A stretch of DNA of 53,541 bases, counting the filler, from Bipalium vagum (lineage: Eukaryota): NCBI GenBank assembly GCA_037834085.1. It is 3 parts of 3 records of this genome, joined end to end, with 100 filler letters (N's around TTAATTAATTAA, not from the genome) between each part and the next. Parts side by side here need not be neighbours in the genome. Positions count along the whole stretch, not along the records: positions 1 to 18,946 come from JBBMKC010014982.1; 2 more parts are not named here. One strand, 5' to 3'. How positions within the stretch are numbered: position 1 is the first letter of the stretch; every line of letters starts with the position of its first letter. Shown here one piece after another: positions 1 to 53,541 of the stretch. The position numbers were made by a program, and so were the translations under genes. The notes beneath the pieces were generated by a model. That model had not been told where the DNA came from, did not search any database, and was given only the letters and a program-made list of their open reading frames with translations.

Positions 1-142
1 TTGCCCTAGACGAATTCGGGATCTTCAATAGCGCGAAATACCTTTCGCATTCTTTAATGAAATTGTCTAGGTCATCATCCGTTCTAAACTTCTCTGGCAT
101 CAGTCGGGCTGCGATAATGTCCAGGTGGTGTTGGTGCGACAT
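1..142 (-). mobile_element. 5' end of an ORF resembling an LTR-retrotransposon Gag N-terminus, running off the window
   Basis: Manual translation from ATG at 142: MSHQHHLDIIAARLMPEKFRTDDDLDNFIKECERYFALLKIPNSSRA. The PEKF..D...F...ERYF pattern is typical of gypsy Gag N-termini, and the stretch is GC-richer than its flank. Confidence 0.45.
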
Positions 143-3100
143 GTTAGTTACATTTATATCGGTTGATAAGCTATCAAGATTCATTTCGAAAATTATATTT
201 TTTAATAACAATTATTCAAAAAAATTAATTAATTATTTTAAATAATAAATATTTAAACAAATTAAAACTATTTAAAAAATTTTAATCCTCACAGTTATTA
301 TTTTGAGATAGTTCATCAAAAATATTTATTTTATTACTAATTAATTGTATTTTATTTAAATTTCATTTGATTTTTGATGAGATCAAAAAGTATCAAAGAT
401 TTTGTAAATCTAACAAACATTTGAAATATCAGAAAGAATTATTGAAAATTGTATAGGTATTCTTATGAAAAAGAACTATATAAAATTGGATAATTTTAAT
501 TTTACAAGATTTTGAGTTTTGGAAAATGCAAAATTAATAATGTAAAGATTTATATGTGATCAAATGATTCTTGAATTAAAAAACCTGAGTTTTGATGTCT
601 AGATTACAATATTCAAGAAATTAATGATTTTTTAATAAACTACAAATAATTAAAAAACATCATGGTTACAATTTAATCATAAAATATATATGAATAAAAA
701 AACTTAGCAATGAACCATTTGATGATAAAAAATAATTGAAAATAATTCAATTGTTACATGTCTACATGATCATAGAATAAAATGGGATAAATTTAATAAA
801 TCAGTTAATTAATACATTGAATACAAAGACAAACTAAATATTTGAAAAATGAAGATATAATAATTTATACCATATGAATATTAATTTTTTTTATTTAAAA
901 AATAGGAAACCTAAACTTCAATATGGATACAGAGAAAGTTATAAATAATAAGTTTACTTTTCAAATAAAAACAAAAGAATTTCATAAATGTTTTCAGATA
1001 AACCCAATTACGGATTTATCCAAAAAATAAATAATTGTAAATGTTATCACAAAGCCCATATTAAAAGTCATAGAAAATTTCTTGAATATAGAATAAAATA
1101 TAATGATTATCATAAAAATAGCAAAAATATCCAGTGTTATAATTTAAACAAAATTTATGTACTAGTTTCAATAGAACTTTAAGGGAAAAAAGAGAATTTA
1201 AACATTGAGAAAAGAATTATTTGGATGTAGTTTTGATTTTTTAATTAATTGGTTTCAATTTCAGTTTTATAATGGATTGACTTGGAAAAATCGAGGAAGG
1301 TACTGGTATATAGATCAATTTTAAAAATTAATTTACATAATAAAATGCATTTGTATTTTGTTATAATTGGAAAGAATTTTTATCAAAAAGTAATAAAGTA
1401 GATTATTGGAAATATATAATGACTGTTCTTGTTACAAGAATTTATGGAAATGAAAATAAGTGATAGAGCTTTTAATGTTCAAACAAGGAAAAAAGAGATT
1501 GAGAATAAATAAAGCAAAGAAATATAGTGAAAATGAATTATTAAAGATTATGAATTTCTTTTTCATATTTCTTAATAAAATATTTAGCTGTAATTTCTTG
1601 AAAGATATAATAAATATTTAAATTAACTTGTACTTATAATTTTTATTTTATCTTGAATAAACAAACTATTATTCTTACCATCATCAATATATGATTCTTT
1701 AAAAGCAATAAATATGTATATTGGTTTATTTGGTACATTCTATAATTATAAATTTTGTGTTTTACCTTCTGTAAGATTTCTTTCTATACATTGTCTTGAT
1801 GATGGCTTACAATATATTTTCCATTCGTTATTCTACTTTTTAAGTTTATGTCTGATTCGGAATTTAAAATTAATTCTGGAATTAATATTTTGGATTTATT
1901 ATTATTGAGGTACATCAAAAAAAACTTTTGTTTAAAATAATTATTTAATTCAATTAACTAACATTTTTAAAATTTTAAAAGTTAATTTTGAAATACATAA
2001 ATATTATGGTAATTTAGGTATTATTATATAATATAGAATATTGAAGCAAGACAATTTAGATATTTCTATCCATATATAAATAGTAAACAAATTTTTTCAT
2101 GAAAACCAGTGTATAAGTTTTTTGTTGGATCGAAATATTTAAAACAACTCTATAAAAATATGTCAATTGTGTACCAAACATTTAAAACTGAAAATGAAAA
2201 AAGGTTTGTGAAAATGCGAAATTATAAATACTACAAGACCTCTATTTTCAATGTTCACAGGACTAAGGGTTTAAAAAGGTTTATGGTTGCAAACCTTTGG
2301 TATTCAAAATCTTCTACGACGTCAATTATGGCACAAACCACTTGCAATCTAAATACATAAATCTGTTATTCAGACTATTCTGTTTGCCTTTCACTATTTT
2401 TATGTCCATATATAACTGGGGTAGTTTGAAATCGATCTCCTGAAGACTTGGATCATTCCAAACGATCACAATTTCATTTAGTATTTTTAGACTTTTCCTT
2501 AACAAGGTGTCTTTTAAATGATAGTACGACTATAGTAAACTGCTCATAGACATAGTTTCCTAAAAGGCTATGCATAAATTCACAAAAACTAAATTACACA
2601 AAAACTTGACTCAAAAATCCTCGGAGAATGGAATCAGTGATCGTTGTATTTTCACACGTTCTAATCATAAGATTGAAGCTCTATTTTAATCCTAAGCAAT
2701 CACAAGCAATTAAATAATATTATTTCTATCTTCCTTTTGGATCTCGTCTCTAATTTTCTGGAATAGTTAAGAGCAAACCGTCAAGTTTTGCAGATCAACT
2801 GAAGCGATAAAGGAAAGATAATATCTCAGTTTCAGCGGAAAATTATGAGCAATTTAAAATTTGAGATTTTGTTTTTTACTAATAAGACGAAATAACGATA
2901 TCAAAATTTTGTCGGTAATTGTTTTTGTGGAAAAAACGAGCTTGAGAGGATTGTTGTCTGTTTGATATAAGGACAATTTAAATTTTAAAATTTTTCAATG
3001 GAAAACTTTGACCTAAACGTCAAAATGACGCAATTCTTTATTGCTTCCAAGATGAAATCGTTTTTGTTTTCCTTTTGTCATTGATATATTTTTTGAAGAT

Positions 3101-3326
3101 TTTGGTTAGGATAATTTAGTTTTTATTGTCTGAAAGTTGAAATTCTTTTCAGATTAAAATGATTTTCATTTGATATGAAACAATTTAATTCGCAATTAAA
3201 TTTTAAAAACAATACGATGATTGAAATGACAATATAAAAAAGCATTTTTTATTTTGTTCTCTAAATCTAATTAAAAATTAATTTTCGTAATAATATTAAA
3301 ATTTACAAGTATTTGAAATTTGTATA

Positions 3327-3415
3327 AGTTATAGGTCTTCTTTAGTACACATTGAAAAGACGTCAGTTATAAAAAGTATTTATTCAAACAAAACATAATT
3401 ACGTAACACGTAACT
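3327..3415 (-). repeat. 3' LTR (89 bp)
   Basis: Near-identical to 4817-4905; preceded on the minus strand by a polypurine tract (tccccctttaa on +). Confidence 0.88.
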
Positions 3416-3425
3416 CCCCCTTTAA

Positions 3426-4379
3426 TTAAGACTGATGCCATTTCTTCAGCCATTCAATTCTCCTCAGTTTGATTCCTTCTGGACCTGTCAGTTCAACTTG
3501 ATGTGGGGATAGGAAGTTTGTAATCTTGTTGGAAATCATTCTTCTTTCTGTTTTGCGGTCTTTCCGTAGCAATTCTTCTTCTCCAATTGAAAACTCACGT
3601 CGACCTCTAATATCCGTTTCGAAGTTCTTCATTGTATCGGCTGCAATATCTAAGGTTCTTCGAGCTTCTCTAATGATCTCAGTATTTAAATAGGTTTGGT
3701 CACGGCTGCCAGAATGAAGATTGACTTTGTAGCTCAATACAATCTCACATGGAGAAAACTTTGTTGAGCTCTGCTGAGTAGCATTGATACTAAACTCAAT
3801 TCTTGGGAGCAATTCGTGCCAATCTTTTTCTTGACAACCGCTCTTTAGAGATGTGGTAATCATATTTGGAATCGTTCAGATTGCTCGCTCGACTAAACTG
3901 TTGGACTGGTGCTGGTAATGTGAATTGAATTCACACTCGATATTGAGGTCTCTCCATTTTTGTTGAATCCAAGAACTCTCAAAGTTCTCTATCAAAGAAC
4001 TCTTCGGCTTGCCAAATCCATAAATCCAATGGTTCATTATTGCCTTGAAGATTGATCGATCATCAAGTTTGGACATTGCGCATAGACTCACTAGTTTGCT
4101 AAAACGGTCAATAATGACAACCATGTATTTGTGGTGTGCCGCTACTTTTTCCATAAAGGCTACATCTACCACGATCTGCTCTAAGAAATGTGAGCTTCTT
4201 CTCGGGATAAGGATTTCTTTAGTGCGCGTTTGATCAATTTTTCTCTTGGCACAAACATCACAGGTTTTTAAACATCGTTTGACTGAATTCCACATCGATG
4301 GCCAATAGTAATGATCTTTCAGATAGTTGAATATTTTCTTGCTACCAAGATGACACAGGTCGGCATGAATCTCCATCAC
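3426..4379 (-). pseudogene. Gypsy integrase (HHCC zinc finger, catalytic core, C-terminus), disrupted
   Basis: ORF 3876-4379 has HADLCHLG...YYWPSM...CDVC, VDV, IDRFSK and QSNSLVER. ORF 3426-3863 has W..LLP.IEFSINAT..SST.FSP. Confidence 0.9.
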
Positions 4380-4816
4380 AAATTCATCAATATATCTTTC
4401 TGGGATAATCCAGAATTAAAGATATCATTCATTAAATTCCGAATACGGATCTCAAAAGTTGCAAATCGTTCATCCGAATTTTGTCTAACTTCTGACAATT
4501 CGCAAATTAAATCGGTTATTGGTTTCTTCTTCATAAATGTGTCAGCAAAGCACTACTTGGCTTCTTCATTTGCAGTTGCTTCTGTCTTGAAACTCTTCTA
4601 CAAGGTTGAGGCTTCGTCGGATAACAGCAAATAAAATACGCCGACAAGGCATAAGTCATTTATACTGAGCCATTCTTCAATATCTTTCAACCATCTTTCG
4701 GCTTTAGTAGAGCTTCGTTTGATTTGAAATCCCAAAATTTCCTGTGCATTTTTTGGTAATGCATCCATGACTAATTATTTTTTATGCTTTTGGTGTACAT
4801 TTTCGGTGTGATCGCC

Positions 4817-4905
4817 AGTTAGTTCTTCTTTAATACACATTGAAAAGACGTCAGAGTTATAAAAAGTATTTATTCAAACAAAACATGATTACGTAACACG
4901 TAACT
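4817..4905 (-). repeat. 5' LTR (89 bp)
   Basis: Matches 3327-3415; followed on the minus strand by a TGG-initiated PBS. Confidence 0.88.
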
Positions 4906-5158
4906 GTATAAGTCAAAAAATTGATAATTTAATATAAAAATAGTGGTGTATAAAAAATATATCATTTATATTTAATATTAATATTATTATTATTATTATT
5001 ATTTAATATTATGCCATGCTTGAGTCCGACGTGGATCAGACACAATGATTATTTTGGCCGTTCTGCATCTTTAAAGTTTCGGTTCCAAAATTGCCAGATA
5101 AAATTTTGACGCTTTATACCTAACGGAAATAGTTATTATTATTTTCTCAGTACGGAAA

Positions 5159-5318
5159 NNNNNNNNNNNNNNNNNNNNNNNNNNNNNNNNNNNNNNNNNN
5201 NNNNNNNNNNNNNNNNNNNNNNNNNNNNNNNNNNNNNNNNNNNNNNNNNNNNNNNNNNNNNNNNNNNNNNNNNNNNNNNNNNNNNNNNNNNNNNNNNNNN
5301 NNNNNNNNNNNNNNNNNN
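5159..5318. other. Assembly gap (N run)
   Basis: Run of N. Confidence 0.99.
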
Positions 5319-5488
5319 TTGTTTAAGCGTGAACACTGAGACATTTTACATTTAAGACTGTCTGATCACCGTAGTATTTGTGATAGTTGAAAAAATTCGT
5401 AGTTTTATTGATTTATTCATTTGCAAACACATATTTACAAAAATGAAGAGGTCAGTAAAGTTTACGAGCTAAGTGTTACTTGTAAAAC

Positions 5489-6193
5489 TTATTTTAAATA
5501 TTTCTTAATTTTAGACGAATTAGAAAAATGATTATGCTGGAAATGTTTGCGAATATTTCTGAAATCCAGGAGTCCGGTACTGTATGTAGAAAATCGATTT
5601 TTGAAACTTCTTTCTTTTGCTTTTGAACATTTGTTACAGATGAAATAATCATTTTTATTATCTTCAAACAATTCGAAATCAAAATCTTCATGACCTACCA
5701 ACTTTTAATTGAAATTATCAGATATGTTTTTAATAACTTCATCGTAAATTCTATTTCATAAAAATTTTCTTTTATCATGAGTTACTACTGCAATTGTATG
5801 CTTTTGGATTTTCGGTGGGAAATGTTTTTTTAGATGTTTGTATACATTTTGTAAAAATAATTTACTATTTTGTGATATTTTAAATTTTGTTCCTTGACAA
5901 TTTTTTGTAGTTTTACTACATTTGTTACAAATATAGATTCCATAAGAAAAATTACACTTTTCGGGTAACTCAATAGAAAAATTTTTATTTGCAACGAAAT
6001 CATAATTGATAAAATACTTAGGAAAGGTAACTTCGTTTTCTTTGTTTTTATCGTCTATTTTATCATTCGAACTTGAATTGTCTAATTTCTTAGGGCTTGT
6101 CTTAGCTTTATTTTCCTTTCTAATTTTACTATACACGGCATCGTCAATTTCTTCAACATTTATGTTTAAATTACTATTTATTTCTACAAACAT
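5489..6193 (-). pseudogene. Unknown ORF pair, each with a CxxC...HxxxH zinc-finger-like motif (same frame, two intervening stops)
   Basis: YICNKCSK...NVYKHLKKH in 5756-6193 and FICNKCSK...NIRKHFQHNH in 5489-5701. Confidence 0.45.
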
Positions 6194-6569
6194 ACATTCT
6201 ACTTTCTTACTTCTGTGTTTTAAAATAATTTAAAATGCTTTATTAAATGTAGTTAAAATTAGATTTTTTTATTTAAATAAAATCGTATTGGATAAAAATA
6301 AAGACTATATATCGATTGATTTTAAATAAAAATTTTATTATTTTTATTTAATTAAATCAATATTTTAGTCATTTTTATGTATTTTGTTATTTATATTTTA
6401 TTTTTCAGCACATAAAAATTACTTGAAAACCCAATTAACGAATGGTCTTAAAGTGTTGACACAAAATATACTGACAAAAAGAGCATTTAAAATCTTGAAA
6501 TGAAAAATCAATTTTATATAGACATAGATCACTTATACCTTACTTATTGGTGTAAAATAAAATGTTCCT

Positions 6570-7235
6570 TTTTAAATTGCCCATGATTCTCAGCTGAAAC
6601 AGAGATATTATCTTTCCTTTACCATTTCAGTTGATCTGCCAAACTTGCCAACAATAGATTTGTTCTTAAATATTTCCAGAACATTAGCGACGAGATCCAA
6701 AAGAAAGCTGAGAATAATACTATCTATTTCGACATGAATTGCTTAGGATTGAAATCGAGCTCCAATCTCAACGATTGGGATTTGTGAGAATATGGAAAAC
6801 CGTTTCAAACGAAGTTCTACCTGATTCTGTCTCATTGGAATTCCGATATATTCACAACAGAAAACTGTCAACGGCGAATAATTGAATGGGATCCCGTGTT
6901 GAACACTGATTCCGTTCTGTGAGGATTTTCGAGTAAAGGTTTTGTGTAATCAATCATTCGAGAAACGAAGCTGGAACGGAATTTATGCATAGCCTTGTAG
7001 GAAACCATGTCTATGAGCAGCTTACTTTGGTCATACTATCATTTAAAAGACATATCTTGTTAATAAAAAGTCCTGAAATAATAAATGGAATTCCCTATCT
7101 TCATTCAATTGTGATCGTTTGGAATGATCCAAGTCTTCCGGAGATCGATTTCAAACTACCTCAGTTACAAATGGATATAAAAATAGTGAAAGGCGATTAG
7201 AATAGTCTAATTTAAAGATTTCTGTACTTGGACTG
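6570..7235 (+). pseudogene. Exostosin-like (EXTL3-type, GT64) pseudogene fragment
   Basis: WDPVL...GF...AGTEFMHSLVGNHVYEQLTLVILSFKR...INGIPYLHSIVIVWNDPSLP...IKIVKGD*NSLI*RFL parallels EXTL3 'FDPVLP...GKEFQAALGGN..REQFTVVMLTYER...LNGLPYLNKVVVVWN...NSLNNRFL'. Multiple stops. Confidence 0.8.
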
Positions 7236-7698
7236 CAACTGGTTTGTACTGTAATTGAAGTCGTATAAATTTTTGAAAGCCAAAGGTATTCCACCATCAA
7301 CAACGATATATAACAAAAAATTATTAATTAACAATTAATTGTTATAAAAGTCAGACTAAATAAAATTTTATTTAAAAATTATAATTTCTTGTCCATCATG
7401 TTATACAATTCAGCTTTCTTTATATGAATGTGATTTTCAATTTTGCGTATCTGAACCACCAGCTTCTTTTTTTTCTATATATTCCTTAATCAATTTTTTA
7501 TTGCGATTATAATTGTTTCTTTTAAATCTTTTTAAAATTCTTAAATCTTTTAGTTCTTCCTTAATTTCTTCTCTCTTTTCTTAAAAAAATATAAAATAAA
7601 TTTATTCTTACTCTCGATTGATTGAGATTTTTCTATTTCAAAATTTCCACTCATTTAAATATTAAAACAAAGTTTTTTGCAATTCGTGAAGTTTTACT

Positions 7699-8887
7699 TC
7701 ACAGAAAGCTTCTTTGAAGCTCATTTTCATAAAATCGTCCGATTATTTATTTTCCATTTTTATCCATAATTGCATAAACAATTGGAGTTGTAAAATAAAT
7801 TTTATTTATTATAAAAATTTCATATGTCCATTTTGCTGTGTATCCCAATATGAAATTTAGGTTTAGATTTCAAAATTTCAGAAGTTGAAATGGAAACTTT
7901 GTGCACTTTTGGCGCTAGAGACGTAGACTCGTTTCCGAGAGGTTCCCGCGTATTTTTTTCTTTTTCATTATTTTTATTTTTAGCTTTACAGGGTGATTAC
8001 TCGCTTCTTGAGGAGAAATACTAATTGATGAATGAATTTTGTTGTTATAGAAATTTATTAAATTTGGTAAAAGATGTAACCATTTTCGATTTCTCTGTTC
8101 TTTTAAATCTTTCAATGACAACTGCTTTTCCCTCATTATCTGTTGAGTAAATTTCGATCTCATTATCATCATAAAAATCTCCAAATATTTTATTATAAAA
8201 TTCTGTTCCTTTATCAACCCAAAGTTTTCCTGGTATTCTATTAGAATCTTCAAATATTTTATCGAAAGCATTTGTAATTTATTTTCTTGATTTATTTTTT
8301 AAAGGAACAGCAAAAGCAAAACAAGTATATAAATCTATAACTGTTAGAATTATTTTATAATCTCTTTCCTTTGGGACAAATGTTAAATCTGCAGACCAAA
8401 TATCAGCTTTGTTATTAACTTTTACTTTTAAGAAATTTTTAGTTTTTCTAAATTCTTTATGAAGTTCATTAACTAATTGTATATTTTTTTCAGGAGGAAG
8501 AATTTTTATTTTTTCATATTGTTTTTCTTTAGCAAGAGTCTTTGAAGATCTTTCTAATCTTAATCCTAATCCTAAAGCTATCTTTCCTTTTTGAGTCGTC
8601 ATAGCCGCTCCAAGAGCAATTTTTACTCGCATAATTAATTTTATAATTGCTCTTTCAAGTTTTTCTCTTGGAGTTGGATTTTGAATATTGTTCATTTCAT
8701 GAATCATTTCAACATCTGCAACATGTCTTTCTTTTAAATCTGTTGACATATATTTTACATCGTGTTTCATTGCTGCTTGATCAACTCGATTTATTGGAAT
8801 TGGAGGGATATTTAATTCACCTGTTTCATTATAATTATTTGTTATTTCATTATAGTTTTCTAAGCGTTTGTCAACATTTGTTCCAGG
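7699..8887 (-). pseudogene. PLA2 (exon 2) fused in frame to a Polinton-type DDE integrase, with a premature stop and frameshifts
   Basis: PGTNVDKRL...PINRVDQAAMKHDVKY...RHVAD (PLA2 HDxxY), then ELHKEFR...IWSADL...ILTVIDLY..FAFAVPLKNK*ITNAF...LWVDKGTEFYNK...IYSTDNEGKAVVIERF; W..LLP.....YNNKIHSSI..SP; GYTAKWTYEIF...FYENELQ. Confidence 0.85.
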
Positions 8888-9213
8888 TAGAACATCTTAA
8901 ATATTTCTATTCAAGCTGGACTATATCTTAAGCTATCATTGAAATTGATTAGATTTCTCAAGACCACCTCCGTTTAGTCTCTAAACCTTCTCCATATTCT
9001 TATCAAAATGAACATAGGAACCTGGCTGTGGATTGTCCAATTCTTGATCGTAATTACTTTCGAGATCAATCATTACCTGAGAGCCTACAAAAGATTTCTT
9101 AATTGAAGTAGTAGAAATATTTTGTGGAGTTTCCCGCAATTTGAAGGTGTTGCATTTTTTAAGTTTAAAAAACACTAGCAGACTTCTATGAAAAGTCCAC
9201 TCGAGCTCAATTG
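8888..9213 (-). ncRNA. Group I self-splicing intron (IC1-like), 326 nt, no homing endonuclease, partly degenerate
   Basis: Minus strand: P AAATTGCGGGAAA (9142-9130); Q AATCCACAGCC (9034-9024); R GTTTAGAGACTAAA (8986-8973); S AAGATATAGTCC (8929-8918). P3 CACCTTC/GGAGGTG; P7 GAGACTA/TAGTCC; P9 CTTGAATA-GAAA-TATTTAAG. The 5' exon ends in U, with IGS GCTCG. Removal restores the reading frame HNFTG|PGTN. Confidence 0.9.
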
Positions 9214-9420
9214 ACCCGTAAAATTGTGAACTGGATTTGTTTTGTTTAAAGGATTTAAAGATTTTAAATATAATTCACATGGGTATTTTCCAGTTGTAAA
9301 TTTATTAAAAAATTTATTATTTGTAATTTGTGATTGAATATCTCATCCTGTTTTTATAAAAAAAGATGGAAATCTTTCTTGAATGTTTTGAATATTTATA
9401 TTTATATTTTTAGTCGTTGA
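9214..9420 (-). pseudogene. Exon 1 of the PLA2-integrase ORF
   Basis: Manual translation ...SFFIKTG*DIQSQITNNKFFNKFTTGKYPCELYLKSLNPLNKTNPVHNFTG, in frame with exon 2 after intron removal. In-frame TGA at 9345-9343; true start unknown. Confidence 0.7.
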
Positions 9421-9690
9421 TAAAATTTTTTCAGTCGTTGCTTTTTATTGATGTTATTATTATTTTTAGTCGTTGTTTTTATTCCTAGATATCGTTGATT
9501 TTTCGTCGTTGTTTTCCTTGACATCGTTGAATATTTTATTCATGTATTTTTGTATCTTCATGATGACTTTTATTTTTTTTATTAATAGATTTATCCCAAA
9601 TTTCAGAATACCATTTTTAGTGAATTTTTTAGTGATTTTTTTTAGTAATTTATGACTTAAAATGTATATTATATTTTTTACATTTGTATG

Positions 9691-9910
9691 ACACAAAATG
9701 TACCCTGTTTATCAACACGTTTTTTAGTGAACAAAAACAAGCCCTGAATTTTAAAAAAAATTTATTTTTTTTCTATTTTTTTTAATATTTTTTATATTTT
9801 AAGTAATTTTGTATAATTATTTTTTGTTACCAAAAGTATATTTTTAACATTTTTTAGAGCTGTTTTTGTTCATGAAAAAATGAGGGGAATAAACAGGGTA
9901 CACTTTGTGT
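9691..9910. mobile_element. MITE-like inverted-repeat element (~220 bp)
   Basis: 22-bp terminal inverted repeats ACACAAAATGTACCCTGTTTAT / ATAAACAGGGTACACTTTGTGT (1 mismatch). Internal IR gaacaaaaaca/tgtttttgttc. ATG on both flanks (possible 3-bp TSD). Confidence 0.65.
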
Positions 9911-9927
9911 ATGTGGGCTCCCTTGGA

Positions 9928-10565
9928 TGTTGGGATATTGCAAACCAGGCCCCTCTGAAAAAATTGAGTTCACAATCTCTTAACTGCGGTTGTCTGGGAG
10001 ACCTATCACATATACCTAACGCATATCACTTCTCCCCCGGAGGCGGTACTTCCCCTGCCAAGGAAAAATATTGCTTATATATATCTATTATCTTATCATT
10101 ATTATCCAATTTGTTAAAATCTTGTTATTATTATTTTCTGTATACCCCGAATCCTCAATCTTATTACAATCTCGTCTTCGTGCACAGTCCCTTTCTTAAT
10201 ATCTCCCATGATTATTGTACTCTCAACTTTCGATCGTATGTGTTTATATGTGTTCTCTGAATATATTATATCCTTTTATTGTGGTTTGAGTTTGGTGTTT
10301 TTCCTGTCCTCGATTGGCAGGTATCGACTGCAATGGGGCACTGAGATCAGTTTACTCTCGATGGTCCACAGAGTGATTTGTCCCGACCCTAACGTGCATT
10401 AAGTTTTATATTTTGAGTCGTTTGGGACTCCAGGATCTGTCACATTGCCATCACCTAGAGACTATGTGAATATGACATTTACTCATTTTACACAATTTTC
10501 TCTACTTCTGTACTTGATACAGATAGAATGTGTATATGCTAAATAAAATCTATTTAAATCCAACG
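9928..10565. repeat. Possible solo LTR
   Basis: Starts TGTTGG, ends CCAACG, AATAAA near the end, GC-richer than flanks; no TSD seen. Confidence 0.3.
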
Positions 10566-10969
10566 AAATATTAATTTGTTTCATTTTCGTACTAAAAATA
10601 ATGTTTCATTGTATTCCATCACCTTTTTAATTGATATGATGGTTAAACTATTCTTTTTGATAGGTACGAACAGAATTTTGAGACAGAGTGTAAAATTATA
10701 AATTATTATAATTATAATTATTATACTTTGCTTAAACCTAACATTATTAATATTATAATTTTAAACCACAGATTTTTTAAACCCAATTATAATTATTTAT
10801 GATTTTAAATACAAAACATAAGTTACTCCCTTAAGATGATGTTTACTAAAAATTGGGTCTTTAAAATAATTGATTACCTTCATTTTTAATAGTAAAAGTT
10901 CGTTAACTTGAAGTCTAAATTAATTTGTTTAAGTACATTAACCTAATTAATCACTTTTACAGAATTTAA

Positions 10970-13900
10970 ATGGAAAATATTGATAAAATTGAAAAGTAAA
11001 TTTTAATTTAATGATATTCACATTTACAATATATACATAGGTATCCATATATAGATAGTTATTGGCCAGTTTGGCTTAGTTGGCGGAGAACCTCTTTTCA
11101 ATCTCTTTTATCTTCTGAATCAAAACTTTTAGGATGTAATACAATTATATATAAATATTATTACTTCTACATCACTTTTAGACGTTAGGAATAAATGTAA
11201 ACTCTTTTTTGTTCCTATAGCAAGTAATACTCAATATCTGCGTAGCTTGGTCGCAAGTCAATTTGAGAAAACTGAAGGCACAGAAAAGGATGATACAATG
11301 CCAATTTTAATGCTTCATGGACTTGGTGCTGGTATTGGATTGTGGTGCAAAAATATTGATGCGATATCAGACAATAGAAAACTTTATGCTATTGATTTGC
11401 TTGGATTTGGTTTTAGTTCGAGATCAAAGTTCCCAAAAGATCCTACTCATGTTGAAAATGCTTTTGTAAAATCCATAGAAGAATGGCGCAAGGCTCTCGG
11501 TTTGTCAAAGTTTATATTACTTGGTCACAGTTTAGGTGGATATTTGGCTTATTCGTATGCTGTGAAATATCCTGAAAAGTAAATTATATTATTTGTAGAA
11601 GACTATTTTATCTATTGATTTTTCATTTTAATTGTTTATTGTTGCTTCAGAAGACTCTCGTTACAGTAATATTATAGTATCTGCTTAATCTGTTTTTGTC
11701 TTTATTGATAGAAATTAATATTATTAATAATAAGGTAATCCTATGCTTTGGTGGCGCAAAAATAGGTCAAAATTTTGCATTTCGCTTATATAGTATAATT
11801 AAAAATAATTATAAAGTAGACCTATGCAATTTTATTTCTGATTTTTAATTTAATTTAATTCGTTTTAACATTAGCACTATATATATATTAGAAATATATT
11901 CATTACCCAATTACATATAATCTTTGATCGTAGTCCATGGTTGTTTAATTGATTATATTTCTTTAAATAATTAATAAAAATATTTAAATTCTTTAGAATT
12001 TATATTTCAACTCCATAAAGTAACACTCAAACTTATAAAAGAATCACTAATGATATTACAAATTTTTAATTATTTTAAAATAATATTAAGCTAAAATTTG
12101 ACCTACTTTGGCGCCACTAAAGTTTAGGATTAACAATAATATTATTATGTAACCTTTTAGAATTTATGTTAAATGTTTTAGTAATTGGTTGCAACAATAT
12201 TGATTACGCTTAAAACAGAAACGTCATTAAGTAATCAGACAAATCATTATTGTTCAATAACTGGTATAATGGTTATTATTACAATGTACTCTTGTTAAAA
12301 TATGACAATAATTCGTTAAGGTGTTTTAAAAAATTAAAATTCTTCAAACGATATGTTAATTAATATGTATTATCTCAAATTTTTATGTAAAACTGTTTAA
12401 AATTATCGCAATTTTAATAATTTTCACGGATAATAATAAATAAAATTATTGATAATAATAATAATAATAATAATTAATTTTTTAAAGAAAAAAAATATTT
12501 TAAACAAATAAGTTTTTATATTTGAACTTTTAGAAAGTACAATTATTTTAATATAAATTATATCTAAGGTATAATTATACAAAATTTGAATGTCACATTT
12601 GAAATTCTGAATTATTAAAATTCATATCAAAATGATTTAATGTCACTTGAATTTAATGAAGATTGTAATCAAATATGTGATTTTCAAATACTTTATTTAA
12701 ATAATGAGTGATTTTATTTAATGTTAAAAAATGTATCAAAATATTATATAGTCCTTTTCAAATTTAATGAACACTTTATATTTCACTTATAAAAATGATA
12801 TATAATACTTAGTTTTTATTGGGTCTATTTATGAAAATATAATGAGAATGCTTTTAATGTTTCGCATAATTGTTAATTAAACAATGCTTTCTTGAAATAT
12901 AAAACCTATATTATAAGATAACATTATTTATAAAATAATTGTTTTTAGTCAAATTTATTGGACAAATTAAAATTTTACCGCTTGTAATCATTATTTTGTG
13001 AAATATACTGAAAGATAGTCGGGGGATGTAGATCAGCGGTCAGAGCTGAAGGTCCCGGGTTCGAATCCCGGTATCTCCGATTAATTTTCAACTAACATAT
13101 TTGAAGTCAAAATTTTAGACCTATTACATGAAAAGCACAATTTGTGTAGAAATTAGATATTTTATTTCAAATAAATTGAAAGATTGATATACTGTTGTCT
13201 AAGATGTTTGAAGTGTGAAGAACGACAATTTATTCGATTAAGAAAGGCAATAAACTTATAATGGAGGAATCGAAAAGTATTAATAGTTAAAAAAAATTTA
13301 AAAGATGCAGAAAGCAATAAACAATTTGAAAAAGTTCCTCTGAAACGTATAGCGAATAGTCTTCTTTAACTCTTTATTCAAAATTTTCAAAAATATTTTT
13401 ACCTGAACGGCCGTTTTTTTTATAGTCGTAGAAATTTGTCTGCAATCACTACTGGTTTGTCTAAGTTAAATTTCTTTTCGTCACTCCAGATGACCTGCTT
13501 CCATTCGTCGCCTAATGCTACTTTAGTTTTCCCCCATTGCAAAAGCTTCAATTTGTGTTCAACTTTTATTGGTAGTTTCACCATCATTTTTTGGTATTTT
13601 AAGACTTTGGAATTGTTGATAACACGGCGGATAGTCTCTTTGCTTACGTTTAAGTTAAGTTCATGTTAAATTGTCGAGTTTGAATCGATTTTTTGCTGGC
13701 TTTGCGAATAATCAATCTTTTAGTTTTGGGCGAAATCTTTGTCTTTGGGCCAGGCTTACGATTTTTGCTCCATTTTTCAAATAATAACTTATGGAGCTTT
13801 CATTTCTGTTTATCTTATTTCCTAACCATCTGTTTGATTTTCTGGCTTCGTGGTAGGCCTTAATCATCCCTTTCTCAATGTCGGACATTTTGCTTAAATT

Positions 13901-16884
13901 TGGCATGGTAAGAATTTACTAAACATTATAAATTATAATTATTAATTATCACTTATTATATATTGTAAAAATTTGAAGTATAAAATTAAAATTGATAAAG
14001 AAAATCAGAATTCAATTTAGTGCGACAATTAATTATGGTCAACAAAAATTTTGAATTATATAAACAAATTAAATTTAGTTAAATTACAACTTAATTTAAA
14101 TAATACGATGCTGTTCAAATGAGTTCTTATATCTTTTACTTTCATCAATTTTATGAAAATTTAATTAGTTTAAAAATAATCAAGATTTCTTGATTTTACA
14201 AGGTGCGGCAGTTAATATGTGGCGCACTGTATAATCACTGGAATTTAATAGATATCAATAGTAAGTAATTCAAATATTCTTAATACTCTTAATAATTCTA
14301 AATACTCTTAATATTGTGTTAACATTTGGTTTCAGTGGTTCAACTAAACATATTTGATAAAGGACGAATATGTAGAATGCTAGAAACCGGATTGACTATT
14401 CGTGAAGTTGGGGAAAAATGAATTTGTCTACAAGAACTGTAGAAAATGGTGGACTCAGTACAGAGATCAAGGAAATTGTGATCGCCAAAATGGATCTGGA
14501 AGACCAAAAATATCAGGTGCAGACAGGATGCCAATTTGATATTGAAGGTTAAGAGAAACAGGTTCAAATCAACGACACATATGGTCAGAGAATGGAAGAT
14601 AGAAAATGATGTCAAATGCTCAAATGAGACAGTCAGGCGCAGGATTATTATGGTAGGATATCGTTCGTATCGCGCAGTTGTGAGAATTCCACTGACTCTT
14701 ACACATCGAAAAAATCGTTTAGCCTGGGCAAAGGAACATCTAATAGAATGGAGTGATGAACAATGGAAATCTGTATTATGGACAGATGAATCCAGCTTCT
14801 CGCTAGATTTCAACGATGGTAGAATACAAGTCAGGCGTTTGAAAAACGAAAGATTTGCTGACTGCTGTATTAAACATCATGATCGGTATGGCGGTGGAAG
14901 CCTCATGATCTGGTGTGGCATATCGTGGGAGGGTGGAACGACCGCAGTTATTATTGATGGTTCATTAACTGCTGCTCAGTATCTGAATGAAATTGTTAAC
15001 CAGCACATCATTCCAAATATTGCTGAACACAATCTTATGTTGCAGCAAGATAATGCTAGGCCTCACACTGCTAAAATAGTGACTGATGCTTTGCATTCCT
15101 CAAATGTTCAAGTTCTTCCATGGCTTGCACAATCTCCTGATATGTCACCTATCGAACATGCTTGGGATGATCTTGGGCGACGTGTCAGAGAAAATTATGA
15201 CCAGACTGCCACTACTACAGCAGAAATGGCAAGCAGATTAAAAGAACAGTGGCAGCAAATTCCACAACATAATTTTCAAAATTTGATTGCAAGCATGATG
15301 ATGATGATGATTACATGAATGTAGTAGCAAACGGGGATATCTTCACTTGTGTAATGATTAATAAAATTATTTTACAGAAATCTTATTTTTCATGTATGTA
15401 GTACTTTTTTGTGGAGGATTATATTATTATTATTCTTTTTGATTTGTTTTGGGTCTCACCATATGCAGACTAATAAACCTATCTAAATAGTTTTTTTGAG
15501 AACGTAATAATTTACTCTTGTGATTTAGTGTACGTCATTTAATTCTTGCTGATCCATGGGGTTTTAGCAAGCATGAAATGAGAAAAGATTCGATTAGAAG
15601 AAGTTTATTGGCCCGTATGATAATTGGATTTGGAAATTTATTTAATCCTCTGGCAATGGTTCGGTTTGTTGGTCCTCTTGGACCAAGTCTTATTAAAAAA
15701 GCCAGACCAGATTTAGGGATTTATTTTAAAGGTGATGAAAATGTAAATTATTTTTTTATGGTATAAAACTGAACTTTTTTTTAGGAAGACAATTCAGTGG
15801 AACCAGATGATTTATTCAATTATATATATCACTGTAATGCCCAATATCCGAGGTTTTATTTTTCTGTTATCGATTGACATAGTGCTGAAACAGGATATTT
15901 TAGTGGAGAGATGGCTTTCAGAAGTTTGCATTTCAATGTCGGCTGGGCTTATAATCCAATGCTTGATAGGGTTCATTCATTGGATAAATCTGTTCCAATT
16001 ACTTTTATTTATGGCGAACATTCTTGGATGGATAAGTGGCCGGCTTTATACTTTTTAAAGGAGCGACAAGATTCTTACGTAGATTTGCAAGTATGATTAT
16101 TGGCTTAATTATCTTATGATATTTATTTATTTAGTTGAAAGATAATTATTATTACCTTGGTTATCACATTCATGCTTATCTGCAACTAATATTATTATTA
16201 ATTTATTTTTTCAAAATAGTATGTATAATTGTAAAGTTTTTTGTAAAACAGTTCGTATATAACTGATAAATCTATTTTATTCATATTATTTCTTAAATCT
16301 CTTTTTGAAAACAATAAAAATTGATGATTCCCAATATGATCTCTAAATATATATGGATTTTTTTTAATAACTTCTGAAAATCAAAAAATCTAAGGGTTGA
16401 TTTAATTTTAATACTAAAATATAATAAATTTTGAAATCTTTTCAGAATTTATAGGTTTTTTAAATATTTTTACTCACTTCTACTGTATTTACATTTTTAA
16501 TTTTGATTCAATTTTTTCATTGGATAATCTTTATATTTTTTAATATTTACTTTCAATTTCAATATTTCAATTTTTTCAATATTTATTTTATTTCTTATTT
16601 ATTATAATTTTTTATTTTAAATTTTATTTCTTCATCTTTTTTAAAATTATTTTTTCACTGTTTAATAAAATTTTTAATTGATTGTGATTTTTAACTAAAA
16701 TTGAACTTTGTTCTTCTAGGTTATTCCGGAGTGTGGTCACCATATTTATGTTCAAGATTCGACAACTTTTAACCAGACAGTTAATCAGATTTGTGATAAA
16801 GTAGATACTAACTCTGATATTGCGGAAAGTGCAGAGAGAGATAGTAAATACGAAATTTGGTTTCAAAAGTATTTTAAACCTTAG
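10970..16884 (+). CDS. ABHD4: ABHD4/ABHD5-family alpha/beta hydrolase, ABHD4-like ((lyso)-N-acylphosphatidylethanolamine lipase-like). Exons 10970-10995, 11041-11135, 11182-11578, 15529-15742, 15785-15852, 15904-16090, 16720-16884
   Basis: The spliced GT-AG exons keep frame. Motifs: LHGLGAGIGLW, AIDLLGFGFSSR, LLGHSLGGY (nucleophile Ser, versus Asn in vertebrate ABHD5), HLILADPWGF, YHCNAQYPSGE, ITFIYGEHSW, GHHIY. Exon 1 is less certain. Confidence 0.9.
11736..12132. mobile_element. MITE in ABHD4 intron 3 (possibly piggyBac-type)
   Basis: ~40-bp imperfect TIRs taatcctatgctttggtggcgcaaaaataggtcaaaatttt / aaaatttgacctactttggcgccactaaagtttaggatta; TTAA at the right end, GTAA at the left. Confidence 0.7.
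13022..13079 (+). pseudogene. tRNA-Ala-derived sequence lacking the anticodon arm
   Basis: Acceptor stem GGGGATG/TATCTCC with G3:U70; D arm TAGATCAGCGGTCAGAGC; T arm CCGGG-TTCGAAT-CCCGG. The anticodon stem-loop is absent; TTTT lies just downstream. Confidence 0.75.
13400..14229 (-). mobile_element. Truncated Tc1-like element (5' TIR, HTH, first catalytic D)
   Basis: TIR TA|CAGTGCGCCACATATTAACTG on the minus strand at 14229; MSDIEKGMIKAYHE HTH; WKQVIWSDEKKFNLD in another frame. Confidence 0.75.
14340..15420 (+). mobile_element. Tc1 (DD34E) transposase, disrupted at the N-terminus; intact core ORF 14536-15318
   Basis: W.SVLWTDES, GGGSLMIWCGI, QQDNARPH and SPDMSPIEHAW, with exactly 34 residues between D and E. 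TIR-like end gtacttttttgtggaggattata. Confidence 0.92.
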
Positions 16885-17117
16885 AAGTCAAGTGACCTCA
16901 TATATCTTTTTTACGAATTGAAGATTATTTAATGAAAATAGATTTTTAATATTTTGTTAACCTTAACTATTTTAAGCTTTGTCAAACCTTCGATGAGATT
17001 ATGGAAGTTAATAGATAATTTTATCAATAAATAAATGCTGATCTTTACTATTTCTGACTTTATGTATTGTTTGTTATTTTATCATTTTAAAAAAATTTAA
17101 AGTTACCTACCCAAATA

Positions 17118-17476
17118 CCGGGGTTTTCCGAAAATAAGCTCTTCCGATAATAAGCTCATGGGTGTATTATCGGAAGGGCTTATTTTCGAAAAAAAACTAA
17201 TCAATTATGAAGGAATGGATGAGGACTTGCTTTTCAACAAGAGGAAACTACTTATCTAACTATTAACTTATTTCGAATGTTAAATCTGATGACAATCATT
17301 TAAAACAATAAATTACTATTTGAATTTTAACTATATTTAATAAAGATAAGAATTTTTATTTTTGAAAATATGCCCAGGGCTTATTTTCGGAAGGACTTAT
17401 TTTTGGAAAATTTGGCACATGTTTTATAGATTATTTTCCGAAAATAAGCCCTGGGCCTATTTTCGAAAAACCCCGG
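17118..17476. mobile_element. pogo/Tigger-type MITE
   Basis: TA|CCGGGGTTTTCCGAAAATAAGC ... GCCTATTTTCGAAAAACCCCGG|TA, with multiple internal ccgaaaataag/cttattttcg motifs. Confidence 0.85.
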
Positions 17477-17599
17477 TAATTCTTTTTTTAAATATTTATT
17501 ATTAATATCAATTAATTATAACAACCCATTTTATTTTTATTTACATCAGACAATTTTTCCATTAAACTTAATGTTATTTTATATTGATGGAAAATATTT

Positions 17600-18520
17600 T
17601 TTCAACTTCCATTGCATAACAGTGCTCAGAATATATCTTTAGAAAACATTTTACAATTGTCAACTTCTGCGATCAATTTATATAAAGGCGATTCTTGAAT
17701 GTTAATTCCTTTAACTAGTTCTTGTAAGGATGATATTTCATCTTCTACTTCAGCTGCAATTATTTAAAAAATCTGTGGATTGTCTCAAACTTAACTAGTT
17801 TCAACCACTTGGAAATAAATTTGATTCCATCTAATATCGTATATTTTACTACATTTATATATTTCCTTGAATCATTGAACATATTAGGTGTCATCCAGGC
17901 TTTGTACTGTTCATTTTAAAGATCTAATGCCTTAGTATCTATGCCTCTTAACATCGATTTAATTTTGTTTTTCTATTAAAGGCCCCAAAATTTCTGCTTC
18001 CTGAACATTTTAGCAAGCTGTAATTCTGTTTTGAGATTTTTTTCGTGCTGTACAATTTTTTTGATGCCTAGTGTTTTATCAGGCAGTATTTTTGACAAAT
18101 AGCTTCGCACCATTGAATGATTTTTTTCTTTATAATCTTCAATTATAAAATTGAGATTTTCTTTCTAATTTTGAATTATATTGATATCAATCATTGATAA
18201 TAATCACAGTCAGACCTAGTTGGGAAATCCAAAATGTGTTTATAAACAGGGTTTCTTAAAACGGGTAATTTCGATTGCATCACATACTGATATTACATAA
18301 TACATAGAAAATTAAATTTTATTTAAAATGATTAAATAGTATCTTGTATCATTTAATCATGCTAATTTATTTTAATTTTTCCTTCAAAATTCATGAATAT
18401 ATTTAAGATATTTTCGTCACGTGATGTTTCAGTCGATCGTATAAATTTCTTGATAGTATCAAGAGAGGCTAGGACTTCTTTCTTAGCTGGAATATCTGTT
18501 TGTTTCTTTCGTAGATTTTT
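17600..18520 (-). mobile_element. Highly degraded pogo/Tigger transposase remnants
   Basis: KAWMTPNMFND at ~17870-17905 and PAKKEVLASLDTIKKF near 18450-18490 resemble Tigger motifs. Confidence 0.35.
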
Positions 18521-18946
18521 CTTCTTTTATTATCCCTTAATTTGATAAGTTCCACAATATCTTTTATCTATTGATAACGAAGTCCCTTATAACAGGGTTT
18601 AGGTGTATTATCCACTAAACTTAACATAATTAGAAAATTTGATTATTTAGAAATATCTTTGACAACTATAGCAATAAAAAAGTTTTTCAGGCATCTCAGC
18701 TATAATACAATACCATCCACATGTTTTGGGCCACCTCTAAAATTTCGATAAAATGATGAATATATATAATTATAAGTACTTTAATCCTGTCTATATTTAA
18801 ATATATGATAGAATATGTTGAAGTATTTGTTTCCAATCAAAAATTCCCAAAGTAAAATTTTTGTAAATTTAGAAAAACCGATTTGTTCAGAAACATCAAT
18901 TTTTAAGTCATTTTGAATACAAGACTAAAACGTCAATAAAATATCT

Positions 18947-19046
18947 NNNNNNNNNNNNNNNNNNNNNNNNNNNNNNNNNNNNNNNNNNNNTTAATTAATT
19001 AANNNNNNNNNNNNNNNNNNNNNNNNNNNNNNNNNNNNNNNNNNNN
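18947..19046. other. Assembly join: 100-nt N spacer with TTAATTAATTAA linker
   Basis: N run, a 12-mer with stops in all six frames, N run; same structure at 34884-34983. Confidence 0.97.
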
Positions 19047-19789
19047 GTTGAAATATTTCGAATAGATTAGATCAATACTTATTCAAAACTTAACGTGGCT
19101 CGTTATAATTAATAAAATTCAGAGGGGTTTAGAGTGTGTTACGCTCGTGTTCGAATATAAAAGAGATTGAGTTTATGTAATATTTTTAATCGACTGGGTA
19201 TGAAAATATTTATATTATATATTATATATTATTTTCATTAGTATATCAAATTCAAATAGAACTGAATAAAAACACTCAAATGGTAGATATCGTAATAAAA
19301 ATCGTTCACTAAGACAAACAAAAAAAAACGATATTAATTTTATAAAATATATTTACTTTTTAAAAACTTTGCTGAACAAATAAACAAATTATTTTATTGA
19401 TATATCCCGGAGAAATATTAATACAAGATGAATTTTAATGAATACAAGCCTCAAGAACCCTGAAAAGAACAAGCGCCTCCCCGACCTACTAGATGTAGAG
19501 AAGGCAAAAAAATAAGTAATAAGAACACAACAAAGAAAATTAATTTGATGATGACAGAATAATTGGGGAGGTATCCAATTATTCCGTGAAGACTACAACC
19601 AAGCCCCAATCAACCAAACCAAAAGCAGAAGCAACCATTTCCAATCCAAGTCAAAAATCTGACATTGTGTCTATTAACATTATTTGTAACATTATGTAAT
19701 CATTAATTCCTTCCTACTTTCAATTTTTTTTCTCAGTTACATTAACATTATTCTTGACATTATGTGATCATTAATTATTCTTGATATTA

Positions 19790-20375
19790 TGTGATCATTA
19801 TTTCTTTTGATGTTGTGTATAATTTGATATAATCCCAAGTTGATAATTTTGGTGTAAAAATATATATATTGTAAAATCGTTCTTGACTAATCTGTTTTAA
19901 AAAAAATAATAAATAATAATAAAATAATAATTAAGTAATAATAAATAATGATTAAGGAGAATATAAAATATCATAGTAAATAATGTATAATATTAGTATT
20001 ATTTATGTGTAAGTGCAGATTAATATATATTATTAAAGTTTATAATATTTATTTATTTATTAAAGTAAAATATTGAAAAATTAAGAAAATTTATAATAAA
20101 GTAACATTAAGTTACTAATAATAGAACATAGGTAAGAATTTTTATATTGGGAAATAAGAAAATGGTAAAAATAGAAAAAAGAAGGATAGCAGAATTATAT
20201 TAGGGAAAAGAAAGTTACTGATTATAGAAAAGAAGGTAAAAAGAACATTATAAAAGAAAACAAAAATTACAAGAAGACAGAAACGAAAAAATAATTTAGA
20301 TCTGACAAGTACAGTTCATTATCAGTTAAAGCACGACAGAAAATTTAAATCAAAGCCTACAGTTCGTGACATTCT
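19790..20375 (+). repeat. Dispersed AT-rich repeat, homologous to ~33960-34600 (inverted)
   Basis: Shared blocks, e.g. ttactaataatagaa...aagaaaatggtaaaaatagaaaaaagaagga.a.cagaat.atat.taggga and atcaa(a)gcctaca. Confidence 0.65.
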
Positions 20376-20379
20376 AATT

Positions 20380-20830
20380 TTCCAGAATTGGAAAGATAAT
20401 TATATAATTGGTTTCTGCAACAACGATCTATGAAATAAATCGTAACCAATGATATGCTCAAAGTGAAAACCATGGATAGACATATATAGACATCTAAGTC
20501 TTCCTGTTACATTATTACTCGTGGATAATGCAACTTGTCATCAAACATTAATGTCAGTGACAGAACATGAAGATTTATACTTTCCGCCCAATATGACACT
20601 TTATTTACAACCTTTTGATCAATATGTCATCAAATCATTTAAATGTTGTTTTCAGAAGCATCTTCTGAAAACACTAGGATATAGAAAAGAATATAAACAC
20701 GTTTCACATAGCAGCATAAATCTTAAAAATGTTGCATACATGGCAGTGGAATCGTGGAATGAAGTTCCTGAAATTGTTATAGAGAATGCTTTTAAGCATT
20801 TATATTCATCTAATATTACATTTTTATTGG
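20380..20830 (+). mobile_element. pogo/Tigger (CENP-B HTH + DDE_1) transposase fragment
   Basis: ELER*LYNWFLQQR...VTNDMLK; LLLVDNATCH, FPPNMT..LQPFDQ.VIKSFK, SWNEV....IENAF. Confidence 0.8.
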
Positions 20831-20834
20831 ATTT

Positions 20835-22452
20835 ACCAAAAAGATGAATTCGGCAAGGAATTTGTAGTGGCATATGGTTCACATGCAATGAGCAAACATG
20901 AAGTTGGATATTGCATCACTCACAAGGAATTACTGGCGATGTATTACTTTTGTAATCATTTCAGGCACTGTTTGTACTGAAAGCGATTTACGTTAAGGTC
21001 GGACCATAAAGCTATTGCTTTTATGATGGTTTCAAAGAAACCAATAACTCCACAATTTCAGAATTGGATAAACTTTTTGAGTGGATTGCATATAAAATTC
21101 GAATACAGACGTGGTAGTGAACACAACAACGCCGATTCAATGTCAAGAACAAGATTTAATCAATGCATTCAATGTCAAATGAGACATTAGGACGCAAAGA
21201 CATCTAAAAATCCAGTAAGATCAATCAATGTTGAACAACCATGATGAATGTGTTTCAAATAATTATAATGACAGCTCAAAGATAAACCCGCTTGATGGTA
21301 AAAAACGTGGATCCCGGCGAACAAACAAAAAGAATTCATCATGTCGGCTCATAAAATGCTGACACACGCTGGTGCAGAGAAAGTAATTTCATATCTGTGT
21401 CAAAATTTTGATATGCAACGCATGTGGGAATGTGTTAGAGAGGTTATTGACGGTTGTGAGGACTGCAAAAGAACCAAAACCATGTCGATAAAAATAAAAG
21501 AACAAACAAGAGAAATTTGAAAAAATATTTTTGATGTGTGTGGACCCTTTGCAGTGACCAGAGTTGAAAAGAGGTATATTTTAGGTATTATTGATCATTT
21601 CAGCCGATACATAAAACTAATGCCAATTGTAAGACAAGACGAGCAAACTATATGTAAAGCCTTAAAAGAAAAGTGGATTTTGATATTTGGAGCTCCAAAA
21701 GAAATAAACGTTGACAGTGGAAGGAGTTTTCTGTCAGCACAAATGAAGACGCTTGCAAGCCATGTCAAAGCAACTCTATGAGTATCAAGTCCTTACCATC
21801 AAAACAGCAACGGAATGATAGAGAGACAATTCAGGACAATAAGAGAGATGCTGATGGCGTCTCAAAAGTCAAGAAAAGGTGAAACCTGGGCCTCAATACT
21901 TCCAGATATCGAATTTACTATAAATGCTACGGTGCAGAAGGCAACAGGTAGAAGTCCAGCGGAAATTATATTCGAAAAGAAAATATTTCGTGATGAGTGG
22001 TATGGCAAAGATAACACATATTCAGATGATCAATCAACAGCGGCAGAAAAAACAAAAAGGATTTTCGATATTGGAGAAAAAGTATTGATAAAAACTGAAA
22101 ATAGAAGAAAAATGGATGATCGTTTTTTGGGACCATTCACAGTGATAGAAAAAATACATCCAAGGAGATATAAAATCCGAGATGAGCTAGGTCGAACTCT
22201 GGAGCATAATGTGGAGAAGATGCGCAAACTTTTATCGAGCGGGGATGTTATATAATAATTTAAAGTATTTGTTTATATAAATTAGTTTTGATAAATAAAC
22301 AGTTTTTAAAAAGTAGTTTAGTGTTTTGCATTTAATGAATAATTTAGGAGAAGAATCAATAATCAACCTATCAATTATTATTAAAATTTTCGATAAAAAG
22401 ATGATTTTTTAATCGTTTAATTGGGGGTTCATGATGCTCTCTCAATATTACA
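20835..22452 (+). mobile_element. Gypsy 3' fragment: RNase H-integrase pseudogene, PPT and probable 3' LTR (from 22246)
   Basis: VVAYGSH...YCITHKELLA; DVCGPF, IIDHFSRY, FGAPKEINVDSG, NGMIERQFRT, GPF motif. GAGCGGGGA is followed by TGTTATAT; possible LTR end ATATTACA at 22452. Confidence 0.85.
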
Positions 22453-22529
22453 TCGAGATGCTATGATGATATCTTATTAACGGTTTTTGATTTATTTATA
22501 ATTAAGGGAGTGAAATATGTATCTAGCAA

Positions 22530-23063
22530 TCACCAATGGTGCTGATAATATATGTATTGCTCAAATTCAATCATATGCTTTCCAATTGGTATATTATTTA
22601 GGGTTATGTTTGTGCTATTTTTATACAATATGCCACATGATTTTTTATGAGTATAGGGTGAATATATAGTGCATACTATTTTTTCGAGTAAATGTGCTGT
22701 GTATTTCCAACTTCTACTGTCTGAAAAAATTGTAATGGGTAATTGGAGGTTTTGGAATTTAACCTGATGATAAATGAGGCAATGTTTATTTTGGGAGATA
22801 TCGGTAATAGTAATGTTAATGTAATATTGATCAAATTTGTCTAAATATCTTAGTAGGATTGTTTGTGAGCCTGGATGTAAGGGTGTTGATGACAATTGAG
22901 TGGTTTTTGTTATGACAGATGTATTAATATCGGTGGATGTCATGGGTTCTACTAGAATAGCAATAGTTCGGAAAAGTGTAAATATAGCAATATTGGTGCG
23001 ATAACCTGTCCATTTAAAGGATTTTACTTGTATACAGCATAGTAATAAGAGTGTGAAAGACAA
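22530..23063 (-). CDS. Post-integrase ORF with signal-peptide-like N-terminus (env position), unknown family
   Basis: SFTLLLLCCIQVKS hydrophobic leader, NxT/S sequons (NIT, NST), several Cys; lies immediately after the integrase C-terminus. Confidence 0.4.
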   Translation of the reverse strand: MSFTLLLLCCIQVKSFKWTGYRTNIAIFTLFRTIAILVEPMTSTDINTSVITKTTQLSSTPLHPGSQTILLRYLDKFDQYYINITITDISQNKHCLIYHQVKFQNLQLPITIFSDSRSWKYTAHLLEKIVCTIYSPYTHKKSCGILYKNSTNITLNNIPIGKHMIEFEQYIYYQHHW

Positions 23064-23199
23064 AAGTTTATTTGAACGTAAGTTGTATCGAGGAGAAGGT
23101 GATGTGTCGATTTGTGGTTTTTTGGCTTTATAAATGTTATTAGATGTGGTCAGTTGATCAATATTTTCAATAATATTGTCATTTGCTTTCTTACATCGG

Positions 23200-26100
23200 T
23201 TTATGAGTATTAATTTTGCATCTTTTAATGGTTTTCGGGGATCTCTTAAAAGAAAATTACAGCCAAGAATCCTTTCGACAATGAAAGGTCCTTTAAATGT
23301 CCGGGTAAATTTTGGGGATTGTCCTTTTTTTAACGCTTGGATTTTCTACCATCACTCTATCTCCTATATTAATATTGGGATTTTAAACTTTTTTATCATA
23401 ATTTTCTTTCATAGCTTCCTGATTATATTTGATGGATAAACCAGCTTTGCTCCATGCCTCTTGCATTCTCTTTTTCATGATTGTAACATAATCGGGCTCC
23501 TACTCATCGGTTTTTGAAAAATAAGGTCAATTGACAAATTAGAGTTTCTTAGATACATTAAGTAAAAAGGGGTAAAGCCTGTTCCTATTTTAATGGCATT
23601 TCGATAGGCGAAAAGGCATGATGGAATATGAATATCCCAATCATTTTGCTTATTGTTTACGTATGAGGCTATCATGTTAGTTAAAGTATAATTAAATCTC
23701 TCTACTAAGCCATCAGTTTGTGGGTGATAAGGGGTGGTATTTAATTTTAATATGTTAAAATAAGTGTTAATAGAGGCTAATAACTCGCTCATATCTTCTT
23801 AGTATTCCATACCGGAATATGATTTGTTCAACAAAAATTTTGGATATTGTATCTGCTTTGTGGTTTGGCATGGGAAATGCCTCTGGCCATTTAGTAAGAT
23901 AGTCGCTCATAACTAGGATGTAAACATTTCCTGAAACGGTTTGAGGAATTGGTCATACTATGTCCATGGCTATCATTTCCATGGGAGCAGAGGGTACTGG
24001 CATAGGTTTCAGTGGTGCTATAAATTTTCTACCTGTATTCCTACGTGCTTGGCATATTTTGCACGTAATACACCATTGTTTAATATCTTTGATCATATTC
24101 AGTCAGTAGTGCTTTTGGCTTATACGGGAACGGATTTTACGATTTGATAAATGTCCACGGATTGTTCCATCATGATATTGTACTAATACTGACTCTCGCA
24201 AACTTTCTGGTACAAAATAACTGAATTTAGATGTTCTTTATATTTTAATAATCCTTCATCCCAATTTGACTTAGTAAGCATACTTCAGGCATTCTGGATA
24301 GTGCGTCTGCATTTGCATTCGCCTTTCCTTTTCGGTAAATGATTTTATAATTGTATTCTGTATTTTAAGTGACCATCATATAAGGCGGAATGATGTGTCT
24401 CTGTGCTTTTCTAAATAAGCCAAGGGATTATGGTTAGTATATACAATAAATTCTCGATCCCATAAATGAGTTCGGAATTTTGTAACGCCAAATATGATTG
24501 CTAGGCATTCCAATTCTATTACAGCATAATGTTTTTCATGGGGTTTAAGACTTCTGCTAGCATAGGCGATTGCATAATATCTATTCCTAATACTCCACCA
24601 ATAGCAGTCCGCTAGCATCACACATTAATTCAAATTGTCTTTTGGGATCAGGGTAGCGTAAGATTGGTGATGACACTAAACATTGTTTTAATTTATCAAA
24701 AACTGTTTGATGATCAGGAGTCCATTTAAAAGTCTGTTCCTTTTTTAATAGCTTATTTAGGGGTGCTGCGATTTGAGCGAAGTTTTTAACAAATCTTCGG
24801 TAATAGTTGGCTAAACCGAGAAATATTTAAACTTGCTTGGGCGTTTTGGGAACACTTGCATTTTTTACTTTTTCTATTATTTCAGGTCAGGTTCTATGCC
24901 ATTTTATGATATTATGTGCCCTATATATTTTACGGAATTTTTTCCCCATTCACATTTTGTGGGTTTAATTTTGAAACCAGCTACTTTAATTCATTTTAAT
25001 ACTTCCTCAATGTCCTTCATATGGGTGTCGAAGTCAGGGGAAAATACAATGATGTCGTCTATGTATACTATGGCATGTGCAATGTCCATGAGCATAAGGT
25101 TCATAGCTCTTTGAAAAGTGGCGGGTGCTCCTGTAAGATCAAATGGCATCTTATTGAATTCATATACACCATTTTCTGTTATGAATGCTGTAGCTTCTCG
25201 TGACTGTTCGGCTACTTTGATGTTCATGTATCCTTATTGTAAATCAATTTTAGTAAACAGCTTAGCTGTACCCAATTTGTCGAACATGTCTTCGATTAAT
25301 GGGAGTGGATCTTTCACAGTAACTTCATTTAGTTTTCGGTAGTCTATGCACACTCTCCATTCTCCTCCTTTTTTTTTACAATTATCATCGGTGAAGACCA
25401 TGGTGATGAGCTTGGGCTGATAATGCCAGTTTTTAGCCAGTGAGCTATTTGCTTAACCGCCTCTGTTTTTAAAGTGTGTGGGGTGCGGTAAGCTCGTTGT
25501 TTAATGGGTTGTAGATTTGTGATGCGTATTTCATGTTGCAGAATGTTGACTGTGCCGACGTCAAATTCATGTTTCGCAAATGCGTCTTTATAAATTCTTA
25601 ATAATTGTGTAAATCGTTTTTGTTGGAGATATGTTAGAGTAGTTGTAGTTACCTGAACTGGTTCGTAGACTTTCTTTGCCGGAGTTATGACATCTGTGTG
25701 TGGAACATATTCATTAATAGTTCCCACTCTCATTCCGGGGTGAATTTTTCGTGGTTTTACATCAAAATTAGCTATTCTTATGGGTATTCGGTTACGATTC
25801 ACAATGGCTAACGTGGCTTGTGTGGTGAGATTACTGTTATTAACGAATTTCTCAGATGACTCAAAGATCACTTCTTGTCCATTAGGCAAATTTGTAGCTA
25901 ATAAACATATCTGCTCGTGTCGGGCGGGTATAATGGCTTGATCTAGTACAACGGCTACATGGTCAGCATCCTTGCATCCTCGTGGGTGTACGAATTAAAA
26001 GGATTAAAGGATTAAACCTGGATTAAACCTGGGATTTTTGATAAAATATCCATGCCGATTATACATCCGAGTTCATTATTCTCCATTACTTTTAATGTGT

Positions 26101-26330
26101 GATCTATGTCGTGACCCATTATTCTAATAATGCTTCTGCATGTTCCTAATAAGGGTACTGACTTACCATCTATACCTATTACTGATATGGGTGATGTGTT
26201 TACGGCGAATTGTTCCTCTGTATTTAAAATTCGAGCGTCAATAAGAGAAGTCTGTGCGCCAGTATCTACTAGAGCCAGAACTCTGTGTTTATTTACTTTG
26301 ATTGCAATCATGGGTCGTGTTTCTTTGGTT
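23200..26330 (-). pseudogene. pol: aspartic protease, RT, RNase H, integrase (gypsy order)
   Basis: ALVDTGAQTSLI; [15 protein letters not shown]; MPFDLTGAPATFQR, VYIDDI; IAYASRSL...ELECLAI; TPYHPQTDGLVERFN; KGPF C-terminal motif. Confidence 0.95.
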
Positions 26331-26489
26331 GTGAATGAGTTTCTCACATAATATTCGTTAGGAGTTGGTGAATTATTATCATTTCTATTTACAGGGTTGA
26401 AGTTAAATTCGGAAAATATGTATATTTGATCAAACAATGATGGAACTTGTTGCATACTGATTGTGGCATTATATTCGGCTGCGGCTTGT

Positions 26490-27100
26490 AGGATTATAGT
26501 TTCTGTTAGTTGCTTATCCCGGGCCATGTCTAGCGCAGTTTGACCATATATATGTCGGTGAAATAGGTTTCCATCGGGTTTTTAAAGCAATATTTTAACT
26601 CTTTCTGTATCAACTTCATAGCGACTTGCAAGATGAAGGGGTGTTTCATCATTTAAATATTCTCTTTCATTTACATCTGCCATAAACTCATTGTCATATC
26701 CTCTGAGTTCAATCGTTAATTTTACTGATTCTACAAAATTTGATGTAGGGATGTTTGAATGTTGTTTTGATATCGTTGAAACATTTGGGGTAAGTGCTTG
26801 CATTGAACTTGTATCATTATATATCGTAAAGCATCTATATTGGTGGCAGCTAAGGCATGGTTTATGACTGATTTACCTGCTTTATCCCAATGGTCTATTT
26901 TACATCCACTAATTTGATTGTTACATTTAATGAAACATCACATGCAGGGGTTATGAGATGTGGTGTATGTCCAAAGGTATTCTCAAAATTGAGGACCCAT
27001 CTAAAAATACTTTTATAATTTCGATAATTTCGAGTGCCATTGATGAATTTCCTTTTAGAATCGCATTATGTACCCGGGTATCACCAAATTTATCTGGGAC
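26490..27100 (-). pseudogene. Ankyrin-repeat domain (IkB/cactus-like), ~5 repeats, frameshifted, directly upstream of the protease
   Basis: DKFGDTRVHNAILKG; LNFENTFGHTP; SGCKIDHWDKAGKSVINHA; ADVNEREYLNDETPLHLA...VKILL; YGQTALDMA (in frame with the protease ORF 26012-26527). Confidence 0.75.
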
Positions 27101-27568
27101 TGTGAAAAAAGCTGGTATTTTCGAGCCATTTCATTAAATGTTTCTTCCTTTGATAAACCGAATGTGAAATAATGAGCTATTTATCATGCCAAATTTTATT
27201 GAAATATAAATATTTTTTCGGCTTCATTCTAGGGGCTTTTCAGCCCAACCATGTATTTCTAAACGCATCATGACATCATTTTCTTGAATGGACTTTCGAA
27301 TTTTAAATAGCTCAGATTGGGGATATAATGTAGATCGGTTTGGCATTTTGTCTAGGCTGTTGGTTTGGGGTGTTTGGTATTCTATTGTCTCTATTATAGA
27401 GGGTGTTTTTGCTTTCTTGGAAATATTGGTTTTAAATTTATTGTAAACTTGTGAGGTGGTACTGTAGATGTTTTTTGGTTCCTCTATATTCCAATTGGGC
27501 CAGTAATCTTTGAGTTCTGTGATTGCGGGTTTTGGCAGTGTTGATTCATTGTCATCATTGCTATTATT

Positions 27569-29503
27569 TTACTTCCTATGGTGATGATGTCGGTGCTTTG
27601 AAGTTCTGGTAATGGGTTTGTACCTATAATGGCATTGCTTTCTCAATAAATCAATATGTTTTCGATGCCTTTTATGCAATTCTCGGTTGGCTATTGGTGG
27701 AAATAAGGCTAAGATTAATTTCCAAAAACATCCTAGTGCGTAATGTAAGCTGCGACCTGACATAAAACTGCTACCGATTCCTGTTAGTATTTGACAGATG
27801 AAATATATACCTGAAAATCCCGCAACCCATGTACCGAATGTATTAAATCCTCCACAAATATACGTGATGACATTCTTTGCTGCATGAATGTAATGGTGTG
27901 TTCCGAATAATAGGTTATAATCCATCTTTCCTTGCTGGGCATTGTAAATTTTCGTAATCATTTCTATTATTCCTCTCTCTTGGGCCTGAGGAAAGAGTAT
28001 TACTTTCCTGGCTTGGTCAATGTCTTCAGGGGAGTATATTCCTCCTTCATTAATAGATGGTAGTGGTTTAAATTCGACTATATTTTGCATCTCTATTGCT
28101 TCTATTGTTTGTACTTTTTCTCTTGGTGGCTTCCTTTCTGGTATACATTGCTCGCCAATTTTATATAGAGGGGATATGATGGGACCACACATGGCTATTC
28201 GAGGCTGTAAGTGTACTTCTAGTATTATTCGAGTTAATGGGGATACAAACCGTAATTTCTTTTGATAAATAAATCACTAGTGCATTCGTTATATTTTGCC
28301 AATGGAACATTTACTTTCTCGCATTTGTACGTTTACAATGCTTCACTCATTTTACGACCGAAAACGCCATCTTGTACTAATAAGGGTGATGTCAGTTCGG
28401 TGTTATTGATGGCTAGGAGTAATCGATTTTTTAATATTTCACGTCTTAATTTGCAGTCGTTTAAAATGGTCTCTTGATATACATCCTTTAATTGTGTTTG
28501 TAAATCGTGATAAAGATAGTCTATCTTATTATTTAAGTACATATTTAGCTTAATATCTGAACTATCTTTTGGCATTGGTTTTGATAATCTATCTTTAGTG
28601 ACTTATATCCCTTTATAATTGGTTTCATATACTGCTACTCCACACTTGACTATCTGTTTCTTAATAATCAATCGGATTAGTTCCTTTTTATCCGTTGTTA
28701 TCAGAACAATGGGTGTTTTTGCTTCATCTATGGCAGAACTTCGTCTAGGGGCTGTTCGGTAATTTTCTGGAATTTTAGTATATTCATTTTGGGTGGGATT
28801 AAGTCGTCCACCTGTTATTTCTTGAAAAATTGTAAATTTCAGACTTCTCAGGTTACAGTGGTCTTTATTGTTATCATATAGTAGTGCTGCTTCTTGTGTA
28901 ACATAATATCCCTTTTTTAGATTGCAACTTTGTTTAAATAATAATTGTCCGGTAATAACATCGAATACACCTTCATACGTAAGTAGTTCAACTTGATAGT
29001 TCTCTATATCTACTACTTCATTAACGTCTTGTCCAGATACTTTCTTCTGTTCCCCTTCACATTTTCCATCATAATTTATTGATCCCCTTGTATTTGCCTT
29101 GTTATCATATTTTTCTTCATTGCTATGGCTATTTTGTCGTCTATTCGAATTTTATTGAACTGGAAGGCATTTCGCATGTTTTGGCTGTTACACGTACTTC
29201 TCGGGGTAATAATTTTGGCGGATATTATTGAGTTATGGTTATGCATACCACAATAATACCGTAAGGTTAAAAGTGTCAACCTTACCTCTGTACTCCTTCA
29301 CTTGGCTACGAAAATAATCGCTGATACATAGTATGCTGATGTTTTGGCGGTTAAGTTATTTGGTGAAAGGTAAGTGCATTCATGTGTATCTATGAGCGAA
29401 TATATTTTTCCAAATTTTGTGTTAGCGCAATCATAAGCTATCAATGCTCTCCTGGTTTAAACAGTGAAAACATCAACATCATCATCATCCTCCATTGCAT
29501 CAT
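27569..29503 (-). pseudogene. Chuvirus-like (class III, gB-related) envelope glycoprotein, disrupted
   Basis: Leader MMQWRMMMMLMFSL then ALIAYDC...YSLIDTHEC; YYCGMHNHNS; CKLRREILKNRLLLA; GGIYSPEDI....ILFP; TM region FNTFGTWVAGFSGIYF...LHYALG. Confidence 0.8.
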
Positions 29504-30302
29504 GTTTGATTTACTGCTGAATTAGCCGTAGAGTTATTGTTTATTGTATTTAGCGTTTGCCATCCTATCATGTTTTCAAGAAAGGGTTCTATTATTTCTT
29601 TTATATTTTTTGTAGTGTCTCTAATTACCGTTTGTATTTTCTCTGGGGATTGTTTAATGCTTTGCATTGCCTGTTGAATTAGGACTGTGAGTCCAGTTAA
29701 ACATGTTCCACGATTAGGTTTATTTGTAATGAGGTCTTGTATTTGGGATAAATTCATGTCATTAAGACTTTTTATTTTAGGAATTAGATTTTTTATTTTA
29801 TTTATTAAATTGTAATTTTCACTATCATTTGGGCAGTTATCAGTTTGTAATGCATGAATTATAGTGGTGATTTTGTGCAGTAGCTCATTTGGAATGTTTT
29901 CATTATCGAAATCACTATTTACTTGTTCTGCCAATTTTTGCGTCTGTTTAAATATAAGAGTTTGTTTACTTGATTTAATGTATCCGTTTTTGTCAACTGC
30001 TTAATGTAGGGTATAATGTCCGATACAGGGTTTGGTTTTTTAATTTTGATTGCTGGTTTCTGAGTTTCTATTTCAGGACCCGAAACTATATCGGTTTTTA
30101 TAGTTTGGTCTCATGCTTGTGATGTTATCGGCTTATCTCTAGGTGGGATTGTAACGTATTCTGGGGTGTTAAGCTCATTGCTATCTTCTGATATTTGTGC
30201 ATCATCTATATCTATGGGCCAATATTGTGGATTCATTCGAACTATGGGTTGATAGTCTTGTTTTAAAATTTCCTGTAATACTACATCAGTTTCATCTATT
30301 TC

Positions 30303-31241
30303 CTACCATACCTTATTGATTATTTCGTGTTTTTCCTGCTGTATTGGTATTTTCTCCTCTGATTCTATAGGAACTTCACAATACTCTGGCTCGACCTCCT
30401 TAGGGGGAATTTGTGCTTCTTTTATGGTATCTGTCAGATCTATTACTTCGGTTATCGTTGTCTGTTTTTGAGTATCAGGATAATGTACCTGAATTATATT
30501 CGTTTTACGAGGTTTACAACCACAATCTATTAAGTGCTCGTCATCATCTATTAGTTTACCGAATATTTCTAATAGTGGAATTGTAGGGAGTTGCAATTTT
30601 TCTGCTGCTTTTTTGCGTAATTTTTGTACTTTGCTATTCAGGGGCATTATATACGTTTCACTAGTGTTATTGGGCATTTGTAGCTGAATCGTTATTGTTT
30701 TATATTCGTTATTACTTTGTCTCAATGCTTGACCATATTTTCTTTAGATGCTTTCTAGCTCTTTTTGATAAACCGCTGAAAAGGTTGCCCAATTTCGAAT
30801 TTTATCATAATTTAGCTTGGATTTAATCATTTCTTGCGTTAGTTTAACGGGGATATTATTCATGTATTTTTTATCCTGTTCACTTACTTCTGATATACTG
30901 CATATCATTTCTTCATTAATAACCTCTTCTGGCTGAAAACTTATCTCAATTACGTTGTACCTACCTGGTATAATGCCAGATTCTATTAAACTATTATTAA
31001 TATTAAGTTTTGTTTTATAATAATGGAGGTTAACTGGTCTTTTTAGGCTCTCTTGTATATCAGTTAATATTTCTTGCACCATGGTTTTTGTGGTGGCTAC
31101 GTTTCGTACAGTTAAATTATCAGGATATTTGTAATATATGGTGAAAATCGTTTCTATCTCTGACCATTCCTTTCCTATTTTTCGTAATAGCTGAAGCTCT
31201 ATTGGGGAACTTACTCTATGAAATCGTAAGAAATGTTTCAC
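30303..31241 (-). pseudogene. Two tandem ubiquitin-like (beta-grasp) domain candidates downstream of gag
   Basis: ITIQLQMPNN..ETYIMPLNSKVQKLRKKAAEKLQLP...LEIFGKLIDDDEHLIDCGC....IIQV and FTIYYKYP....TMVQEILTDIQE....LHYYKTKLNINNSLIESGI...NVIEI follow the ubiquitin hydrophobic pattern. Confidence 0.55.
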
Positions 31242-31489
31242 TTCTTCGATGTTATCAATTGATGTTTCCCCTGTTATCTATTTTTGTGCTATCTCGTTAG
31301 CGTTTCTTGCCTCTATCGCCATATCAAAAATAATAGTGATGTGGTTAGATTTTTCTTGTTCGGGTTCACCTAATCTTTCTACTTTCGCATATTCCTCCCT
31401 GAGCAGTGATTCTAATCTCTCAATGTGTGACATACTTGCCTCAATTGTGTCATTAATTTCCTCATTATAGTTTACAATATTTTTTTAGG

Positions 31490-32735
31490 CGTTAATGCGG
31501 GACAACTTCTCTGTAAGTGTCTAAATTTTCCGCAAATAAAACATTTTATCTTTCCCTCAACATTCACTTGTTGACGTTGGGGTGAATTAAAATTTATGCC
31601 TTGGGATACATTTATACTTTGAGGTGAATTAAAAGTTATACTCCTACACACTTCTTTTACATGTCCTCTTTTCCCACATTGTAAACATAATACATTTTGC
31701 GCTCTGCATTCAGTTGCATTATGATTTCTTCGTGCACATTTAGTACATTGTTTATCAAATTGATTATTTGCACTATTGAAATCAAATTGTTTATTTCCGG
31801 AATTATTATATTCAAATGGCTTATTTCCATAATTATTGTTGTATTAAAATGCTTTATTATTATACTCAAATTGCTTATTAATTATTCTTAATTATTATTA
31901 TTAAACTCAAAGGGTTTATTTGCAAAATTATTCCCACTATTATAATTATTTCTATTTGGGTATTGATTCACTGGGGCTCTCGTTTGATTTCGTTGGCTAC
32001 CTCTATCTAAAACATTATAAGGCTTAGTGAATTATTCATTAAATCGGACTCTTTTGTCATTCGGACATTCTCTGGCTCCATGACCCATTTCATTACATTT
32101 ATAACATTGTATTTGACTATTATTATTTGTTTTAATAGGTGATTTTGGCCTTAATCCGAGGGACTGTGGACCTTTATTTATTACATTTATTGTTTTCATT
32201 TCTACTGCAGTTTCGGCTAATTTTGCTTTTTGAATTAATTGCTCAAATGCTTCATGTCTATATGATAGCTGCTTTAATTTCATACTTTAAACCTGACCAC
32301 CATTGGTCTTTTACAATAACTTTAGTGTTTTCGTCCCACTTATCTTGTAAACCGAAAGCTGTTTGGGCTACGGTTCTTAAATTATGGGTATATTCTGATA
32401 ATGTTTCATTTAATTTTTGCTTTAAACCATAAGATTGTTGCCTAATTAAATGACCTGTCAATTGTGAAAATTTTTTCCTCTAATGCTGCTTTAACTGATG
32501 CCCAATTGTAATCTTTACCTTTGGCTACCATATCTAAATATGCGTCTCTTGCTGCACCTTTTAAATAAATGGGAAGTCTGTTCATCATTACTTTTTCATT
32601 AAAACCATATACACGCATTATTGTATAATAGTTTGATAAGAAATCAGGTAATTCAGCTAGATTTCCTTTGTAGGTATCCATTTTAATATAACCAGTGTAC
32701 GTACTACTATTGTCTTCCTGTTCACTTTCAGTCAT
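31490..32735 (-). pseudogene. gag with four CCHC zinc knuckles
   Basis: Capsid-like LPIYLKGAARDAY...W..VK..L and LKQK.NETLSEY...L. Knuckles CYKCNEMGHGAREC, CTKCARRNHNATEC, CLQCGKRGH, CFICGKFRHLQRSC. Confidence 0.85.
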
Positions 32736-33015
32736 TTTAGTTAATTTATTTTTATTACTTTTTTCTGTAAAAAGAGGGCGAGTTTGAGAACGAGTGATGA
32801 TAGGTCTTTCAACAATTAGACTTTGCTTTTTGGACTTTTTTACTTTTACTTTTTTAATTTGACTATCAGATTCGGAATTAATAGTTGTTACGTTTGGAAA
32901 ATTATTATTATTATCTTCAGAATCAAAATTATTATTACCAGTATCAAGATTATTATTATTATTAGCCGTTTTATTTTTATATGCTCCGAACGTTTACCAC
33001 GTTGGGCTCACCAAA

Positions 33016-33567
33016 TGTTAAGATCCTAAGAGATGGGATAAGTTGATGTTAAAGATGGAGCTTACTGTGATACTTAGACCTTAACGGTTGAAGGTTGCTT
33101 TTAAATGTGTTCTGTTAAAATGACTGAGAAAACAATTTACTTTAAAATGCTTTTATTTTATTCAAAATAAAGTCACAATTACGTGATATCGATTCTAGCT
33201 GATTTAAGGGCTTTAAAGTGATTTTATTAATTATAATTATTATTTAGAAAAATCCTCTCGCTCTTAGGCCAGAGGTCCTCAGTATAAGAAGAAAAAATAT
33301 ACTTCGCCAGGGTGTGAAGTAAAAACAAATAAAAGAAAAAGGCAATGAGAAATTGTAACTGAAAAAGTTAAATAATCTTCAGGTCCTGGCTTGAGTATTT
33401 AATTACTTATTTAGTACAAACTGTGTCTTGTCTAACAAGACACGCCTATTTAATAATGAAATAATAAAATTATAAAATATTTATTTAAGATCGATACTAG
33501 TCTTGTGAACCTTTGGTTCCAAGCTAGTTTTATATTATATTAATAATATGTGTATATATAATTAACA
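33016..33567 (-). repeat. 5' LTR (~552 bp), followed by PBS at ~32997-33013
   Basis: TGTTAA...TTAACA termini; minus strand reads ...TTAACA-TT-TGGTGAGCCCAACGTGG. The outer boundary is inferred from the inverted terminal motif only. Confidence 0.7.
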
Positions 33568-33959
33568 ATAAAAACTTTATTATACTGAATGTAGTATATT
33601 AAAATAAATACTCAATCAACACTGGAATACTAAAATCAACTATTAATATAAACGTAACTGTTAAATACGGTAGAAAATTAAAATAAAACTAATAAAAACA
33701 CTACATTTATTAAAAAAACTTTGTTACAAATTTTTGTAACAAGTTAATAAAAAAAATTTAGAAACTTACTTACAAAGATCAAAGCATAAACATATATTTC
33801 AGATGTGATAGAATTTCTTCTTTTCTTCTTGGCTGGCTGTTCTCCGATTTGACTTGTCTTACAAATTCTTTTTCAATTATTCCTTTGATTCTCGGTTTTG
33901 ATTTTTGTTGTTGTTTCTTTTTTTTTTAAATTGCTAGTTTCTTTTATGAGTCGAATACA

Positions 33960-34600
33960 ATGATGTAGGCTTGATTAGCTTTTATGGAGGTCTGCTTGAT
34001 TTCTATGATGTATCTGATCACGACTGAACCGGTAAAAAATTATTTTGGTTTTGGTGTAGACTATAACTTGTTTAGCGGAGGTCTGCTCTCTGTTGACTAA
34101 TCGAGTTTTATCTAGTTAAAATTTTATTTTGTTTTCTGATTGTCTTATAATTTCTGCTTTCTTTTATATAATTCTTTTTTCCTTTTTATTTATAATTAGT
34201 AAATTTCTCTCCCTAAATATGATTCTGTTGTCCTTCTTTTTTTTTCTATTTTTACCATTTTCTTATAAAAATTCTTTCTTAATTTCTATTATTAGTAAGT
34301 TATTGTTGCACTAATATAAATTTTCTTAAAATACAGATAAATAAATAAATAAATAAATATAATTACAATTAGTACAGATTAATAATAATTACTATATATT
34401 ATTCAACAAAGTATTATTTTATACCTTATCTTATTTCGAAATTTCATTTTTTTAATTTATTATTTATTACTGCTTAATTATTAATCAGTCAAAATCGACT
34501 TACAATGAATATATTTTTGGATTATTAACCATTTCAAATAAAATTAAAAGAACAATACAATATCAAATAATACCAAGTATCATATACATATATAAAAGGA
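33960..34600 (-). repeat. Dispersed AT-rich repeat, second copy (inverted relative to 19790-20375)
   Basis: Reverse complement aligns by eye with ~19.8-20.4 kb. Confidence 0.6.
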
Positions 34601-34883
34601 AGGAGAATTTATCAGATATCGTGGATCACAAATAATGTCAAAATATCAGTTTTTGTTTGTCCAGAAAATGGTGAGACTACACATGATGTTATTAAGTGGG
34701 CTACAGAAGAAAATGAGGGTAATCATTTAATTGAATGGACCCAATTTTTATTGGCTGACGGTTTATTCAATTAAATGATTACCAATATCTTAACTGTGCA
34801 ATAGAGAAAAATTTTTTCTAGGTCTAAGCATAAAAAGTATTGAAGAAAATCTTAATAAATTTTAAATCATTTTAATTAATTTT

Positions 34884-34983
34884 NNNNNNNNNNNNNNNNN
34901 NNNNNNNNNNNNNNNNNNNNNNNNNNNTTAATTAATTAANNNNNNNNNNNNNNNNNNNNNNNNNNNNNNNNNNNNNNNNNNNN
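34884..34983. other. Assembly join with TTAATTAATTAA linker
   Basis: Same structure as 18947-19046. Confidence 0.97.
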
Positions 34984-35152
34984 TGTGAGCAGCAAAATGG
35001 TTGCCATTTGACTGATGTGGTTTACCATACATAATCCTGAAATAACTCCTGTATGTATACATGTAAATAAAACAATAAAAAATTAAAAATACACGTGTTT
35101 GTAAAAGTTTTTTTTGTTTTACATCGGTTAGTCTTTTAGTGGCCACCCTGTA
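34984..35152. mobile_element. Terminal fragment of a Tc1/mariner element
   Basis: Ends ...tagtggccaccctg|ta (CAGGGTGGCC-type TIR plus TA). Confidence 0.5.
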
Positions 35153-35744
35153 TTTATGATTTATTATTTTTTTAATATTAATTAAAATTTAATCCTTACA
35201 TTCATGATGTAACTCAACAACATTATTATTTACCAATTCCAGACATTTCCACTGCATACCGTTGGTTAATTTTGTTAGTTGGAATCTTTGTTTTGTTAGA
35301 TGATGAGATCTCGAAGTATACCATGATTTTATAATCCAACCATACGAATAACAGAAAATATAAATAGATTTTCAACAGTCAAGGAAATTGATGATAATTG
35401 AAAGAGATTATTTATAAGTGAAACACTATATAAAATAATTGATTTATTTATTTATATTTCAATATGATTTTGAAATGATTTTAAAAGTGTACATGTATAG
35501 AACATTCTCTTGCATTTCAGAGAGGAATTTATTCAAAACTTGACGAAAAATTCCAAAAAATAAAATCAAGGGTTTTAAAATTGCACAAAACATATTTTAT
35601 TTTTTAAAATTTATTAAAGGATATTTTAAAAATTTATTGACAGATTAAAATCAAAGAAAATATCACATTTTTCAATAAATGTGTTAATTAGTACAAATAT
35701 TTTCTAGACATTTTTGGATGTCATTTTTAATGATATTATATATA

Positions 35745-37135
35745 CAGGGTGTTTAATATGTATGTTAACACACTTTCATTCTAAATATTTTTACAAACAA
35801 TAAAGATATAAAGTAGGTAACACTTTTTTATTTGAATAACATATATTAAAAAACAAATACAATACGTAATTATATAATTTGACGCCCGTTGATAGCTAGG
35901 CAATGGCTCAATCGAGATTGTACATTTAGACATACTCGCTGACATATTCCAGTATTTACTTCATTACAAACATGACTGATTTTATCCTTGATCTCAGCGA
36001 TTGTATGAGATTTGTCTCTGTAAAAATTTTGTTTCACATATCCCCACAAGAAGTCTGGCGGAGTTATATCGGGCGAATCCAGCGATCTGGAAACTTTTTG
36101 TCTAGCCAGTTCCTGCCTTTTTGCGAATAGTGCGCAGGTGCCCCGTCGTGTTGTAATTACTTACGACCTCTTGTTATTCTAGGCCAATAAAACTTTTCCA
36201 GCATCTCCAGGTATGACTCACTAGTTACCGTATGATCTTATGATCTCTCAAGTATTTTCATTATTTCATCTTTGTGAATTCCTTTCTTCCTGAAAAATGT
36301 CGTCCACAAACACTTCTATGGTGCTGTTAGAGCTAAATATTTTCCCAGTTAGAGTTATATAAATTATATAATGGAAAGGGCAGATGGCCCAATGATACCT
36401 TGTAAACTTAAACTACACTACACAATTATCCCGACCCTGGAGTTTCTAACAGGAATTGTTACTTTAGAGTTAGAGTAGGCCCAATAGCAGCAATTGTGGC
36501 GGTTAACAAATCCATTGAGCATGACCTAACTCTCGTCTGAGCATATTATCGTGTTGATCAAGGAAAAGTCATTTTGGAATTGTACCAACATTGTCTGACA
36601 AAATTTCATTCTTCGGTCAACGTCGTCATCGCTGATCTCAATTACGGTTGACGGCTTAAATGAATGAAAGTCTGCTTCATTAATTGCCTTATAATAACTT
36701 CTTACAGTCATGTCAAGTTCACTAGCACCCTGTCGAACTGACAAATTGCTAGATTCTTCATCCAATTTTTCACTCTTTGAATTGTTTTCACTGTTAATAC
36801 GGAACGAGGTCGACCGGATTTTACTTGGTCATGAACACTTCCAGTCTTCTTAAACTTTTCCACAATTTTTTTAATTGTTTGGTTACCTGGTGGTGGAGTG
36901 ATAAACTTCTTTTTCCAATGCCTAATTACTTCTTCAAAATTATCAAATTTGGAGTTCCATACAACAATTTGAATTCTTTCTTCCATCGAAAAACGTCAAG
37001 CTATTTTATTTTAAAATTAACTAAATGGATTAAATAAAACTTTTAATCCATATAAACAAATAAACAACAAATATATTTATTTTTTAACTTGTAATTTAAA
37101 AATAAAGTATTTTAACATACATTATAAACACCCTG
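35745..37135 (-). mobile_element. Full-length but decayed Tc1/mariner-superfamily element (DDxD, rosa/maT-like)
   Basis: TIRs TA|CAGGGTGTTTAATATGTATGTTAA and TTAACATACATTATAAACACCCTG|TA; KFKKTGSVHD..KSGRPRSV, ICSDES, QHDGAPAHY, SPDITPPDFLWG. Confidence 0.88.
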
Positions 37136-38299
37136 TATATAATATATTTAATCATGAAATATTTCAACCTTCATAGAATATATTTTTACATTTAAACAAA
37201 TAATAATATAATAATAATTCAGATATTGCATTCATTATGGAATGTTTTTAATATCTTGAACAGAAAGTAAATGATAAAAGCAGAAAAGGAAATTTCCTTT
37301 GACAATAATATCTTAAAAGATTCACAAGGGCTCTATTGTTCCTTCAAGTCAGAAGTATTAACAATCCTCGTACAAGCTCACCTCTAAGATTCTTCCCAGA
37401 ATTTTTTTTAAACAGATGTTTTATATTTTTTTATGTTAAATATGTTAAAATACAAAATGCGTTTCAAAATAACCAAACTTTTATAATATTAAATGTCATT
37501 AAAACAACATTTATGATAATGGAGAAAAAAAATAAAATCAGTAGGAGAATCATTATCAGAATAAATTTGTTTAAATTAATCAGATCAAATAAATAGAAGT
37601 TTTTGTAAATTTCTAATTCAAAGAAAGCAGTATGATATCTTTTGCTCAAAGTAATGTGCTTAGCTCATTCTAGGCATGTTTGCAAATTAGAGCTTTTAAT
37701 TTATATTATTTATTTATTTCTACAGTATTATTTTTTTCAGTTCAATTAAATTTGTATTAGGAGAAATTTGATCACCACAATTCTGATTTATTAATAATTC
37801 TCCTTCAAGAATCTCATTTATCACATATTACACAGTTTCACTCTCATTTATTTTATAATGTTATACAAGAATCATAAAATAAGCAGATAAACAAAAAAAA
37901 TCATTATTTTATTTATAAAATTTTTATTAATTTTCTACGATAACAATCATTTCATAATGATATTATTTTTTTTATTATTTTATTGTTATTTTATAAATAG
38001 GAAAATAATTACTATTTATCAAAAAAATCATTGTCAAATATTATCAGGCCAATAAAAAAATAATATTGTTTGGTTAATAATCCATATTCGATCGATCAAT
38101 AAATTGTTAAATTAAATAAATTGTTTAAATCTCGTGTGTTCTGGCGATTTTATGAAATAAATTTTATGCTTAAATCTTTTTCGAGTAATTTGATGAATAT
38201 GTATTAAATCTGAGGAAATAACAGTCAAATTGCGATTCCACAAGGTAATTCACATCAAATGCCGCAAGATCAATTAATGTTAATTAAGTTAAGTAATGT

Positions 38300-38660
38300 T
38301 AAGTATTATGCATTTCAAGTTGATACAACCTTGTGAAACAATAACCGCAGATGTGTATTGCACTCAGTTGAAGCTGGAAAATGTGTCCTGCTCTGGAAAA
38401 CAGAAATTAAGTCATTATTATAATACATGACTGCATATCTCGACTTTACCGACTTTACCTGGAAACTTTTATTTCATCTTACTGAAGTTTAACTCATAAA
38501 ACCTACTGACTATCATATGTTCTAAGTCGTTAAAAATTCGTTTCTTTTAAAGATATAAATTTTATTATTTCACGTTTTCTATCAAATTATTTTTACATAT
38601 CTTTAGTTTTGCATTTTGTAAAAGAAGCTGGGGGATTTCCAATTAAAGTATTAAAGGAAG
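38300..38660 (+). mobile_element. mariner transposase fragment
   Basis: ETITADVYCTQL...PALENRN*VIIIIHD resembles the mariner 'T.TA..YC.QL...NRK.VIL.HDNA' region. Confidence 0.55.
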
Positions 38661-39289
38661 AGTATTAGAAAACTGAATAAAGATTTTCTTAAAAAAATTA
38701 TAAATGAAAAAAAAATTACTAGAAAAATTTTTAATTTGCAGAGATAACTGAAAAATAAAATAATTAAATAAAAAAAGGAAATTCTCTCAGTGAGATTTAA
38801 TAATTTCAAAGTAACACTTAACAAATGAATAATAAATAAAAATTAATAATTAATTAATTAATTAATTAATTAATTAATTTTCAAAACAATAGAAAGAGAA
38901 ACAAAAAATTCTCTGCGTTACTAGTGAATAAAAACCTGCTCAATTTCCACAGAACAAATTCTAATAATGTGTGATTATCATAACATTCCGAAATTGATTA
39001 ATTTGCAATATTTAATTGGTTGAATATTAATAGGAAAATTAATTAAATATTTATTTATAATATTTCATTCTTTACTATTTTATATTTTATAAGGTTTTCT
39101 AAGACTTCAGAGAGCAGTGTATTTTTAATAATATTTAATATATATATATATTATATATTGTTAATATTGTTAATAATATTAATATAGTTTGTAAAATAAA
39201 TCTGATCAAAACTTTTGATGCATTAAGGATAGATCAGAATTGATAGATCAAAATCAATGGACAATTTTGATCAAAACTTTTGATGAAAT

Positions 39290-40628
39290 AGAGACTCCGG
39301 AATATTGAAATATATCATTTCCCGGCATGATTTATTTCCTAAATCGATATGAATTTAATAAGTAAAACGAGATAAAATCAGTAAGCACTTGCTCCATATC
39401 CTCTGCAGTATGAGTCTCATATTTGAGAGATTTACATTTTTTGTTCCGATATTTTCTTCGTGAAATTTTATTTCTAGTTTTATACATTTTATGCCAATAT
39501 CAAATTGAAAAGCTTAAATAGGAGAGGTGGGGTCGACTTACGTGTGTTATAAATATTGCCGTTTGGGGGTACTATCAAAAGACATGAAAGGATTAACAGG
39601 TTGAAATGTTATATTCTCACTTTACATCTTGCAGCAAAATGGGTATATTGTTTGGGATACGAAATGAATCTATTCTAAGCATTTTAAATTAAATCAAAAC
39701 ATTAAAATCTGAGAGTGAAGTCTAGAAGCAATAAACATTTTCAAACTGAAATATGATAACCAATCTTAAACGAAAATATATGCAAAGGAAATACTCAATC
39801 TACAAGAAGACTTTAGTTTGCTCTTCAAAATCGTTTGTGGAGATGTAATAAAATTTCATTTGTTATCATCATCCTACAATAGAATCTTTGAAAGGGTTCA
39901 TGAGAAATTTAGTCAATTTCCGAGTATAAAAGAGAAGAATTAATGTCCATCTGATGATATACTTCTAGTTTCACTGGAACATCTTAAAAGTGTTGCAGAT
40001 GATATGATATTGCGTTTTCAGGACTTGACTGGTCTTGAAATTCCAAAGTGGATCTTGGACCCTTTTCAGATCACAGATAGATCCATGGACTCGTCCATTG
40101 AGGCCGAGCCTATTAATTTTAGAAACCATTTTGAACTGAAACCTTATAAACGTCATGCTTAAAAAAAATTTGGCTACAGTCTACTATTTAAGAAAATTTT
40201 CCTACAATTTTGGAAACAGCGAAATTGTTTTTTATTGCATTCCCTAGCTCATATTTAATATAAAAAGGTTTTTAGCAAGGTGTCTCAGATTTTCAGTAGG
40301 TCAAGGAATCGCTTGAATATTGTTCAGAGAGGATACCTGCGACTTCGGTTCACAGCTCTAGAGCGTAATATTGAAGCAATATTGAAGAAATAACAAATTG
40401 ATCAGTCTCATTATTTTTTGTTTTAAAAATATAATGCTATTTAGGATTACTTTTCTTCTTGCATTTCATTATTACATGTAACTAAATTAACGGTTTCAAT
40501 CATTAAAGAATGTAATTTAAACATCTAAAGGTTTTATTATTGTAGTAGAAAGGAAGAGGGGGGTGGTCTATAGATGAAAGAAATCGATGAAAAGGAGTCC
40601 ATAGTCTGGACATGTTTTTGAAACACTG
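39290..40628 (+). mobile_element. Degraded hAT (Charlie/Buster-like) 3' portion
   Basis: IPKWILDPF; IAFPSSYL...RNRLNIVQRGYLRL...SH dimerisation-domain tail; TIR-like end tttttgaaacactg. Confidence 0.75.
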
Positions 40629-40633
40629 AAGTA

Positions 40634-41115
40634 CAGTAACCGCTCGATATAAGCAATAAAATGAACTAAATAAATTTCTTATATTGAAAAATTTGCTTAT
40701 ATCGAATTTTTATTTTTGAATCAAAAAAACACGTGTAAAACTAGCAATTAATATAATATTTTTTCACTACAGCCTTCTCTCGAATTCTACGCAATAAAAG
40801 CATCTCATTGATCGAGATATTATTATTTTCACCCCATTCTATAACAGTATTGAATGAGTTAATAACATTGTCAATGTTTTTCAATCTTTTTTAAAATTGA
40901 TAATTTGTGTTCCATAGAAATAGAGGTCCGTTTATTTTCTGCATAGCTTTTGAATTTAAATTGTTAAATAAAGTTACTAAAATTAAACAAAATAATATTA
41001 ATTAAATAGACTTTGGATAAATAAATTAATAAATTTTAATTTTTTGCTTTAGGGAATTTAGTTTTGCTTATATAGAACATGCTTATATCGAAAATTGCTT
41101 ATATCGAGCGGTCTG
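40634..41115. mobile_element. Tigger/pogo-type MITE
   Basis: TA|CAGTAACCGCTCGATATAAGCA ... TGCTTATATCGAGCGGTCTG|TA, with repeated gcttatatcga motifs. Confidence 0.85.
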
Positions 41116-42042
41116 TATATGATAACCCATGCCATGTTCACTGAAGAAATGAAAGAGGAAATTCGAATACCAATCTAATACTGAGAATTAAAACTTCTGC
41201 TAGGTAAAGCAAAATTTCACTGAAATTACAGCCACGCATTGACGATAACGGACTTGGGTTATAAAATGCTTTGATATAGACATTTCATTCTAATTCAACC
41301 ATCAGCTTCGACGTAGTATTCCACGTTACATATCCCAACAGCCAGAATAAAGTCATTGTCTCTACTATCATCCATCGGTGAATTTAAAAAAATAATCGTG
41401 GTTTATTATTAATAAATAAAATGTATTTCACTGTTTAAACAAATTATGTAATAAACCTATAATTTAATTGCTTAATTTTATATTTATGCCCCTCCCCAAC
41501 CTTTAAATGTCAAATCTTGGCATAAAGAATAAACACTTGCTTATCACTGTCTTACCGTAATATATAATATATATCACTAATAATTAAATATTTATAGAAA
41601 ACAATCCACCAAATTGAACAAAGCTTAATTTGGCCATAAAATAACGAAAACCAGAAATAATTGATCAAGTTGAGATGGACTGAAAAAATGATAATGATGA
41701 TTTAAGAAACCAAACGATTAATTTGATTTTGTGTCTGAATAATTTTTTTCGACTTAATTAAATAAATATATAAAATAAAATATTTTCAATCAATAAATTT
41801 TTAATTCCACTATTTCTCCTCTCTAAAATAATGCCTCCGTCGCTGGTGATTTGGAAATATGTAAATTTATCCATTTATACAAAGCTTTCAATGGGTGAAT
41901 TTTTTCAACGAAAAATTGGATTTCACTTTATCAATAGTTAATTAAATTAAATTAAATTTATAATATTTTTTTCAAGAGAGAATATGAGAATTTTTTTTCA
42001 GTTTCGCTTGACATGATTTTTTTAACTTTGGTCAGTTTTAGA

Positions 42043-45000
42043 ATGATTTTGGATGCCGATAATCGCGTCATTCTAAATGTTGGAGGGTTTCGACATGAAA
42101 CGTATAAAGCCACTTTGAAAAAAATTCCCGCTACGAGACTTTCCAAACTGACCGACGCACTGGCTAATTATGATCCAGTGTTGAACGAGTACTTTTTCGA
42201 TCGACATCCTGGTGTTTTTGCCCAAGTTCTCAACTACTATCGGTCTGGAAAACTCCATTATCCGACTGACGTTTGTGGTCCACTGTTTGAGGAGGAGTTA
42301 GATTTTTGGGGATTGGATTCGAACCAGGTACAATTTCGTTTATTTAATGTATTAATTAATATTTTATAATTATGTTACTTTATTGGCTTAATATAGATTA
42401 TGATATATCTAGCGATTTAACGTAAATATTTTTAATAAGATATAGATTTCCAATTTGCAGGTCAATAATATTTTTTCTTATTATTCTGAATATTTGTTTT
42501 TATATTTTTTATCACAATTTTAATATTTTTATCTATTTTGCACATAATTCCCACAATGTCTCCCAAGATTGTAAATAGACAATTTCTTTCGTTTCAACAC
42601 ACTAAACCTTTTAGTGCTTGATTTTTGGATCACATTTATCTCTCCGCCCACTTGATATAGTACTGAAACACTTTAAATCTTTATCCATTATTCGAAATCC
42701 AATTTTAGTTCAAGATAATGACGTTCCAGTTGATGTATTCTATTAGAATAATTAATTTACAATGTGATGAATTATTAGATCACAAATATCGAGAAGAGCA
42801 AGAAATTTTTGTAATTTTCATAAGCAATTGTGAAATGAAAATTATGGAAATTTTAAAAAGCTTGCTAAAAAGTATTTAGTAATGTTTAGTTCAACATATA
42901 TTTTTGAACAAACCTTTTCTTTAATGAAATGAAAGTGCAACAAGATCAATACTGAATGATTTTCATTTTGAAGCTGTGCTAAGAATAGCTATAAGTATAG
43001 AATCAGATATTAAAGAAAATGAGCTATGCATACCCTCTCAATATTTCACATTAGTTATTCTGCTAAATTTTATCGTAATTTGTTCATAATACAAGTTTCT
43101 TAACAACTAAATGGTTTTTTTCTTAACATTTTTAAATATTTTGTTCGGCCCGTAAAAATTCTTTTGTCCCTGCTTTAAACCATTTCCGTTACATTTGAAA
43201 TTTTTACTGTTTAATCTTGATCTTATAAATAACAAAATATTTATAATTTCATAGCGATATTCGCCTAATTAAAATTGTAATTATCGGTTCTATATATTTA
43301 CAAGATTACACGACATTCTCTGTCTTTCATATCACAAGTCTCTATTTTAAAGTGCTTAAAACATCTTTTACAAACATAACTTTATTATGTATGGTTGTCA
43401 AACATTTTTCAACATGTATAACTACTTTTGGCAGATTTTGTTCAAAAGAATGAATTAAAGTTTCATCCTTACTTTTAGAATGGTCTTAAAAAAACCTTTT
43501 GAAAATTCAATTATAAGACTTGTGAATATATTTATTCTAAATCAAATATAAATCTTTTAAAATAAATTAAATTTTATATTCACCTTATTAACCGGAACAT
43601 CTAAAAAATATATGCGACATTTTGAATTTGTTTTATTAATATGATAATTAAAGAAAAACCGAGTTAATTAATAAAACAAAAGTAATAATTTATTTTATTT
43701 ATTTATTTAATTTTTAAAGAGAAAGTTAAAATAAATTTTCCAAAGGCAATTGGAGCTCATCCGTTTTCTTCAATAACGAAAACGTTAATTTAATTAAAAA
43801 ATCAACTAAGTCTTGTTTTTGTTTTAAGTGGATTATGCTTTGGGAATCAATAATTATTGTACCTCTTTACTTTGTTATCAATTACCAATAGAAGTCACGA
43901 ACAACTACAATTGTCGGAGCTCATGGTAAACTAAATCGAGATAATACTTATTTATGAAATAATAGTACTCGAAAAATTAAAACGAATTTCTTTGAATTGT
44001 CTCTAATTTTATTTATTTAATTATTAAAAAAATTTATTCAAACGTTGTATATATACGCTCAATCAAGAATACTAAATTAGGAATCAAAAACACCGAAATT
44101 AAAATTTATTAAAATAATTCACAAAATAAATAATTTATATATTAATATTATATTATATTAATATATATTTCACTAGGAAACATTTTAAAAAATTTTAAAA
44201 ATAAATTTAATAAAAGATATTTTTTACCTAAAACAGAATTTTTATAAAAAGAATTTGATTTATTAAATAAAACTAATATATCAATATATTTTATAAAAAT
44301 AATAAATAATCAATATTAATGAAAATATTTCATTTCTTTTTAAAAAACCCAGAAATTCTGGAGGGAAAATTGAAATATAATTTCAATTAATTGGAATTGT
44401 AATATATAAAGATATTTTTTTAATAATAAAAGTAACAAGTGTCCACATACATTTCATAATAATATAATCACAAAATAAAAGTTTATTACGTTGTGATGAT
44501 TGATAAATGTAGTTGACAATTAAAGTAATGCTTTTTATAGATTAAATTGATTTATATTTCATTTTTTTAATTAATCAAATTTATATATAAATGAATAAAA
44601 TTATATTATTATTATAATCTATTACATAAATATATTTTATAATAAAACAAAATAAAATAATATGTATGTACAAAACAATTTCACACTGTTAACCAATACA
44701 TTTAATGCAAAATTTATTTCTATGGATATCTTTTTTAAAATCATTTTGTGTTAAGGTAGAACCATGCTGCTGGATGACATATACTCGTCACAGAAGTACA
44801 CGAGAAACTCTCCAAATTCTAGACGATGTTGACATCGATTCAGACAGATCTTGTGAAGAACGAATCTATACGAAATTTGGATTGGAAGAAGAATACCAGG
44901 AGGATATCTTGAATTGGTATCAAAAAGTCAGAGTTAAATTATGGACTGTCTTTGAAGATCCATACTCATCCACAGCTGCTAAGGTGTATAAAATTATTTC

Positions 45001-47642
45001 TTTGAACGCAGAAAAACTTTTTTTTTGTTTAAATATTATTTTGTTTTAATTCTTTGCAAATAATGTTCAAGACATTGCCATCATTACCCATAACTATCAT
45101 TAGATTCACTAATCAAAAATATATATCATTTGCAAATTATTTTAGGGCAAGTATTAATTATTTTCTCTATATTTTCTTAATTAATCATAAATAATTTTAT
45201 TGCCTAAACTTACCGGAACTGGCAAAACAATAACAATCGAAATATGAGATATTTTCAAAAAGAATGTACAAATATATATAATATTATTTTTTATATTATT
45301 TGATCATTTTGGACAGTCTAAAATTGAAATAAATAGAAAATTATAAAGATTTTCTACGCACAATTTTTTAAAAAGAAAGTTCATTTTATCATTAAAATAA
45401 AATAATTTTATCCTCTACATCCACCATTATATAATTTATTCATGTTTTCTCAGCAACCTCCAATGAAAATCGCTTTTATACATTTCTGAACTTAATTCAA
45501 GTATCACAAATCTTATTACAATCTTTTTATATCGTCAAAAATATGAACCAGAAACGTTCAATTGGTCTTAAATTAGGCACATTCGGTGGTTTAATAATGA
45601 TATATCTTCTTCAATTAAATACTTTATCACAAAATTTGCTATCATGCTATGTTGCGAGAGGATCTTACTGAAATTGATGAATAAACAGGACTCGGCTTAT
45701 CCTTATGAATTCTTCTAGATATTTTATTTTGCTATTTATGGTATCTTTAAATATAAATGGTTTTGTAATTTCATAATGTTGTGCAATAGCCTAACAGACA
45801 AAATATTTATCAGAATAATTCTGTGGACATTTATATTTTAACCGTGATATACTTCCTTCTCATTTACAGTGTTATATGACTCTTGTCTAAGTATTCTGTT
45901 TGGATCAATTGGGCAACATTTTTGCATTTTCTTCGCATTTGTTCACCGTTATATTCTTGAAAAAAATAATTTTTTACTTAAATAAGTTTTATTTAAATGA
46001 ATTAAAAATAGTAAGCAATTTTTAAATTATCACCGATCAATAGTTAAACACAATCAGATTAAATATGCGGTGCTCTTCTATCTATAAGTTGTTCAAAAAA
46101 TGTATACACACTTTAAATATAAATCGTCAAGTAATTATAAGTCTGAATTACTTGTTTTATAGTTTGTTTAAATACTGCGATAACTGATAAGAAATTACCG
46201 CTATTTTAAACTTAAAAGTTTATTCTTAAAGGTTCTACAGATAATGTAGAACAGACCTTGTATTTCTGTCTTCTCCTTTCACTGTCTAAGTGAATGAAAG
46301 GTATTAATAATAGAAGGATAAAGACCTTTAAAAGTGATTTATCAATTTCTTTCTGAGTATATCTATCGATTCCTGGAATAGGGATTTAAGCAGATTGTTG
46401 GAGAGGGTTCTATATAATAACAGAAATTACATTGTCGATTGAGGTTTTGTTATAATTTGTATATAATTTCATTTCTTATTAATATATATTATTCAAAATC
46501 ACAGAAATTTATGTTACAGACTATTACAATTGAAATATATTTTATTTTGTTACATTTGGTACTCCTTTTTGCTTTGAAATTTGTTTCATTTTAATGAAAA
46601 ATGTTTTAAGTTTAATTTTAAAAATTTTCAAAATATCATTAGCATTCTTATGGAACATCTTGAACATTATTTTACATTTCTTTTGAGTAATTATTTGAAC
46701 TTGTGATATTGTAAAAAGGATTTTTGACAAAATTTAGGATTTATTGATTTAATGTCTTGTTTTATTTCTTTTTTTATTCTGTAATAAATATGATTTATAA
46801 TAAATTTAATATAAAAAAATTGTTAATTGATTTTATTCATCTCAAATCTCATTGGTTGGTGTTTTATTTTAAAATATTCTGGTACCCTAATTTAAGCCCT
46901 TTAAATATTTATATATAGACGAGGATTTTAATGGTTAAATGTTCTTTATTTTTTTTATTAATTCACATAAATTATTTCTAATCAAAATTTTCTACATAAA
47001 AGAAAATGATATTTTCAGTCAGTCTAATCTATTCTCAGTGTCTTTCCTCAAATCATAATAAATGGACATTTCAGTCCGATATCTCTAATATTATAATTAT
47101 GATAGTAATTTCTGTTTTCAAGACATAGTTCATTAATCTCTCCCACCCCATCTACGTCCCACAGAATTTCTTTTTTGTGTTTCATAATTTTTTTTAAAAA
47201 TCAGAAAAATTTTAGAAATAAATTTTTAATGGTATTAATTTCAATTACATAACAGCGAATAAAATTTATTAAAAATGAAGTATAAAGTAAAATAAAAGAT
47301 GGAGAAAAAGTGTAACGAATATGAACCTAAATCACTTTAGTTAGTCAAACTAAAAATTAATCTCAAAAAATTGAGAACCCTAGTCCATATTTTAAACTCT
47401 GCTTTTGTTTTCTTAGCCCTTTCCATTAAACTAAACTAAACGAAACTTTATTCTCAAAGTTTCCCTTTGCAGAATTTTTCAATATAAATTCCAATCTTTA
47501 TATTTTATGAATGTAACTTTCGAGACTCACATTTTATTTTCATTTTTATTTCAATTTCAAAAAAATATTTTCTTCATTTACAATTTTGAGTTTTTTGAAC
47601 AGACTTTATTTTTAATACATATCAAATGATGTTAATAATCCA

Positions 47643-47720
<78 letters not shown>

Positions 47721-50700
47721 AATAAATTTAAATTTCTTAATATTAAAATGTTAGTGTAAATACTTAATCTCCCAAATAGATTATAAAATGTTACATTTAA
47801 ACAAATCGTAATTAGTAACTTAAAATAAACAGAGATATTTTTTTCAATAAACAAACGATGATTTTTTATTCTTATTTCAATATTCTTATTTTCGATATTT
47901 TTATTTCAATCAAATCAAAAGATTTTCTCTGGAATTTGACAATTGAGGTCCTAAAAATCATTAGGAGGAAAAAGAAGAAATAACGAATCGCCAGCTTATC
48001 TCAATTACTTTTATTAAATCCCTGCACGTTTTCCGGGAAGCACTAATGCTTATAATTGCGTGAGCTGCTCAAGACTGTTAATTTCACTTACAGTTATACC
48101 CAAAAATTGCCTTCCATCATTTGTTTAATGTTTTTCAGTTTAAAGGGGGATTAGAATAAATGGATAAGAATAAATAATGAAGACAAATTGACACTGATCA
48201 AATAATTATGAAACATATACTTTGCAAATTGTTTTTCTTCAAAGAGGCTTTAGTTTCAAATTTATTTATTAATATTTCAATCATTTTTACAAACTTTTAT
48301 AGTTGAATAAAAATAAAGTTATAATCAGGAGAGATTACCAAATTGACGACTTGCACCGATAGATTCTACTCATGTTCCAGGTCATAGTCAATAAAATAGA
48401 ACCAATTCTCCTCCGCAACAAGTGAAGATTTCATGTTTATCTCGTCATGCAACAAAACTTTGATTAATACGCACATCTCTATAACATTACACATGTCACA
48501 ATGCTTCCTTTCTATAATCACACGGCCTGCACAAACTTGGATTCTCTTAATAGTAGGGTGTCATGATATCAATGTATTTTGATAAATGTTAAATGTCTTT
48601 TAAAATCAGTATTATTAACCAATTATGGATAATTACTTTGAATTTCTTCTATCTGCTATCAAATATCTCAAGCCGCCTCAAAATATTATATTCAAGAAGA
48701 TTTCAATGCACTTTAATCAAGTTTCTGCTAGCATTTTCATATCGCTTATCTTTGACGCACACATGAACTTTCATAAAATTTGTGAATTATTTTCGACAAT
48801 TTCTTATAATTTTAATCTAACGGGCACTATTGAAAAACCATAACGTTTCCTATCATAATGGTATTATTATCCGTGAGTTTTAGCCTGAAAATTCAACAAA
48901 TATTATGTTCATTATATTCTCTAGATATTTAACCTTGCGACTTTTTTTGTTTAATCAATTAAAGAAACCACTCCACGGAACCAGATTTGATTCAGTTAAA
49001 GCAAAATAAAACAAAAATCAAAAGAAAAAATTATGAACATTCCAAAAAGTGATTTTGATAAGTGATTTCTGAATTGGATTAAGCGTTGGCATTTGTGTAT
49101 CGCGACGGGATGAGAGTACTTTGACGAGACAAAATAAAATTTGGTGATTAAATAAATATTGTTTATTTTGACAGTCACCTCACGTTTTGAGCATAGTAAT
49201 ATTTATACATGTCTATTTCTTTAATATTTCGTAGTTTTAATAACCCAGGATCTCATGGATAATATTTAATCGATCATTACTTTATTTTATAGACTTGTTC
49301 GTTCTCTGAATCTCTTTCAATATATTTTGATAAAAATTTCAATCCTTTTTTTATTATTACTGAGGAATATTGTACTCACAATTATAAGGGTTTACATGTT
49401 GAAGAATAAACTCTGTTATTTGACAATCGACTGTTTTAAAATCGGTTTTTATTTTACATTATAAACATTTAGCTTTTAATATAATCAAACCAGTATTTAT
49501 TTTATGAATTTTTAAGCGTCATTGACATATATCTCACCATCACATTCTCGTTATTATCAATGATAATATTATTTATTGACATTACTAATTTTTAAAAAAA
49601 TATTAAAATCATTATTCTTTATTTATTTTTAATTTTTCTTAAAATCAATAAAAATTCCACATATGATAAAATAATTATTTCCCTTCTTTTTATTTCATGT
49701 ATCGTATTTATAAACCACCCACCGCTTTTTACAATATAATATCACTTTAATTTTTTTTAATTATTATATTTTTCGTTTATTTATTACCTTTTATTATTTT
49801 CTATTTCATCAAACATTTCACCTTCATAAAATATTTTGTCAGATATTTTTCTCAAAATTCCATGTCTCCCTTCTAAATATATATAATAATCTATTCAAAC
49901 AAAAACCCGTCAATCGGAAATTTTTCATGTAACAACTAAAACGTTTTAATTAGAAAAAATCCAATAATTCCATAAATAATCTCCAGCATAATTCAATTAA
50001 AACAAACGAAAAATAATTATCAGAACCCAAATGAAACAGTAAATCAATGTGAATATCTTCTGACAACCAAATAAATGGAAAGCCAAAAAAATTCTATCAC
50101 AGTGCAAAAATGTTGTAAAATTTACGCATATTAAGTCATAAAATTATTAATTTTCCATATCCATAATTGCTCATTCATCCGTGAATTGAGTTCATTAAAT
50201 TTTGCCTTTTTTTAACTGGGTAATAATGGGGTTTTGTATATGATATATTAATTATTTGCCATTTTTATTAATAAATTGACTGGCTGTAACCTAAGTGTAT
50301 CGTGGCGTTTCCTCATTAATTTATTTTGAGTGACGTGGTTTATTATCTCTGGTAGCTTTCGTTGGAGGGGGACCCTTTTATAACGAAAAAAGAACAGGAA
50401 TCACAAACAAAAGAATTCTGTTCTTAAAATTCAACAATGGACTTTGGTTATCTTGATATCCCTTTAGTAACATTAATTAGTAATATTGTTTTCTTAATAA
50501 AATAAATTGATAATATCATATAATATAATAATTTTATTAATGGAACATGTTTAATTTGCAAATTTTGGAGATTTTGAGAGATTATCTGAGAAAATATGGT
50601 GGATGAGTGCTGAAAGAGTGAAACTGTTACTAATAAATTCTAGAGGGTTTTTGGATCTTGTATTCTCTGACCATTAGGGTCAATAAACAAACTCGTTTCA

Positions 50701-53201
50701 ATATTTTCGTCAATAAGAAACATGGTATAATTTGTTTGTTTAAAAATATATGACTATGAAATTGAAAAATATATTTTACTAATAAGAATTTTATTGAAAA
50801 TATAAATAATAAAAATCAAATATTATAAATCGATTAATAAATTTTAAAAACTCAAAATCGATTGTGAATTTTCTTTTGAATATTCGTTCTCTACATCCAT
50901 TCATAAAGGTACGTATGATTGCAGAACCGAACCAAATACATTCTTCATTGTTAGATCTTAGGAATAATTTTCTCTGTGTATGAGTACCGGTCAGCCTGGT
51001 CACCAAAAATAGCTGATGATTCATACTCAGACATTTCTTTTTCATACTTCGAATTTTCAACCATACCAAAAACCCAAAACTCATGGTTAGAGGCACGACC
51101 CTTATAAATCTTCTTTGGTCAGTAAAAACCATGACATAATCCGTTAGTAAAAATAACATTATCTATAATCCTTAATGGATTAATTATGTACATTTTTCTA
51201 TTTTTTCCATTTATCACTTTTTAATTCAAAAAGTAAAATATTTTTATTAAATGCACGTTTTAATACATTAATTTTAATCATGAAAATAAAATGTATTATT
51301 GTTGTGATAGCTCGATCCACTCTTCCGGTGTTACAGTGTTACAGTGTTATGTCACTTATATTCATTTTTTCCCTTTTAAGGGAGAATTGACAGAAAATTA
51401 CACATTTAGAAAGGGGCTTTTTTGATCTTGTTTCTATCTCCCGCTCACTATGTTTGAAGTTATCTTATCATTTTTCGTTACCTTATTCTTGACTTTATAA
51501 TATTTTTGCTTCGGAATCTGGATGTAATGACTCTAACCTAAGCCATGGATTTTGAGTTTTATTATTTCACATTGAAGTGAATTTCATTTAAATCTATTTT
51601 TGATCGGGTCACGATATTTGCATTTATCTTGTATTTGTGAGTTCTGATTCGATTTTGTTTGAATGGGCATTTAGAGTGCGTATTTCAAGAATAACTTGCA
51701 TTATTGTTTGGCTGAAAGCTTTCCAAAGGATAGATTAGTTTGTTTTATTATTAGTAATTAAAGATGTAACTTAATTTTCAATAGCAGTTCACTTTAAAAG
51801 TGAATGCCAAATATATTTCTAAACTGTTACCAGTGAAAATATTGATAAATTGGCTGATGGTCTAAACATTTGATATAGTTAAGGTGTGAGGGTCAATAAA
51901 AAGATTGACAAAAAACATCAGTTTTATGGGTATCAGTGAAGTTATTGAAGGTTATTACTTCAAAGACAAATTGAGTATATCTGTTTCCTTATTTCATAGA
52001 CTTAGGACAACATTCAACTTGATTTATACTCCGTTTTGAAACAAGACCTCAAGTGATAAATGTAACCCAGATACTCATAACCTTCTCACCGACCTAACTG
52101 TTGACATAGAAATTTATGACTGTCCTGGAATTTGAGCTACAATCTTTCATGGTCATTAATTATTAATAAATTTAATTGAAATTAATTCTCAAAATAACGT
52201 GATTTACATTTTAGATTTTTGCAATCGTCTCAGTATTTTTTATTATCGCGTCAATTCTCTCCTTTTGCCTGAAAACCGCTTCATACTTCCGTATTCCGGT
52301 CATTGTAAATATTTCAGTCACCATTGACAACATTAGCGATGTGAGCTCGTCGGCAATAACGGCAAAGGGGTTCAAGTCCCATGATGCATTCGTATTCATA
52401 GAAATTATATGCAATTTATGGTTTCTCCTGGAGATATCGGCGCGGTTTATTGTTTCACCAGATAAATGTGACTTCCTTAAATCTCCTATTAATATCATCG
52501 ACCTACTCGCACTGATATCATTCTTTCTTGATACGATATTGTCCAGTCTCATGGAAGATGGGCATATTGGCAACTTAGAAATGTTGGAATTTTTTAGTAT
52601 TGTCAGAATTATGAGATTGTTTAAGCTCACTCGTCACATTGCTGGACTAAATATACTCGTTCATACCTTTAGAGCATCTTTAAAGGAACTGTTACTACTT
52701 GTGTTTTTCTTGGGTGTCTTTATTGTTATCTTTGCGGCCCTTATGTACTATGCTGAAAGATTCCAGACCAATACCGAAAATCATTTCAATTCCATTCCAC
52801 AAGGCTTATGGTGGGCCATTGTAACTATGACAACAGTTGGGTATGGAGATATGGTTCCAAAAACATATTTAGGCAAGTAAATAAAAATTTACTGTTTACA
52901 ATAAATTATTTCTTGACATCATTCTTGACAGGTATGATGGTCGGTGCTCTTTGTGCTATTACAGGGGTTCTCACCATTTCTCTTCCTGTACCTGTGATTG
53001 TCAGTAACTTTTCTATGTTTTATTCTCATACTCAGGCTCGATCAAAACTGCCGAAAAGACGTAGGAGAATTCTGCCAGTTGAAGCAGTGCGCCCTAAAAT
53101 TCAACCTTCCACCAATTCGACTTTTGGGCCTTTGATAAATAACTCCATTTTATTGAATACCAGACTTAAGCAGCAGTCTTTTAATTCTCATGAAACCAAA
53201 G
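42043..53201 (+). CDS. Shaw: Voltage-gated K+ channel, Shaw/Kv3 family. Exons 42043-42327, 44756-44983, 52215-52872, 52932-53201; probably continues beyond
   Basis: T1 domain [27 protein letters not shown]...[44 protein letters not shown]|VEPCCW; S4 [11 protein letters not shown]; pore TMTTVGYGD; S6 [10 protein letters not shown]. Splice phases are consistent. Confidence 0.95.
42800..43172 (+). mobile_element. hAT C-terminal fragment in Shaw intron 1
   Basis: [16 protein letters not shown]...[12 protein letters not shown]. Confidence 0.6.
47643..47719. repeat. (ATT)n microsatellite
   Basis: About 25 perfect TAT units. Confidence 0.98.
48950..49185 (+). mobile_element. mariner 3' end fragment
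   Basis: [27 protein letters not shown] followed by a TIR-like gacagtcacctcacg. Confidence 0.6.
50850..51130 (-). mobile_element. Merlin/IS1595(ISXO2)-like transposase fragment
   Basis: An alternative frame reads [20 protein letters not shown], matching the Merlin K..RGR.....WVFG.VE motif. Confidence 0.5.
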
Positions 53202-53464
53202 GTACTGTTAATTTTATTTATTAATTAAGTAATATTCTAAATAAAATAGATAAAATATTTCTAAAGTGTAAACTGTGTTCATGAAAGTCTTCAAAATATA
53301 ATTAAATAAAAATGGCTGTAAATCGATTGTAATTGTAAAAATTATAAAATAATTAAATAAATAAATTTATCAGCACAATTTAATGGGCAATTGAAATGGC
53401 TTAGTTGATCTTTAATTAAAAGAAAATTATCAAGTGCAATGAACGAAGCTATCTTAAATAATAA

Positions 53465-53541
53465 TAATAGTAATAGTAATAGTAATAGTAATAGTAATAG
53501 TAATAGTAATAGTAATAGTAATAGTAATAGTAATAGTAATA
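53465..53541. repeat. (TAATAG)n hexamer microsatellite running to the window end
   Basis: Perfect tandem TAATAG units. Confidence 0.97.

What the first reader, a model, noticed from the sequence alone, without database searches (positions are those of the whole stretch)
8888..9213. Group I (IC1-like) self-splicing intron inside a Polinton PLA2 gene in an animal nuclear genome
Seen in sequence: a 326-nt minus-strand insert splits the codons ...CAC AAT TTT ACG GGT | CCT GGA ACA AAT, so precise removal restores HNFTG-PGTN, the calcium-loop motif of parvovirus/Polinton-type PLA2. The insert has no GT-AG ends (it starts CA and ends TA). It carries, in correct order, P (AAAUUGCGGGAAA), Q (AAUCCaCAGCC), R (GUUuAGAGACUAAA) and S (AAGAUAUAGUCC). 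Pairings can be drawn by hand: P1 exon CGGGU with IGS GCUCG, giving the U.G pair at the 5' splice site; P2 GUGGACUUUU-CAU-AGAAGUCUGC; P2.1 GUGUUUUUUA/UAAAAAAUGC; P3 CACCUUC/GGAGGUG; a P5abc-sized extension containing GAAA; P6 GCC/GGU; P7 G(A)GACUA/UAGUCC; P9.0 AG/CU; P9 with a GAAA tetraloop. Established knowledge: these are IC1 consensus elements. Nuclear group I introns are known from rDNA of fungi, algae and protists and from some large DNA viruses; in animals they are known essentially from mitochondria of sponges, cnidarians and placozoans. Inference: a Polinton/adintovirus lineage carries ribozyme introns in protein-coding genes and has brought them into a metazoan chromosome. I am not aware of this being described, but cannot check the literature.
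Basis: partly seen in the sequence, partly recalled or inferred. Interest (0 to 1): 0.95.

Follow-up and report, generated by a model that had tools for sequence, protein, structure and literature searches.

The report
Group I intron in Maverick-type integrase gene
A genuine self-splicing-type (group I) ribozyme intron sits in the phospholipase part of a dead, virus-derived integrase gene on what looks like an animal chromosome. Group I introns have been reported in such viral elements only from protists, and in cell nuclei otherwise only in ribosomal RNA genes.

Summary
Rfam's group I intron model matches window 9204-8897 (minus strand) over its full length at 80.8 bits (cut-off 50, E 1.8e-19). 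P1 to P9 can all be paired, with a U.G pair at the 5' splice site. Removing 8888-9213 puts the two flanks in one frame across a G|P-G-T motif. In 172 related proteins that motif reads straight through, with G at 98% and P at 91% of the two flanking columns.

The host gene is not a stand-alone PLA2 gene. It is a PLA2-like domain fused to an rve integrase, a family with at least 678 members. This copy (7702-9360) is dead: one frameshift, about five in-frame stops and no in-frame start. It is also solitary, with no other Polinton gene in the window. It lies between an EXT-like exon and an alpha/beta-hydrolase gene that has GT-AG introns.

The closest relatives lack the insert, so the intron is optional. 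Its last base is A, not the usual G; one natural precedent that still splices is on record. The IC1 subgroup and the animal origin are plausible but untested. Group I introns in polinton-like viruses of protists were reported in 2025. I found no report for animals.

I left out fetching the DNA of related copies.

The parts
8888..9213 (-). Group I intron, 326 nt. It has no open reading frame with database relatives, so no homing endonuclease gene.
   Evidence: RF00028 at 80.8 bits, E 1.8e-19, full model. Helices checked base by base. The internal 64-codon ORF has no homologue.
9202..9218 (-). P1: the last five exon bases (9218-9214) pair with the internal guide sequence (9206-9202). A U.G pair sits at the 5' splice site.
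   Evidence: 5/5 pairs.
9152..9200 (-). P2 (9200-9178) and P2.1 (9175-9152), two 10-bp hairpins.
   Evidence: 10/10 pairs each. Both are recovered by the unconstrained fold.
8965..9149 (-). P3 (9149-9143 with 8971-8965), enclosing the P4-P5-P6 scaffold. P4 is 9138-9133 with 9032-9027, P5 is 9128-9124 with 9040-9036 and carries an 83-nt extension, and P6 is 9026-9024 with 8987-8985.
   Evidence: P3 7/7, P4 5/6, P5 4/5, P6 3/3. The extension folds no better than shuffles.
8918..8981 (-). P7 (8981-8975 with 8923-8918, one bulged A in the 5' strand). It forms a pseudoknot with P3 and encloses P8 (within 8961-8930).
   Evidence: P7 6/6. P8 has two alternative 6-bp drawings. cmscan marks its own P8 alignment as poor.
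8888..8917 (-). P9.0 (8917-8916 with 8890-8889), P9 hairpin (8915-8896) with a GAAA loop, and an 8-nt tail that ends in A at the frame-restoring 3' junction.
   Evidence: P9.0 2/2, P9 8/8, loop GAAA, last two bases UA.
7702..9360 (-). PLA2-integrase gene of Maverick/Polinton type, broken. Apart from the intron it has one frameshift, about five in-frame stops and no in-frame start codon (counts only).
   Evidence: tblastn of full-length relatives gives outer bounds 7702-9360 and up to 268 summed bits.
8621..9228 (-). PLA2-like domain (parvovirus VP1 type), split by the intron inside its glycine loop. The His-Asp pair is present downstream.
   Evidence: PF08398 at 24.9 bits (cut-off 23.9) on the downstream flank, profile positions 17-80 of 80. 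Relatives score up to 38.5 bits. Translation.
7702..8407 (-). Integrase catalytic core (rve) and C-terminal part.
   Evidence: rve scores 19.6 bits in the window, below Pfam's cut-off of 32.6, and 36-43 bits in relatives. tblastn reaches the last residues of P0002 and P0004.
6937..7197 (+). Neighbour: an exon-like ORF of an exostosin-type glycosyltransferase (GT64). It lies in the right arm of an inverted duplication (2279-2886 with 6543-7301).
   Evidence: PF09258 at 24.2 bits here and 30.7 bits in the left arm. Repeat shown.
11133..11579 (+). Neighbour: an exon of an alpha/beta-hydrolase gene, followed by a GT...AG intron of about 4 kb that holds Tc1/mariner copies. Probable further exons lie at 15524-15763 and 15878-16093.
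   Evidence: Abhydrolase_1 at 72.9 bits. Splice signals read. Transposase domains.

Best explanation
This is a canonical, ORF-less group I ribozyme intron with P1-P9, P2.1 and an extended P5. It sits between the codons of the conserved glycine loop of the PLA2-like domain that forms the N-terminal part of a Maverick/Polinton-type integrase.

In a living element the transcript would fold. A free guanosine bound in P7 would attack the 5' splice site, which is held by the 5-bp P1 with its U.G pair. The freed exon would then attack the 3' junction, which is positioned by P9.0. The two halves of the loop would be rejoined in frame.

The intron is optional in the family. It most likely invaded the gene while the element was a replicating virus and was carried into the chromosome when the element integrated.

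The copy in this window is a fossil. The gene is solitary and broken, and it lies between ordinary host genes in AT-rich DNA that looks metazoan.

Shown: the ribozyme fold, the pairing, the exact junction, intron-less relatives, and the decay of the gene. Inferred: past splicing activity, arrival by integration, and the animal host.
For: Ribozyme:
- The covariance-model match is full length and in the range of bacterial introns.
- All core helices pair, and the MFE fold recovers four of them.

Junction:
- The insert length is not a multiple of three. The two flanks match relatives in two frames that meet exactly at the junction.
- In 172 relatives that reach the junction, the residue before it is G in 98%. 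After it the residues are P in 91%, G in 78% and T in 98%. The window's last five upstream residues are each the commonest in their column.
- The closest relatives are the P0007 cluster, about 65% identical, with five members. They read straight through, on contigs of 539-788 bp that are too short to hold the insert.

Host gene:
- The PLA2 plus rve family has 678 members, some with a chromodomain. Many lie on megabase contigs, and the only named hit is from a coral.
- The gene has one frameshift and about five stops, and no other element gene is nearby.

Context:
- The neighbours have GT-AG introns and animal-type transposons.
- The same gapless stretch, 5319-18946, holds both the gene and the hydrolase exons.
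Against: - The last intron base at the only frame-restoring junction is A, not the consensus terminal G. No alternative junction with a terminal G can be combined with a credible P1.
- P4 and P5 each carry one mismatch, and P8 is ambiguous.
- No P10 can be drawn.
- No second copy of the intron was found. The ORF probe found nothing, there is no phage match, and the best prokaryote similarity is only 49 bits.
- Splicing was never observed.
- The host taxon was not determined.
Confidence: 0.8

Rival explanations
1. The contig is not from an animal. It comes from an AT-rich protist or fungus, or it is a contaminant or chimeric assembly. The intron would then be one more case of the protist polinton-like-virus introns already described.
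For: No tool gave a taxon. The window's ORFs are absent from the protein collection. The transposase search gave unnamed best hits and only distant arachnid names. Many family members come from environmental metagenomes. PLA2-bearing Gosseviruses infect protists.
Against: The intron-bearing gene lies between a GT64 exostosin-type exon and an alpha/beta-hydrolase gene with a 4-kb GT-AG intron full of Tc1/mariner copies. A Gypsy-type integrase and a tRNA-like repeat lie elsewhere in the window. There is no assembly gap between the gene and the hydrolase exons. Base composition is uniform across the junctions. Family members occur on megabase contigs and in a coral.
Confidence: 0.15
2. The intron entered the gene after the element had already integrated. 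It would have homed or reverse-spliced inside the host nucleus, not arrived with the virus.
For: Close relatives lack it, so the gain is recent relative to the family. Only one copy is seen.
Against: No source of group I introns is known in nuclei outside rDNA (PMC3679873). The intron encodes no endonuclease. A dead, probably untranscribed gene is a poor target for reverse splicing. Polinton-like viruses are already known carriers.
Confidence: 0.04
3. The insert is a group I-derived sequence that never spliced from this gene. On this reading it was simply a disruptive insertion that killed the gene.
For: The terminal base is A. No P10 can be drawn. The gene is dead.
Against: The guide sequence pairs 5/5 with the upstream exon and has U.G at the site. 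P9.0 fits the 3' junction. Exact removal restores both the frame and a motif conserved at 91-98%. A natural intron with a terminal A self-splices fully (PMC3679873).
Confidence: 0.03

Closest known systems
Group I introns (RF00028) in polinton-like viruses integrated in protist genomes: Paulinella micropora, Rhodomonas lacustris, Desmodesmus armatus (PMC12220804, 2025)
   Same: The same ribozyme family, sitting inside a protein-coding gene of a Polinton-related viral element that is integrated in a nuclear genome. The size is similar (309-376 bp there, 326 here).
   Different: There the hosts are protists, and in Rhodomonas the host gene is a short unannotated one next to the capsid gene. Here the host gene is the PLA2-integrase gene, the flanks look metazoan, and the copy is a solitary fossil.
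Nuclear rDNA group I introns of subgroups IC1 and IE in Tetrahymena and myxomycetes (PMC3679873)
   Same: Core architecture P1-P9 with P2 and P2.1. An all-ribozyme form without an endonuclease gene. Optional among close relatives. The Diderma L2066 intron also ends in A and still self-splices.
   Different: Those interrupt ribosomal RNA genes of microbial eukaryotes. The review states that all known nuclear group I introns do so. This one interrupts a protein-coding gene of a viral element.
Group I introns in protein-coding genes of phages and giant viruses (general knowledge; giant-virus self-splicing introns are mentioned in PMC3671162)
   Same: A ribozyme intron placed in a highly conserved motif of a viral protein-coding gene.
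   Different: Those genomes are not integrated in animal chromosomes. There is no sequence match to phage records.
Adintovirus PLA2X gene and the PLA2 domain of Polintons (PMC8502044, PMC4642659)
   Same: The same parvovirus-type PLA2-like domain (PF08398) in Polinton-class elements.
   Different: PLA2X is fused to an adenovirus pX-like domain and belongs to the virion module. Here, and in at least 678 relatives, the domain is fused to the integrase. No intron is reported in PLA2X.
Mitochondrial group I introns of cnidarians, sponges and placozoans
   Same: Group I introns in animals.
   Different: Those are organellar. This insert sits precisely inside a nuclear-type viral integrase gene, so it is not a transferred piece of mitochondrial DNA.

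Membership tests
Group I intron (Rfam RF00028) | Covariance-model score above the curated threshold over the whole model | tested here: met
   80.8 bits against 50, E 1.8e-19, positions 1-253 of 253. Bacterial introns score 50.8-100.9 bits.
Group I intron (Rfam RF00028) | Catalytic core: P3-P8 and P4-P6 stacks, with a P3/P7 pseudoknot and a G-C pair next to a bulged base in P7 (guanosine site) | tested here: met
   P3 7/7, P4 5/6, P5 4/5, P6 3/3, P7 6/6 with a bulged A. P8 is 6 bp in two alternative drawings.
Group I intron (Rfam RF00028) | [quoted passage not shown] | tested here: met
   5/5 pairs ending in U.G.
Group I intron (Rfam RF00028) | Terminal guanosine at the 3' end. This is a consensus feature, not an absolute one: Diderma L2066 ends in A and self-splices (PMC3679873). 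| tested here: not met
   The last base at the only frame-restoring junction is A. I treat this as a deviation of this copy, not as exclusion from the family.
Group I intron (Rfam RF00028) | Exact excision restores the host reading frame and a conserved motif | tested here: met
   Tested flank by flank. Relatives are contiguous across the junction.
Group I intron (Rfam RF00028) | Self-splicing activity | not testable with these tools
   No transcript or biochemical data were available.
Subgroup IC1 | P2 and P2.1 present, with no P7.1/P7.2 insertion | tested here: met
   Two 10-bp hairpins lie before P3, and P8 follows P3 directly.
Subgroup IC1 | Complex scaffold domain (structured P5 extension) | tested here: inconclusive
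   An 83-nt extension with one 6-bp hairpin and GAAA is present. Its fold is no better than shuffles, z = -0.56.
Subgroup IC1 | Match to a subgroup-specific model or alignment | not tested
   No subgroup models or reference IC1 sequences were on hand.
Parvovirus-type PLA2-like domain (PF08398) | Profile match above the curated cut-off | tested here: met
   24.9 bits against 23.9 on the downstream flank alone. Relatives score 27.8-38.5 bits.
Parvovirus-type PLA2-like domain (PF08398) | Glycine loop and His-Asp catalytic pair | tested here: met
   The loop is split by the intron, with column shares of 98, 91 and 78% in relatives. His-Asp is read. Enzyme activity was not tested.
Maverick/Polinton element | Retroviral-type (rve) integrase | tested here: met
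   tblastn to full-length relatives gives 204-268 bits. rve scores 36-43 bits in the relatives. In the window itself it scores 19.6 bits, below Pfam's cut-off of 32.6.
Maverick/Polinton element | Protein-primed DNA polymerase B, capsid proteins, packaging ATPase and protease in the same element | tested here: not met
   No such domain was found in any ORF of 45 codons or more between 5319 and 11300. Host-type exons lie within 0.5 and 1.8 kb of the gene.
Maverick/Polinton element | Terminal inverted repeats bounding the element | tested here: not met
   The only long inverted repeat (2279-2886 with 6543-7301) carries GT64 exons and does not enclose the gene.
Animal nuclear genome | Taxonomic placement of the contig | not testable with these tools
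   Only indirect signs: GT-AG introns, GT64 and hydrolase genes, Tc1/mariner and Gypsy pieces. The searches gave no taxon.

The most novel reading that the evidence does not exclude
A lineage of Maverick/Polinton-type viruses of animals carries a mobile, self-splicing group I intron in its PLA2-integrase gene. Integration of such viruses would then have placed group I introns in metazoan nuclear chromosomes. That would be the first case outside rDNA and organelles, and a ribozyme intron in a transcript presumably made by RNA polymerase II.
Probability: 0.45. Interest if true: 0.8.

Novelty: new member of a known kind. Interest (0 to 1): 0.6.

Why it matters
A 2013 review states that every known nuclear group I intron interrupts an rRNA gene of a microbial eukaryote (PMC3679873). 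A 2025 survey added polinton-like viruses lying in protist genomes (PMC12220804). If the contig is metazoan, this locus extends the carrier role of Polinton-class viruses to animals. It also shows a ribozyme intron inside a protein-coding gene on an animal chromosome. The intron marks a lineage of elements and is optional among close relatives, so it could date and trace virus-to-host transfers. The work also brings out a large, seemingly unremarked family in which the viral PLA2 entry domain is fused to the integrase. The copy at hand is a fossil, so the finding is a lead to living carriers, not evidence of function in the host.

Tried and rejected
1. Probing the protein collection with the 64-codon ORF inside the intron, to count other intron copies without fetching DNA, found no candidate.
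2. blastn of the intron against phage records gave no match.
3. Exact look-up of ten window ORFs found none in the collection, so it gave no copy number and no host name.
4. A search with the Tc1/mariner transposase, meant to name the host, gave a best hit of 74% identity with no name and only distant arachnid names.
5. PDB sequence searches gave nothing for the PLA2-integrase flank and only generic hydrolases for the neighbour, so 'ABHD4' is not confirmed.
6. I considered the long inverted repeat 2279-2886 with 6543-7301 as element termini. I rejected this because both arms carry GT64 exons and do not enclose the gene.
7. I enumerated alternative splice junctions that end in G by frame arithmetic. 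Each needs a 5' site for which no guide pairing with U.G can be drawn.
8. Three related ORFs (P0159, P0160, P0396) begin one codon before the junction, which could mark intron-bearing relatives. However, ORF starts are not clearly enriched at the junction, so this is only a lead.
9. The P5 extension is not supported as a folded P5abc.
10. ARAGORN finds no tRNA at the Rfam tRNA-like hit.
11. A pattern scan of prokaryote genomes gave 98 loci that share the R and S letters. The best overall similarity is only 49 bits, so there is no close prokaryotic relative.

Full report
**Observation**

The minus strand of 8888-9213 is a 326-nt insert. Rfam's group I intron model (RF00028) matches 9204-8897 over all 253 model positions. 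The score is 80.8 bits against a gathering score of 50, with E 1.8e-19. The only other Rfam hit in the window is a tRNA-like stretch at 13022-13079.

Nine bacterial group I introns, found with a pattern taken from this intron's own R and S blocks, score 50.8-100.9 bits in the same scan. The window's score is therefore ordinary for a real intron.

I checked each helix base by base:

| Helix | Standard pairs | Note |
|---|---|---|
| P1 | 5/5 | U.G at the 5' splice site |
| P2 | 10/10 | |
| P2.1 | 10/10 | |
| P3 | 7/7 | |
| P4 | 5/6 | one mismatch |
| P5 | 4/5 | one mismatch |
| P6 | 3/3 | |
| P7 | 6/6 | one bulged A |
| P8 | 6 bp | two alternative drawings |
| P9.0 | 2/2 | |
| P9 | 8/8 | GAAA loop |

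A free-energy fold that knows nothing of the model recovers P2, P2.1, P3 and P9, with z = -2.86.

**The junction**

Every search was made flank by flank, by reference.

- The downstream flank carries a parvovirus-type PLA2-like domain (PF08398, 24.9 bits, cut-off 23.9, profile positions 17-80 of 80). It then runs into the start of an rve integrase core. The missing first sixth of the PLA2 profile is what lies upstream of the insert.
- A search of 1.84 billion representative proteins with the downstream flank gave 294 relatives.
- In the closest relatives the upstream-flank residues and the downstream-flank residues are directly contiguous. These are P0007 and four cluster members, about 65% identical. 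Their contigs (539-788 bp) are too short to hold a 326-nt insert. Intron-less close relatives therefore exist.
- In 172 relatives whose alignment reaches the junction, the residue before it is G in 98%. The residues after it are P in 91%, G in 78% and T in 98%. The window's last five upstream residues are each the commonest in their column.
- The intron thus sits in the most conserved motif of the domain, and exact removal restores both motif and frame.
- The neighbouring hydrolase gene uses GT...AG introns. The insert does not.

**The host gene**

Full-length relatives of 410-470 residues have PLA2 plus rve, and some have a chromodomain. The family has at least 678 members. Many lie on megabase contigs, others on 20-40 kb metagenome contigs. 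The single named hit is from the coral Oculina patagonica.

In the papers I read:
- Polintons encode PLA2-type lipases (PMC4642659).
- Adintoviruses have a PLA2 fused to a pX-like domain (PMC8502044).

I found no description of the fusion to the integrase.

In the window the gene spans 7702-9360 on the minus strand. It is dead. Apart from the intron it has one frameshift, about five in-frame stops and no in-frame start codon (counts only).

**Surroundings**

- No other Polinton gene was found.
- About 0.5 kb beyond the gene's 3' end lies an exostosin-type GT64 exon. It is part of an inverted duplication, 2279-2886 with 6543-7301, which I first took for element termini and then rejected.
- About 1.8 kb upstream of the gene begins an alpha/beta-hydrolase gene. 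Its roughly 4-kb GT-AG intron holds Tc1/mariner copies.
- A Gypsy-type integrase fragment lies at 3426-4379.
- The only assembly gap in the piece is 5159-5318, so the gene and the hydrolase exons are on one gapless stretch. I did not fill that gap or look its letters up.
- Base composition is uniformly AT-rich.

This looks like a metazoan chromosome, but no tool gave a taxon. Nothing suggested a human contig.

**Deviations of this copy**

- The last base at the only frame-restoring 3' junction is A, not the consensus terminal guanosine.
- P9.0 fits that junction. Junctions that end in G need a 5' site without a credible guide pairing.
- One natural intron with a terminal A (Diderma L2066) self-splices fully (PMC3679873). 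The deviation therefore does not settle whether the copy could splice.
- P4 and P5 have one mismatch each, P8 is ambiguous and no P10 can be drawn.
- The 83-nt P5 extension contains a hairpin with GAAA but folds no better than shuffles.
- IC1 remains a plausible label that I could not test.

**Mechanism**

The pairing implies the standard two-step pathway. Guanosine bound in P7 attacks the site held by P1. The freed exon then attacks the 3' junction, rejoining the glycine-loop codons.

The intron has no endonuclease gene. Its one internal ORF has no relatives.

It is optional among close relatives, and polinton-like viruses are known carriers of such introns (PMC12220804: 53 in Paulinella, 44 in Rhodomonas lacustris, 2 in Desmodesmus). 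The most economical reading is that it invaded the gene in a replicating element and came into the chromosome with it. Activity, route and host are inferences.

**Comparison and novelty**

The review PMC3679873 states that all known nuclear group I introns interrupt rRNA genes. Searches for group I or self-splicing introns together with Polinton, Maverick or animal genomes found only the protist report. I therefore file this as a new member of a known kind. If the contig is indeed animal, both the host gene and the host lineage are new.

- no look-up of the contigs of P0159, P0160, P0396 or P0004;
- no scan of the viral or metagenome collections with the gene or with the intron.

I could not tell whether these are virus-like elements of animals, and the bar on fetching holds by any road. 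Three related ORFs begin one codon before the junction. That may mark intron-bearing relatives, but the enrichment of starts there is not clear.

2. An earlier count gave open-frame bounds that reveal where one break of the gene lies. My reasoning did the same in places. I have deleted nothing and do not repeat the places here.
3. One search printed the two commonest residues for nine columns round the junction. I use them only as shares.

Noticed in passing
window 2279-2886 and 6543-7301: An inverted duplication of about 600-750 bp at about 77% identity. Each arm carries an exon-like ORF of an exostosin-type GT64 glycosyltransferase (PF09258, 30.7 and 24.2 bits). One arm may belong to a live gene and the other to a pseudo-copy.
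   Followed up: partly
window 3332-4905: Gypsy-type integrase fragments (zinc-binding H2C2 domain plus rve, 3426-4379, minus strand), bracketed by 86-nt direct repeats at 94% identity (3332-3415 and 4820-4905).
   Followed up: no
window 13423-13915 (-) and 14482-15315 (+): Two Tc1/mariner transposase remnants in opposite orientation inside the roughly 4-kb intron of the alpha/beta-hydrolase gene. The best database relative of the longer one is 74% identical.
   Followed up: partly
window 13022-13079 (+): A tRNA-like sequence (Rfam tRNA, 37.2 bits) with most of the anticodon arm missing. ARAGORN calls no tRNA. It may be the head of a tRNA-derived repeat.
   Followed up: partly
window 5492-6229 (-): Two adjacent ORFs, each with a similar Cys-x2-Cys ... 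His zinc-finger-like motif. Neither has a Pfam match. They lie just right of the assembly gap at 5159-5318.
   Followed up: no
proteins P0002, P0009, P0155-P0273: The fusion of the parvovirus-type PLA2 domain to an rve integrase, sometimes with a chromodomain and PF18930, is a large family of at least 678 proteins. It is found on contigs from metagenome size to chromosome size. None of the papers I read describes it as a fusion.
   Followed up: partly
proteins P0159, P0160, P0396: Three related integrase ORFs from a Logan contig and two JGI contigs begin exactly one codon before the intron's junction, although their contigs have room upstream. They may be intron-bearing relatives. Their DNA was not fetched.
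   Followed up: partly
L066 4634-7762: A contig of an unclassified bacterial MAG carries four full-length group I introns within 3.1 kb. The same scan reported no rRNA match there. One of these introns is the best prokaryotic sequence match to the window's intron (49 bits).
   Followed up: no
window 17124-17193 and 17359-17469: Two AT-rich palindromes of 70 and 113 nt at 78-86% self-complementarity, downstream of the hydrolase gene.
   Followed up: no

Follow-up and report, generated by a model that had tools for sequence, protein, structure and literature searches.

Large DNA viruses are known to encode IκB mimics, and such mimicry has been proposed for one RNA virus; among the former, polydnavirus vankyrins and ASFV A238L are degron-less viral ankyrin proteins which are proposed or shown IκB mimics. 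In that RNA virus, planarian secretory cell nidovirus (PSCNV), an ankyrin (ANK) domain is described at 11394-11555 and predicted to lie in one protein with the transmembrane (TM) segment TM4. Its closest reported homologs are planarian proteins (BLAST E 3e-23 to 8e-14), two with an N-terminal Rel-homology domain (RHD); these homologs are the C-terminal domains of planarian RHD-ANK (NF-κB precursor-type) proteins, and the authors proposed that the viral domain is an IκB mimic (PMC6211748). Among retroelements, the giant gypsy-like Burro/GYPSM1 elements of planarians encode env in frame within the gag-pol interval, similar to mononegavirus fusion proteins, and the Burro description records ankyrin repeats, BIR, MATH, BCL2-like and ubiquitin-like domains, with ankyrin in Burro1/GYPSM1 (PMC6431247). 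Other Burro cargo, the Burro1 B-IAP, is reported to be functional (PMC13465017). GAG-ENV-POL errantiviruses with an HSV/gB-type env are described from Platyhelminthes, Nematoda and Bryozoa, including six listed Schmidtea families (PMC13524379), and ankyrin goes unmentioned in the available text of PMC8532177. Both the ankyrin cargo of Burro1/GYPSM1 (PMC6431247) and the proposal of IκB mimicry for PSCNV (PMC6211748) were therefore on record, and what appears to be new here is a link between a retroelement module and PSCNV/IκB. In the literature searched we found nothing tying retrotransposon ankyrins to IκB, RHD-ANK or PSCNV, and Grohme 2018, Lee 2026 and Jurka 2007 may annotate the domain more closely.

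The window analysed here, meaning the whole stretch of 53,541 nucleotides with filler included, is from Bipalium vagum (GenBank assembly GCA_037834085.1) and joins three parts of three records, positions 19,047 to 34,883 being from JBBMKC010143195.1. Gaps occur at 5159-5318, 18947-19046 and 34884-34983, two of which show a 12-nt TTAA-repeat spacer; the latter two gaps are filler joins between records, not genome sequence. The minus strand of the middle part holds what sequence comparison identifies as a decayed, env-bearing Ty3/gypsy element of Burro-like gag-env-pol layout (Table 1). Pfam on minus frames 22400-33100 detected, in order, zf-CCHC, Monjiviricetes_fusion, ankyrin (weak), retropepsin, RT, RNase H and integrase. 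By Pfam and tblastn, gag and class III env are followed by PR-RT-RH-IN, the gene order of Ty3/gypsy GAG-ENV-POL errantiviruses, with env matching Monjiviricetes_fusion in two frames (E 1.6e-23 and 2.1e-22). The RT is 56-58% identical (tblastn) to those of three database proteins, P0012, P0029 and P0033, with which it also grouped loosely in an RT tree (82/87), on a long window branch caused by the alignment running out of frame. We take the primer binding site to be tRNA-Trp-like.

Table 1. Features of the decayed retroelement and its ankyrin module, listed from the 5' end of the element; positions are those of the window.
Feature	Position	Strand	Basis
Primer binding site	32996..33013	-	Sequence; two bases past the 3' end of the 5' LTR (LTR end 33016)
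gag with CCHC zinc knuckles, broken	31480..32993	-	Pfam zf-CCHC, E 9e-5
Accessory region, gag-env interval	29500..31480	-	tblastn to P0004 449-554, E 1e-7
Class III (gB/chuvirus-like) env glycoprotein, broken	27600..29456	-	Pfam; tblastn with P0004, P0033, P0035
env cytoplasmic tail and linker	27224..27600	-	Common to P0002 (tblastn)
Helical extension ahead of repeat 1, family-specific; other frame, stops	27124..27213	-	Profile A3
Ankyrin repeats, six, in three reading frames	26477..27121	-	A2 profile pieces; tblastn; 32% identity to P0012 over 237 columns
Retropepsin protease, DTGA at 26266-26255	26012..26335	-	Pfam RVP, E 2e-9; ORF shared with last repeat
Spacer, RT, RNase H, integrase; several frame changes	23184..25994	-	Pfam RVT_1, RT_RNaseH, Integrase_H2C2
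Post-integrase extension with signal-peptide-like hydrophobic stretch	22533..23100	-	Sequence

The resemblance to Burro/GYPSM1 extends to the position of env between gag and pol, to accessory domains within the polyprotein and to the presence of ankyrin repeats, while the shared ubiquitin-like region is weak here, being a possible domain at about 30780-30470 in the accessory region (Pfam ubiquitin E 1.0 only). A helical ORF at 29500-30000 (minus strand) directly precedes env, where Burro carries a BCL2-like domain, and shows BH1/BH2-like features by eye; a BCL2-like identity for it found no database support. The Burro elements differ in an internal region of up to 25 kb, compared with about 10.5 kb here from the primer binding site to the end of the last ORF, and in carrying MATH and BIR domains, neither of which Pfam found in our element. 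Furthermore, the module here sits directly before the protease, and the Burro description as published makes no IκB assignment (PMC6431247). Gene order and env class are also shared with the GAG-ENV-POL errantiviruses, in whose main description the word "ankyrin" occurs 0 times in the main text (PMC13524379).

No direct-repeat partner for the 5' LTR, and hence no matching 3' LTR, was found in 19047-22600, and the 3' end of the element abuts another gypsy fragment on the plus strand. This fragment (20837-22255) lies head to head with the main element and has a polypurine tract and LTR start near 22245; it and a further fragment at 3426-4415 (minus strand) encode RNase H/integrase, about 23-26% identical to relatives of the main element. 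An inverted repeat pair (19925-20297 and 34119-34483, 73% over 384 nt) stands on both sides of the retroelements and a DDE_1 transposase fragment occupies 20467-20847, together possibly an older DNA transposon into which the retroelements inserted. Other mobile sequence in the window includes a Tc1/mariner transposase ORF (14482-15318, plus strand), more mariner-like fragments (35870-36995), and a minus-strand ORF at 7915-8896 in which an integrase core fragment (E 0.001) comes after a phospholipase A2-like domain of parvovirus type (Pfam E 1.9e-5). The latter ORF looks to us like a Polinton/adintovirus-type remnant. Host exons on the plus strand encode an alpha/beta hydrolase (11133-11582) and a voltage-gated potassium channel (41956-53224; BTB_2 and Ion_trans, Shaw-like by eye).

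The ankyrin module has the env tail on one side and the protease on the other. Translation and profiles together place the whole module at about 27213-26477 (minus strand), comprising six repeats and a helical N-terminal extension. The original prediction had described ankyrin cargo ahead of the retrotransposon protease, with about five repeats across frameshifts at 26490..27100 and the last one in frame with the DTGA protease. The repeats, the frameshifts and the placement directly before the protease were all confirmed, and a single ORF (26012-26581) holds both the last repeat and the protease; the count rises to six on alignment to P0012, and the extension, at about 27213-27124, begins upstream of the predicted span. 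Within the repeats the frame changes three times, near 27010, 26905 and 26740, and an in-frame stop is found at 26582-26584.

Evidence for the repeats comes from A2, a family profile built from six related natural proteins, which matched the window in four colinear pieces: 27121-27011 (profile positions 36-72, 24.7 bits), 27005-26901 (75-109, 22.9 bits), 26910-26728 (109-169, 26.9 bits) and 26743-26477 (169-254, 17.8 bits). The best domains in 20 block-shuffled windows scored 0.8-7.8 bits, against 18-27 for the real pieces, and the sole further A2 match in the real window reached 9.3 bits (E 0.019). Searching the window by tblastn with P0012, an intact relative, chained the same four pieces (E 4e-18). 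Pfam scores for ankyrin on the window alone were weak and under the curated cut-off (Ank_2 E 1.9e-5). The N-terminal extension matched positions 12-32 of profile A3 (6.9 bits, E 9e-4 against three local frames), and the P0012 model shows a helical pair at this point. This copy is too broken to make an ankyrin protein and is dead.

A phmmer search over 1.84 billion representatives gave 84 matches, and the 24 matching the protease part or both parts were scanned with Pfam. Two of them carried the ankyrin module: P0012, an RT-RH-IN-protease-ANK-TM polyprotein, and P0015, arranged as ANK-TM-TM-protease. Profile searching added P0086-P0089 (4 of 3227 candidates) as well as P0090 and P0091. In a later profile search 14 of 7999 scored candidates passed, four of them family members at E 3.7e-64 or better and the remaining ten long multi-repeat proteins at E 6e-31 or worse, which sets the family clearly apart from generic ankyrins. 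The resulting eight proteins (P0012, P0015, P0086-P0091) are 24-38% identical to the window module and all have the N-terminal extension and a distinctive first repeat. A retropepsin shares the chain in three of the eight (P0012, P0015 and P0091), two others (P0086 and P0087) are fragments, and P0015 and P0090 end after about five repeats. Five members extend well beyond the repeats, and in four of these (P0012, P0015, P0088 and P0091) a strong hydrophobic segment follows some 10-75 residues past them; in the fifth, P0090, the segment is under the threshold used. The family tree, drawn without the generic ankyrin matches of the phmmer search as outgroups since these may be of human origin, supported one of six inner branches and gave the long-branched window row no supported place.

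In P0089 no retroelement domain is present, and the protein may represent a piece of a host RHD-ANK protein or have its origin in a different virus. Its N-terminus had no Pfam, PDB or Atlas match and a pLDDT below 50, and a reading of this region as the end of an IPT domain plus a nuclear localisation signal, as in a host RHD-ANK fragment, found no support. The post-integrase extension of our element showed no similarity to the post-ankyrin region of P0012. As a separate observation, P0004, P0020, P0029, P0033 and P0012 have two to four retropepsin-like domains and membrane-anchored post-integrase extensions, an unusually modular pol.

As to whether other copies carry the module, the nearest protease relative does not, and more distant elements have it at other positions. 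This nearest relative, P0002 (about 49%), runs from env tail to protease: its residues 2-142 align by tblastn to 27694-27275 and 168-270 to 26332-26024, and about 940 nt of the window are represented by 25 residues in P0002. Ankyrin was likewise absent from six env-protease polyproteins among the 24 scanned. No database protein had the order env-ANK-protease, and a word-indexed search with the last repeats plus protease against proteins of 694-2000 aa retrieved 0 of 535 candidates. Judged by sequence comparison, the module is real retroelement cargo, but optional and mobile, since relatives carry it elsewhere and P0002 and the six polyproteins are without it.

The original prediction had also likened the order of the repeats to IκB, Cactus and Bcl-3. 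The module shares with IκBα/β, Bcl-3 and the C-terminal domains of p100/p105 a six-repeat stack and an in-register alignment from repeat 1, although identity to them is about 20% and they do not stand clearly above other ankyrin families. IκB and NF-κB precursor ANK domains have 6-7 repeats; here the six-repeat stack is seen in the P0012 alignment, and the P0012 model has an ankyrin fold. Against the PDB, the best natural match of P0089 was Bcl-3 (E 1.1e-15), aligned from its first repeat. Profile A2 scored Kidins220 (1.8e-20) above Bcl-3 (4e-16) with Notch and MIB1 close behind, and with A1 Bcl-3 was the seventh natural entry, yet aligned as one continuous stretch (positions 41-248). Overall, Bcl-3 was the first or second natural protein in two of five PDB searches, and IκBα and IκBβ were absent among the matches listed in the five sequence searches. 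A profile of the extension and repeat 1 had two natural ankyrins among the matches listed, MIB1 (6e-5) and p100 (4ot9, E 0.003). The extension itself aligned to nothing in this PDB profile search, and its equation with the helical segment before repeat 1 of p100/p105 was not borne out, A3 having aligned to p100 only at positions 37-69. The window's own frame matched DARPins and generic ankyrins without discrimination, and the ESM Atlas returned only generic ankyrin clusters.

When the P0012 module was modelled with AlphaFold (mean pLDDT 71.6; confident in repeats 1-4, below 50 at residues 190-242), the model superposed on IκBα with matching register beginning at repeat 1 (Z 16.3, rmsd 2.3, 145 residues), although IκBα ties with DARPins and RFXANK. 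Foldseek against the PDB returned mostly DARPins and did not separate the ankyrin families. The PDB sequence searches lean towards the IκB family, but on their own do not distinguish it from Notch, MIB1 or Kidins220.

A viral comparison was more discriminating. We searched BFVD with models of two relatives, P0012 and P0089, and not with the broken sequence of the window. For P0012, the PSCNV polyprotein came first (E 1.1e-9, 31% identity over 188 columns, rmsd 2.4; next match 1.2e-4), and for P0089 PSCNV was again first (E 8.4e-12; next 2.5e-6), aligned over 325 columns. In both models PSCNV thus stands about five orders of magnitude above other viral ankyrins, and by arithmetic the fragment matched should contain the PSCNV ANK domain as mapped in PMC6211748. 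The original prediction had drawn its parallel with vankyrins and A238L. A putative viral mimic was indeed matched in PSCNV, but vankyrin-b2.1 ranked only 31st with the P0012 model (E 6.8e-4, 15% identity), within the generic background, and A238L was not among the best 50 BFVD matches listed. Vankyrins and A238L are stand-alone genes of DNA viruses, which suggests independent capture, and the module showed no special affinity to them in this search. PSCNV and our module have more in common: both ANK domains belong to polyproteins, are predicted in one protein with a TM segment, at least in relatives of the module, and are proposed IκB mimics, although PSCNV is an RNA virus with three recognised repeats whereas the module has six and belongs to a reverse-transcribing element. 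As PSCNV is the best viral structural match and its ANK domain is nearest to planarian RHD-ANK proteins, an IκB-type ancestry is supported indirectly, via PSCNV and not via vankyrins; the path from module to RHD-ANK takes two steps, the last from PMC6211748. The predicted likeness to IκB, Cactus and Bcl-3 is in this way partly supported, as ancestry through PSCNV and RHD-ANK, and left ambiguous by the PDB searches.

In Schmidtea, seven divergent RHD genes are described, one of them a class I NF-κB homolog; knockdown of a Relish-like planarian gene was lethal and left transgene expression unchanged, and the planarian RHD genes are presented without a demonstrated immune role (PMC13563047). One survey reports no p50/p105 in Platyhelminthes (PMC11432056). 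The AT-rich animal context, the element layout and the PSCNV match suggest a triclad flatworm as host, and RHD targets would potentially be present if the host is a planarian. NF-κB precursors (p105, p100, Relish) have an N-terminal RHD in the chain, whereas Pfam found no RHD in the element or its eight relatives. Canonical IκB (α/β/ε, Cactus) has an N-terminal DSGxxS degron; a DSGx(2-3)S motif was absent here, in three window frames (26000-27700), and in all eight relatives.

We propose that an ancestor of the element bore a movable ankyrin module, of a family common to related retroelements and PSCNV, whose most likely source is a flatworm RHD-ANK protein of NF-κB precursor type, specifically its IκB-like C-terminal half. 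The module would have been translated inside a gag-env-pol polyprotein, probably a single one. Since protease, RT and integrase have to be cytosolic and the module continues in frame into the protease, it would have lain on that side of the membrane as well. Retropepsins cut themselves out at their N-terminus. Such self-excision would cut behind the module, which would be left on the env tail at the membrane or freed by a second cut. Release from the Pol polyprotein had been predicted originally; the module does seem to be part of a probable gag-env-pol polyprotein, but its place, with the env tail before it and the protease after, would allow it to remain attached to env. The hydrophobic segment in four of five relatives, together with the ANK-TM4 arrangement of PSCNV, suggests that membrane tethering recurs. 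A hydropathy scan of one frame read from 28273 to 26012 found no hydrophobic segment, but missed the env anchor too, and is weak evidence on topology.

Lacking a degron, the module would be a signal-insensitive decoy which retains host RHD factors outside the nucleus and lowers stress or antiviral transcription in the cells where the element is expressed. We rate the chances as even that it served as such an IκB-type decoy, probably while tethered to a membrane. The module of this decayed element suggests that such elements once carried an immune-dampening decoy.

It is distinctly unlikely, in our view, that a module of host RHD-ANK/IκB origin was instead repurposed, either as a membrane-anchored scaffold for ubiquitin/apoptosis machinery or particle assembly or for non-immune RHD modulation, for example in stem-cell survival. 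The dominance of apoptosis and ubiquitin domains in described Burro cargo (PMC6431247) and the report of an essential and not an immune role for the Relish-like gene of planarians (PMC13563047) fit such a change of role, as do the absence from repeats 1-3 of the TPLH histidines usual in ankyrins and the shortening of some members. However, the register with IκBα repeats 1-4 has been kept, and a lytic RNA virus without a retroelement life cycle retains the same module, as would be expected of a host-directed role.

We think it quite improbable that the module moved in by template switching from a related element and is here a neutral passenger, or disables the copy. Its absence from P0002, the lack of any database protein with the same order, an out-of-frame junction between the upstream linker and the module, and a higher density of frame changes (three over 633 nt, env having two over 1798 nt) would all be consistent with a passenger. 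Against this, a single open frame runs across the 3' junction and on through the protease, the GC content of the module (0.34) resembles the 0.35 of env and pol and differs from the 0.26 of the host flank, its borders lack any target-site-like repeat of more than 7 nt, and an identity of only 24-38% to any relative indicates a long separate history. The least probable explanation is an origin of the repeats in a different ankyrin family (MIB1-, Notch- or Kidins220-like), with a resemblance to IκB by convergence of generic motifs. Kidins220, ankyrins, MIB1 and Notch do equal or outscore Bcl-3 in PDB profile searches, and the ESM Atlas gave only generic clusters and Foldseek mostly DARPins. However, whole-sequence scores favour long multi-repeat chains, and PSCNV, reported to have RHD-ANK proteins as its closest cellular relatives (PMC6211748), exceeded other viral ankyrins by the same wide interval with two models.

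Returning to the decoy, a wider reading is possible though somewhat unlikely: that env-bearing retrotransposons of flatworms captured an IκB decoy, degron-less and membrane-tethered, from a host NF-κB precursor, shuffle it among polyprotein positions, and may have given PSCNV its ANK domain. Retroelements are suggested as the vehicle because both they and PSCNV keep ANK beside a TM segment. The value of the finding is limited, as ankyrin cargo was already known in Burro1, this copy is dead and RHD binding is only putative. If true, the wider reading would mean that a retroelement encodes an IκB mimic and that retroelements and RNA viruses have exchanged an immune modulator. Conservation of an IκB-type module throughout a family of endogenous env-bearing elements would indicate that retroelements interfere with host Rel signalling, and would give a handle on the role of the divergent planarian RHD factors and on the source of the ankyrin domain of the largest nidovirus.

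Follow-up and report, generated by a model that had tools for sequence, protein, structure and literature searches.

Planarian Burro and GYPSM1 are giant Gypsy elements that carry an in-frame internal env, as set out in the available portion of a 2019 report (PMC6431247). In that account the Burro env, with matches to mononegavirus-type fusion proteins, lies between BCL2 and protease; the Burro1 frame measures 4,873 aa within a Burro range of 4,873-5,140 aa, the element exceeds 30 kb, and copies in decay are noted in Dugesia japonica. GAG-ENV-POL elements with a gB-type env have been catalogued in flatworms, nematodes and bryozoans by Chary and Hayashi (PMC13524379), whose accessible text gives nine Platyhelminthes elements, of which the six from Schmidtea mediterranea have 1-215 copies, and describes GAG-ENV-POL elements as not monophyletic across phyla. 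The words "polyprotein" and "Burro" are absent from the main text of that paper, as are "ankyrin" and "ubiquitin" from its supplements; Burro and the GAG-ENV-POL errantiviruses appear to be the same elements under different names. BEL/Pao elements with a chuvirus-like env (Dezordi 2020, as cited in the accessible text of PMC13524379) differ from the locus described here in their carrier, which in our case is Ty3/Gypsy, and chuvirus G, which has Pfam family PF24664 and a predicted fold in common with our env, is encoded by stand-alone genes and falls on the other side of the env tree.

Here we analyzed an env-bearing element in a 53,541-nucleotide stretch of Bipalium vagum DNA, filler included (the window). 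A first-pass annotation had proposed an independent env capture in an unusual internal position; as far as the accessible portions of the two reports go, internal in-frame env (PMC6431247) and GAG-ENV-POL gB-type elements (PMC13524379) are already published, so that neither the env type nor its position is new and the window adds one diverged, dead member. We consider it highly probable that the locus is a decayed endogenous retrovirus of Ty3/Gypsy type and Burro-like make-up, probably from a flatworm, with a class III fusogen native to the gag-to-pol region and a predicted polyprotein that is threaded through the ER and cut, which retains the annotation's suggestion of a candidate invertebrate endogenous retrovirus.

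Compared by description with the accessible account of Burro (PMC6431247), the window element is Burro-like in its CCHC gag, Ubi2/SUMO-like part, BCL2-like part, env, ankyrins and, between protease and RT, a conserved domain at the position of Burro's dUTPase-like part. It differs in a coding span of ~10 kb (~3,400 codons) as opposed to 4,873-5,140 aa and in four zinc knuckles as opposed to two or three, and the MATH, BIR and midasin-like parts of Burro were not seen in the window element. Given the smaller span and the lack of MATH and BIR parts, we regard it as Burro-like and not as Burro1 itself; it is also below Burro1 in size, falls short of the intactness of the eLife list and has an RT that is not placed against a named Burro, and is therefore filed under the broader term. 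With the "ancient errantiviruses" of PMC13524379, as far as that source is accessible, it shares a Ty3/gypsy pol, an env of HSV/gB type, and a gag-env-pol order. By eye, its env has CEG, EGVFD..TG.L, L..LK...F.E..G and KCG..VY.TNY.G in common with the Schmidtea rows of the accessible supplement. Unlike those intact elements, the window copy is broken, whereas two related metagenome loci described below (L001 and L002) have intact frames.

Layout of the element and its setting

The element runs from 33013 down to 22530 on the minus strand throughout, and all of its coordinates below refer to that strand. A PBS-like motif, TGGTGAGCCCAACGTGG (32997-33013), lies two bases past an ...AACA, the likely 3' terminus of the 5' LTR (33016). 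The broken gag (31472-32993) consists of an N-terminal region, which matches the start of the L001 frame (E 8e-11), and four CCHC-type knuckles (zf-CCHC) spanning 31475-32286, upstream of env. It is followed by a coding stretch without a Pfam match (30744-31470) and by a ubiquitin/SUMO-like domain (30474-30713), which has no direct Pfam match and was recognized by ESM Atlas (PF00240 and PF11976, 0.90-0.92) and by its likeness to the related polyprotein P0001 (33%, E 5e-11) and to L001 (E 4e-10). A second ubiquitin-like domain considered at 30747-31277 was rejected (E 0.27). A BCL2-like helical domain (29551-29748) is supported indirectly, by a profile of three relatives (E 5.5e-7 among 437 window pieces); Pfam Bcl-2 does not match this window piece itself and is weak in the relatives (P0018, E 9.6e-4; P0002, E 0.2).

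Downstream of env, a predicted cytoplasmic tail or linker continues in the env frame (27224-27568), where relative P0005 is 31% identical over 149 aa in a match that spans the stop, and ankyrin repeats broken across several frames occupy 26489-27121 (Ank_2 E 4.5e-5, under the curated cut-off; tblastn with P0038 and P0056). An aspartic protease with a DTGA motif (26015-26332; RVP E 1.6e-8) precedes a putatively dUTPase-like domain (25365-25988) that shows 29-35% identity to the equivalent slot in relatives and no Pfam dUTPase match. Broken reverse transcriptase and RNase H (24290-25377; RVT_1, RT_RNaseH) and a broken integrase (23139-24255; 50-63% to the relatives' integrase, rve_3 weak) follow, and an in-frame extension past the integrase (22530-23100) holds RYNLRS, a signal-like stretch and a beta-rich domain. 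The pol order of protease, RT, RNase H and integrase is that of Ty3/Gypsy (Metaviridae), and the window RT is nearest to Ty3 RT among solved structures (E 4.5e-36; next group 1.5e-19), a set without any BEL/Pao RT, which together bear out the Ty3/Gypsy carrier named in the first-pass annotation. The location of env between gag and protease on one strand also stands, though env borders on neither of them, a point that the annotation missed: the neighbors of env are the ubiquitin-like and BCL2-like parts before it and the tail and ankyrin repeats after it.

Stops or frame changes occur in every part of the element, and the window copy is dead and able to make none of the predicted products. We found no direct repeat of LTR size in the window, no 3' LTR, LTR pair or internal LTR, and no tRNA gene. 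Inverted copies at 19925-20297 and 34119-34483 were considered as an LTR pair and ruled out by their opposite orientation; they are 73% identical over 384 bases and may be a piece of some related LTR or else a repeat of the host genome. The 3' end of the element abuts the 3' end of an opposite-strand Gypsy element: this unrelated element is present as its 3' half (20837-22255, +; RNase H, integrase and an SH3-like end), with a purine tract at 22237-22245 followed by TG, and lies tail to tail with the env-bearing element, which is truncated there.

Other features of the window were observed in their own right. The host DNA is AT-rich and comes from an animal. A Shaw potassium channel gene (41956-53224, +) groups with Macrostomum (SH-aLRT 97) on a long branch, with one flatworm among the 16 references, and its first exon is too conserved for placement; an alpha/beta-hydrolase exon (11133-11582, +) is ABHD4/5-like by eye. 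Between long inverted repeats (2279-2886 and 6543-7301, 76-77%) lies a fragment of a Gypsy integrase (3426-4415, -), with a direct repeat of 86 bases on either side of it (3332-3415 and 4820-4905). A segment at 7915-8896 (-) gives a parvovirus-type phospholipase A2-like match (PF08398, E 1.9e-5) and then an integrase-like start, which we take to resemble a Polinton/adintovirus-type fragment. Remnants of DNA transposons lie at 14482-15318 (+) and 35870-36995 (-), both Tc1/mariner-like by eye, and at 20467-20847 (+), a DDE_1 match.

The envelope segment and its predicted fold

The broken env (27569-29456) is of the chuvirus/gB (class III) type. All of the motifs that the first-pass annotation had named are present on the minus strand: LIAYDC at 29444-29427, CGMHNHNS at 29252-29229, CKLRREILKNRLLLA at 28455-28411 and GIYSPEDIDQARKVILFP at 28042-27989. 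Within 27569-29503, three single-frame pieces, frame-shifted relative to one another, match Pfam PF24664 (Monjiviricetes_fusion) colinearly, and across the 653 positions of the family they cover 20-134 (E 1.9e-8), 134-404 (E 8.1e-25) and 406-609 (E 1.1e-23), each exceeding the curated cut-off. These matches substantiate the earlier class III call, and env is assigned to the Monjiviricetes-type fusion proteins, with the family settled by sequence. The frame changes three times (near 29450, 29090 and 28270), and in-frame stops fall at 29300, 28605 and 28335. Toward the C-terminus a hydrophobic stretch at ~27841-27761 reaches a Kyte-Doolittle value of just 1.3-1.4 over 19-mers, and beyond this env anchor the window has a second, mildly hydrophobic stretch. 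A word-index search for homologs of the C-terminal env piece found none among 522 candidates.

We predicted the fold of the 282-residue middle env piece with AlphaFold, entering stops as X and using an alignment with 43 relatives. The model has a mean pLDDT of 84; one half is beta-rich, and a helix of 48 residues comes after it. Searches of a viral structure library with this piece returned 17 matches at E <= 0.001, mostly to chu-like G proteins (best 2.3e-9). Against solved structures, Foldseek ranked Thogoto GP and herpesvirus gB best, with none reaching 0.001 (best E 0.09), and in VIA-align the four top ranks of 48,161 went to gB chains, with Z 5.2-4.0 and rmsd of 8-11 A, the best match having Z 5.2 and rmsd 10.3 A. 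The fold comparison suggested in the first-pass annotation was thus strong for predicted chuvirus G, while for solved herpes gB it was top-ranked yet weak. The predicted fold is consistent with solved class III proteins but is a weak match to them, because the model covers just one env piece.

Envelope origin and single-frame relatives

Among 1.84 billion representatives, the env end plus tail, ankyrin repeats and protease drew 139 matches, and the best env matches among these were long polyproteins. We scanned 19 of the matches, picked for length or rank, for domains, and observed PF24664 in 14 of the 19, a same-chain protease after env in 10 of these 14 with RT too in 4, and env after the integrase in none. 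The cluster mates P0141 (3,003 aa) and P0143 (4,844 aa) run from env through protease, RT and RNase H to integrase. The relatives' polyproteins align colinearly with the window, with identities of 25-38% in env and 46-58% in RT, and in P0005, which among the relatives with an env tail is nearest by its protease, the chain runs on past the position of the window env's stop and reaches the protease without ankyrins.

Two of 134 candidate stretches from a metagenome scan, L001 and L002, carry the same order. L001 has a single 3,703-codon frame that is colinear with the window over the start of gag, its knuckles, the ubiquitin-like part and each of the three env pieces, and then over spacer, RT, RNase H and integrase, and L002 has a single frame of at least 3,426 codons that is colinear from the ubiquitin-like part onward, its gag being cut off; Pfam detects proteases in both. 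The window ankyrin and BCL2-like pieces have no match in L001 or L002, and the accessories are therefore modular. To the question raised in the first-pass annotation, whether the order is conserved and gag-env-pol forms one ORF, these related loci answer that the order is kept in one frame. Both env-flanking junctions in the window copy are out of frame or stopped, so the single frame is seen in the relatives only.

Several side observations concern these relatives. P0001, P0004, P0009, P0141 and P0143 have more than one aspartic protease domain each, from two to several, and only one was found in the window copy. Separate downstream frames in L001 (12085-13473, +) and L002 (10617-12107, +) give weak RNase_T (DEDD exonuclease) matches (E 1.1e-3 and 1.4e-5, respectively), and L001 has an additional 222-codon frame without a match. 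P0006, an env-bearing Gypsy polyprotein of 2,627 aa, is deposited as Flavobacteriaceae; no copy was found in prokaryote genomes, and it is likely animal DNA in a bacterial bin.

The state of the junctions allows a different account within the same family, in which env was a separate frame in this lineage, reached either through stop-restart on the overlapping ATGA (29503-29500) or through a frameshift, with pol expressed apart. The stop of the BCL2-like frame does overlap the ATG of the signal-like stretch, env is closed by a stop at 27569-27571, and the gag end adjoins an A-run at a frame change. However, with dozens of breaks in the copy, decay could account for any one junction, and the relatives read through both env junctions; we consider this account improbable.

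To place the envelope among its kin we built an env tree of 39 rows, chosen by likeness to the window env (P0140 and P0144 were dropped as they have no env). The window and 11 polyprotein envs separate from 27 stand-alone glycoproteins, among them three named chuvirus G, on a branch with an SH-aLRT of 100. As the rows were picked by likeness, the tree says only that the nearest kin are retroelement-embedded. Identity of the window env is 33% to the polyprotein envs and 14-25% to the stand-alone glycoproteins, the latter measured on the middle piece. P0004, P0143 and P0141 group alike in the RT and env trees.

These data bear on the idea that a chuvirus glycoprotein cDNA, or the env of another element, was inserted secondarily into an ordinary Gypsy copy. 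Such an insertion would fit the lower number of breaks per kb in env (~3) than in pol (~6-8), a raw count that is inflated by alignment overrun and a difference that is not significant (p 0.10-0.41). Against it stand the greater nearness of env to polyprotein envs than to stand-alone glycoproteins, the colinearity of the whole element with single-frame relatives, the lack of internal repeats and a coding-strand composition (A 0.38-0.44, T 0.23-0.27) that gag, env and pol have in common and that differs from host DNA (A 0.36, T 0.38). L001 and L002 largely refute a secondary insertion, and we give it almost no credence; the earlier view that there is no nested insertion thus holds, with no LTR-size direct repeat in the window and a shared single-frame order in both loci.

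An independent capture, as put forward in the first-pass annotation and taken here as one by a Gypsy lineage unrelated to Burro with a convergent order, fares no better. Among the polyprotein envs the window env does have a long branch in basal position, the RT phylogeny that the annotation had recommended was built (10 rows) and does not resolve the window's place, and the lack of monophyly of GAG-ENV-POL elements across phyla in the accessible text of PMC13524379 would fit such a capture. Yet it is the same relatives that are matched by the ubiquitin-like part, by env, by the spacer between protease and RT, and by RT and integrase, the accessory set is Burro's by description in the accessible account (PMC6431247), and env motifs are shared by eye with the Schmidtea rows of the available supplement (PMC13524379). 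The order is common to a single-frame polyprotein family, and env groups with the 11 polyprotein envs and not with chuvirus G, which leaves an independent capture extremely unlikely. Domain order, homology, the single frame of the relatives and the breakage of the window copy are direct results; we read env as a native segment, not a nested insertion, with an order inherited within the single-frame polyprotein family.

Predicted topology and a possible second membrane protein

A Met-rich hydrophobic stretch at 29459-29503 is likely an internal env signal peptide: in relatives it stands in frame directly before AYDC, although in the window copy it and LIAYDC are in different frames. By eye, a hydrophobic stretch directly before AYDC is present in 11 of 11 relatives, 7 of which are above the hydropathy threshold, as well as in L001 and, again by eye, in L002. 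For the Burro-like polyprotein we predict that the Gag, ubiquitin-like and BCL2-like parts would remain cytosolic, that the internal signal peptide would open the env ectodomain into the ER and that signal peptidase would free the env N-terminus at (L/I)AYDC. The env anchor would then bring the chain back to the cytosol, leaving protease, RT, RNase H and integrase there to be released by the element's own protease, and a second signal and anchor past the integrase would yield a second membrane protein. This topology would fail if the mild second stretch after the env anchor crosses the membrane. In the L002 frame, residues ~1585-1770 include a further signal-like stretch with its anchor, placed between protease domains, which would make a third membrane module in one polyprotein, and as signal and anchor come as a pair the parity of crossings is kept.

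Past the integrase, a signal-like stretch, ectodomain, anchor and short tail, together a predicted type I membrane protein, were observed in all six polyproteins examined (P0004, P0006, P0038, P0081, P0141 and P0143) and in L001 and L002. The tails of those six polyproteins contain a pattern resembling the FN3 motif L.P.T.Y; in L001 and L002 the strict FN3-like pattern does not occur within the final 700 residues. The window (22530-23100) keeps the signal-like stretch and beta-rich part, with no anchor before the stop. ESM Atlas gave this piece an FN3 score of 0.82, under the reliable range and hence a lead only, and its single-sequence fold (pLDDT 36) was unusable. Pairwise comparison with the tails of the six relatives gave no significant link (z <= 1.6), the piece was not recovered from 438 window frames by a profile built on the FN3-like repeats in the relatives, and a word-index search found no homologs of it among 16 candidates. 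A full-text literature search, mostly without subscription papers, did not find the post-integrase membrane protein; the original Burro reports, supplements and Repbase may describe it.

The post-integrase protein is possibly the envelope partner of the gB-type fusogen. We regard as rather unlikely a Burro-like two-protein envelope made from one polyprotein, in which a gB-type fusogen is joined by an FN3-like type I attachment partner and both are threaded by signals and anchors as in flaviviruses.

As a predicted trimer, the class III fusogen would allow particles to move from cell to cell, and the BCL2-like, ubiquitin-like and ankyrin parts may target the cell-death and ubiquitin pathways of the host, as is likewise suggested in the accessible text of PMC6431247. 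Planarian Burro RNA rises after PIWI knock-down, according to the available portion of PMC8532177. If the two-protein envelope is true, fusogen and attachment protein would be divided in a herpes-like way within a retroelement, both of them cut from a single polyprotein, and this would be testable in planarians.
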